In this document: in pieces, positions 1 to 64,000 of the stretch
Layout: every line of letters starts with the position of its first letter
Numbering within the stretch: position 1 is the stretch's first letter
Source of the DNA: Paraspadella gotoi
Lineage: Eukaryota > Animalia > Chaetognatha
Reading direction: 5' to 3'
DNA: 64,000 nt
Assembly: GCA_051294375.1 (NCBI GenBank)
Contig: CM119267.1
Span: forward strand, 13,091,081 to 13,155,080
Notes under the pieces: model-generated
What the model was told of the DNA's origin: nothing
Database searches by the model: none
Seen by the model: only the letters and a program-made list of their open reading frames with translations
Made by a program: the position numbers and the translations under genes

Positions 1-499
1 TGTTTATGTAATAGAGAACGATCCTTCCTTTTTTATTTTAACCAAAAGTCGCCTCGTGCCGATCTCATTCCGCAAGCATTGTGCAACGCAGCAATGTTTG
101 GTAGAATCCTCTACAGCGTTTGGCAGCGTTAGCTTCGAAATAACGCGTTCGCTGCGTCGGCGGCGGCAGAATCCGCGGCAGCGACGTTGCCCTTTTTAGA
201 TTTTTAAATTTCTCTCTCTCTCTCCTCAAATTACAGTTTAACCCCCGCGACGAGATTCCTCGGAAGGGGGACACGCCTCCGCCTCCCGACGCCTCCGTTG
301 CGGCGCCCGAAGGATCAGGCAGAGAGGGGCGACTGGGGGCGCGGGCCTCGAATTCCCTAAATTGCTTTTTTTTAAAGATTCCGAGCCGATGACAAACCCT
401 TCTCCCTCTCACTTTAACAACATCAACAATTCCGCAAGCTTTCGCATATAGATATCTATCACCACCCACATCCCAAGATTCCTTCTCCGCTCCTCTCAG

Positions 500-629
500 T
501 CGTCATCGTATAATCAGGAAAATCGTCTCCATTGTCGGAAAGATCAAACGGAATCCGCCCATCGACGCAAGCCACGCCCACAAGCGCTTAGGCGCCTTGG
601 GCGTCAAGGAGTTTGGAGAACTTCGATGA
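500..629 (+). CDS. Possible terminal exon of a convergent plus-strand gene (frame ambiguous)
   Basis: Pyrimidine tract plus ctctcag acceptor at 499, GC-rich; two frames are open (one reads RHRIIRKIVSIVGKIKRNPP...ELR*); a second acceptor-like site near 236; no recognisable domain. Confidence 0.2.
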
Positions 630-711
630 GTGTTGCTCCTTGTGTTTTGTGGATGATGACCACATCGATCTCTAAAATGTTTTAGCTTACAATCTTCGTG
701 ATCGTGATTAT

Positions 712-825
712 CCTTTCATTTCGTTGCTGTATTTAATATAGATATTTGAAAGTTTCTACAACGAATTTTTTTTTTCATTAGAAACGTACATGATTTGCTC
801 TTGTACGAGCCTTCATCAGCGTTAA
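712..825 (-). repeat. Degenerate pLTR remnant with decayed hammerhead, same family as 43817-44026
   Basis: Minus strand: AACG-CTGATGA-AGGCTC gtacaa GAGC-aaatcatgta-CGTT (GAAA core damaged); downstream TCGTTGTA...CAACGAAATGAAAGG matches the 43950-44020 tail. Confidence 0.65.
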
Positions 826-1763
826 CAGTTTGCTTCCAATCTATATTTGTGAGAAATCTATGGTAATTTTTAGACTTTAGTAATATTATAAAGTAGCATC
901 ATAGCAAAAGATCAATTATTTTCAACAACAACACATTGGCTGATATGTAACTAAAAGCGAAAAACTCTCGCTTAGAATAATCAAGAATTCTGTCTCGAGG
1001 CAATTGGACAACTGACATAGAGAAGGGAACATAAAAATGGGTGGCGTTCGGGGGGAGACAGAATGAGAGGAGGAGAAATCGGACACTCAAAGAAAAAGGA
1101 GAGGAATACCAAGGAGGGGCATTCACGAGGCTTTGATTACAAAGACGACGACGCCGAAAGTTCAAACTCATTTCCGGGAAATGACATCGAAGAGAAGAAG
1201 AAGAAAAAGAAAGAAGAAGAAGAAGAAGAAGAAGACGGGAAAGAAACGTTATTTTTCTATGCCTCTTTCTGAGACTTTTGTTGTTGTCTCGTTGTTGTCG
1301 TTGTTGTTTGTAGTTGTCGTCGTTGATTACTTTGTGATAACCGTTCTGTGATATGTGAATAGTATTTCTTTACTCAATTGCGGAATTTACAGCAGTTGCT
1401 ATTAACTGAGCTAGCTACAGCTACAGCTAGTAGAGCTACAGCTACAACATTTGGAATTGGAAAAAAACTTTAATAAAAATTATTTTAATGATTGTAATTT
1501 CAATTAAAGAAAAACGCGAATCAAAGGATATCAAAAAACGTAAGCTTAAATGAAATTGTAAAAGGCACAATTGCTGAGTAAATGGAAATTGTTTTAAAAA
1601 CATGTTTGTCCACTTATTTAAAAGAACAAAAAAATTTAAAAGTTGGATGGAATTCATGAAAAAAAATAAACTCAAGTTTTCACCAGGAGAATTTGACGCT
1701 TCACCGAAAAAACGCCTCTCACAAACGATGCTAAACACGAATTGTTGAAAACAATGCGGTTGT

Positions 1764-2169
1764 TAGTCGGATCTGCTTATCAGCAGATTCCGACTCCATC
1801 AGTCCCACCCCAAAATCCTGTCGGTAAATAATTTTTATCATATCAGAACATCGAATTAAGATAAATTACGCAAAAAAAATTATGTCCGTCTGTCTGTCCG
1901 TCCGTCTGTTGACATAAATTATGCAAGTTGAAAAAATTATGTCAGTTGACTAAATTATGCCAGTTGATCAAATAATGCCAGTTGACCATATTCTGCCAGT
2001 TGACCAAATTTTGCCTGTTGACCAAACTATGCCAGCTGACCAAATCATGCCAGTTGACCAAATAATGGAATCACAAATTGAAAGAATTATCGTGATTTAT
2101 CATCTGATTAGCATATTACTGCTTGATTATCGTAAGCAGATCCAACATTGTTTGCTCAAACTTGTTTTT
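1764..2169 (+). mobile_element. Helentron-associated/DINE-1-like element (HINE family A), internally deleted copy
   Basis: 5' hairpin AGTCGGATCTGCTTATCAGCAGATTCCGACT; (GTCY)n microsatellite; 18-bp tandem array; 3' subterminal repeat GCAGATCCAAC plus small hairpin GTTTG-CT-CAAAC and T-run. Confidence 0.75.
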
Positions 2170-2170
2170 G

Positions 2171-3246
2171 AAAAATCAATGTCGGATCTGCCTACGATAA
2201 TTAAGCAGTAATAAGCAAATCCATGTGATCTTAACAGATCATAACAAATTGTAACATAACAAATCATAACAGACTCCTTAATAAATCTATGGAAAAATAT
2301 ATAAATCAATTGATCTATCAATCATTACAAGTAGCTGCGCTAATACCAACTTGTATGATTTGGTCAATTTGCATTATTTGGTCAACTTGCATAATTTGAT
2401 CAACTGGCATAATTTGATCTATTTGCATTATTCGGTCAACTGACATAATTTGGTCAGCTGACATAATTTGGTCAACTGGTATAATTTTTTCAACTTGCAT
2501 AATTTCGTCAACTTGCAAAATGTGGTCAACTTGAAAAATGTGTTCAACTGGCTTAATTTGATTAACTGGCATAATTTGGTCAACTGGCATAATTTGGTCA
2601 ACTGGCATAATTTGGTCAACTGGCATAATTTGGTAACCTGGCATAATTTGGTCAATCAATCAATCAATCAATCAAACAAATCTGAAAAAGAGTGAGAGAA
2701 ACTTTTATAAATTCAAATAAATGTGTCTTTTGGTTTTCTAATTTAAACTGTTTTCCACTCCGAGATCCTACGATTCCATAAAAAATTTATATCCAGCTTA
2801 ATCACATACATTCCTATCCATTCACAAAATTTTATTTCAATTTATCAATCCAATTTTTAATAAATATAATAATTATAAGTAAACATAAGTAAAATAACTT
2901 CAAGTAAATATGACTTTTGTTTTTTCCTTTTAAACTAATTTCCACTCGCACGATTCCATCGAAACTTTACATCCTGCTCAATCACACACCTTCCCACCCA
3001 CACTCAGAATTTCATTCCAATCCATTAATCCAATCACGAGTAATTGGAGTTTAATGCTAAGAGGGGACGGACAGATAGATGGACGGACAGACGGACGGAC
3101 ATCATTTTTTTGCATAATTGATCATAATTCGATGATCTGATATGATAAAAAAATTATTTACCGACATGATTTTAGGGTGGGACCGACGAACCGACAAAGT
3201 GAATTATAGTCTAGAGTTGGAATCTGCTGATAAGCAGATCCGACTA
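2171..3246 (-). mobile_element. HINE family A copy, tail-to-tail with the previous copy; 18-bp array at ~2350-2655
   Basis: Same termini in reverse; unit CATAATTTGGTCAACTGG; GGAC/AGAC microsatellite at 3065-3100. Confidence 0.8.
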
Positions 3247-3648
3247 AAAAAAAAGAAAAAGAAAAAGAAAGAAAACAAATAAAATATCCGGCGGGACCTC
3301 TCTTTGTAAATAAAATACAAAATAATAAAATTGATAATTCACTCGCAAAAAAAAAAAAAAAATTGAGGAAGAGAGTAAGATTGTAATTTTTTTTGTACGA
3401 CGTCTAAAAAAAGAGTTTTCAGTCAACGAACCACAGCGACACACGAGAAATAAAAGAGGGGGAACAATAAATGTTAACTATGGGCTGAGTTGATTTGATT
3501 GGGACAGGGGGGAGGAGACAGGTAGGAGGGGAGGGTGGGGATTTGGTGGAGAGGATTGGAAGGAAAGCGGCAATGGGAGGAGCGGATTGTTGTAGTTTCG
3601 GAGGAAAACGCCCCCATCCGGAGTAAAAGTTGGATTCGTTGTTGGAAT

Positions 3649-4212
3649 TTAAAAGTAGACGGTCATTTTGGGAACCCTTTGATCGTCGACGCCGTCTTCA
3701 ACGACGCCGGAATGGGTCACTTTGGGTCTGACGCCGCCGGATCTCGGATCCTCAGCTTCCACAACCTCGTCCGCGTCCGCCCACGAGATTTTTTTACCGG
3801 AAGACGACGATGAGGATTTTCCGCCGCCGCCGAGGCTTCGGGATCGTTTTGGGGTGGTCTGGGAAGGAGAGGCAGAGTAGAGTTGGTGGACCTGGACGTT
3901 CGCGGGCGTGCCCGACGGAGGCGGCGGCGGTACGATCGGCTGCGTGCGCGGAAGAGACGAAAACTGACTGAAGAAAAACGTGTCGTCGTCCACGGGCGCC
4001 ATCTGCGACGACAGCTGCGGCGCCAGCTGCGGAGGATGAGGAATGTGACGCTGTGGAGGATGCAGCGCCAGGCGAGAGGTCGGCTTGGCGTCGAAGGCCG
4101 AAGAGGCGCCGGGAACGAGGTGCAACGGAGCCACGAAACCGCGGCGTTGACCGCAGCCGCTGCTTCCGCTGCCGTGACTGCCGCTGCCGTGGCTGCTGCT
4201 CTGCTGAGATAC
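3649..4212 (-). CDS. Cadherin terminal coding exon (VSQQSSSHGSG...GKKISWADADEVV...RVPKMTVYF*)
   Basis: tctctcacag acceptor, phase 0; 187 aa to TAA; GC-rich. Confidence 0.88.
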   Translation of the reverse strand, partial: VSQQSSSHGSGSHGSGSSGCGQRRGFVAPLHLVPGASSAFDAKPTSRLALHPPQRHIPHPPQLAPQLSSQMAPVDDDTFFFSQFSSLPRTQPIVPPPPPSGTPANVQVHQLYSASPSQTTPKRSRSLGGGGKSSSSSSGKKISWADADEVVEAEDPRSGGVRPKVTHSGVVEDGVDDQRVPKMTVYF

Positions 4213-6625
4213 CTGTGAGAGAAAATTTAGGGGGGGAAACTTGTTAGTTTTACTAAGTAAAATGAAATGATTGACACAAACTATATACAATATAATTTGT
4301 TCATCAGAGATTCATACTCAAGTTAACGTCCCTTTTCTTTGGTCTCAAACGTTTCATCAGTAGAAAACGAATTCACACAGAACCTCACAGCCCATTCACA
4401 AAATTTACGTCTATAACAACGACGATTAAAAAAGGGCAAGCTAACAGGGATGTGACCGAAGATATCGATGAAAGTGACGATTACCGCAAAGACGATGTCG
4501 AAGACGACGAAGACTGTGAGGACGACGACGACGACAATAAACGTCGACAACTTTCACCTACTTTCCTTTTTATTGCTTTGGAAAATAAGGAAAGACAAGT
4601 TGTGACACGTTTCGCAAACCGAAACTCGCAACTCGAAGAGTGGTTTTTTTTTGGGGGGGTGGAGTTGTTGGGGGTGGACAGAAGGAGAGAGTTCAACCCA
4701 TAGGGCAGAATAAGCAATTATAATTTTAATTTTAAAGATAGCTTATTAATTAAATGAATGGATAATTTTTATTTCGTAATAATGTTCTCAATTTCCATCA
4801 TAACCTAAAATGTTTTCTTATGTTTTATTTTTTAATGGTTTATACAAATAAATTAAACTAATAAATTAAAATTATTAAAATCTCTGATTAAATATAATAT
4901 TATGTGTGATATCTGGGGTGTGAGGCATCTCCCGACAGCTGGCGCTCAGGGCACTCACCTGCAGTGACCACGCCATGTCACTGGCGTGTTTATGCCGACA
5001 ACATCACACTTTAATCAGCGTGACCTTGAGGGGATTGAACCCGGAACTCACGGTTGGTGAACGAGTAATTAGCTGTCCAAGCCAATGGGACGAGCTGAGG
5101 TTCACCAAGCTATACGAGAGGCGAATTTAGGATTCTCCACAATATTTTAATTTAACGAAACAATAATTTTGAGAATCTTCTAGTAACGTATATGTATGTA
5201 AATTGAATATGTATGTAAATTGAAATAAAATATTGAAAAGCATTTTAAAAAAATAATAAAGCGATGAATAAAAAGCTAATAATAAAATTCGCAATTAATC
5301 AATTTCCATGAGTACAGAAGCTGATTATATTTTATATTTTGCCTATATTACTAATTTAATCTAACCACTCTAATGTTTTAAGGTACGGGCTAGCACGTTG
5401 TCGTACGGAGGAAGTAATTTGGACAAGGTTTGTACAAGGTTTGTCCCTATTTAGCCAAAAAATAGAAAGTCAGATTTAAAATCCCTAGGCGTTTGAGACG
5501 CAAGGACGCGAAATCGTAAAAACAATATGGCGGAGATTAGATAATGGGACGCGACAGCGGCGGCGGTGGCCGCAGCGCTGGCCGCTTTTAACAGTCCTAA
5601 GCCAACAAATCCTACTGTCCTAAGGCAACAAATACCAAGCTGCGAGCGCAGAAACTGTCGCGGCGGCCGCAGCGGCGACAGCAGCATCCCGGAAACGAAA
5701 TTCGACCCAACAAGGAGAAAAGATGGAAAGAACGATAAAACAATGCAACGCAACGAAGAGAACATAAGTTGTTGTACTTAAAAACAATTTTAGTATTAGC
5801 TAAGTTGTAATTTAAAGAAAAGCTGAGATCTGTAGTCGGGTATTGCATAAATTCACCCTGCCTATAAGCATGACATTGAGTAAAGCTATCAGCTAATGAT
5901 TATTAGGTACCAGGTTCAATCCTAACCCGGTACCTACCCTGCGGGAATTTTGAGGATGGCCGTAAGCCGCCTTGGGGGTATAGAAAACTCTCAAGCCTGG
6001 TTCCAAGTCCAGAACCCGTTCCATGGCTGCTAGAAGGGGTTAAAAAAATTGCGGATAGTACTCTTCAGCCCTATTAAGCGGCTTATCTACCCTGGTGAGC
6101 CTATCCTATCAAGCGTATTCTAACCTTCTTATTCCATTGGAAGCAGTACAGGGTGGGTTACAATCTGAGGGGCATGTAGTCGGGCATTGCGTAAGTTCAC
6201 CGCGCCTATAAGCATAACACCTTCAGTCGCGACCCGGTGGCTCATTGATTAAAGCCTTCAGCTCATAACCACTAAGTACCGGGTTCAATCCTTACCCGGT
6301 ACCTCCCCTGTGGGAAGCGTGAGGACGGCCTGGTTCCAAAGTTCCAAAGTTAAGCGCTTTATCCACAGATCAATTGTGTTTTTTTTAATAATAATTAAAA
6401 TTTAAACTGTTTCTTTTAGAGACGCAAATACTCCTCATTCGCCGCATCTTAAAAAGGTTGACGTGGCGCCAAAGAAAAATGGAGCACATGGCGCAGGTGA
6501 TAAGCGAAGACGAGAAAGACGACGACGACCGCGATAACGCGGAACATAAATGTAAATCCGTCGCTTCGAAGCGATTAATGGAATCTCTACGTCACGGCGT
6601 CTCTAAAACAATAAATCCCGACAAG

Positions 6626-6694
<69 letters not shown>

Positions 6695-8152
6695 GAGAAC
6701 AGTGTGCTATAGTCACTTTACATCTCAAATATTTTTCAAAACCTAAGCTATTGTTTGAATTTATAAAATCGACCCCATTTTTAGGACAGCTTCCGTATTT
6801 TCTTAATCTCTCAGATCACAAAAACAGATCGATAATCACCGTCACAGTCACCGTCACCGTCACCCTCAAAGGTCAAATTTGGATATATTGATATATATAT
6901 AAAACTATATAGATATATATATATGAAAATTTGCAAATTACTTGTTTCACTATTTTCTATTTTTATATTTTATGAAGGATTTAGTATTTAATCTTATTAT
7001 TTAATCAAATATATATTGCTTTCTTTCTTAAAAATGTTTTACTTATCTAATAATTCAATTTGGGAAGGGGAAGTCAGTGTTGTCTTCTGGAAATAGAGGG
7101 AGCATCTATACAACACAAGGTTAGATTACTATCTGTCCTAGTTTTCTAATAGATATCACACATCATTTCTGTTAGAAAGTCATTAATGAAAAATCATAAT
7201 ATCTAAGAGGCTGAACAGAAAGGGGTGGGAATGGATAATTTTTTGAGGGGTGACCAAAGTTATATATGATTTTTTTTTTACCAATAGGGATAAGACTACC
7301 ATGTAGAATTGTATGTTCTGATAGGGATACATACCGGGGAAAGGTCTATAGGGGCCCTTTATGTCATGAATATAATTTTAAAATTATATTTTTTCTTTAT
7401 TCTACTTTTTTTATTATTTCTTTTTTGAATATTTTTTATCTTTTATTTTTATACAATGGGAAGGTCATCAGTTGGGAACCTATACCCTTCATGGATTTCG
7501 GCTCTTTAATCCCAATATCCAGGTATATATATATCCAGGTATATATATATATTAACTTTGATTAAAAAATCTTTGATTTTTTTATAGCCTCGGGTTGTCG
7601 TGTGTCACATAGTAAACCCAGACAATCACATCGCTACGATCTCGCGTGATCGAGTACAATCGAGTCGGTTTCGCCAGAAACAAAAGGACGAAGATTTGAT
7701 CTGTTATCGTCTTCGTCGTCGTCGTCATCGTCGTCCCCAGCTTTTCGTCCACCGAGTCTGATGATCACTAAAGAATCCAATCTCACGCAGATCAAATCAG
7801 AGTGGCGAGGGGCCTTAATTCATGCCGCAACTCTTTATACATTAAAGATTACAATTTAACATTCAGATTCCAAGTTAACAATCAATCAAACGCATTCACC
7901 TTGCTCACTACAACTTACCTGACTGTCGATGTCGGAATCGCCGTCGCTTCCTCGCTGCGTCTCGCCGACGATGACAACGTGGCCGTTGGGGACGAGGCTG
8001 GTGTTCACGTGACCGGCCAGCGAGACCGGTATGCCGTTCACGTGTCCGCCCAACCCGGCCGCGTGCCCGATCAAGCCTGATGAGATGCGATAACGGATGA
8101 GAGAGATGGATCGACGTAGGGACGACCAGGTCGAGTCATGGGCGTGGCGACG

Positions 8153-8240
<88 letters not shown>

Positions 8241-9405
8241 TAATTCGAACGGCGTTCGACGACCATTAATATTTTTTGTTCTTTTTCAATTATTGGTTTC
8301 GATTTCAGGACAGATACTTTTTCCTTTTCTCTTTCTCTTTTTCTCTTTTTCTCTTTCTATCTTTCTCTTTCTGTCCTCTTTTTTTTCCTTCTTTTTTTTC
8401 ATTTTCTTTTTTTCTCGTCAAAGGCTCTTCCCTCGATCCCAGTTTTTCGCGTTTTCGTTTCATTTATCTTGGCGCGATAGTGCGAGACGGGGCGCGAGAA
8501 CGAGAGAGAGAGAGGGAGAGAGAGGGGGGGAGGGAGAACGCGCTTAAAAAGTAAGATTGCCAAATTTTTCAATACATTTATTTTGGTTCAATTAGACTGA
8601 CAAGCTTTTTTTGTCAATAGTTTTCATTTGTCGGTGGTTTTTGTTAGTCAGTTTTTCTCTTTGATTTAATGTTTCCTATATTTTTCCTCACTTCCTTTCT
8701 CCATGCCCAATCCACCGTCTCTCCCTCTCTTCACCCTCACGTTTCCATGCCTTCATGCTTCCATGCCCGCTTTATCTCTCTTCATCCGTTTATCCCTCCC
8801 TTAATTCCCGCCAAGCCTCACCTGAGCTTCCCGCCATGCTCGACGGTGCAATCGTTCGTCCTAAACTGATTTGTCCTGAAGAGATTGTGTAAGGCCTTTG
8901 CTTGGCGGCGGCTTGAGAGGCCGCCGCCGCCGCTGACGAAGACGCCGGAAGGGGCGGGGCGTCGAAGAGGTTAGTCTCGTAATGGATGCCGTCCCTGAAA
9001 GATAAAAAGATCCATTTTCACCATATTTTCTGTTTTAATCTTCGTTGAGTCGCCGCCTTTTGTTCCTGAGATTTGAAAGATGTGCAAAGTGCAAAGTATA
9101 TATCTTGGCTCAAAATGTCTCTTATACTAAATTGAGACGATTTCTACGATAAAAATTACGTCTAGAAATCTGTTAGTTTTCTTTCTCCGCGAAATTGGGT
9201 CAATGTCACTGTTACGTAACGTTTTTTAGGATTAATATTGTTGATCTTTTTTTAGGATGAAAATAATAATAATATAAGAATAAATCGAAGGAAAACAAAG
9301 AAAAGAATTAAAAAAACATTTCAAAAAATTAAAAATCCTTTGATCTCTGAAAAAAAAAGACCGAGAAAGCTTCTCTTTCCTCTCGCCTCGATTTGGGCGG
9401 ATATT

Positions 9406-9461
<56 letters not shown>

Positions 9462-12400
9462 GAGCGGATTCCTCGATGGGGTTATGGAAATGTATGAGCG
9501 GAGAGGCGTCCGAAAATATTTTTATTTTCCGCACGAATTTCGGTTTTTCTTTCCTTTTTTCGCTTTCTTTGCTTTCCGAAGAACCAGGGACAGACTCTTT
9601 GCTTTTCGCCCGGATTTTTTATGTATGGTGGAAGAGAAGATAGGTTAGAGAATCCGATGTGAATGCATTGTGTTGTTGATAAGTATCTTTTTTTCATCTA
9701 ATCATTATTAGCAACCTACATACCTGTATCAGCTTTATATTTAATGAAAAAAATAAAAAAAAAGTGTAAGATATATATTAAGTGACACTCAAAGGGCTTG
9801 ATAAACTTATTAAACAATGTTTACATGTTAAGATCATTTAAGTTCGTTTAAATTAAACGTAAAGAAATGCCTCCAGTTGTTCGACTCATCCTCAAAAAGC
9901 CTGGCTCTTCAAGAGCCGCGCGTTTCCTCGAGTTTTATTTTTATTGACAAGGAATTTGTGGTAATGTGACGGGGAAGAGGAGCGTGGGAGGGAGGAGGGG
10001 GACGAGGCGTGAGAAGTGGACGAGGAAAGAAAAAGAAGAGGGAAAGGGGGAAAAGGATTATGATGAGGCGAGGAAGACAAAGAGGGGCGATGGGTGGACG
10101 GAGAAGTTGGGGAAGGGGTGAGTGGGTGAAAGAGGAGCGAGTTAAGGGAGAAGAGAAGGAGGAAGAAAGGGAGCAAAGATGAAGAAAATAAAATAAAAGC
10201 GAATGTTAAGTGGAATGAGAAAACAAGAAGGGAGAGAAAAGTCGGTTGGAAGCAAATGTGAAAAAAGTAAGGGGAGGAAAAAGGGAATCTAATGGTGAAT
10301 AAGATGAGATGAGTGAGAGTAAGGAAGGAGAGTTTGGGTTGTTATTAGGATAGTTTATCTTTCTTGAGAAAAGAAATATTAATTTCGGGTGTGAGTTGGT
10401 GTAGTTCGTCCCTCTTAACTTCCTTTTGTAAAGGTGTTTAGAAATATAAATAATAAACATTGCTGTTTGTTATAATTCTATTGATATGTTTTAATTATGT
10501 TTTCCTTTCATACAGTTTGTGATAATATTAATTAGCCATCGTCGGGGTTTAGTATTGGTTTATGGTGGACTAAAATCCACCAACCGTTCATTAGCGGCCA
10601 TTGGTGCCGGAGGCAAGTCATTCGCCTCCCAAACCAAAGGTCCGGGGTTCTAGCTCGGTGGCCGCCTAGCAGTTAAGAGGGACAGGGCGCTTAACCCGCC
10701 TGTAACATGGTGTTACAGCCTGATCCGAAGCTCAGGGACTGCTGAGGACACATATCAATAATTACTGTCTCTTCACACGGAACAATATAGTAGACTGCAG
10801 CAATGGATTTTTGCCCAGTAGCAACAATATAACAAAGTATTTATATTTCATCTGATGCTGCAGTAGATTGCATTAAGCAATTTACTTTATATTTATATTG
10901 AAACCAACTATATCAGTTATTGATTTTATAAGCTCACCGAGATGGCACTCAATCAGAGTGGCCACTACAGTGTGAACTTAAGGAAAAAATAATTTTTTAC
11001 AACATCTTAAAATTGCTTTTATTAATTAAGGTTAAAATAGGTCTTGTTAAACTGCGGCAATTTAATAATATAACATAGTGCTAGGGAACATTAACATATT
11101 TAGTATTGGTTTTAAGCTCTCAACCGGCGCAGAGCAAATTCAGTCAATGTTGCATTCTTTTTAGTAGCGCAGCGTATTTTAAAAGCACGAGGAAAATAAA
11201 ACCTATAATAAAATAAAACTTCAGTGATTATTTTAGTATGTTATAAAAAGACATTCAATAACTTTTTGCCTATAAAATCTGATGGTAAATACTATTCTAA
11301 GTTGTGATTTACTTCCCTGTACTCTAATGTCTATATCTTTAAGATAAAACGAAATTTTCAAACATTTCATTTTTTGGCATAAAAATATATCTCACAACAG
11401 GAAGGTCCTATTGCTTTTTTTAACTAAGAAAGTAAGCAAGCTAGACTACTGGGAGTTGGAAAATAAAAAAACGTCAGCGATTTTTTGACCAGGGTGCATA
11501 AACTCAAGTTGCTTTAACAAATAATTTAGTCACAGTATTTGATCCTTTCATTTCACTCCGATTTGAAATCCGTGTAGATAAACAAAGATTGAATAAATGG
11601 AATTAGATGTTAAGGGTCCTCAATGCAATTGCTCTCTTCCCAACATCCGCCAATCACCGCGTCGGGGTGGCCAAGATTTTGAGGACTGAGGTTTCACGTT
11701 TGCTCTGCGGATTATCCGATGGTAAAAGGAGGCTGAATCAGTGTCGAGAATCTTCCATCAGGGAAAATGAAAAGCCGAAGGAATCCGAAACTCATAAAAA
11801 CCGTTCTCTCTTTCGACGAACTTCGTTGGGGGAAAAAAATAAATCGATGGCTGTCGTCTTGGAGGACATTGCCAGCGGAAATTGACGTTGACAGAGACGG
11901 GACATCGAAGGGACATTGATAAGCCAAGGACATTGGCAGAGAGAGAAACGAGGAAAAATTCACCCCGAAAGAGAGAGAGAGAGAGAGAGAGCAGAGAGAG
12001 AGAAGAGAGAGAGAGAGACGAGAGAGAGAGAGAGACATTTTTTTCAACTTACCACTTTCTAGGCATGGAAGAAATGGGAATCTGAGGAAAAAAAAACAAT
12101 TTTCTTGGGAAATGAGGAGAAAAGTGAATAAGAAGCGTGGAGGCCGCCGACCGCCGCGTTCGCGTTCGCGTTCGCGTTCGCGTTCGCGTCCGAGGCAGAG
12201 ATTAAGATTCAAGATATCGATATTGAGATGGTGAGAAATATTGTGGAAATGAGATTTCTATCTCAAAATGGCAGGAAATTACAAAGCGGAACATGATCAC
12301 AGCGGGTTGAAAGAAAATAAATGCGTTTGAACGGATTTTTCTAATTTGCTTGAATATACGAAGATTTAAAAGTCGGGAGTTTCTTCAATTTCAACTTAGA

Positions 12401-12941
12401 TTTAACCAAGTATACTTTTGAAACAACCGGTAAAAAAAAGACCGCTTCTGTAAAAAGTTTGGGAAAAAAATTCGTACATTCAAATTTTTGCGCCGAAATT
12501 TTTCTTTTGTGAAAACAGAAAAGAGAGGAAATCGGGGAACCACAACGAACGAGACCGCCTCACCCTTTTCACGGAAACCAGCATCACTGCGAGGCCCCAC
12601 ACCCCAACCCCCAACAACCGACTCCCTTATCCCCCACTTTCCCCGAACCGCCCGGGGGATATGATAGCACGAGCGATCGCGGTGAAAAGAGGCGGCGGGA
12701 ATTATTGAGAGTGAGGATCGAAATAATGGATTCTGAATTTGACGCCACGAACACAGCGAGGAGAGTAAGCGAGGGGGAGAGAGAGAGTGAGAGGGAGAGA
12801 GGGCTGAAGAGAGGGAAAACAAGACGAAATTCAAATTTTTAAGAGAGCGAGAGAGAGAAGTGGAAGACGGAAGTTGAGATAAGGGATAGACGAAATTTAA
12901 ATTCGAAGGGAGAGAGAGAGAGAGGATGAGGGGAGAGGAGA

Positions 12942-12983
<42 letters not shown>

Positions 12984-13662
12984 GATAAGGAGATTGAAGA
13001 GAGGAGAGATGAGATGAGATGTTAACTTTCTTCATATGGTGATAAGTGGGGGTAAATTTCCAAAAAAAAAACCGGAGAAGCAAGAAGCGCGCAATGCGAT
13101 TAATAAACGAGAGTAAAAAAATGAGGGAAACTCGCAGGAGCAAAAGGTAAGATAGAGAAAAAAAAGAAAGAAAGAAAGAGAGAGGAGAGAAGAGATGAGA
13201 GAAGTAAGAGATTAAGAAGAGGAAAAGAAGAGAGACAGAGAAGAGAAGAGAGAGAGAGAGAATAAGAAAATACCCCGTCCTAAAACTCTCCGCTGATATT
13301 ATTCTTTTTTCAGAACCTCCTCTTTTTTTTTTCTCTTTTTATTTTCTTCTTAATCTTTTTTATAAATATTTGGTGAGGCCAAAATTTTCTTTTTATATCA
13401 TCGACTCCGGATTTACTAGAAATGAATTTCCGCAGCGATGAGGGAAAAAAAGCATAAAAGGCGAACGGAGAGTGAATGAAAAAGAAAGAAAGATAGAGAG
13501 GATAGAGACGAGGGTATTGAAAAGTGAAAACGAGGGCTGACGATTAAAATATGAAAGTAATATAGCTCGACTAAAGAGCAGGGACGGAAAGAGCAGAAGA
13601 GAGAAATCTAAGCTCAGTCTCTGAGTGAGAAGAGCGAGAGAGGATGGAGAGGAGAGAGAGAA

Positions 13663-13740
<78 letters not shown>

Positions 13741-15791
13741 AGAGAGAAGATGAGAGAGAGAGAGAAAATGAGAGAATGAGGACACTCTGTTTTATAGGCT
13801 CTATTGGGGAAAAATATCCTGTCGAAGCAAAACGAAAAAGAGTAAATAAGGAAAAGGAGGGAAAGAGGATTGAACGAGCCAAAAATGTAGGAAAGATATT
13901 TTGTTCTCGGCAAAAAAAGAAAAGAGAGAAATCGAAGATGGAAGATCTCACTCTTTCTGGAAATGGATAATGAGTGTTCAAGGTTGAACCTTCGAATATC
14001 GCTGAAAAAGAAAGGAGGGTGAGGAAAAATAAGAAGTAAGGGTTTAAAGAAGAAAAACTAAAGAAAGAAATAAAGGAAAAAAGATAAAAGATAGATAGAA
14101 AATAGAACAAAGAAGAAAGAAGAAAAAAAGAAGGGAAAAGAAACAAATTAAAGAAACAAAGAAAGAACAAGAAAAGAAAAGAAAAAAAAGAAAAGAAATA
14201 AAGAAAAAAATTAAATAAAAAACAGGCTTAAAATTCGTAAAAATAATTTGAAATACATCAGTTATCATAAAATATTGTGGATAAGGCGCTAAGTGGGCTG
14301 AAGATTGATTATCCGTAAACTTCTATAACCCCCTTAAGTAGCCATGAACGGGTCCTGGGCTTGGAACCAGGCTTGAGAGGTTGCCGCGCCCAAGGGCTGC
14401 GCTTTACGGTCCGTCCTCACGCTTCCCGCAGGGTATGGTACGGGATGGGATTTGACCCGGGTACCTATGTGGTCATGAGCTGACGCGCTTTACTTCAATG
14501 TAGCCAACCGGGTTCAGGGACTGAAGGTGTCATGCTTTTATCAGGCGGGTGTGAAACCTAGGCAATGCCCGACTACAAATATAAACAAATCATCCCTTAT
14601 CAATTTCGATGTATCTTCTAAAAATTTTACTTTTACCCCAAATGGTCACCCCCGTCCAGCCCATTTCTTCCCCCCACCCCCCACCCCCAACTCACATCTC
14701 CTCCTCCCCCAAATTCGATGCCTGAATTTGATTGTAATCGAGGATCTTGAGCTCGTGAGCGAACATCGGCGCAGAGTTGGCCGCGCCACCGGTGACATTG
14801 GGCGGCGCTATGGAAGGAGGGGCCGGGATCCGGCCCTCGTAGACGAAGCGGTCGATGTCGGTGACCTGGAGGCCGTCGACGCCGCCACCGCCGCCGCCGA
14901 TGCCGCCGTCGCCGAGATAAGCGCAGTTTCCGTCCACGATCCCGACGCTTTGTGTGTCGGCGCGATAGATGTCGCGATCGATGGGAACTGTGGCCACGTA
15001 GCCAGAGTTGTGGCCTGGGGGGGGGGTGGAGAGGGGAAAATGTCAATGAACTTTTAAAGTGTGACCTTTAACCGATATTTCAAAATATAACAATTCTTTT
15101 TTAGAAAAAGTTGTTAAAAATCGGAGTATTTCTTAAACTCTAAAATAGTCACCGGCGAAAGTGTAAACTTGGGATTAAAACCAGCGCCGCAAGCTGCTGC
15201 GCCACATTTCTCGGAAATTCTCCCCCTCACGCTCCCAAACTCCCCCCTCCCTTCTCTATCCCCACTTGTTGATGTTTTCCGGGATTTTTTCTTCCATCTC
15301 TTCGCCTGTCCACCTGCCTGTCAATTCTCGTTTCGACCAAAGTTGAAAACCTATTTTTTCTCGCCCTTTCCTTTTCTTTTCATTCTCTCTTTTCATGTTG
15401 CTCGCTTTGTTTCTTTGTGTTTCCTTCCTTTCTTTCCTTTTTTCTTTCTTTCTTTCTTTNNNNNNNNNNNNNNNNNNNNNNNNNNNNNNNNNNNNNNNNN
15501 NNNNNNNNNNNNNNNNNNNNNNNNNNNNNNNNNNNNNNNNNNNNNNNNNNNNNNNNNNNNNNNNNNNNNNNNNNNNNNNNNNNNNNNNNNNNNNNNNNNN
15601 NNNNNNNNNNNNNNNNNNNNNNNNNNNNNNNNNNNNNNNNNNNNNNNNNNNNNNNNNNNNNNNNNNNNNNNNNNNNNNNNNNNNNNNNNNNNNNNNNNNN
15701 NNNNNNNNNNNNNNNNNNNNNNNNNNNNNNNNNNNNNNNNNNNNNNNNNNNNNNNNNNNNNNNNNNNNNNNNNNNNNNNNNNNNNNNNNNN

Positions 15792-15826
<35 letters not shown>

Positions 15827-16378
15827 TGATAGTTATTAATTGAGTTAATGAGCATCACAAATTCAGAAATACATCGTAACTCGGTGATATCTGAGCTCAT
15901 GAACTACTTTCACTGCATAATTCATGTATATCAATTATTAATTTGCTTACTCCCTCGGGCCCGTCATCATTAAAACGATTAGTTTTTAATATTANNNNNN
16001 NNNNTACTCAAAACGATTCCAGTATGATTTATGATTAACGATTTTGTTTTTCCTAACCTACCTTTTTCACCAAAGTTAACTCACCCTCGCTTTCGCTTCT
16101 AACACCCCACACCCCACTCGCCACTCCCCTCTGCTCTCAATCTCACTCCTGACGGGTGCGATGGAAAAATCTCAGTTTTATTAACTCTTCGGCTTTCATG
16201 GTCGACTTCCGTTTTATGCCGAGTCTCTGTTAAACACCTGCCTCTCGGGGANNNNNNNNNNNNNNNNNNNNNNNNNNNNNNNNNNNNNNNNNNNNNNNNN
16301 NNNNNNNNNNNNNNNNNNNNNNNNNNNNNNNNNNNNNNNNNNNNNNNNNNNNNNNNNNNNNNNNNNNNNNNNNNNNNN

Positions 16379-16418
<40 letters not shown>

Positions 16419-19400
16419 CGATAACGATTTGAATATTCATTCTCTAATCAATACCTCGGCATGAAATATCATATTGTGCGATTGATGGAATAAACAAGTT
16501 TGAGCAAACAATGTCGGATCTGCCTACGATAATTAAGCGGTAATAAGCTGATGATAAATCACGATAATTTTTTCTGACTTATAACACATCGTAACATAAC
16601 AAATCATAACAGACTTCTTAATAAATCTATGAAAAAATCTATAAATCATTACCAGTGGCCTCGCCAATACCAACTTGCATAATTTGATAATTTTTCATAA
16701 TTTGCTAATTTTGCATAATTGGGTCAACTTGCATAATTTGGTCAACTTGTATAATTTGATTAACTTGCATAATTTAATCAACTTGCATTATTTGGTCAAT
16801 TGGCATAATTTGGTCAACTGACATCATTTTTTCATCTGGCATAATTTTATCAACTTGCAAAATTTGATAGACTGAAATAATTTGGTCAATTGACGTAATT
16901 TGGTCAACTGGCATAATTTGATCAAATGGCATAATTTGGTCATCTGGCATAATTTTATCAACTAGCATAATTTGGTCAACTGGAATAATTTGGTCAACTG
17001 GTATAATTTGGTCAATTGATGTAATTTGGTCAATGGCATAATTTGGTCAAATGGCATAATTTATATACTTTTCTACCCACACACAAAATTTAAATTCAAT
17101 TTATCTATCCAATTTTTAATAAATATAATAATTATAAGTAAAAATACTTTAAGTAAATGTGACTTTTGTTTTTTCCATTTAAACTCATTTCCACTCGCAC
17201 GATTCCAACGAAACTTTATATCCAGCTTAATCACACACTTTCCTACCCACACACAATATTTCATTCCAATCCAACCATCCAATCACGAGTAATTAGATTT
17301 TTTGGGACGGACGGACAGACTGACTGATGGACATAATTTTTTTTGCCTTTAATTTATTATAATTCGATGTTCTGACTGACGGACCGACAAAGTGGATTAT
17401 AGAGTCGGGATCTGCTGATAAGCAGATCCGACTAAAACGATTTAATTACAGAGAATAAAATGAGAATCTTTAAAGATTTGTTCATTATAACGATGATATT
17501 CATTATCATCTTTTTATTATAAACGGTTTCCTTTGGGAGTCGGCGTCAAATAGTTTGTGATTTTGTGAACAATTTTTTTACAGAAGAAGGGGAGAGAAAG
17601 AAAGAGAGAGAGAGAAAGAGAGTAAGTGAGAGAGAGGGCAAAGATTCTAACACAGTTGAGAAAGGACAGTGGTCAATGGTGAGAATAGGCTTAGGGTAAG
17701 GACAGATATATTTTTAGTTTTTGAAAAGAAATGAAATAGTCAATTGGGGAGAGAGAGAGAGGGAAACAGGGAGAGAGAAAATAATAAATTTTTAATCTAC
17801 AACAGTTAAAAGATTTTTGTAAACTGAAATTAGATATTAACAATTAACTATTAATAAATAATTGAGTAAAGGAAATAAAAAAATTAGAAAAATGAAAAAG
17901 ATACATTTGGTCAGGGAAAGTTAAGTAATTAGTAAAGTAAAAGGTAAAGAACTAAGATAGAGCTCAAAATTTAGCTAGCCCCCCTTGGTTTTAGAAAATG
18001 AGAGGCTTGGTTGAGAGGACAGTTCGATTGAGCATGCTAATGCTGGATTAGGGATGCTTCCTTGAGGGAAAATTGCCTGCCCATTGCCTGCGCAAGGGTC
18101 TCCGGCTGTCTGTCCGCCTGTCTCGTTGAATGGAGACAGGGGAATCATTGTGGGGTCGTGGTGGCGGCGGGGCCTCTACCACGCTCTCAATAAGCGAATC
18201 ATAGCTTGGAGGGAGATCGAATCGTCTTCCATCACGGTTCAANNNNNNNNNNNNNNNNNNNNNNNNNAAGGAACTAGTGATGTTTTCGGTCTGGGGATTT
18301 TTGTTTTACAGTTCACCAATTGCTCACGCAGAAGAGCCGCGGTCGTCACTGAGGTGTGAGTCCCTGCTTTCCTAGCACCCACACCAATGACGCCAGTGAT
18401 CTCCTGGTGGTAGGGGAGGGAAAGGTGACCCATAGTTCTAAGGTCGCTTCTGCTTATCTTCCAGTTGCGCTGTGGTGGGCGCCGTTGGCTCTTCAGCAGT
18501 AAGTTCCCCTTTCTTCCTCCTGGGGGGTGGAGGTAGAGTCTGCATTAGTGGCTACTTGGGTAGCCCCCTGGGTGGCCACTGCCATCAACGGGCAAGCAGG
18601 CCGGTACCTGGCATTCTCGAAGGCCCAAGAATGGGTAACCATTGATGCAAAGGCTCTTTTGACGTGCTCAAGCTCGGCGGCCTAAGCTCGGGGTCGACAA
18701 AATCAGTGGCAGCGTCTCTCCTGGTAAGGGCTCTGACCGTGGCAAGCTTAGTGCGACAAGGGAGTCGAAAGGAAGTTGTATTGGTTTGTATGGGTCGGTT
18801 TGCGGTATCTGAAATTCCAACAAACCGCCCTCTTGCGCTTAATAAGCACACAAATCGAGCAACTTGGAATTGACCCCATTCTCCTCCTTCCTTGCCCTAA
18901 TTCTCACCATTGACCCACTGTCCCTTCTTGCAACTCTGTGTTGGGAAAACTTTGGCCCTTTCTCTCTCTCTACAAAACTGCGGGCAGTCAAAAAAAAGAA
19001 AGAAACTTCTTTCACGTTGTGTCACCGAAAAAACTATATTGGATGGATGAATTTAACACTGGGAGTATAGAGCATATAAACGCAAGCTTATGAAAGTAAA
19101 GCGATTGGTCCAGGTCCGCATTAAAATCGATCAAAGCGTCAGAAAATTTATAAGACGTCATTGTTAAAGAAAAATCGACGAGAATCAATTTTTTTAATCA
19201 AAAAGAGTCTCTGCACTTTCTTCTTATTATAATAGAGAGATGCGCATCTTTGAATCGAAGGCTCCGATCAAGTTTCCTTTATATTTCCACTTCTATTCAA
19301 AACTGCATAGTCAAGGCCAAAACATAATTATGTCAATATGGGCCATGCATTTCGAAAGCTTGGCGTCTTGGGAAGCCAATGGAGGTAGAGCGGCGATCAA

Positions 19401-22400
19401 AAATTCTCATTTTTATCATGCCACAAAATGGTATTTAAATGGATTGGTCCAGGCGCAGTCTTTTTCCTAGGTTCCAAAGAAAACTCGCTGGCTCATTGAG
19501 TAAAAAAACGACCAAATCATACATATCAGTACAGTTTCCGAAAGCGCTTAATTAGTTTTTCTCTACCATGATGAAAAAAAAGGAAAATTAAAAATTCTTG
19601 CAATCTTAATTGCTTGATAAAGCAATCAACAAATGAACTGGTTTTTATAGGTGAAAACTGCATAGTGCACAGCCTTCATTTTCATATTTTAACATTACTT
19701 TCAGACTTGAACACAATTGGACAGAAACTGTATTGATTTTACTATTCAAATCAAGGTAGAAGCGCGGACCATTAAATTCAAAAGCGTTTTCTCAATATAA
19801 TGCAAATTTTAAAAAGTCCAATAAAAAAACTTATTAAAAACAAAAATCGTCGCACAGTGTTGCTTGTGAGTCCCAAATGCTAGAAAAATAATTTTTTATT
19901 TTTTATATTATTATATAATATATAAAAAAATATATTATAATAATATATTATAGTATTGAAAATGAATTTTTTTTATTCAATTCGAGAAAGGTAGTACTAT
20001 ATATTAAAAAGTATATATGCTTAAAAAATTATATTTTACAATAAAAAATTAGTTAATTTTTCTAAACTCCGACAAGTAGGGAAACTATATAGAAAAACAA
20101 TCTTTTAAAAATAATAAAAAAGCAGTTGAGTGATAACTTACCCAATTTCAAAGCTTTTTCACATCAAAGTTTTTTTTATGACATCTCGTGTTAAAGCAGA
20201 CAGTTTATATAACTGTTACAATTATATTAAAATTATTTTTTCTATTTTTATCATAAAATTATATTTTGATTTTGAGATAATTTAAAAAAATTGATTATTT
20301 TCAATATTTATTATTAAAATGCCATATTTGGCAGCAATCAAAAAATATTTTTAAAAAAACGTAATACAAACTTATTGCCAAGCCTTTTATATGTTTAATT
20401 CCATTATGATTTTGTGAATTCTATACTGTAAACATCAGTCAGAAAAAAAGTCTCAGCAATACTAACCTTTGAAAATTATTTTTTCCCAATTCTATTTTGA
20501 GACTCTGACTTTAAAGTCTTGCTATATTCTACTTCCTGAACCAATTCAAATTTTTTTTGCACCAATCGATAGCTCTTTAAAAAAGCTTTACCTTTCATAT
20601 ATATTTTCTCAAAATTAAAAAAGAAATAGTGGTGTATTTAAAGCTACCTAGTGTCTTATTTTTTTTTCGACGCAGTGTACTCTCGCTCTCTCTCTCCCCT
20701 TCTCTGTAAAAAATTGTTCACAAATCACAAACTGTTTGACGCTGATGAAGCCTCGAATATAGAGCCGAAACAATTCGACTCTATTTAAATAAATTGTTGT
20801 TGCCATCCTTAAACCGTCTCAAAAATCTATAACACAACAAAAAAGTAAGGATTTTCATACAAAATTGTTTCCTAAAGCTTTGGTTTTAATTTTGCCGCTG
20901 ACCGAACTGAGTCGAACTGACCCTCGACATAACAAGGAATATCGTAAATTATGACATCAAAAAGAGACGTAAATAGTCGCTACCAAAGTCCGGAACATGA
21001 CGTCAGCAGAAAATCGGATGAAGTGACGGTTGAGGGAAAATCCTTTAAATTGTACGTATATCTCGTTTGGATTGAACGCATTTTTTCACTTCTAATTTCG
21101 TCGAATACTTCCCCCATCTCTTTTTTCCTTGCCGCGCCCCCAAGCCGATCGACGGGTCGAATACTTTTATTTACCTGGTAAATTTTCCGAGATATTTTTT
21201 TTGGACGCTAGTCGGGACTGTACCATGAGGCGGACCCCGCGGCAGCTTCCAACGTCTGCTATTGCCCCCACACCCCTCTTAACTTAACCGGACGGCGCAG
21301 ATTATATGGCTACGATCTCATGGCCTTCTTCAAACATGGCCTCCGAAAAAAATATCGGTTTATTCATCCCACAAACTTTCCAGACATACCCTAATCTTAA
21401 AGTGATCTACTGAATAGGGTCAGGCGTCTCAATTTCGACCAAATCCATTTTCTTTTTCCTTAACTTACCCCCCGAGGCCCCCATGGCGCCCGGCGAGGGC
21501 GAGTGACCGATCATGGAGGTCTCCGTGGTGGCGCTGCCGTCGCCAGGCGAGCCGCTCTCTCGCCCGCGGCCCAGTTCCTCTCTAGGCATCCCATACACGA
21601 AGCCGTAGGGATTGTCCACGCCAAGTGGGGAGTTGTCGTCCGAACCTTGGATCAAAAGAGGATATTAGGCGAAGATTAGCGTGAGACATAGGAGCGAACT
21701 GGATTTGGTACTGTGGTTTTAAATTTAAGTTCTAATCCAAGAGATGTTGAAGAGTCATCTCGCCTTCGATCATTGAGAAAAACTGACAATTGGACTGTTC
21801 AATTGTTTTCTTATGCTACTTAAAACCTCATTTTTTATTTAAAAAACTACAAAAGTCTAGTTTGAAAATAATAATAATAAAGAAAAAAATATTTTTATTC
21901 GTCCGCATCTTGGAGAACTCAGCATGTCATAGTGAACTCTCATCATAGTTTATGGTGTGATTCAGGTGGAAATTCGGAAAAAAGGAAAGTAAAAACCGCG
22001 GAAGAATCTGAGTAAGTCTGGGGAAAAGAGATTAAAAGGGAGGTAAGTTGAAACGAATGGGTCGACGATTGGTAAGGAAGACTGGGTATACGAAGAAGAC
22101 GATAAGGAAAAGCAGCGGGAGATCCGAAAAGGAACGGTTGAAAGATTTAGATCCGGGATTTCGGGTCCGCGAGTAGATTTATGCGAAACCTACGTTGGTA
22201 CGTATCGCAAGTACGGATTCGGGGGGATTCATTGAAGTTTAGGGTTGAGGGGCTAAGGAAACTGGAGAATTGAGAAGGGAGATCAGGGAAATTGGTGTTA
22301 TGGGGGGAAGGTGGGGGTCTTTCTTGAGAAGGGGGTTATGGTGGGAAGGATGGCAAAGATGTATTTATGTTTATTTCCGGTTTCGTCCTCGGGCGCCACT

Positions 22401-23782
22401 CGCGAGAAACGTTGTCGGCGTCGGAGCGTTCTCTGGCGGTCGAGAAGAGAGACTCTCTCTCTCCAGGGTGAGCCGTTAGACGTGAGTCGAATCTCGAATC
22501 ACGAGTGAAATCAAAGGCCGAGGAAGGAAATTAGAGAAGAATAGTTAAAATAAACTTTAACAAAGGAATTACGATTGATTCTATTAAAAGTGTGATATAA
22601 TAGGGAGTTGAAAATTTAGATATGTCCTCTCATCAACAAGATCTTTGAAATTGTCATGTTTTATATCAATATTCAGATTTGTTTATGTTTTATTTACAAA
22701 ACAAAAACTTTTTAATTATATGTCGCTCTCTCTCTTTCTCTCTTTTAATTATATGTCGCCTCTCTTCTCTCTCTCTCTTTTTTTCTCCGTCACTGCTTCT
22801 TCTGATTTGTCTAAAAACGAGTTCAGGCTCTCTCTCTCTCTCTCTCTCCTCCTCTCTCTCTCTCTCTCTCTCTCTTTCTCACTCATACACGCATTTGTTT
22901 ATGTTTTATTTACCAAAAAAATTTTATATTTATTGTGTAGAAGACGCCCTGCTGACTCTTTGACGAGTAACGGGCTTCTCTTTCTTTTAATTATGTCGCT
23001 CTCTCTCTCTCTTTTTTCTGAATAGGGTTAGCCCCACTCAATGGGGTGAGTCAAATGAGTACATGCTCAAACGATAATTTATACATTTTTAAATATACTT
23101 TCAATATACAAAAAAATTCTTATATGGCTTTATAGCCAAATATTTATTTTTTAGTATTTATTTATAGATAAGAAAAGAGTTGAACCCTATTCAGATTCGT
23201 CTAAAAACGAGTTCAGCTCTGCAGCGGCTGTTCAACGGTTGTCCAGCTTTTTCTTCTATCATCGCGTCAATGAATGACTATCATCGGATCAATGAATGAT
23301 TATTATCGGATCAATGGATGACTATTATTGCATTAATGAATGACTATCATCGCATCCATCATTTGGTTATCATCGCAAAAATATTTGGTTATCACCGCAT
23401 CAATCATTTGGTTATCATCGCATCAATCCTTTGGTTATCATCGCATCAATCCTTTGGTTATCATCGCATCAATATTTGGTTATCATCGCATCAATATTTG
23501 CTTATCATCGCATCAATAATTTGTTATCATTGCATCAATAAAGAATTTCTATTACATCAATAAATTACTACTACTTCAATCAATTACTATTACATTAATC
23601 AATTACTATTACATCAATAATTCGTTATCGCATCAATCATTCTTTTTTTTCTGGATTTTTTCATTAATTTTCTTTGATAGTGCCGTCTGGCGAGATCACT
23701 ACTCTTTTAAGATTTTTTTCTCTTTTCAGAGAAAAACAGAAAATTAATTTCCGATAGACGACGTTTCTCAGCGACATAACAC

Positions 23783-23816
<34 letters not shown>

Positions 23817-24028
23817 TGAGCATGACGACTTTGACGACGACGAAAATAATGGCTGTCAATGAGGCTACGAAAAAATAAGGAAAATGACAAACTTTGAACG
23901 ACAACAACAATCAGAGAAACGGCTCTGCCTCCTTTGGCAAAAAAAATAATTAAAAAAATAGGAATTCCATTTTCTTTAGTTTTACCGCTAATTATAAATC
24001 GATTTAGGACTAAAGCTCAAAAGGAAAG

Positions 24029-24077
<49 letters not shown>

Positions 24078-27000
24078 TGAGTGTGAGAGAGGGGGGGTTA
24101 TATGCCTAATTGTAGTTAATAGTAATTAGGGTGATTGAATTGAATTGATTTAAAATATTTTATTGCTCTTTAGTTTAAACAAGTAGTGACTTAAAAAAAG
24201 ATAGGTGGTTTTTAAATGCATTTTCCATCAAAGCATGAACCGCCAGAGGGAGTTGTCATGTATGGGAAAGTCACTGGTAATTTTTCCCCCTCCCGAGCGG
24301 TTATCGCTATCATTTTTATAATTACCGTTGATATGATAACAGAGAGGAAACGAAAAAAATTCGCTGTCATAAGCTCCCGGCCCACTTTTCTATAAAAATC
24401 TAAATTTTTTAGTTTTAAAAGATGATGCTTGTAATCTATATTAATATCTATATTCATCACTAACGTAACAGGAATGAAGGACTCCTGAGTCTTTGTAGCA
24501 GCTAGCGTCTCAAATAAATGAAACAAAATGAAACAAAATGAAATAAAATGAAATAAAATGAAATAAAAAACGCTCAATCGCTCATAGTTCAACGCGGGTG
24601 AGAAATTTATGATTTTGCGTCTTCGATTCGCTTTAAAAAAAGACACAAACATTTTCTCTTTTCGATCATTTAGAAGGCAAGACAGATGAATAAATAAAAA
24701 TATATATATAAGACATCTAAATTTCATAAATCCGGATTTTTTATGCAAAAAAACCGTTAAGGATTTAAAATATTCCGTTTCTCACCTGATGCGATCAAAG
24801 ATCCCATCTGCAGGTTATAATTTTGACTCTCGACGGCGGCGAAGTTGGCGGCGGCGGTGGAGGTGACCGCTCCAGACCCAGCGACTCCGTAGCTGACGTC
24901 TTGGTGAGTGGCGCTGCCGTAGAGAAGACGCCCGCCGCTCGGCGCCCTTCGACGCCGCGGCGCCGAGCTGCTTTTCTTCTCGTTGCAGATGTAAATTTTT
25001 TTGTGCTTGCAAATGTAGAGGATAAGGGCCAAGCAGATGAGGAGGAGAAAGCCGGTGATGCCGCCGAGAAGACTGTCGGGAGGAGGACACAACTTTATAG
25101 AAGTCGAATAAAAATATATTTGAACAATTAATATTTGAACAATATTTGATCAATGAAAAATGGTGGCGAATATATGATTGAACTCTCTTCAATTCCCTCG
25201 ATCACGCCTCATCGTTTCAGGTTGATTGCTTTATTAATTCATTCAATTCATTTGTTGACTAGTTAAGTAGTTATGTATAAAAACAATGCATATTGTCTTT
25301 AATTTAGTTTTCGATGTACGCACCGTCACGGTTGTCATCATCACTGTCACCAACTTCATCACAATCATTTATCAGTGATCTCCGTCATATTTTCGAAGAA
25401 AAAAATATTTTTCCTGTCGCCGTCAAAGTTGTCGTCTTCGTCCCTTTTCGTCGTCGTCGTCGTTGTCGTCGTCATCGTCGTCGTCCCTCTCGTTGTCGCC
25501 AACGACGTCGCCAATGGAAGTCTTCAAAACGTCATCAGGCCGCTAATCTTCATCAGCGACGTCGTCGTCGTCGTCGTCGTCAAAACGATCTTCACGTCGT
25601 CGTTCGTGTCCTTCAAAAAACTGAGCCATCGTCGTCGTTGTCGTCGTCGTCTTCATCCTCATCTTCTTCATCGTCTTCTTCATCCGATTCTCGAGTCGTC
25701 CTTCTCTCAATCTCTCCGAATCTCGAGGTTCACACAAAATCCGTGAGATCATAATCGCTTCGCAGTGAGTCGTGACTGTCCTTGCGAGTTGTCATCAGGG
25801 TCCTTTTTGCGTCTCGAAAAAGGAAAGCTGATGGTGGTGGCTTATTTAATCGAAATTCGTCGGAATTATAATCGCTAATTGTTAATAGATTCATTAGTAA
25901 TGTCTTTTTTTATTACTTGACATATCCTTATCATCCTTATCTCATTCGTCGATGAGTGAAGGAAATTTAAACAAATCACGAATGTTACGTTAGACGACGA
26001 CGCTTTCGTCGTCGTCGTCGTCGTCGTCGTCGTCTAGGATGACTCCTCGAGCTTCCTCCAGCTACGGTTTCCATGGAGATTCTCCAAAACAGTTTCAATT
26101 TGTAATTTGAGGGAATCAAGAGAGGAGAAAAGCTTTTAAAACCAAAAAGGAAAAGATATTCCACAAAAGAATTAAAAAAGGAAAAAAAAAAAGAGAAAAA
26201 CTTAAAAACTCAAAATGTCGCCGAAGCGAGGAGGGGAAACTGGGTCATAAAAGAAGCAGGCAGTATAGTAATTGTGCCTCTTTCTTTCTTTTTTTCTCTC
26301 TCTCTCTCTCTNNNNNNNNNNNNNNNNNNNNNNNNNCTCTTATCTCTCTCTCTTTCCTATCTCTCTCTCTCTCTCTCTCTCTCTCTTCTTCCCTCTCTCT
26401 CTCTCATCTTCTCTCCTCTCTCTTGTATCTCTCTCTCTTTCTATCTCTCTCTCTCCTCCTCTCTCTCTCTCCTTCTCTCTCTCCTCTCTCTCTCTTCCTC
26501 TCTCTCTCTCTCTCTCTCTCCTCTCCTCTCTCTTGCTTCAAACTCTCTCCAGATGCCCATTTTCAGAATATCGGTGACGGGACGTGAACTACCTCTCCAA
26601 GCTGCCCGTCCGAGTCATTGCAGGATGAACGACTAACAATCCATTTTCGATCAAACGCTACGAGTTCTCTTTGCGACTTGCTCCAAATTAGGTAACATAT
26701 TCGTGATTGATTGAAGGATTGATGCATGGATGATTGATGATTATCGATGATTGATGTCATATAATAGGAAAAAATATCGCATATCAGTTACTTAATAAAA
26801 TATTACCTACAAATATATAATTCCTTTCTTCCTCCCCATCGCTCTCCCCAAATCAAACGCCCCCTCAATCCAGTTCTCCTGCGGCCGCCTGACGCAAAAT
26901 GATCGTGAACTTCGACGAAGCTAAAGTCGTTCTATCGGCCTTACTCGACGGTCCGCTGGACGCCGAGCGGCGCTTTCCTCCATCAAACTCAGCCTCAACT

Positions 27001-30000
27001 CCGATCGTGGAGCACGATCCTCGACTTCGTCGTCGTACGTGTCCGATCGGAAAGAGCCGACATGCAGGTAGTTGGTGGGGTGGAGAGGTAAGGAGCTTAC
27101 TTTTCTTTTAGATCGAAAGTAAACGTAATGGACACAACAATATCACTGATGAAAATTTAACACGAGTGTGCAAAACAATGTCGTATTATGCTACGATAAT
27201 TAAAGCGGTAATAGTAATCGATGATAAAATCACGTAAGTAATTATTATTAGACAACTTTAAACAATTTGTACTTAACAACATAACTTGTAACACTCTGTA
27301 TATTGGTTGTACCAATTTCATAAAATTCAGCTCCTGTATTTTGAATGCTGGGCGAGTACAATATTAGTATATCTCGATCTAATACATAAGCCATAAGGGA
27401 TGTCTATTTCATACAATTTGAAACATTTTTGCAAACATTAACCACTTCATATAATAGGATCCACGGTAATATGGGAGCTGAATACACTGACATTGAGAGA
27501 GTCTTGAATGAAAAGCTCAGGACCTGCTATGTCATTATTTGAAGAAGTGCATGGAGGCCTTAAACCACCCATCTATCCAATCAGGGCAAATAGCCTTGTT
27601 TATTAATGAAATACGATAATTTCTTATATTTGGTTACCAATTTATCATTAAAAATTATAACAGATCTTTTATAAATCTAAGAAAAATCATATAAATTCAA
27701 CATGATCTACAATCATTATCAGCTTGCATACATTGAATTAATTTTGCATAATTTGCTAATTTTTATAATCTTTGGTCACTTGCATAATTGTTCAACTTGC
27801 ATAATATTGATCAACTTGCATATTTTTTCAACTTGCATCAATTTTTTATAACTTATATTTTGCGTCAACTGCATTTAATTTGTCAATCTACATACTTTTT
27901 TTAAACTTGCATAATTTTGTTAAACTGCAGACATATGCTTCACTTATAAATTTTGTCAACTGGCAAGCAATCAATCAATTCAACCAATCAATCAATCATC
28001 AGAAGAGAGAGACAGAGAGAAAATTTTTTAAAAATTCAAATAAATGCTGTTATCTTTTTCAATCCTCCGATTCCATCAAAAATTTATCTTCCACTTATTG
28101 CATACTTTCCTACCACACACAAATTTCATATCAATTTATCTATCCCAATTTTATAACTTTAATATTATGAGTAAATCATTAAGTAAATATGACTTATTTT
28201 TACAATTTAAACTCATTCACTCGCACGGTTCAAATGAAATTTCATATCCAAGCCAATCACACACTTTCCTTGCGACATGTTCATCCAATCCAAACCATCC
28301 AATCACGAGTAATGGAGTTTTTTGCTTAAAGTTGTGTCGACGACCGAAGGATGGACGACGGACACATTTTATTTGCATTCGATGTCTTCTGACATGAAAT
28401 AAGTTAATGCCCGACAAGATAGGCAGACCACGGACCACAAATGGATTATTTATAAGTCTTGATTTGCCTGTATAAGCACGATCCGACTAAAAAAACCTCA
28501 AAAACAGTATGATTTTCTCAATGTTACATTTCCTGTGGCGATAATCTCATAGGTCCCTTCACACAAATACTAAATTATAGCTCATTTTGTTCCCGCGTCT
28601 GGCATTTTAAATCGATGCCAATATTATTACATATATCACAGACTTAGTATTAACTTCTTGTCCAGCATGTAACTCACAAATTTTCATCAACTTTTTTTTA
28701 TTTTTTTACCTTTTAATGTTTAACGTAGTCAAACCAAGCAAAACACTTAGTTAATTTAAAAAATATATATGCAAAATGTAGCTTTTACATTTTTGACCAA
28801 CTGTAAATAATAATTTCTAAAAAAAAAATTAATTTTTATTATCAACTATTTTGCAAGAAATCCAAATCCATTTAAAATTTCAAATTTAATTTTAAATTAT
28901 GGTCTTTCTGTCACTTCAATATATATTATCCCGAAAGGGGGAGGTCATCAAAAGAGTTTTGTTGGGATGCTACCGTAATATTTGTGATCTTTTTCATTTT
29001 TGCATTTTTGTTTATGGCCGTATTGTAGTTGGTTTTTTCTGTCGGGTTTGGTTTGTTTGTATGCTGGTTGCAATGCTACAAAGTTTTTTCTGTTTTACCT
29101 TTATCTTCATACATATCAAGAGTAAATCCACCTCCTTTTTAATGTGGCTCTCTAAGTGCAACCCTTTTGAATTTCTTCTGTTATGGTTTCGCTCTATTAT
29201 TTTTTTCTTTCGCTTAAAAAGTTTGTGCTGTTAACTCTCTACTTCCACTGAAGATGACATAGAAACATATGTCGAAAATATCGGAAAAATTTTATTATTT
29301 CTCTCTTTTTTTTTATTCTCTGCACTTTTCCATTATGAAATTGAACGTTTTATTCATATACTTAAACATGCATTGAGATGACACTTAAAAATATTTTTGT
29401 ATATTCTTTAACAAGTATTTTTTCTATCTATTTTATTTAATTGTATTCCTTATTCTACGTTGAAATAAAAGTTATTTTAATCAATTATATACTTTCAAAC
29501 AAAATAAATATTGTTTCAGTTAATCGACGTGCAATTCTCGTGGAAATTATTCACGCTCTTCTCATGCAAAATACTTTATCTTGTACCAAATTTATTACTC
29601 TGTCTCATTACTAACATATGCCTTATATTCGAAAAACAATAGCGTTTTTTACTATGACTGTTTTAATCACGTAAGATGCAAAGACAATCAAAATATGTAA
29701 AAATCAGGCAAAAGTAGCTTAAACGTATAGACAAATTTCGCATTACCATCGTCATTGTAATTAATGTGGGTTTAAACTTGTTTATATAAAAAAACGTTAT
29801 ATTCAAATCAATTTACAATAGAGATCAAGACGAATCTTTTAAACCTATTATCTTTCATTTACAAGCGAAAATTTAAGCATAACAATCAACCAAATACTCT
29901 CTAAATCAAACTGACAAAACACATATTGTCTTTTCTAGCTTTTTGTATTCATTTGTTATGTGGCTATGCTTCGTAGCATGTTAAACAAATCTAAGAGACA

Positions 30001-32364
30001 TATTTTGGAAAATGCATCTTCTTAGAACTTAGTATAATAATTTTATAAAAATATTTTAAAATTGAGATACTAAAAATTATTTTAATAATAAAAAGTTGTA
30101 ATACTTAAATTTTCGAAAAAAAATTTTCTCATGTGAGAATTATAAATAGAACTTGAGAAATAATTGCATTCTTGAAAAAAATCAAGATTTCCCAATTCGA
30201 TTTTGTCACATTGATTGTTTTCATTTTTGATTTATTTATTCTCCTCTACTCGCCAAAATTTATAATTCTTCGTGCAGCATGTTCTGAAAAGTATTTTTTT
30301 TTAATTTTTTCTTTTTTTTTTTTTTTCTTTATTTTCCATAAGTTTCAAGAGGGATTTGAGGACAGTTTTTTTATCTTATTTAATGATATTTGCTATAATG
30401 TTTATGAATCATTGCTTTTATAATATACTGTAATTGGTAAGTTAATGAAAGATGAGCCAAAGTCTGAAATTATCAGAAACAAACGAGAGGAAAGACATAA
30501 GAGAGAGTGACGGCAAAGATGAGAGCTAGAGAAGAAAGCTAAAAGTGAGACAGAGAAATCTGATTGTTGTTTAAGATGCGAGTGCCACGTCGAGGCATAT
30601 CACAAAATATTTTTTTCGTAACCAGAGACGTCAAGATACAGAAAATTCTTTTATTGTGACTGAAAGTGAAATCGCAGGCACTTTAAGGAAGAAAGAGAGA
30701 CAGAAACGGATCAGCAACTGTTGATAACAAAGTGACCAACAGTAATGGAACTCTATGGTGTAAAACTATCCTGAGCTCTAATTTCAATCCAGTCATAGAC
30801 TATGGATATGAATATACTTAATAATTGGTTGATTATCAATAAATATTATGTATTGCAGACTACCCCAAGGCCCCACTATTACTAAATTTAAAACATAATA
30901 TCACAAAAAGAGTTATTATCATTGAAAAATGACCCATCTATAATTTTAGCACTGATAAATATAAAAAAAACTTCTTGATTAGTACAATATTCTACAAAGT
31001 TTACAAACCCTATTGAGTACAAGTTAGCAAATTTTAAGAAAAAATTTAAAATATATTAGAGCTCAGCAAGTTTTTAAAACAAATTTTGACCAATTTTAAT
31101 GTTTAAGATTATTTAAAAAAATTGCTTTAAGGGGGGCAAAAGCCAGACATCCAGGCAGTCCTATAAAATTCCTTAAAGCCATTTTATCCTGTAAATGGAA
31201 AATTCTATCCCATGTCAGATTAAAAAACATTCTAGGTTTCGACTGTAGTAAATATAAATTAAAGATTTGCTTTACGTCAATAAAAATCGACCGTAATTAT
31301 TAACGAAAAATAAAAAAGTTTTATACGACTTGCGTGGCTCATTATCTCGCCATCTAAAAATAATTATTAAAAAATAACAAATTAAATTAATAAATAAATA
31401 TCTTTACTTTGTCTATTTAAACCTACTTCTACAGCTTGATTCCATTGAAACTTGAATTCCATGCTCATAGAATATTTTTTAATCACAGACAAAATTTCAA
31501 CTCAATTGATTCATCCAAACATAGTATACGACTTTAAAGGTTACATGGAGAAGGAAGACAGACAGACATATGACAGCAAAGTCTTAAGTTTTTATATCCA
31601 AACGACAGCTTAAACAGAGGAGATTCCGATGCATTGTTTTTAAGAGATAGTATTTCACATAGTTTAAAATAAACCAATCTTCTTTAGGTTGATTCTGTCA
31701 GCATTATATTTAACTGTATCTGAGCTTTAAGAGAAGATTTTGCATAATTTTCTACACACATTCGGAGAGTAATGCCCTCGATGAGAAAACAATAAAAATG
31801 AAAAAATCAATACTGAAATTTTTTTTTTAACTGCATAGTTTTTCTACGAAACTGTCATGCCTCTTAATCCCTTGAAATGATTTACTGAATTGGCGCAGCA
31901 CTGGTTAAATTTTACGTTAACATAATTACTGTCACAAAGTTACAATCGAGAAAAATCATACGTACAAAATAAAAACTTCGCTGCGTCCCGGGCTTACCAC
32001 CTCTTGACCCCTTTAACTTTGCCCCCTTTTGACCCTTGATCCTCTTAGACCTTTGGACCCTTTAGACCTTTGACGCTCTTCAACCGATCGTTAAAACCGA
32101 AAAGCACGATTTCACTTATTCAGGACCGATTTTTATGTCTCTTCTCTCTCTCCTCTCTCTCCCTCCTCTTCTCTCTCTACTTCCTCACTCTCTACTCACT
32201 CTCTCTCTTTTGTTCATTTCTTCCTAAGCGACTGCTATTCATCGCCATTTTATTTTCCCTTCTCTTTCCAACAAAAGCGCCGTTTACTCGAGTTTTCGAT
32301 TTTTTTCTCTGAAATTTCTGTCTGGATTGCGTTCTTCGCTGTACTGTCACCCTCTCTCTCTCTC

Positions 32365-32435
<71 letters not shown>

Positions 32436-32771
32436 GTTTCAGCGGACTCGTTTGTCGTGATCCTTTTTTGGCCTCCCAACGAAAACGGAAAGCGCGGGCG
32501 AATAAGAATTAACGAGACGCGCTACAGCCTAAGGTCTCTATCGATGATCAGTAAATAGCTACACGCAAATATGAAGAGGTAACGCCGCAACGACGGCCTG
32601 TTTCTCTTTGGGGGGCTTATAGACAATTCGAGGGGAGGGGAGAGAGAGGAGAAGGGGGAGGTGGCAGGAGGGAGATTCAATGGTGGTAATGCTGAGAATC
32701 GCATCCCGAAATTTTGTACACGTAAAGTTTCGTTGAAAGGAAATTTATGAGTTTCTAAGAAGACGAAAAGT

Positions 32772-32837
<66 letters not shown>

Positions 32838-34599
32838 AGACGAGAGGAGAAAAATATTCTGGGAAACAACAAAGACGATATTTTGCATCACCTTGTTGAC
32901 CACTGTATCGTCACTTTATCAATAATTCGTTATGAAAGGAGAAATAGCGAAAGATAGAAACGCAAAAGCAGGGCGATCGGTGTATTCCTTTGCCTTCAAC
33001 AAACCTGTCAGAATTGACAGCACGTAAAGTCAGTCTGGGAAAAGCCTTGGTTTCAGTGAAGTATTCCTCCCTCAGTCCTTTTCCTTCCGCACTCCAGCAC
33101 CCTTGCTCTTCCAGCACCCGGGCCCTCTTTTCAAATTAAATACTAAATGCTCATCCCAAACATCGTCGTTCCTCCTCTCTCTATCTCGTCCTGAATCTGA
33201 TGCTTCTTGTTTGGTCACGCTAGTCTTGTCGTTGAGCTCCACCCATTGCTCGACGCTCTTCCTATTTCTCTTTTTTTCTTCCTCCTTTTTTTTTCTTCTC
33301 TCTTTTTTTCCTCCCCCTCCCCCCACTCTCTCTCTATCTCTTTGTCTTTTTCGTCTTTCTTTTCGGTCATGAGGTCCTCTCCTCTCCTGTGATCAACATC
33401 TCCATTCTATTTCTTCGCTCTTGGCTTTGCACATGGCTTTGAGAAAGCCCGGTTCGAATTAATAACTACTCTCTCGCCTCTCTCTCTCTTCTCTCCTCCT
33501 CTCTCTCTCTCCTTCTCTCCTCTCTCTTCTCTCTCTCTCTCCTCTACAAATAACTTTCTAACTTCCGCCCCCTTAATTATCGCCCCGCCCAGAATCCTGA
33601 CTCGAAAATATTGAGACACTTACTTATCCATTATTTATATTATCTCCTTCTTCACGCCAAACAAAATTCAGAAAGAAAATAAGATTTGTATTTCTCTTTC
33701 TCTATCTTTCTCTCTCGCTCAAAAAGTATATAAAATAAGAAATCTATTAAATAAGATAAATCCATCATCGACTCTCTCCATTTCTCTCTATTCTCTCTCT
33801 CATTTTTTATTTAATACCTCCACCTTCATCCAACCATTAACTATCTGTTTAGCCAATATCGTTAAACGGGACCCCCTTTTTGAGGAGTGGCCGTTCCCAA
33901 CGGAGCGCCCTTGATTCCATTCTTATAAGCGCTGTTCTTCCCCAATTTATCCCGCTCCCCCCTCGTGTGTTTTCCGCACCAAATCTTATTCGTACCTCCC
34001 CCCCTCCGCCACCCCTATTCCCCAGAATCCCGCATTTTATCCGATTCTTTGGCTCATTGTTGGGGGCGCCCCGGTACGCGCGATGCCGCGTGGTCGAGCC
34101 GTGTCGAAAAGATTAGATCACGGCAGAATGTCTCAGAGGAAGTCTCTCTTCTCCTCTCTCTCATCGCTCCTCTCTCTCTCTCTCTCTCTGCTCTCTTTCT
34201 CTCTCTACTCTCTTCTCTCTCTCTATCTCTCTCTCTCTCTCAGTGGGAGATGCAGAAAAAGTGCTGCAGACGAAAAAAACGAAAAGCGTCGCGTATCGGA
34301 AAACCCAAAACAATTTAGTCTTTGTTTATTTACTTTTCCTTTTTAAAAGTTAATCATTTTCTATGTTTTGAAGAAGGATAGAGAGATGGCGCTTAGGAGG
34401 GAAAAGTGGTAATGAAATAAACAAAAGTAAATTAACCGTAAAGAAAAGGAAAAAAAGAGANNNNNNNNNNNNNNNNNNNNNNNNNNNNNNNNNNNNNNNN
34501 NNNNNNNNNNNNNNNNNNNNNNNNNNNNNNNNNNNNNNNNNNNNNNNNNNNNNNNNNNNNNNNNNNNNNNNNNNNNNNNNNNNNNNNNNNNNNNNNNNN

Positions 34600-34633
<34 letters not shown>

Positions 34634-37008
34634 ACATTATAAAAGCTTATTAAAATCTATCGAAGATATAATCTAGTTTAGATATCACGAAGCTGTAATT
34701 GAGCTTTTTTTAAAAGTGATTACTTCGCCTACCTGTATAAAAGAGTTGTGGACGAGGAGGCTTTGACTTTGAGCTCCGCCAGAGTTCCGGTCAACGAAAT
34801 CAAAACTCGAGTCGCACCTGAAAAAAATAAAACAAACGGAACTCAAAATTTGTCAAAAAAAAGAGAGAGAAAGCTAAGGAGGAAGAAAGAGGAAGCCAGG
34901 TGAAGCGGGACTGACATCGTATTTTTCGTCGTCTTCGTCATTTTTAACGTTCACTGTCGCTGTCATTTAGTCTGACATCGTCTTTTTTGTCGTCTTCGTC
35001 ATCTTTAACGTTCATTGTCGCTGTCATTTACTGTGACATCGCCTTTTTCATCGTCTTCATCATCTTTAATGTTCATTGTCGCTGTCATTTAGTCTGACAT
35101 AGTCTTTTTCGTCATCTTCGTCATCTTTAACGTTCATTGCCGCTGTCATTTACTCTGACATCATCTTTTTCATCGTCTTCGTCATCTTTAACGTTCATTG
35201 CCGCTGTCATTTACTCTGACATCTACTTTTTCATCGTCTTCGTCATCTCTAACGTTCTTTGTCACTGTCATTTATTTTGACAAGCTCTTTTTCGTCATCT
35301 TTGTCATCTTTAATGTTCATTGTCGCTGTCATTTACTCTGACTTCGTCTTTTTCGTCATCTTCGTGATCCTTATCGTTCTTGTCGCAGTCATCTTACTTG
35401 TCCATACGTTTTCTTNNNNNNNNNNNNNNNNNNNNNNNNNNNNNNNNNNNNNNNNNNNNNNNNNNNNNNNNNNNNNNNNNNNNNNNNNNNNNNNNNNNNN
35501 NNNNNNNNNNNNNNNNNNNNNNNNNNNNNNNNNNNNNNNNNNNNNNNNNNNNNNNNNNNNNNNNNNNNNNNNNNNNNNNNNNNNNNNCCACCGGGGCATC
35601 GCCGCCGGTCACCGGGGCCGCCCCTTCCAAAAATGGCCAAAGAATCGGATAAAAGGGCGAAGGATTCTGGGGAACAGGGGTGGCGGAGGGGGGGAGGTCG
35701 AAAAGATTTGGTGCGGAAACACCCGAGGGGGGAGCGGGATAAATTGGGGAGAGGAACAGCGCCTTATAACGGATGGAACCAAGGCGCGCTCCTTGGGAAA
35801 GGCCACTCAGGGTCGTCACGAATATTGGCTACAGATCAGGTTAATGGTTTCGGATGAAGGTGGAGGTATTAAATAAAAAAATGAGAGAGAGAAAGAGAGA
35901 AACGGAGAGAGTCGATGATGGATTTCTCTCTCTATTTAATAGATTTCTTATTTTATTACTTTTTGAGCGAGAGGAGAAAGATAGAGAAAGAGAAATACCA
36001 AATCTTCTTTCTTTCTTGAATTTTTTTGGCGGTGAAGAGAGATAATATAAATATTGGAAAGTAAATGTCTCAATCTTTTCGAGTCAGGATTCTGGGCGGG
36101 GCGATTAATTAAGGGGGCGGAATGTTAGAAAAGTTTGATTTGTAAGAGNNNNNNNNNNNNNNNNNNNNNNNNNNNNNNNNNNNNNNNNNNNNNNNNNNNN
36201 NNNNNNNNNNNNNNNNNNNNNNNNNNNNNNNNNNNNNNNNNNNNNNNNNNNNNNNNNNNNNNNNNNNNNNNNNNNNNNNNNNNNNNNNNNNNNNNNNNNN
36301 NNNNNNNNNNNNNNNNNNNNNNNNNNNNNNNNNNNNNNNNNNNNNNNNNNNNNNNNNNNNNNNNNNNNNNNNNNNNNNNNNNGAGGAAGAAAAAAAAGAG
36401 AGGAAGAAAAAAAAGAGAAATAGAGAAGAGCCGTCGAGCAATGGAGCTCAACAAACTTAGGCGTGACCAAACAAAAAAGCATCAGGATTCAGGAGATAAA
36501 GAGAGAGGAGGAACGACGATGTTTTGGGAAAGGAGCATTTAGTATTTAATTTGAAAAGAGGGCGCCGGGTGCTGGGAAGAGCAAGGGCTTGCTGGGCAGT
36601 GGGCGCGAAGGAAAAGGACTGAGGGGAGGAATACTTCACTGAAACCCAAGGCTTTTCCCAGAACTGACCTTTACGCTGTCAAATTCTGACAGGTTGTTTG
36701 AAGGCAAAGGAATACAACCGACTCGCCCTCTTTTTGCGTTTCTATCTTTCGCTATTTTCTCTTTCATACGAATTATTGAATACAAGTGAGCGACACCAGT
36801 GGTCAAACCCCAAGGTGATGCAAAACTATCGCTCTNNNNNNNNNNNNNNNNNNNNNNNNNNNNNNNNNNNNNNNNNNNNNNNNNNNNNNNNNNNNNNNNN
36901 NNNNNNNNNNNNNNNNNNNNNNNNNNNNNNNNNNNNNNNNNNNNNNNNNNNNNNNNNNNNNNNNNNNNNNNNNNNNNNNNNNNNNNNNNNNNNNNNNNNN
37001 NNNNNNNN

Positions 37009-37041
<33 letters not shown>

Positions 37042-40000
37042 ACAAAAAAGTCGGTCCTGAAAGTGAAATCGTCATTTATCGGTTTTAACGATCGGTTGAA
37101 GAGCGGTCAAAGGTCTAAAGGGGTCAAAGGTCTAAAAGGATCAAAGGTCAAAAGGGGGCAAAAGTTGAAAGGGGTCAAAGGTGGGTAAACCCGGGACGCA
37201 CGAAGTTTTTATTTTGTACAGTATGATTTTTCTCGTTTGTAACATTTTGTGACAGTATATCTATGTAACCGTAAAATTTAACCAGTGGCTGCGCCAATAC
37301 ATGTAAATCACTTTCAAGGCATTTAAGACCGCGATGTACATCTCGTAGAAAAAACTACTGCAGTGTTAAAAAAAAATTTCAGTATTGATTTTTTCATTTT
37401 TTATTGTTTTCTCATCGAGGGCATTACTCCGAATGTTAGTAGAAAATTAATGCAAAATTCTCTTAAAGCTCTCAAGATACAGTTAAATACATAAATGCTG
37501 ACAGAATTCAAACTAAAGAAGATTGGTTTATTCTTTAAACATGTGAACAACATATCTCTTAAAAACAATGCAATCGGAATCTCCTCTGTTTAAGCTGTCG
37601 TTTGATATCAAAACTTTAAACACTTTGTCTTGTCCATATTGTCTGTCTGTCCATCCTTTCTCCAGTACCTTTAAAGTCGTATTACTTATTTGGATGAATC
37701 AATTGAGTTGAAATTTTGTCTGTGATTAAAAAACTAGTTCATTGAGCTGGAATTCAAGTTTCAATGGAATCAAGCTAGTAGAAGTAGGTTTATAATAGAA
37801 AAAGTAAAGATCAATTTTAATTTATTAATTTAATTTTTATTAATATTATTTTTAGATGCGCGAGATTAAAGACCACGCAAGTCTATCAAAAACTTTTTTT
37901 ATTTTCGTTATTATACGGTCGATTTTTATTTGACCTTAAAGCAAATCTTTAATTTATATTTACTACAGTACCGCGAAACCTAGAATTGTTTTTAAACTGT
38001 ACATGGGATAACTTTTCCATTTACAGGATAAATGGCTTTAGGATTTTATAGGACGTTGCCTGGATGTCTGGCTATTGCCCATTTAAGCAATTTTTTTTAA
38101 AAATAATCTTAAACCACTTAAAAATTGGGTCAAATTTTTTTTTAAAAAACTTGCTGAGCTCTAATATATTTTAAATTTTTTCTTAAAATTTTGCTAACTT
38201 GTACTCAATAGGGTTTGTAAACTTCTGTAGAAATATGTACTATCAAAAAGTTTTTTCTTATTTATCAGTGCTAATATTTTAGATGGGTCATTTTTCAATG
38301 ATACATAACTTCCTTATTTGTGAATATTATGGTTTTAAATTTTAGTAATAGGTGGGCCTTGGGTAGTCCTGCAATACATATATTTATTGATAAATCAACC
38401 ACTTATTAATTATATTCATATCCATAGTCTATGATCTGGATTGAAAATTAGAGCTCAGATAAGTTTTACCATAGAGTTCATTACTGTTGGTCACTTTGTT
38501 ATCCAAACAGTTGCTGACTCTCTTTTCTGTCTCTCTTTCTTCCTTAACCAGTGCCGCGATTTCACTTTTCAGTCACAATAAAAATATCTTTCTTATCTGA
38601 CGTCTCCTGGTTACGAAAAAAAAATAATTTGTGATAGCCTCGAACGTGCAACCTCGCATCTTATAACAACAATCAGAATTCTCTGTCTCACTTTAGCTTT
38701 TGCTCTCTAGCTCTCCACTCTTTGCCTCACTCTCTCTATGTCGCTTTCTCTTTGTTTCTGCATCAATTTCAGAACTTTTGCTCACTTACATTACATTACA
38801 CACATTACAGTATTATTATTAAAAGCAATGATTCATAAACAATTAATAGCAAATGATCACAATAACATAAGATAAGAAAAACTGTCCTCCAAATCCTCTT
38901 GAATACTTATGGAAAACATAAAGAAAAAAAAAAAAGAAAAAAAACAAAAAATTTAAAAAAATACTTTTTCAGACCTGCTCACGAAGAATTATAATTTTGC
39001 TTAAAAAATAAAATAAAATCAAAAAAATAAAAAACATCAGATTGTGACAAAATCGATTGGGAAAATCTGATTTTTTTCAAAATGCAAAATTATTTCTCAA
39101 GTTCCTTTTATAATTCTCCATGAGGACAAATGTTTTTTTTCGAAAATTTAAATATTCAACTTTTTAATTAAAAAAATCATTTTTAGTATTACTAAATTTT
39201 AAAATATTTTTATAAAAATTTATACCTAAAGTTCTAAGAAGATGCTTTTCCCAAAAATGTCTCTTAGATCTTTCTTAAAATGCCAACAAGTCACAGCCAC
39301 AAAAATGAATACAAAAACTAGAAAAAAGCAATATTGTTTTGTCATTCTGATTTAGAGATATTTGGTTGATTGTTATGCCTTAAATTTCTCTTAAATGAAA
39401 AAATAATAGGTTTATAAAGATAGCTCTGATCTCTAGTTGTAAATTGAGTTTGAATATAACTTTTTTTAATCAACAAGTTTAACCAGATTAATTACAATGA
39501 CGATGGTATGAAATTTTGTCACCGTTTTAAGCTACTTTTAGCCTGATTTTTTACATATTTTGATTGTCTTTGCGATCTTACTGATTAAAAACAGTCATAG
39601 TAAAAAAAGCCTATGTTCTTTCGAATATAAGGCATATGTTAGTAATCAGACAGAGTAAAAATTTTGGTCACAAGATAAAGAATTTTGCATGAGAAGAGCG
39701 TGAATAAAATTTTCCACGGGACTGTGCACCGCGACTTAAACTGAAACAATATTATTTTTGTTTAGAAGTATGATATATGATTAAAATACTTTTATCAAAA
39801 CATAGAATAAGAAAATACAATTAAATAAAATAGAATAAGAAAAAAATACTTGTTTAAAAAATATCCAAAAAATATTTTTAATGTCATCTCATGCATAGTT
39901 AGTATAATGATGAAAACGTTCAATTTCATAATGAGGAGAACAGTGCAGAAAAAAAAAGAGAAAATAATAAAATTTTCCATATATTTCGACATATGATTCT

Positions 40001-42781
40001 ATGTCATCTTCAGTGGAAGTAAGAGAGTTAACAAGCAAATCTTTTGCAAAGAAAAAAATAATAAGAGAGAAACACAATAACAGAAGAACCCAAAAGGGTT
40101 GCACTTCAGCCAACCAAGTTAAAAAGGAGGTGGAGTTTACTCTTGATATGTATGAAGATAACGGTCAAAACAGAAAAAAAACTTTGTAGCATTGCAACCA
40201 CATACAAACAACCAAACCCAGAACAGAAAACAACCACTACCAATACAGGCAATCATAAACACAAAATACCAAAAATGAAAACATCACAAATATCTACGCA
40301 ATCCCAACAAACCTCTTTGATGTCCTCCCCTTTCGGGATAATAATATTGAAGAAGACAAGACATAATTTTAAAATGTAAACTTTGAAATTTTAAGATCGG
40401 ATTTGGATTTCTTGCAAAAAGTTGATATAAGAAAGTATAATTTTTTTTGAAAAATTATTTCATTAAGTTGGTCAAAAATGTAAAAAACTACATTTTGCAT
40501 AATATATCTTTTTAATTTAACTAAGTTTTGATTGGTTGTGACTACGTAAAACATTAAAAGGTAAAAATAAAAAAAAGTTGATCGACAAATTTGATGAGTT
40601 CATTGGAGCAAAGAAGTTAATACTAAAGTCTTGTTAGAATTATGTAAAAATTGATCGATTTAAAAATGCCAGACGGCGGGAAACAAAATGAGCTATAATT
40701 TAAGTATTTAGTGTGAAGGGACTATGAGATATCGCCACAGGAAATGTAACAATTGAGAAAAATCATACTGTATTTTTGAGGTTTTTTAGTCGGATCTGCT
40801 TATCAGCAATTCAAGACTTTATAATCCACTTTGTCGGTCCGTCGGTCTGCCCCCTCAATCTTGTCGGGCATTAACTTATTTCATGTCAGAACATCGAATT
40901 ATGCAAAAAAAATGATGTCCGTCCGTCCATCTGTCGGTCCGTCCGACCCACTTTAGCAAAAAACTCCAATTACTCGTGATTGGATGGTTGGATTGGAATG
41001 ACATGTGCGGCAAGGAAAGTGTGTGATTGAGCTTGATATAAAGTTTCATTGGAACCGTGCGAGTGGAAATGAGTTTAAATTGTAAAAACAAAAGTCATAT
41101 TTACTTATATTTACTCATAATTATTAAAGTTATTAAAAATTGGATAGATAAATTGATATGAAATTTAGTGTGTGGGTAGGAAAGTATGCAAATAAGCTGG
41201 AAATAAATTTTTGATGGAATCGGAGGAGTGAAAAAGAAAACCAAATGACACATTTGAATTTTTAAAAAATTTTCTCTCTCTCTTCTCTCTCTGAATGATT
41301 GATTGATTGATTGGTTGATTGATTGATTGCTTGCAAGTTGACAAAATTATCTAAGTGAGCATATTCTGCAAGTTAACTAAAATTATGCAAGTTAAAAAAA
41401 AGTATGTCAGTTGACCAAATTATGCCAGTTGACCAAATAATAAGTTGAAAAAAATTATGCAAGTTGAAAAAAATATGCAAGTTGATCAAATTATGCAAGT
41501 TGAACAAATTATGCAAGTTGACCAAATTATAAAAAATTAGCAAATTATGCAAAATTATCAAATTATGCAAGCTGATAATGATTGATAGATCATTTGATTT
41601 ATAGATTTTTTCTTAGATTTATTAAAAAGTCTGTTATAATTTTTTATGAAATTGGTACAACCAATATAAAAATTATCTATTCATTTAATAAACAAGCTAT
41701 CTTGCCCCTGACTTGGGATAGGCATGGGTGGTTTAAGGCCTCCATCACTCTTACAAAATAATGACATAGCAGGTCCCTGCAAGCTTTCAATCAAGACTCT
41801 CTCACAGTCACGTTTATTCACTCCCATATTACCTGGCTTCCCTATCAATGAAGTGGTATAATGTTTCAAAGAATGTTTCAAATGTATGAAAAGACCACTC
41901 CCTTATGGCTTATGTATTAGATCGGAGAATACTATATTGTACTCCGCCCAGCATCAAAATACAAGGAGCTGAATTTTATGAAATTGGTACAACCAATATA
42001 CAACGTGTTACAACGTTTTATGATCTGTTAAGATCACAAATTGAAAGTCAGAAAACATTACCGTGATTTATCATCGGATTAGCTTATTACCGCTTAATTA
42101 TCGTAGCCATATCCGACATTGTTTGCACAAACTTGTTTAAATTTTCATCAGTTGATTTGTTGTGTCCTTCGTTTACTTCGTCTAAAAGTAAAAGTAAGAC
42201 TCCTTACCCTCCCCTCCACCCCCCCAAACTCACCCTGCCTCGCTCCGGCTCCTTTCCCATCGGACACGACGACGACGAAGTCAAGGATCGTCTCCACGAT
42301 CGGATTCGAGGCTTCGTTGATGAGGAAGACGCGCCCCTCGGCGTCCACGCGGACCACGTCCGAGTAAGGCCCGATCACGACGAACTTTAGCTTCGTCGAA
42401 GTGTCACGATCTTTGGCCGTCAGGCGGCCGCAGGGAGACTGGATTGGAGGGGGGGCGTTTGATTTGGGGAGAGCGAAAAGGGGAGGGAAGAAAGGAATTA
42501 ATATTTGTGGTAATATTTTATTAATACGTAACTGATATAGCGATATTTTTTTCTATTTATTAATGACATCAATCAATCGATCAATCAATCAATCAATCCA
42601 TCAATCAATCATTCAATCAATCAAACGAATCAATGTTACTTTGGAGCGAACGTCGCAAGAGAACTCGTAAGCGGTTTGATCGAAAACTGGATTGTTGTCG
42701 TTCATATCCTCGACAATGACTCGGACGGGAGCTTGGGAGAGGTAGTTCCCGTCCGTCACCGATATTCTGAAAAGGGGATTG

Positions 42782-42873
<92 letters not shown>

Positions 42874-42896
42874 AAGGGAGAGAGAGATAAAGAGAG

Positions 42897-42948
<52 letters not shown>

Positions 42949-42988
42949 GAGAGAGAGAGAGAGATAGAAAGAGAGAGAGATAAAAGAG

Positions 42989-43024
<36 letters not shown>

Positions 43025-43083
43025 TAAAAGAGAAGATAGAAATAGAGAGAGAGAGATATATAAATAGAGAGATAAGAGAGAGA

Positions 43084-43148
<65 letters not shown>

Positions 43149-43389
43149 AAGGGAATCGATTCCATAAATAAAGAGTTTGAGAGAATAATCGATCCTTTTT
43201 GCTTTGTCCACTTTATTTGCTCGAAAAACGAAAAAAGTTTGTAGTCGTGTTTAATTTCGAGTTGGTTGGGTTCGGTTGGTCTGTCTTTGAATGTTTCTTT
43301 ATTTGATAGTTTTTGACTTTTTTTATATTTTGTCTGTGTTTTTCTTTTTTTTCTTTCTTTCTTTCTTTCTTTTTTCTTTCTTTCAACTG

Positions 43390-43421
<32 letters not shown>

Positions 43422-45142
43422 TTTTTCTTTCTTTCTTTCTTTCACCATCACTCTGCCCACCCCAACGCAACCCCACACCTTCCTATCTCTCTCCCCTCCC
43501 CTCGAACTCACGAAAAGTTATATCCCTTCCTCTCCTCAAAATCGAGTCCCTTCTTGAGCGCCAAGTGACCCACGTTGGAGTCGGCCACGATTTTGAACGT
43601 CTTTGTCACTTCCGGTTCCGAGGCGATGATTTTAAATGTGAGGGGGAGAGGCGTGGAGGCGGAACCTGTGGGGGTGTCGGGTTGGGGGGGGGGTTGAAAG
43701 GGAGGTGTGGTGAGCGTCATAGAATAAGCAGACTGTTTTTGTTAATTAATGTGATTGTAATTATAATTTTAATTATATCTGCCCATAAACTTGTAGTCTT
43801 ATTCAGAATTATGTATTAGAGAAAGACAAAGTTTATTTGTTTATGTACAACGATTTATTTTTACATAGGACATGTTTCGGCTTTAAGTATATGAAGTATA
43901 TTAAGCTGATGAAGGCTTATACTTAAAGCCGAAACATGTCCTATGTAAAAATAAATCGTTGTACATAAACAAATAAACTTTGTCTTTCTCTAATTTGCAA
44001 AAACAACGAAAAGAAAGGAAATTAATAGAATTATGTATATATAATATATATAAATGGAGTGGGTTAATCTTAAGAAATTTATAATATAAAATGGTAAAAA
44101 GTTGGGAACCAGAAGAAATGAGGAATATGGAGAAATAAGAAATGATTGTAATAAACATCAGTCTTCATCGAAAGATTGCCGGGTTATTCTATGTTTTTAT
44201 CTTTTAAGAAAGATTTTTACTTGTCTTTTCCATACTGTTTTAATTAATTAAGGTTAGTCTGGAGTCTCCAAGGTTGAAATTCTTGGGTCAGGCAGGTAGA
44301 ATGCTTACGTATTTTAAAAAGAAATTACAATGGTAAAACATTTAACCATAGTCTATCTTAAATACGATTAAATTGTCAATTACTTAAAGTTTTTGAATTA
44401 AAGACGTGGTAAAGGAAAAAAAAATTTTACTTCGTTAAAATTAATTAAGGAGGATTTTAAAATGAGAACTGTTAATATAAAGGTCATATCTAGCTTTCTC
44501 TAAATTTGAGCGTTTGGTCAATTATTTTAAGGTCAACATTTTCTCGCGGAAACTCGCGACTTTTTAGTTTCATTTCAATGACCAATGCACAAACAAGGCT
44601 CACCTCGAAGAAATTCATTTTCTACGAGCATTTTGGAAGTATTTTCTAGTTTTAATGTGTCTAGTAAGAAAAACTTTAAAACGCATACAATTTTCGTTTT
44701 TCTTCTAAAAACTCATGTTGATGTTGGAATCTTTGGATGGGCGACGCTTCGAACGTTTGATTTCGCGAGCGTAAAGAGGAAACTCTTTACAAGAACACAG
44801 ATTTTAAAAATAAATGTGATGCTGCCGCGGCAGCGGATTAAAAAAAAAATTACCGAAAAAAGGGGGCATTTTGGGGAAAAAGTGCCGAGAATGAAGTAAG
44901 AAAAAAGAGGAAAAGAGAGAAGAGCAGGCAATGAACGCCCCCCCCCCAAAAAAAAAGAATCTCGGCGTGGATTCGAAGCCCATCAGTCTTCGTCAGATTT
45001 GACGACGACGAATGCGCCAGACGCCGCCGTCAAGACGCCGACGTTGACGCGACGCCCGCCAGCGTCCCGCCGACGACACCGGCCGCGCCACGCCCTCGAC
45101 TAACGTCAACTGTCAACCCGAGGTTTTTTTTTTCTTTCTATT

Positions 45143-45213
<71 letters not shown>

Positions 45214-48120
45214 CTCCGGAACCGGGTCAATCGGCGTTTTGAGCTTTCGACATGGACGCCTCTCAATCTTGGCAAATCGTTAAGTCTCTCTCGCCCTCCC
45301 CTCTCCCCCTTCCCTCCCTCTTTCTTCTCTCCCTCCCCTCTCCCCCTTACCCTCCTCTTTCTCCAACTCCCACCGTCTTCCCTTCTCTCTCATAATCTTT
45401 CCCTATCTCCTCCTTTAATTCCCACATCCCCTTTTCGCGCCCTCCATCGATTTTCTATGACCTTAGGACCCAAAGGGAAAGAAAACTACATTGGCTTCCT
45501 AATATGGGTCATTTTTCCAAGGCTGCGATTGGTCACTTCTCGAAAGAAGTCGGTTTATGCAGAGTAATTCGCTCTCATCGGCCGATATGACCAATCAGAC
45601 TTCTCAAAATTTTCCCTATTCGTTAATATTCCCTATTAACGTCGAATCGACCTATCGGGCTTCTCAAAATTGTCTCGGTTAACGTAGAATCGACCAATCA
45701 GGTTTGTATTAAAGCAAGAATTGCGAGGCTCTCGTTTCCACAGTCGGTGACACACCTGGAAACTCATTTGTGCGAGGGTGGTTGCCGGTTGGGAAATGTG
45801 GTAGAGGGGGTTGACAGAGTTGTGGTTCGCGCGAGAGAAGAAAGTCATTCGTAATCTTGACTACGATTCCGAATGAAAGAGACAAATCTCGCGATAAAAT
45901 TCTGCGTTTCTCCCCTTTTTTATTTTCTCATTTTCCCCTTTCTTTTCTTCTTTTATTCGTTTTTTTTTCTCCCGTTCAAAGCGATCGAATTCTCCCCAAC
46001 CGGGCCATATGTGACACAGCATCACTTTTCCCTCGAATCCCCACCCGATTCCGCACCACTCTTCCACCGCGTCCCTCCACCCACCTTACCCGGTTGAAAG
46101 ACCTCGATCCTCATAAAGGTGAGGTCGAGCGGGTAATTCTCCGGCAGCCTCTCAACGTATTCGCTCTTCTCGAATTCCGGCGCCGATTCGTTGCTCGAAG
46201 TCACTCGGATTCGCAGCGTCGTCTGGCGAAGAAAAATGGAATTTAAACGTTTTGTTTAAAAGAAAATACCATGATGGAAAAAAAAATGTTACGGCAACTT
46301 TGAGAACAATTTGCGGAGCTTTAATTTAAAAATAGAAGATAAAAAATTATATAGAAAGAAAATTTAGCTTCTTGCAAATCGAACGAGCTGTGTTTCATTC
46401 TTAAACTTAAAAAAAAATGTAGGAGTATCAAGCGAAAGAAAATGAGTAGGCAAAAGAAGAACCTCCTTCTTTTTTTGGCTTTCAATTACTTTAATTTTTA
46501 TTAACTTTTTTATGATTTTTTTTATAATTAACAAGTATGATAACCTGAGCATTGCTCAGAAGGCTTCGATTGACGAATTAAAGTTGGCTGGCATCTCCAT
46601 GGCCAAGATTTCAACTCAATTAAAGGTACCAAAGCGGAGTATCCAACGTGTCTTCAAAGTTTACTATAGTACCGGCTGCTGCAGCAGAAGGATGGGGTCT
46701 GGCAGACCAAGAGCGATTACAAGGGACCAGGACAAGGTGCTTGAAGAACTGACCTTACAAAACCGATTCGATTCCGCCTCAATGCAAAGAAAGAGATGGG
46801 CCAAAGGAGTGGGGGTCAACGTGTGCCGAAAAACTTAACAACCGCTTAGTCGAAATGGGTCTACACGCTCGAAAACACGAAGAAAACCTCTGAAAACCCA
46901 AGCAATGCGAGCCAAAAGGCTTGCTTTTGCTAAATCTCATTGCATCAATGGCGGCGTGTCAGATTCAGCGATGAATCTTGGTTTATGATGAAAGAGAATG
47001 ATCGCATCAAATATGTTCGACGACGAGTTGGTGAAGCAGATGATCCAGAATGCGTTCTGAATACTGTAAAGCATCAACAAAAGGTCATAGTCTTCGGCGC
47101 CATCTCATCTTGTGCCAAATCTAAACTTGTGTTCATCTCGGGACGTGTTAGAAGCACAAAATATCAAGAGATCCTTAGAGAAGCTAAAATCGCAAAATTT
47201 GCAAAAGGTGGAAGTTTCATGGAGGACAATGAACCACCACATCGTGCAGCCACAACAAAAGCCTGGCATGCTTCAAAGGGTGTGAAGTTGCTTCCAGACT
47301 GGCCAGGGTATAGTCCGGACCTTAATCCCATCGAAAATGTCTGGTCAGAAATGAAAGATCGCTTACGACGTGAGAAGCCTACTTTAATTTCTGAGATGAA
47401 AAAAGCTATCCAAAAAGTTTGGGACGGTATCTCTTTGGGGTATCTGCAGGCCCTGTATAACTCTATGCCGAAGAGAATTAATGCCGTTATTCTGTCAAAG
47501 GGAGGTCATACTTCGTATTAAATCCAATATACTTTGAAAAATACTAATTTGGCAATAAAATTGACTGCGTTTTCGTAACCGCGACACTTTTTTTTCCATC
47601 ATGGTACTAACATAGAATTTTTAGAAAATGGCCACAAGACTCAAAAAACTATCAATTGTTTTTAAAAAGTCTAGTTGTTAAAATTCATTTTGTGCGGAAA
47701 TACGTAATTAGACATGGCTAAATTTGCTAAATTGCTACATGGCTAAATTTACTAAATAATTGCCACGAGGCGTTTTTCTCTGGTCATTTTCCATCCATTC
47801 AACAAAGGCAACCACTTTCAATTTTCATTTCGTCTTTTGTTTATTTTTTTTAATCCCGCCCCAACTGTTTCGAACAGACCAAGTTCACTGAATGGAAAAA
47901 GTCCCTCCTGATATAGATTTTTCGTCAACAATGCGTCTCTCTCAGCACCACGCCGCCACGTGGCGGACTCTCATTTCACGACGGGACGCCCTGATGCCAC
48001 GATGCCACGATGCCCTAATACCCTAGTGCCCCGACCCGTCAAAATTTGTAACCTTTTCGTATTGGTAATTTGTAATCCTTTCTCTAATTCTCTTGACTCA
48101 TAGGCCTCTTTTGTTTTCTC

Positions 48121-48210
<90 letters not shown>

Positions 48211-48322
48211 GGCGATCAAAAGGACAAGTGTCCGACGTCAACCGGAAGTCAAACCGAAGTGAAGGTGAAGCCGAAAGCGACGCCAGCCGGAAGAGAGAGA
48301 GAGAGAGAGAGAGAAGAGACGA

Positions 48323-48368
<46 letters not shown>

Positions 48369-51300
48369 GAGTCAGAAGAGAAAGAGAAAAGTGGCCGTTA
48401 AAAAAAAATGGCATACCGAGGCATGGCGCCGATGAAAAAATCGAAACCGTAAGGGAGATAAAATCAGCATAACCACCTTTGAACTGGGCAACTCACCCGC
48501 AAAGCATTTCACCATTGACTCCACTCGTTTCCCTTCCATTCCAAGAGAAAACGACTCCAACCAGATGTTGCATACCGATCGCAAGTGTGAGAGAGAGAGA
48601 GAGAAGAGAGAAGAGAGAGAGAGGAGAGAGAGGAGAGAGAGAGTGAGGGAGAGAAAGAGAGAGGGAAGATCCTCGAGTGGAGAGAGAGAAACCGACCAAA
48701 TTGTTTTTTCTCTCTCCGCCGGCGAGAAGTGAGTCACAAGACTCCATCTAGAGGCCGTAAAACCGTGGCCGTGACACTGGGCTCGCAGCGAGACCGGAAA
48801 CGTAACCATTTGTTTCGGCACGAAGGCGTTGTCGCCGCCGTCGCCACCGTCGCCTTTGTAGTTGGGGGCGCGGCCGGCAAGGGGCCGGGGGGGCAACGTA
48901 TTTGCTTTTCTTTTTGCCCACTTTCTTTTGGATGGCGAAAAGTCAGTTTCATTCCTCTTTTCTTTATTTTAACAATTTTTCTTTTTTTCTTGTTAACAAT
49001 CATGTCGATTATGTCGATATTGTCAATAATGTAGTATCCTTATTAAAAATGTGCAACATGAATCACACCACCCAGCACAGTTGCGCTTCCCGAGCCACAC
49101 CTGCACGTGTTTGTCCGGATCGCTCCATTCGGATGCGCGGATGGAGAGAAGGAAGACGTCTTCGGGCAGCGGCGACTCCTTCACCGTGATCTCAGCCGTC
49201 GACGCGTCGATCGAAAAATATGAGTAGATGCTCTTTTGTTGGGGAAAGGAGACGCCGTTGGAGGGAGCGAGAGGGTCTGTTGGGAGAGAGGAAAGCCTCA
49301 ATTTAATATTAAAACTTATCACTCATTATACTAATTATGTAATAGGAATCATTGAAGATAAGGCTCACTACTCTCAATGTCTGAGTACTAGTAAATCGAA
49401 AAAAAAATGGCAAAGAAAAATAAGTCATAAGGCGACTGAGCTGGTGGAAATTTTTTTTTTAATTTAAATTATCAAAACAAAATGGAAATCAGTGAATGAG
49501 AAAGTCTTGAAAAAAAGAGAAATATAGGGACAAATATGAGAAAAAATATACTTTTTTTAAAAAAATCAACCAGAAACGCTGTTCGCGAATATAGAATAAA
49601 GAGCATGTTGCGAACTTAAGAGAAAACGGTTTAGAAGAGAGAACAGAAAAAAAATTGGGAAAGAAAGAGAAGTCAGAAAAGGAGAGGAAAAAGGGGAAGA
49701 AAGAACAAGAGAAGAATGCTACTAGATGAGAAATAACAATAGTTGAAGAAGGCCGTTAAAAAAGACAAGGAAAAGCAAATAGTTTTAAAAAAATTAAAAG
49801 GAAAAAAGAAAGGAAAAAAAAAGGAAAAAATAAAGAAAAAAGGAAATAGAGGTGAGAAATAAAACCGCGCCACGTGCCACAGAGAGAAAAAAAAAGCGAT
49901 AAAGTCGCCATCTTTTTTTGTTCAAGAATCGCATTAGCGATTCCGTCTTTGCTCTTGTTTCGTCGTCTTCGTCGTCGTCGTCGTCGACATGCCTGGTTGC
50001 TGGTTGGGGGACGATGTCGCAACCGCCGCCGCCGCCTCCGCCGCCGCCACCGCCCCCTCCGCCCAGGCGTAGACAATGGAATCGGCCACGCCTCTGTCCT
50101 GGTCGTAAGCCATCACCCGCTTCCCATTGAACAACGTAACGACCGTGCCTGAGGAGGGGCGGGGAAAGGGGCGGAGGAGGAAGAGGAGGAGTAGAGACCG
50201 GGAAAAAAGACATGAGGGTGGCGAGAAATCGAGTCTGTGATGATGGGGGGGGGTCGGAGGGGGTGGGAAGTAGTTTTTGAAGAAAAAAAGGTGAACGAGA
50301 AATGAAAAAGAACAAAATTGGGGGGCATACTTGATTGGCAGGGCGAATGAGGATAGGGAATTTTGCAGGGTGGTGCTTATAATTCGAGCCTCTGTGTATA
50401 CTTGATTGGCAGGGCGAATGAGGAGTTGGGAATTTTGCAGGGTGGTGCTTATAATTCGAGCCTCTGTGGGGGGGGGGGGGGGTCTGAGTTTTTCGGTTGA
50501 TCGAGTCTTCGGTTCCAGACTTGGAAACTCGGAAATCCGTCTGGGAAAAAATTCTCTTTTTTTGTCTCTTTCTTTATAAATTAATATCACGATTTTTACG
50601 TTTGGTTGGACGCAGTACCAAAATGGTAAGTATAATCATTTGTAATTGACGCGAATCAATTGAAATCTCTTACACCTGACTTTTAAAAATTGTATGAACG
50701 AATCTCACCGTCGCAGTTGTGCTAATTCCTTTCCTTGATTTGGCGATCGGCAGAAACCAAACCTTTTTTTTATATTTTTGTCTCTAGTCCAGGTGGGCGT
50801 AACCTTTGTTAAAATAAATTTTAGAAAATAGTACTTTTTTTAAAATATAACATCTTAAGACATCCGTTCAGATTTAACGAAGATGTCTCATTGAGTCGAG
50901 GGCAACGAAGAAATAAATTCTATTAAAACTAACAAAACATCACAAATAGATATTATGCGTTGGCGGACATTAGGCTCGACGCAGAGTGGGAAGAAAAAGT
51001 GGCAATGAAGAAAGACAACGACGACGACGACGACGACGCATGTGTAAATAATACAGAGGCAAAAAGATCAGCAGGTGGAAACAACCGCTAGATGGAGTAG
51101 GCATTGGTCGCTCGAGGCATAAGAGCAGGTGGTAAGACGGCGGTTCTGGTGCTGGAGTGGGTGCTGATGCTGGTGCTGGTGTTGATAATCTCAGTGATGA
51201 TGGAGAAGAGGAAGAGGAAGATATTGGTGGATGCGGATTTTTTTTTTTTTTTTTTTTTTTGAAATCGTAATTTTGGTTATAATCGATTCTGGACGTCTTC

Positions 51301-51517
51301 CATTTTTCTCGATGTACGAGTTTTGCTGAAAGGAAAAGCGAAGATGATATCGACGACGACGACGACGACGAAGACAACGACAACGACGACATCGATGAAC
51401 ATTTTGCGTGACGACGATTTCCCTTTTGTTCGAGATGCGCGCGAGTGACATCTCGATTTACGCGAAGAAAGAAAGAAAGAAAAAAAAGAAAGAAATAAAA
51501 AAAGAAAGAAAGAAAGT

Positions 51518-51558
<41 letters not shown>

Positions 51559-52086
51559 TAAGAAGGTTAAGATTCTTTATTTGTAAATGGAGTATGTAAA
51601 TAGAGAATCTCAACTAAACAACTATTTACAAACTACAAGGATTATAAACAAAGGAACGTGGAAACGAAGTAACGAAATGAAACGAACGAAAGAACGAAAT
51701 GAATGAAACGAAAGAACGAAATGAATGAAACGAAAGAACGAAATGAATGAAACGAAAGAACGAAATGAATGAAACGAAAGAACGAAATGAATGAAACGAA
51801 AGAACGAAACTTCTCACAATGGAGTCAATTTCCTCGTTTTTGTCGCCGGTTGTCGTCGTCGTTATTGCGAGACTTCGTTCGACGGGAAGACCAGACTCCA
51901 TTTCTCCCCATTTGACGCCACAACAGTTTTTCCAGATTCTTTTTTTTCTTTCAAAATAAGAAAAATAAATGAAAAAAATTCTTGTTTTTTCCCTTTTTTT
52001 TTTTGAAGCCGAGGAGTTTTTTTCCCAGTGTCGTCGCGGTTTTAGCTTTTGGAAGGAAAATCGCTTTTTTGTCTGCTTCCCCACGG

Positions 52087-52124
<38 letters not shown>

Positions 52125-52234
52125 CTCACTGTCTCTAGTGAATGTATTTTCGGTGTCTCTCCAAGACTTTCCTCTTTTTGTCAGTTATTTTATTCTCTCA
52201 TTTTCACATTTACTTTTTAAATTTACAATTTTTT

Positions 52235-52321
<87 letters not shown>

Positions 52322-55300
52322 CTATCTTCCTCTTTTTCTTTCTGTTCTTTTCATTTCTTTACTTTCTTCTCTTCATTTTTTAATTATGTCTTCCTCAACT
52401 TTTCTTCACGAGTTCCTTCTTTCCAACGCCGCCCCCACCTCTCCTCCCCCACCACCGCCCGCCCCCGGGACTCTCGCGCCAAGCAACAGATGGCGTTGAA
52501 TTTTTCTGACGCGGGGAAAATTGCGAAATCATCTTGAGAACGACGACGACAACGACGACGACGACGCCAGTTTGGCGAAGATAAAGTGTCACCAACGCCT
52601 GGTCTTGATCACAACATTGATTAGGTCGCCGTCGTTGTCACCTTCGTCGTCGACCAACACTTCGGTACTCTTCAGAAAAAAACGTGTGCCAGATAGCGCC
52701 CTAAATTATGCTAAAAATTATCTTTTAGCTAATGCAAAACTGTTACAAGAGTTAGGAAGCCGCTATAGAAAAAGAAGCCAGTGCTTTTTTCTATATTTTA
52801 TTTCGATAGATGTGGAATGACGGGAATATTGTAAATCTCAAGTTTCGCTTTAATCGGACCTCACATTGTGGAGAAATCTTAGGAAACCCATCAAAATTCC
52901 AACCCTTTTTTTCAACATTCTCGCTTTTAAGGGGACCAAGTGAACAGGGGGGGTAAAAAGCTGAAAACATAACGTTTGACCCTTTAACTTAAGCTGGTTC
53001 TGACCATATAATTTTTTTTCTATAATCATTTGGGAAAGTAGTTATAAAAATTTGATAAAATCAGCGAGCTTAATTTTCTTTAAAAAATCGGTAAGAAGAA
53101 AATCTTTTTTCAAGTTTAAAATTTTTTTTCCAAAAAAAGGCTAAGATCTAATTTTAAAAAGATTTTCAGCTTTTATCACAAAAATTTATAAGAAAAAAAA
53201 CTAGGAATGAATCAAAATTTAAGGTATCGACTGATTTTATTTAAACTTTCTTTTCAAATGATTCTGTTAATTGGATAAAAATAAAACTCTTTGAAGTAAT
53301 ATAAATATAAAAAGAAGAGAAAGATTCTGCACTTTTGTTAAATTTTTAATTGTTATAATTAGGAATCAATATAGTTTAATAATACATTTAAGGGATGAAT
53401 ATAATATATAAATTAATAATTATTACAGTTTTGTTTCTATAAGAATAGAATTTAGGTTTGATTTGCCTGCTTTTAAGTAAATATAAAAATAAAAAAATAT
53501 TAGTCTTGTAAAGCCTTTGTTCAATGAGGCTTAAACCTAAAATTGTAGCTTTGTACAATAAAAAATAAAAATTTAGAATTTAATAAAAATTACTTTCTAA
53601 TGCAAAAATAAAATAATGGATTATATAAATATTTAGGTAAGGTCAACTAAATGTTTTTTTTATAATTATTAAATTTTTGTTTCCGCTACAATAAGAGATA
53701 GGAATTTTTTTGCCACTTTCCCGTGCAAAAGAAAATTAATGACTATCACCATTCAAATTCCTTGATGATAGACCCTTAAGCTTATGATATCATTTTTATC
53801 ACTGGGTCCCCTTAAGATTTTCGCCGATTCTGACTTCCTCTTACAAACTTATAATTCCGCTAGTTAATTTTTTTTCTTAAAGGAGCGAAGGGAATCCACA
53901 ACTTTCTGTTATTTTATGATTTCTGGGTAAAAAATATAATAAATTACATTAACATTGGGATATTATAAAAGTATAATGTCTTGTGAAGCCTGTGAGAGTT
54001 AATAATATAAAAAATTCGCCTATTTTATTATTGAAAAATGACAGTAAAGTGAAGAAGTTGAATGTCTTCCATGCATTTCAGTAAACATCCCTGTTCTCTA
54101 GCATAAAATAATGTTTACTTTTTGCTGGTGGAAAAGAAAGATAAATACTTAGGCTGTGATGGGGTGAATAATATTTTGTAGAATTTTGTAAGCATGCTTG
54201 TAAAATCAGACAAGCAAATATTTTAAGTGACAAAAAATTCACATTTTCTTTATCCAAAAAACTTTAAAGTTTTACTAGAGTACAATTTACCCTTTTTTCT
54301 TTCAGAATCATTAAAAAGAATTAAATTTTCATTTATTCTTATGGGGTGTCATTAGTTTTAAAATTCATTATAATTTTGACTTAGTTTGACACTCACCCTG
54401 TAAGGAGGTTTCAGCATAAGTAATTCTAAAATTGTATCTTGTATGTGCCCTATGATTATGGCTTCATTTTGGTACTATTACCATCCCTTTATCTTTATTC
54501 CTTCAAAAGATATTAGGAAAAATCATTTTTTTTCTCAACCTTCCTTTTTAATTTCTTTTTTAAATAAAAATTTCGCGATTCAAACTGGACTATTTCATTT
54601 AAACCTGATCGTTTTATGTCAAAATCATTATAAAATGAAAAAAGAAAAATAGGACAAGCTCTTCAGACACAAAGCTATCAGAATCGCGAAATTCGAAGTC
54701 GCTCATGTAACAGGAACATATAGCAATCCCGTTTGCAATTTTAAGTTTGTAAACTTTCCCTTTCATTTCTATAGTAAAAATGAGGTTGAAAATTCTCCGG
54801 AGATGAGTAGTGCATTTCCCCATGCTTGTTTGATATTAAATCCTTTATCAAATGCCATAAAACGAATAGGACAAGCTCTTCAGATGTAACGCTCTCGGAA
54901 TCGTGCGTTTTTACAAGTTTTTTTTAACCGAATTTCTGGCAAACGCGTTTGCAATTTGGGTAGTCAGATTTGAACGGAATTCTCTATTAGAAAAATGTTG
55001 AATTTTTTTTAAGCGAGATTCTCGTCTACAAGAGTAAAGAAAAATGATTATTATTAGAGCCTATGAAAAATTATTTAGACAGATAAAAACAAAAAAAGAC
55101 GAAAAAAATTAGACTTTTTGTGAATTGCTTAATGCTTAATGCTTAAGCGATGAGCCATATTAACCAGTCAAGTCCTGTAAAAGGTGTTTTGCTGCAGTAG
55201 TTTTCAAACAGACCAACCAACCAACTGACGCCAGAGTATTTTGCACTTGTAAAGTTGCTTTAACATGCTATTACTATTACATAACTACACAAGGATCTCA

Positions 55301-56059
55301 GAGGTAAATCGGTATTAACCAAATACTTTGGCTTTATTGTATAAATGCTAGCAATCCTTCCTGGTCTCAAATAATTGTAATTGGAATTAACATGATTGTT
55401 ATCAAAGAAATAAATAATAAAAGAAGCAAATAGCATATTTAATACAGATTTACATTGCCAGAGGAAGTGTTTTTCATACTCTGTTCAATGCTGTAGATCG
55501 AAAAACCTTAAATTTTTTTCACATTTTCAATATGCCAGATTGTATGCTATATGCCAGATCATTTTCTTACTACCTAAACGGTCAGAAATTATGCCAGATC
55601 TGGCACACAGTATGCTAAGTTTTAACCAGAGCTTCGGTACTTGCAATTTTATCAGATCGACGGTAAAAAACAACGACAACGACAATTGTCAAAATTATTC
55701 TGTCAGAATATAGTAAAATCATCTATGAATCAATTATGCTACTAAACAATATGAAAAAGCGATGTAAAACCAATAATAGGCCAAATTTTTAAACAGAACA
55801 TAAATGAATGAGACTTGCAATAATTTCCTACTATATGCAAATGAGATTGATGAATTATCTCTTGCAATGGGTCAACGATTTTGGTTGCAAATTGCAATTA
55901 TTCCAAACAAACAAATAACAAAATAATTCAATTATTTTAATTGCCGTTGCATCCCTGCTCGAGATTGTTGATGATTAGAAAGTCGATTGTTAAAGTTGAA
56001 TCGTCGTCGGATATCTGCACGATTGCATCGTCGATTATGAGGACGACGACGACGACGAC

Positions 56060-56091
<32 letters not shown>

Positions 56092-56996
56092 CGAAGTTGC
56101 GGAGTACCGCCGGTTTGTTGTTGAAAAGAATTAAAAGAGATAATGGAAACCGTAGAAAGGACGATAGAGGGATGAGAAGGAGGAGGAGGAGGGAGAGGAG
56201 GAGGAGGAGGAGGAGGATTAAAGAGGGATCAAAGGAAAACAGGGAAGGATATAGAAGAAAAAACAAGATGAAGAAAAGATGGCGAAGACAAGGGAAGAAG
56301 GAACGTGAGGAAGGGCGAATGGAGGAAGAAAGGGAGGAAAGAAAAATAGAAAAAGACGAGGTAAGGTTGGCCTCGAATTCTCTGGCGACTGAAAAACTCT
56401 GCGCGTTCTTTCGAACCAAAAGCGACGGAGGAAAAAAAAAAGAAAAAATAAGAAAGTAAAGAAAAAAAAAGAAAGAAAAGAAATACAAAAATCCGTCGTA
56501 GTCCTTGATTCAAATTAATTAAAATTAATTATGATCGATCTTTTTAACTATATTATAATGTATCACGAATGAAATTGAAACTTGAAAGGCAAAAATTGAG
56601 AACTATTTTTTGAAAAAGAAATAACATACCACTGCGCCCACTATAAAAAAATTGTGCTGAGAACAACGACTTGCGCTAACTGCACGCAACCAATTCTCCT
56701 CACCCAATTATTTTTCCCGTCCCAGAATATACCAATTACCTCGCCAAACCCCACCACCCCTTTCCCCTATCAATCCACTCCCCATCCCCCGAATAACTTC
56801 TCCCAATTTCCACCCAACAGCTTTCCACAAAGCCCCACCTGGTCGGGCGTTGAACTGCACCATGGCCTCGTAAGGCTCCCCTATGAAGGCGGGATTCTGG
56901 TCGTTGCCGTCGACGACGACGACGACGAGGGAGGCTGTGGACGAGAGGCTGGGAGTGCCGGAGTCGCGAACCACGAGGCTAACGTTGAGGACGGGT
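3649..56996 (-). CDS. Non-classical cadherin (cadherin-related single-pass membrane protein), 3' portion, 14 exons; 5' part not found in window
   Basis: Exons 56996-56839, 50148-49993, 49276-49101, 46222-46090, 43665-43512, 42766-42640, 42438-42234, 34817-34733, 25072-24786, 21645-21469, 15014-14696, 8994-8822, 8076-7919 and 4212-3649 join in one frame with matching intron phases. All introns are GT-AG except one probable GC-AG. Cadherin motifs: DGNDQNPAF, AYDQD, LPENYP, LDFEE, EDMNDNNPVF, AKDRD, VSDG. One TM helix. No classical catenin-binding domain. The tail end resembles arthropod Cad96Cb-like proteins from memory only (unverified). Confidence 0.93.
4903..5141 (-). mobile_element. Second tRNA-derived short element (possible solo LTR or SINE)
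   Basis: GC-rich island in AT-rich DNA; minus strand reads TGTGGAGA...TATCACA(CA) with B box CCGGGTTCAATCCC; no clean TSD. Confidence 0.5.
5831..6367 (+). mobile_element. TRIM-type miniature LTR retrotransposon with tRNA-like sequence inside both LTRs (Helenus-like)
   Basis: LTR1 ~5831-6091 and LTR2 6175-6367 both start TGTAGTCGGG, and the element ends TATCCACA. The ~83-bp interior starts with PBS-like TGGTGAGCC (6093) and ends with purine run GAGGGG before LTR2. GATC lies on both flanks. B box GGTTCAATCC in both LTRs. Confidence 0.8.
7919..8076 (-). CDS. Cadherin cytoplasmic exon (GLIGHAAGLGGHVNG...GSDGDSDIDSQ)
   Basis: ctcatcag acceptor, CAG|gtaagt donor; 158 nt, phase 1 to 0. Confidence 0.88.
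8822..8994 (-). CDS. Cadherin cytoplasmic exon (MDGIHYETNLFDAPPLPASSSAAAAASQ...SSMAGSS)
   Basis: ctttcag acceptor, G|gtgagg donor; open in the phase-2 frame required by the upstream exon. Confidence 0.85.
10594..10665 (+). pseudogene. tRNA-like sequence (Val/Gly-like body, CCC at anticodon position) within a ~240-bp element (~10518-10760)
   Basis: 72 nt with perfect acceptor stem GCGGCCA/TGGCCGC; TTCGCCTCCCA..AAAGGTCC.GGGTTC core; anticodon stem does not pair, so not a functional tRNA. Confidence 0.6.
11340..11574. mobile_element. Right end of a relative of the 61361-61936 MITE
   Basis: Colinear match to 61765-61936 ending TTTGAAATCCGTG-TA; left end not identified. Confidence 0.7.
14276..14577 (-). 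mobile_element. Solo LTR of the tRNA-bearing TRIM family
   Basis: Full-length reverse-complement LTR (TGTAGTCGGG...CTTATCCACA); AATAT directly repeated at 14271-75 and 14578-82; contains GTAAAGCGCGTCAGCTCATGACC (tRNA-Met-like). Confidence 0.85.
14696..15014 (-). CDS. Cadherin cytoplasmic exon (GHNSGYVATVPIDRDIY...GRIPAPPSIAPP...NLGEEE)
   Basis: C-run plus cag acceptor, AT|gtgagt donor; 319 nt, phase 1 to 2. Confidence 0.88.
16492..17434 (-). mobile_element. HINE family A copy with 18-bp array at ~16670-17060
   Basis: AAACAAGTTTGAGCAAACAATGTCGGATCTGC ... GCTGATAAGCAGATCCGACTA termini. Confidence 0.8.
17535..18893 (-). mobile_element. 5'-truncated Penelope-like retroelement (RT thumb, linker, GIY-YIG C-terminus, pLTR), degenerate
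   Basis: Frameshifted peptides YRKPTHTNQY (18781-18807), KLATVRALTRR, NGYP (~18635), LSLPYHQ...LREQLVNCKTKIP, and after the gap LNRDGRRFDLPPSYDSLI; these are typical Penelope/Poseidon motifs. Confidence 0.85.
18896..20830 (+). repeat. Inverted pLTR of the Penelope-like element, split into 18896-18972 and 20678-~20830 by a DNA-transposon insertion; degenerate hammerhead core at 20742-20771
   Basis: Both pieces are reverse complements of 17540-17690; CTGATGA-agcctc...gagcc-GAAAC followed by AATAAA. Confidence 0.75.
18973..20677. mobile_element. Non-autonomous Tc1/mariner-type element inserted at TA
   Basis: Right end ...TTTTTTTTCGACGCAGTG-TA; degenerate left end TA-CA(AA)ACTGCG...GTCAAAAAAAA; removing it restores the pLTR; no coding capacity. 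Confidence 0.6.
21469..21645 (-). CDS. Cadherin cytoplasmic exon (GSDDNSPLGVDNPYGFVYGMP...PGAMGASG)
   Basis: gatccaag acceptor, G|gtaagt donor; 177 nt, phase 1 to 1; GC-rich island. Confidence 0.88.
22600..23640 (+). repeat. Partial family C copy plus 21-23-bp tandem array (ATCATCGCATCAAT...) at 23256-23640
   Basis: Shares AAATTTAGATATG, AAAACGAGTTCAGGCTCTCTC and GAGTTCAGCTCTGCAG...TCCAGCTT blocks and the downstream array with 58287-60950. Confidence 0.65.
24786..25072 (-). CDS. Cadherin transmembrane exon (SLLGGITGFLLLICLALILYIC-KHKK...SLIAS)
   Basis: cccgacag acceptor (phase 2), G|gtgaga donor; hydrophobic stretch followed by basic stop-transfer KHKK. Confidence 0.92.
26337..34130. repeat. 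Left arm of ~7.5-kb inverted duplication (partner 35588-43147)
   Basis: Colinear reverse-complement similarity throughout (exon copies, HINE copy, AT-rich blocks, TGACC array, GC-rich block near 33900-34090); starts at an N gap. Confidence 0.9.
26567..27067 (+). pseudogene. Frameshifted inverted copies of the two cadherin exons at 42640-42766 and 42234-42438
   Basis: Reverse-complement match (e.g. cagaatatcggtgacgg; aagctaaagtcgtt...ggccttactcg) with many 1-bp indels; part of the inverted duplication. Confidence 0.8.
34733..34817 (-). CDS. Cadherin juxtamembrane exon (GATRVLISLTGTLAELKVKASSSTTLLY)
   Basis: ttttttcag acceptor, AG|gtaggc donor; 85 nt, phase 1 to 2, exactly bridging the flanking exons; supplies the last beta-strand of the final EC repeat. 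Confidence 0.85.
34911..35395. repeat. 61-bp minisatellite, ~8 copies
   Basis: Unit CTGACATCGTCTTTTTCGTCGTCTTCGTCATCTTTAACGTTCATTGTCGCTGTCATTTACT recurring at ~34911, 34972, 35033, 35094, 35155, 35216, 35277 and 35338. Confidence 0.9.
40787..42137 (+). mobile_element. HINE family A copy with a ~360-bp foreign insert (41642-42000); mirror copy at ~27158-28489 (-)
   Basis: TAGTCGGATCTGCTTATCAGC start, GTCC microsatellite, 18-bp array at 41330-41570, ATCCGACATTGTTTGCACAAACTTG end. Confidence 0.8.
42234..42438 (-). CDS. Cadherin exon, last EC repeat (SPCGRLTAKDRDTSTKLKFVVIGPYSDVVRVDAEGRVFLI...LDFVVVVSDGKGAGARQ)
   Basis: ccaatccag acceptor, G|gtgagt donor; AxDxD and VSDG motifs; 205 nt. Confidence 0.9.
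42640..42766 (-). CDS. Cadherin exon (ISVTDGNYLSQAPVRVIVEDMNDNNPVFDQTAYEFSCDVRSK)
   Basis: ttttcag acceptor, AAA|gtaaca donor; canonical DxNDNxPxF; 127 nt; not captured by the ORF track. Confidence 0.9.
43512..43665 (-). CDS. Cadherin exon (GSASTPLPLTFKII...GHLALKKGLDFEERKGYNFS)
   Basis: cccacag acceptor, TC|gtgagt donor; LDFE motif; 154 nt, phase 1 to 2. Confidence 0.92.
43817..44026 (+). mobile_element. Short Penelope-type pLTR insertion with perfect 77-bp inverted repeat and 12-bp TSD
   Basis: Arms 43815-43891 and 43918-43994 are exact reverse complements; AGAATTATGTAT at 43805-16 and 44027-38; contains hammerhead core. Confidence 0.8.
43904..43943 (+). ncRNA. Minimal type I hammerhead ribozyme motif
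   Basis: CTGATGA (43906-12), stem II GGCTT/AAGCC, GAAAC, palindromic stem III ACATGT, GTC cleavage triplet ending 43940; stem I has only 2 bp. Confidence 0.7.
46090..46222 (-). CDS. Cadherin exon (TTLRIRVTSSNESAPEFEKSEYVERLPENYPLDLTFMRIEVFQP)
   Basis: ttcgccag acceptor, G|gtaagg donor; 133 nt; degenerate linker plus PEN motif. Confidence 0.9.
46269..47604 (+). mobile_element. Tc1/mariner DNA transposon (1336 bp), DD35E transposase, frameshifted
   Basis: TA target duplication at 46267-68 and 47605-06; imperfect ~26-bp TIRs CCATGATGGAAAAAAAA(A/G)TGT..CGG; HTH region with SGRPR (46512-46838); catalytic FSDES, FMEDNEPPH and SPDLNPIEN (46940-47521). Confidence 0.95.
46512..47521 (+). pseudogene. 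Tc1-like transposase pseudogene
   Basis: Two ORF pieces linked by a frameshifted segment (NNRLVEMGLHARK / RRKPLKTQAMRAKRLAFAKSH), with breaks near 46835, 46875 and 46940. Confidence 0.9.
49101..49276 (-). CDS. Cadherin exon (DPLAPSNG...YSYFSIDASTAEITVKESPLPEDVFLLSIRASEWSDPDKHVQ)
   Basis: cccaacag acceptor, CAG|gtgtgg donor; FSID..T.EI cadherin strand pattern; phase 0 end matches next exon. Confidence 0.85.
49993..50148 (-). CDS. Cadherin exon (GTVVTLFNGKRVMAYDQDRGVADSIVYAWAEGAVAAAEAAAAVATSSPNQQP)
   Basis: ctcctcag acceptor completes NARP-G-TVV; AxDxD motif. 3' end uncertain: the best phase-1 donor is CAG|gcatgt (GC). Confidence 0.8.
50327..50467. repeat. Near-perfect ~71-bp tandem duplication
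   Basis: ATACTTGATTGGCAGGGCGAATGAGGA...ATAATTCGAGCCTCTGTG twice. Confidence 0.9.
51660..51810. repeat. 22-bp minisatellite (AAATGAATGAAACGAAAGAACG), ~6 copies
   Basis: Directly visible tandem. Confidence 0.9.
52668..55631. mobile_element. Probable ~3-kb non-autonomous DNA transposon with 8-bp TSD, hosting the TTAA element
   Basis: CTTCGGTA at 52660-67 and 55632-39; imperfect TIR CTCT....AAAA...GTGTGCCAGAT; subterminal ATGCCAGAT repeats. Confidence 0.5.
52931..53811. mobile_element. Non-autonomous TTAA-specific DNA transposon, Kolobok-like
   Basis: TTAA on both flanks; 13-bp TIR GGGGACC(A/C)AGTGA; purine-starting TIR fits Kolobok rather than piggyBac (CCY). Confidence 0.7.
56839..56996 (-). 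CDS. Cadherin exon: end of an EC repeat and start of the next (PVLNVSLVVRDSGTPSLSSTASLVVVVVDGNDQNPAFIGEPYEAMVQFNARP)
   Basis: C-rich tract and tttcag acceptor; G|gtgggg donor; 158 nt, phase 2 to 1; canonical DxG-P-LS and DxNDxxPxF motifs. Confidence 0.93.
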
Positions 56997-57387
56997 CTGA
57001 AAGGGGGGCGTGGATTGTGGAAGGGGCGTGAGAATTGAGAGAAGATTCGAGAAATTAACGGAATATGGGGTAAGGAAGGGAAGTAAAAAAAGAATGGATT
57101 TTGGGGGAAAGAGGGAAAAAAACAATAAGATTATCCATTCCTCTTACAAGAGAATAACACACAAGCCGGACCCAGCAGGACTCTCAGTCTTGTTTATTTA
57201 CTCCCTGAGTAGTGAGTACTTGGCTTCCAAACAATGAACAGTTTTAAGTGTGTAAAATAATTTAATTGTGTAAAGCACTGTGGATTGTGGAATGTGGAAT
57301 TTTAATTGAACTAAAACGAGCTCAAACGAAAATTTAGACATTTTTTAAAAAAATTAAGATAAAAAAATTTTAACATGTCTTTATACT

Positions 57388-57654
57388 TGTAGTCGGGCAT
57401 TGCCTAGGTTCACCCCGCCTATAAGCAAGACACCTTCAGTCGTGACCCGGTAGCTCATTGAGTAAAACCATCAACTCATCAAAACTAGGTACTGGGTTCA
57501 ATCCAAACCCTGCGGGAAGCGTGAGGACGGCCGTGAGCCGCCTTTGTAGCGTGGAAAACCCTCATGTCTGGTTCCAATCCCAGGACCCGTTCCATGGCTG
57601 TTAAAGGGGGTTAAAGGAGTTGCGGATAGCACTCTTCAGCCCCATTTAGCGCCT
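57388..57654 (+). mobile_element. LTR of the same TRIM family, 3' tip interrupted by a MITE-like insertion
   Basis: TGTAGTCGGGCATTGCCTAGG...; A box TAGCTCATTG and B box GGTTCAATCC; similarity stops at TTAGCGCCT. Confidence 0.85.
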
Positions 57655-57657
57655 ACT

Positions 57658-58250
57658 AGGGCGTAGTGAAAGTCATGTATAAAAATTCTAATGGTCAATT
57701 ATAAACAATGTACTACCAGTAAATATTAACTTATAAAAAAAAATTAATTTTATGTTTTTTAATTTTTGTTGTAGGCTATATATATATATATATATATTTA
57801 TATATAGTACTATCGTTTAAAAATCTAAAAATTTCAAAATGGACCCTTCTTAATTTTGATGGCAGATTCCTTATCAAAAGTTGATAAAAGAACTATAACT
57901 CATTTTCAAAAATTCTTTCATTAAGTAGGTTAAAAATTAAAAAAAACTATATTTAATATAAAAATTTAATTTTCAGCTTAAAATATAGGTTTTTCTGAAT
58001 TTTGACCAACTTAATGAAATAATTTTAAAAAAAGATTTATAACTTTTTATGACGAATCCAAATCTGCAAAAATTCTTATAAAAACTATTTTTAAATTTTA
58101 ATAAGGTTAGTACTATATATAAATATAGCCTACTGCATGAATTGTAAAAATTATAATAAATTTTGTTTATACATACATTAATACAACGTTGTTCATTCCT
58201 CACTTTTAGAATAATAGTTTAAGTTAAATTTAGACTTTTTACTACGCTTT
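57658..58250. mobile_element. MITE-like element (~600 bp) inserted at the end of a TRIM LTR
   Basis: TIR AGGGCGTAGTGAAAGTC vs GACTTTTTACTACGCTTT; internal inverted block GTAGGCTATA..TATAGTACTA; possible 3-bp TSD ACT. Confidence 0.5.
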
Positions 58251-58286
58251 ACTCTATACCATATATAATAATTTTTTAATATTTAT

Positions 58287-60637
<2,351 letters not shown>

Positions 60638-61360
60638 TGATTATACTTTATATAAACGAGAGTGAAAACTGACCACCTTCTCATTTTCTTCTCTCTCTTC
60701 TTTCTCTCTCTCTCTCTCTCTCTTGTTTTATTTACGATGAATGACTCATCGCGTCAATGAATGACTATCATCGCATCAATGAATGATTATCATCATATCA
60801 ATGAATGATTATCATCACATCAATGAATGACTAATCATAGCATCAATCATTTGATTATCATCACATCAGTTATTTTATTATCATCGCATCAATTTGGTTA
60901 TCATCGCATCAAATATTTGGTTATCATCGCATCAATATTTGTTATCATCAAAAGTAGGCTCGATTCCTTATGCTTTTAAGATTTTTTATAGATAGGAATG
61001 GCTAAAAGGTAAAAAAGTAAAAATAAAATTGGATTCAGGTAGTTTGTAAAAAGTTGTCACAAAGTATAATTCTTTTTTTGATATTCTCCTCATAAGTGGT
61101 TGAAAAATAAGAAAAACTGTTAAAAACTATCATCATTGTCTTTTGATAATTTTGTCAGTTTTTCTTAATTTTGATCATAAAACGTAATAATTTTTAAAAT
61201 TTTAATTATTTTTTTTATTTAACTTTATGTGCTTTATCAGAATCCATCAAAATAATTTAATATGGATTAACATTTTTTTTATCATTATAGTAATATAGTA
61301 ATTTTGATAGCAATATATTATAGTAATATAGTAATTTTGATAGCAATAAGAAAAGCATTA

Positions 61361-61936
61361 CACGGATTTCAAATGGGAGTAAAATGAAAATACTTGTTAT
61401 AACTATTAACTGACTGACTGGTACACTTGCATTCCAGCAGCTTTTTTTACAACCTTTTCCCCTCTTATTTGATAATTCAATTTTAAACTCATTATAAAAA
61501 AAATGAGGCGAATATTTTAAATTCATTTATATTCATTAGTTATTATAATGTTTTGGAGCATGCAAAACAATTCTTATCAATATATTTCAAAGTTTAGTTA
61601 AGCAACAGGCTCTTGCCAGATCATTGTTCCTTTGCAATTTTTTTTAAAGCGGAAATTTTTTTTTTCTATAAGTTTTAACTAGAAAAACTATAAGATGGAA
61701 AAGGCTGTCATTGTGGTTGTGAAAAAGCTTTTAACATTCAGATCTCTCAGACACATACTCCAATGTTTAAATTTTCAAACATTTTATTTTTTTTTATAAA
61801 AATATATCTTATAACAGGAAGGTCCTATTCAAATACAGCGATTTTTTTTACCAGGGTGCAAAATCTGAAGTTGCTATAACAAATAATGTAGCCACAGTAT
61901 TTGATCCTTTCATTTCACTCCCATTTGAAATCCGTG
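61361..61936. mobile_element. Tc1/mariner-type MITE, 576 bp
   Basis: TA flanks; ~29-bp TIR CACGGATTTCAAATGGGAGT(A/G)AAATGAAA. Confidence 0.85.
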
Positions 61937-62247
61937 TAAAATTAAAATTTTTTTAACAATTCTTCTTCTACCTGAAAGCAGACATCAAGACTATCTTTTT
62001 GTACCCCTGACCCTTTTGATTTTAATTTGATAGTAGATCTCTACTATATAGACCACGACGGCGAACAACGACGACGGCGACGGACAACAAAAGATACAAA
62101 AGTAAGGAATGTGACGATCGAGTGAAAATGAGAAAAAGTAGTTGGCAGCGGACGGGGGATCCGTTTCGATCGCCGACCAGGTCCCAAATCTACATTTGCA
62201 TAACGTCGTGAATCCGGGCGAAAGAGGAAATAGGCGATAGGGGGCTA

Positions 62248-62328
<81 letters not shown>

Positions 62329-63336
62329 ATAGAAGCGATGTCGTATTTAAATACAAAAGATGAAGAAAAAGTTATATTTTAAAATATTCTAATTCTTTCT
62401 TAAGAGCGAAACAAAGGAATAGTGTGAATAATGTGAGAGAGTCCTGCTATGTTATTATCTTGTAAGTGTGATGGAGGCCTTAAACCGCCAAAGCCTGTCC
62501 AAAGTCAGGGACAAGATAGCTTATTTATTAAATGAATGGATAATTTTTATATTGGTTGTACCAATTTCATAAAGATGAGCGATCGCATATTTTGACTCAG
62601 TGAGAAGTGGTTGTAAGACTCAGGGAGAAGTTGAGTGTGACACTGTTAAAATTTGATGATAAGAGAGTGGATAACTGAGAATTGAGATAGGTTTAACAGG
62701 ACAAGGGGCTTAGGTAAGATTAAGAAATAAACTAGGTTTTACTTTAAGATCTGTTATATTCAGGCATGTTGCGACGGCGGTTGAAAGACTGTGGAAAATA
62801 TTTGTTATTTATTTGAGAAAGGATTTAGACCAAGATTAAGTGGCAGATTGAGAAGTTTCAAAAAACGAATCTTATTGGGTAATGGGTAATGTACTGGGTA
62901 CATTAAATGAGGATGGGACTATAGAGTGGGGAAACTTAATTAAATGGGTTAGAATTGGTTATTGGAACTTATTTAATCAATGAAGTTATCTTGTATTGGG
63001 TATTGAGGGACTAAATATATATTTTAATGTGGTAGCGTGTGTTGTCAGTTTATAGCGTGATATCGTGTTTCTATTGGTGATGAAGCGATTATTTTCACTC
63101 TTGCATTTACGTGATAGTATTTCTATTTATTGGTGATGTAGGGATTATTGCAAGTTAAAAAAATGATGCAAGTTGAAAAAATGAAGCAAGTTAAAAAAAA
63201 GATTCAAGTTGAAAAAATGATGCAAATTTGAAAAATGATGCGAGTTAAAAAAATGATTCAAATTTTAAAAATGATACAAGTTGAAAAAAGTATTCAAGTT
63301 GAAAAAAGTATGCAAGTTTAAAAAATGATTCAAGTA

Positions 63337-64000
63337 AAAACAAGTTTGAGCAAACAATGTCGGATCTGCCCACGATCATTCTCGGTAATTAATTAATTAA
63401 TTCAAGTTAATTAATTAATAATTAATATATTCAAGTTAATTAATTAGGCAATTAATTAATTAATTTGATCCAAAATATTTGTTTTGATTGATTAATTGAC
63501 TGATTAATTAATTATTGATTAATTGTTTGACTAATTGATTAATTAACTGATTAATTATTTGATTAATTAATACATCTTGCATTTACATTTAAAAGAAAAA
63601 GAAAAAGAAGCATAATCAATTAGCGAAACAGGTTCTTTGTTTTTTCCATTTAAACTAATTTCCACTCTAACGATTCCATCGAAACTTGATTTCCAGTTTA
63701 AACACACACTTTTCTACCCAAATACAAAATTTTAATCCAATCGCCCCATCCACTCATGAGTAATTGGTGTTAAAATAGTGAAATATATTTATTTGTTTTT
63801 TCCCTTTAAACTCATTTCCACTAGGACGATTCCATCGAAACTTCATATCCAGCTTAATCACACACTTCCTTACCTACACACAAAATTTCATTTCAATCCA
63901 TTTATCCAATCACAAGTAATTGGTGTTTTTTGCTAAGGTGGGACGGACGGACGGTAGGACGGACGGACGGACATCGCTTTTTTTGCATAATTTATCATAA
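63337..64000 (-). mobile_element. HINE family A-related copy running off the window; abuts an 18-bp array at 63148-63335
   Basis: CAAGTTTGAGCAAACAATGTCGGATCTGC end; core block duplicated; GGAC microsatellite at 63940-63972. Confidence 0.75.

What the first reader, a model, noticed from the sequence alone, without database searches (positions are those of the whole stretch)
5831..6367. Miniature LTR retrotransposon whose LTRs contain a tRNA-Met-derived Pol III promoter
Seen: two ~200-260-bp direct repeats with TG...CA outer ends and GATC on both flanks. The ~83-bp interior has a TGG-starting PBS-like site and a short purine tract. About 55 bp into the LTR is a tRNA-like block with A box (TGGCTCATTG; deleted in LTR1), CTCATAA loop and B box GGTTCAATCC. 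The 14276 copy reads AAAGCGCGTCAGCTCATGACC, close to elongator tRNA-Met. Known: plant Cassandra TRIMs carry 5S sequence in their LTRs, and Helenus TRIMs carry tRNA-like sequence (4-bp TSD reported for animal members). Inference: this is a Helenus-like SINE/LTR hybrid that could self-transcribe by Pol III and borrow RT and integrase in trans. It may be an unrecorded family in this lineage and would usually be mislabelled as a SINE.
Basis: partly seen in the sequence, partly recalled or inferred. Interest (0 to 1): 0.8.

Follow-up and report, generated by a model that had tools for sequence, protein, structure and literature searches.

The report
Animal mini-retrotransposon with twister ribozyme
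This is a worn copy of a multi-copy, protein-free jumping element in an animal genome whose end repeats carry a tRNA-like piece (likely a promoter) followed by a predicted self-cutting "twister" RNA, so intact copies would likely cut their own transcript to unit length and spread through an RNA circle; cutting and circles are untested.

Summary
The two-LTR element is real: TG...CA ends, GATC on both flanks, 83-bp interior, tRNA-type A and B boxes. Contigs of public runs show a highly repeated family with fixed ends and a shared purine-tract/LTR junction. Three details fail: the primer site is unconfirmed, the 83-bp interior is not the family norm, and the "Met" loop is nearly private to LTR2.

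Right behind the tRNA-like part the LTR holds a type-P5 twister ribozyme fold whose P1 helix is replaced by a 6-base palindrome. Where LTR1 breaks four of its pairs, 94-99% of laid depth reads the pairing letter. A sequence-unrelated 256-bp element at 10529-10784 repeats the layout, with compensatory changes.

Likely mechanism: Pol III read-through, a cut in each LTR (probably as a dimer), circularisation, and copying by a Gypsy-type helper, as in plant retrozymes. None of this is tested; Rfam scores are far below threshold, and this copy is decayed. Eight literature searches found no twister-bearing LTR element. This scan noted the same design earlier on other pieces of this genome (11 notes, unreviewed). 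Verdict: new variant joining Helenus and LTR retrozymes.

The parts
5827..5830 (+). Left target-site duplication, GATC
   Evidence: junction crossed by contigs of X1, X3
5831..6091 (+). 5' LTR (LTR1), 261 bp, with a 25-bp deletion that removes the A box
5913..5922 (+). B box of LTR1
5941..6018 (+). Type-P5 twister-like fold of LTR1 (P5, P2, GAGGA, palindromic P1 remnant, UAA, T2, long P3, P4/L4); decayed in this copy; predicted cut between 5963 and 5964
   Evidence: Rfam Twister-P5 16.3 bits, E 0.77; pair table; variation across contigs
6092..6174 (+). Interior, 83 bp; TGG-starting site at 6093 (unconfirmed as primer site); G-rich purine tract at about 6167-6174
6175..6367 (+). 3' LTR (LTR2), 193 bp; keeps the tRNA-like part, has lost most of the ribozyme and of U5 by deletions after 6330
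6231..6303 (+). tRNA-like segment of LTR2: A box at 6238, B box at 6282-6291
6368..6371 (+). Right target-site duplication, GATC
14276..14577 (-). Solo LTR of the same family, 302 bp, rich in small insertions; twister core with all T1, T2 and P4 pairs; ATATT on both sides (5 bp, or 4 bp plus one inserted base)
   Evidence: (Twister-P5 17.5 bits, E 0.23)
57388..57653 (+). Solo LTR of the same family lacking its last 9 bases; TACT on both sides; perfect P1 palindrome but changes at the cut site and in T2
   Evidence: no Rfam twister hit
10529..10784 (+). Second, sequence-unrelated 256-bp element, likely a solo LTR of another family; ATAT on both sides; starts TA, ends CA
10594..10665 (+). tRNA-like fold of the second element (7-bp acceptor-like stem, 5-bp T-like arm)
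10668..10743 (+). Twister-like fold of the second element; predicted cut between 10692 and 10693
   Evidence: no Rfam twister hit

Best explanation
The element is a decayed copy of a multi-copy, non-coding miniature LTR element whose LTR joins tRNA-type A and B boxes (likely a Pol III promoter) to a predicted type-P5 twister ribozyme, so intact copies would likely be cut once in each LTR and replicate through a predicted unit-length RNA circle with enzymes likely borrowed from a Gypsy-type helper. Shown: LTR layout, fixed ends, 4-bp duplication at this site, the boxes, the twister-type sequence and pairings, and their recurrence in a second family. Inferred, in order: (1) Pol III starts near LTR base 57 and reads through, as the copies lack T4 runs on this strand except for one in decayed LTR1; (2) because P1 is a 6-base palindrome that cannot close as a hairpin, the two LTR copies of one transcript pair with each other and both are cut near LTR base 158; (3) the released unit (one LTR plus one interior, no terminal repeat) is ligated by a host enzyme; (4) a helper's reverse transcriptase runs more than once round the circle, rebuilding two LTRs, and its integrase inserts the DNA with a 4-bp duplication. 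The copy at 5831-6367 can probably no longer do this.
For: Family structure: 54, 54, 48 and 16 contigs in four runs leave the stretch at 6175 into unrelated flanks (agreement 0.39-0.41); loose ends behind 6071 share a run ending in the LTR's CA. Summed contig depth is about 10,000 times the flank in the LTR and 2,000-3,500 times at the purine-tract end of the interior (the tool warns that this is no copy number). Twister: I noted the fold by eye before Rfam returned Twister-P5 for 2 of 3 family copies scanned. The segments match the column layout of published twisters (UAA, P2, GC, long P3, P4, L4, GAG; Table 1 of PMC8501958). T1 has 3 of 3 pairs in all three family copies that keep it. Of 9 variable places listed inside the fold, 5 lie in the P3 loop and 4 are places where LTR1 breaks a pair and 94-99% of laid depth in X3 and X1 reads the pairing letter; none of the 27 listed places falls in GAGGA, UAA, the T2 GC or L4 bases 1-7 (695 and 1135 contigs laid). 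The second element has no blastn or nhmmer likeness to the family, yet has tRNA-like part then twister, P3 8 of 8, P4 5 of 5 and P5 6 pairs, a self-complementary P1, the same bulged P2, and two compensatory changes in T1. P1 segments form no hairpin alone but self-duplexes of -8.7 to -14.1 kcal/mol. Precedents: plant LTR retrozymes (PMC4918200); hammerheads with palindromic short stems cleaving as dimers (PMC6765202); engineered Pol III plus twister circles (10.1101/2023.07.11.548538).
Against: No cleavage, transcript or circle was observed. Rfam scores (16.3 and 17.5 bits) are far below the gathering score of 37.6, and the 57388 copy and the second element give no twister hit. P2 is short and bulged (3 bases against 4) where the seven published examples have 4 straight pairs; P1 is absent as a monomer, and cleavage without P1 is described as inefficient. 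None of the five window copies is intact at every position. Nested folding is no better than shuffles: z -0.12 to -1.42 for the four folds and -0.80 for the 5964-6330 stretch. My first, loose descriptor gave 5 hits against a mean of 1.2 in 30 shuffles, one of which reached 5; the stricter patterns were written after seeing the copies, so their clean controls are partly circular. Table 3 hides differences where contigs are clipped (5948-5950 appear, not in 46). The primer site is unconfirmed, the A box lacks the YGG part of the Helenus motif, no helper element was found, and one copy has a 5-bp flanking repeat.
Confidence: 0.58

Rival explanations
1. The ribozyme is active but serves only as an end-former: transcripts cut in the 3' LTR alone keep a terminal repeat of about 100 bases (LTR base 57 to 158) and are copied by ordinary strand transfer, with no circle.
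For: The LTR has no T4 terminator on the transcribed strand, so a 3' end is needed; a stunted P1 could leave the 5' ribozyme uncut; Cassandra uses a short terminal repeat made by Pol III (PMC10886601).
Against: Both LTRs carry the same ribozyme, and a palindromic P1 in two unrelated families suits a paired cut at both sites; plant elements with LTR ribozymes accumulate as circles.
Confidence: 0.2
2. It is a plain Helenus-type element; the twister-like segment is a dead passenger or a structured look-alike with no cutting role.
For: Sub-threshold Rfam scores, two misses; irregular P2, no monomer P1; every window copy has a defect.
Against: The majority of laid contigs keep the pairs that LTR1 breaks; the second, unrelated family keeps the same layout with compensatory T1 changes; a published Helenus family has a hammerhead core at the same place.
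Confidence: 0.17
3. The repeats are tRNA-derived SINEs or tandem non-LTR retrozyme units, and the two-repeat layout here is chance or a tandem dimer.
For: tRNA head plus ribozyme is known from schistosome repeats (passage in PMC4918200); most window copies are single; the first half of the interior is rare.
Against: 56 fixed bases precede the tRNA-like part; fixed TG and CA ends; no A-rich or simple-repeat tail; short flanking duplications at all four loci; the purine tract joins the LTR start at high depth.
Confidence: 0.05

Closest known systems
Helenus TRIMs (proposed TRIMp3), Kojima 2024, PMC10886601 (read parts 1-4 and 6 of 6; supplement searched by motif only)
   Same: Under 1 kb, two LTRs, tRNA-derived boxes in the LTR, purine tract, 4-bp duplication in animals, solo LTRs common.
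   Different: The paper describes no ribozyme in Helenus. No listed family starts like this LTR. In the other families seen in the supplement passages the tRNA-like part lies near the LTR's 3' end; here it is in the 5' half with the ribozyme fold behind it.
Helenus-2_SyJa and Helenus-2_SyUm (Synergus wasps), supplement of PMC10886601
   Same: tRNA-like part followed at once by a ribozyme-type core inside the LTR; by my reading of the printed sequence a type III hammerhead.
   Different: Hammerhead, not twister; unrelated sequence; not annotated as a ribozyme in the paper. I read this by eye and ran no model on it.
Plant LTR retrozymes, Cervera et al. 2016, PMC4918200 (passages read)
   Same: Non-coding, ribozyme inside each LTR, 4-bp duplication, primer site and purine tract, proposed Gypsy helper, unit RNA between the two cut sites.
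   Different: Type III hammerhead, plants, no tRNA-derived promoter in the passages read. A 2026 preprint still places LTR retrozymes primarily in plants (10.64898/2026.07.22.740005, passages).
Type-P5 twister ribozyme (Rfam RF02684) and the T-variants of Schistosoma Perere-3 (PMC8501958; sections 3 and 17 and passages read)
   Same: Same core segments, both pseudoknots, long P3 as in the schistosome examples, reduced P1.
   Different: T-variants sit at the 5' end of an autonomous non-LTR element in the P1 permutation; here the P5 permutation lies inside an LTR, with a palindromic P1 and a bulged P2.
Tornado expression system (passages of 10.1101/2023.07.11.548538)
   Same: Pol III promoter plus twister ribozymes used to make RNA circles in animal cells.
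   Different: Engineered; ligation by RtcB is recalled, not seen in the passages shown.

Membership tests
Helenus / TRIMp3 | Two LTRs, under 1000 bp, no coding capacity | tested here: met
   537 bp; no ORF of 120 aa or more overlaps it
Helenus / TRIMp3 | tRNA-derived A box (TRGCY and YGG) and B box (GGTTC) in the LTR | tested here: met
   TRGCY and GGTTC present at tRNA spacing (45 bases); the YGG part is not matched; motifs
Helenus / TRIMp3 | 4-bp target-site duplication (animals) | tested here: met
   GATC here; TACT at 57388 (end truncated); ATAT at 10529; 14276 copy ambiguous, 5 bp or 4 bp plus insertion
Helenus / TRIMp3 | Primer-binding site complementary to a host tRNA | tested here: inconclusive
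   TGG start in this copy and one more contig, absent in another; no host tRNA set
Helenus / TRIMp3 | Purine tract before the 3' LTR | tested here: met
   G-rich tract at 6167-6174, junction shared at high depth
Helenus / TRIMp3 | Transcription by Pol III | not testable with these tools
   untested for Helenus too
LTR retrozyme | Self-cleaving ribozyme motif inside each LTR | tested here: inconclusive
   Twister-type motif in LTR1 and both solo copies; deleted from LTR2 of this copy; activity untested
LTR retrozyme | The ribozyme is a type III hammerhead | tested here: not met
   Rfam scans of the copies list no hammerhead at E up to 10
LTR retrozyme | Unit-length circular RNA in cells | not testable with these tools
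   only contigs could be laid
Twister ribozyme, type P5 | UAA cut strand, GAG partner strand, L4 loop | tested here: met
   against Table 1 of PMC8501958; UGA in the 57388 copy
Twister ribozyme, type P5 | Pseudoknots T1 and T2 | tested here: met
   T1 3 of 3 pairs in three family copies, 2 of 3 with compensatory changes in the second element; T2 2 of 2 in the 14276 copy and the second element, one wobble in LTR1, 1 of 2 at 57388
Twister ribozyme, type P5 | P1 of at least two base pairs next to the cut site | tested here: not met
   No monomer hairpin predicted; 6-base palindrome could pair between two copies
Twister ribozyme, type P5 | Regular P2 helix | tested here: inconclusive
   Two pairs plus a bulge or mismatch plus one pair in both families
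Twister ribozyme, type P5 | Rfam gathering score 37.6 bits | tested here: not met
   16.3 and 17.5 bits; two misses; the model has no long P3
Twister ribozyme, type P5 | Self-cleavage at U-A | not testable with these tools
   needs in vitro assay
tRNA-derived SINE | Starts at the tRNA head, ends in an A-rich or simple-repeat tail, variable duplications | tested here: not met
   Fixed 56-base leader, fixed CA end, 4-5 bp duplications

The most novel reading that the evidence does not exclude
Pol III-driven miniature LTR elements of animals have recruited self-cleaving ribozymes more than once (twister in this genome, hammerhead in Synergus wasps) to make their RNA ends, forming an animal class of LTR retrozymes; the twister here would be a natural dimer-dependent form that cuts only when both LTRs are transcribed and leaves the single-ribozyme circle stable, a natural counterpart of the engineered Tornado system.
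Probability: 0.35. Interest if true: 0.86.

Novelty: new variant of a known kind. Interest (0 to 1): 0.74.

Why it matters
LTR retrozymes are described from plants and with hammerheads; twister ribozymes have a proposed role only at the 5' end of non-LTR elements; Helenus has no described way to end its Pol III transcript. This family would link all three: it offers a function for genomic twisters, an animal LTR retrozyme, and a mechanism for tRNA-promoter TRIMs. The tests are cheap (in vitro cleavage of one versus two LTRs, divergent RT-PCR). A twister that needs its partner copy would also be a useful part for making RNA circles. Such repeats are likely to be mislabelled as SINEs or tRNA pseudogenes.

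Tried and rejected
No whole genome is held, so no genome-wide table of copies, duplications or helper elements. No RNA holder listed; run X9 is only guessed to be RNA and is held as contigs, so nothing is concluded on expression. ARAGORN and Rfam call no tRNA; the other Rfam rows are chance matches to simple repeats. The acceptor-like stem of LTR2 (5 of 7 pairs) is weak evidence, since LTR1 scores 4 of 7 with its 5' strand deleted. Elongator tRNA-Met origin rejected as unsupported (place 6267); the isotype stays open. Pattern scans: 0 matches in viral contigs; 3 in metagenome contigs, which are twister-like cores in GC-rich, gene-like DNA without LTRs and unrelated to the element; their T1 and T2 pairs were imposed by my pattern and are not counted as support. 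The 46171-46087 descriptor hit was dropped as chance: no P3, and it failed the second descriptor. The MAFFT alignment of the four cores misregisters the second element, so no pair count was run on it; the table is used, whose automatic parse of L002 and L003 is also off register. The bacterial promoter scan is irrelevant. Host lineage: three protein searches gave nothing; only a cadherin exon was confirmed. Look-ups of earlier notes by sequence or relatives were blank. Two twister papers were not held, so residue roles beyond what PMC8501958 states are recalled.

Full report
1. Observation. The element runs from 5831 to 6367: LTR1 5831-6091, interior 6092-6174, LTR2 6175-6367, outer ends TG and CA, GATC on both flanks. 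The LTRs match at 140 of 168 aligned bases; LTR1 lacks 25 bases that include the A box, and LTR2 lacks about 93 bases after 6330. So the copy is old and damaged. Contigs of runs X1 and X3 cross both outer junctions and the inner join (table 8), so the layout is not an assembly error. blastn and nhmmer find two more copies in the window, 14276-14577 (-) and 57388-about 57653 (+). An undamaged LTR would be about 286 bp (LTR1 plus its gap; the 57388 copy plus its gaps gives the same). The window is animal DNA: a minus-strand exon at 56831-56983 is a cadherin repeat. The lineage was not determined.

2. The family. No genome is held, so I laid contigs of four public runs (3 studies) at 80% likeness. 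Summed depth is 16-21 in the flanks of X3 and X1 and up to 190,518 and 211,903 in the LTR. The tool warns that this is no copy number; I take it only as 'very many copies'. In the four runs 54, 54, 48 and 16 contigs leave the stretch exactly at 6175 into flanks with no common sequence (agreement 0.39-0.41), and 26, 27, 29 and 6 contigs run on behind 6071 through a shared stretch that ends in the LTR's CA. The ends are therefore fixed and there is no tail. The last 40 bases of the interior, with the purine tract, reach depths of 56,428 (X3) and 39,559 (X1), so two-LTR elements are common. The first 40 bases reach only 111-131 and 37.5: this copy's primer-side interior is not the family norm at 80% likeness. 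One of the two other X3 contigs that cover 6093 lacks the T of TGG. The primer site is thus unconfirmed. Flanking repeats: GATC here, TACT at 57388 (whose last 9 bases are missing), ATATT at 14276 (5 bp, or 4 bp plus an inserted base in a copy that carries a dozen small insertions).

3. tRNA-like part. Counting 45 bases back from the B-box G, as standard tRNA numbering predicts, lands on the T of the A box (6238). TRGCY and GGTTC of the Helenus motifs are met, YGG is not. No tRNA is called by ARAGORN or Rfam. The CTCATAA loop is present only in LTR2; about 99% of laid depth differs at 6267, so the Met assignment has little support. The six element parts checked have no T4 run on this strand except one in LTR1, against seven A4 runs, which fits Pol III read-through but is a small sample.

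4. The missed feature. Within a few bases of the end of the tRNA-like part begins a twister-type motif in the P5 permutation. In LTR1: P5 5942-5945 with 6015-6018, P2, GAGGA 5952-5956, a 6-base P1 segment, UAA 5963-5965, GC 5969-5970, a 9-pair P3, P4 and the loop 6001-6008. I wrote this down; Rfam then returned Twister-P5 for LTR1 (16.3 bits, E 0.77, one of 3 rows) and for the 14276 copy (17.5 bits, E 0.23, the only row), and nothing for the 57388 copy. These scores are far below the gathering score of 37.6; the model has no long P3. The segments line up with the columns of published twisters (PMC8501958, Table 1). In one search (695 contigs of X3, 1135 of X1, differences from 3%), 9 of 27 listed places lie in the fold: 5 in the P3 loop, and 4 (5957, 5989, 6008, 6013) where LTR1 breaks the P1 palindrome, P3, T2 or P4 and 94-99% of depth reads the pairing letter. 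No place is listed in GAGGA, UAA, the T2 GC or loop bases 6001-6007; the tool notes that a missing row proves nothing, and clipping did hide 5948-5950. Two departures from known twisters remain: P2 is short and bulged, and P1 cannot close as a hairpin. The P1 segments do form self-duplexes (-14.1 kcal/mol for the perfect 8-base palindrome at 57527-57534).

5. An independent second family in the same window. A descriptor written for the first family also hit 10677-10736 (5 hits in all, mean 1.2 in 30 shuffles, so the loose scan alone is weak). The hit lies in a 256-bp GC-rich element, 10529-10784, with ATAT on both sides, a TA start and a CA end, and no likeness to the first family. It has a tRNA-like fold (7-bp acceptor-like stem) followed at once by a twister fold with P3 8 of 8, P4 5 of 5, P5 6 pairs, T2 2 of 2, a self-complementary P1, the same bulged P2, and a T1 in which two pairs are changed on both sides and the third is broken. 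It scores 21 on a second descriptor against at most 17 in 25 shuffles, and a joint pattern finds it and the 14276 copy with 0 matches in 100 shuffles; both were written after seeing it. Rfam gives it no twister hit.

6. Mechanism. Shown: structure, ends, boxes, twister-type sequence and pairings. Inferred: Pol III starts near LTR base 57; the two palindromic P1 segments of one transcript pair and both sites are cut near LTR base 158; the unit, which has no terminal repeat, is ligated (RtcB is the recalled candidate); a Gypsy-type helper copies the circle and inserts it. Gypsy is suggested by the 4-bp duplication and by the primer-site comparison for animal Helenus. The dimer step has a precedent in hammerheads with palindromic short stems (PMC6765202, passages); I took up the dimer wording after seeing it in earlier scan notes, and tested only the duplex energies. 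This copy is probably dead: LTR1 has lost its A box and gained a T4 run, LTR2 has lost the cut site.

7. Known systems and novelty. Closest are Helenus (PMC10886601; parts 1-4 and 6 of 6 read), plant LTR retrozymes (PMC4918200 and PMC7761336, passages) and the twister variants of Perere-3 (PMC8501958). The Helenus text mentions ribozymes only in citing retrozymes. Following a lead from earlier notes, I saw in its supplement that the LTRs of Helenus-2_SyJa and Helenus-2_SyUm carry a hammerhead-type core right behind the tRNA-like part (read by eye). The supplement was searched by motif only, line breaks can hide matches, and only 5 of 22 occurrences of the twister-loop words were shown, so a twister in a published Helenus is not excluded. 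Eight searches of the held library listed no paper describing a twister in an LTR element; most hits were seen as listings only. Passages were also read in 10.1101/2022.07.19.500677 (twister-P1 circles from metatranscriptomes), PMC10085705, PMC12859917, PMC13570524 and 10.64898/2026.07.22.740005 (LTR retrozymes primarily in plants). Subscription journals, Repbase and Dfam could not be searched, and preprint supplements were closed.

8. Earlier notes of this scan. Eleven notes on other pieces of this genome reach the same reading (unreviewed, not counted as evidence). Their elements are 639-749 bases with units of 413-494 bases, against about 369 for this copy's layout. Sequence look-ups with my copies found none of them, so the family here may be a further one, or my copies are too decayed to match.

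9. Verdict. The finding is real and richer than first read: it works like an LTR retrozyme with a Helenus-type promoter, but fails the hammerhead criterion of retrozymes and is below the Rfam threshold for twister. New variant of a known kind; confidence in the full cycle 0.58; interest 0.74.

Noticed in passing
window 10529-10784: Second, unrelated 256-bp element with tRNA-like fold, twister-like fold and ATAT on both sides; likely a solo LTR of another family. No contigs were laid on it.
   Followed up: partly
supplement of PMC10886601, Helenus-2_SyJa-LTR and Helenus-2_SyUm-LTR: A type III hammerhead-like core follows the tRNA-like part; the paper does not mention it. Read by eye only.
   Followed up: partly
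window 3649-57130, minus strand: Multi-exon cadherin gene (exon 56831-56983 confirmed; others at about 50000, 42650, 42300, 25000 and a likely C-terminal exon at 3649-4212). The elements seem to lie in its introns, 3 of 4 loci on the opposite strand, where a ribozyme would not cut the host pre-mRNA.
   Followed up: partly
window 46446-47521: Tc1/mariner-type transposase in two frames (DDE_3, E 1e-17).
   Followed up: no
window 1872-2685, 16566-17063, 41396-41593, 63135-63347: Arrays of 18-bp period in both orientations, some as inverted pairs; possibly a foldback or MITE-type family.
   Followed up: no
window 6050-6091 and 14276-14315: The LTR's last 40 bases are bracketed by a short inverted repeat (GGATA ... 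TATCC) that could form a terminal hairpin.
   Followed up: no
window 6275-6303: The B box sits in the loop of a 9-pair hairpin that replaces the tRNA T arm.
   Followed up: partly
window 14276-14577: This copy has about a dozen 1-3 base insertions against the other three; it may be a poorly polished stretch of the assembly (an N gap starts at about 15460).
   Followed up: no
L002 1181-1256 and 1744-1817; L001, L003 about 1200-1270: Twister-like cores in GC-rich metagenome contigs; L002 has two 89% alike copies 563 bases apart.
   Followed up: no
window 34850-35440; 23237-23592 and 60724-60855: Tandem arrays of 61-bp and 22-bp period.
   Followed up: no
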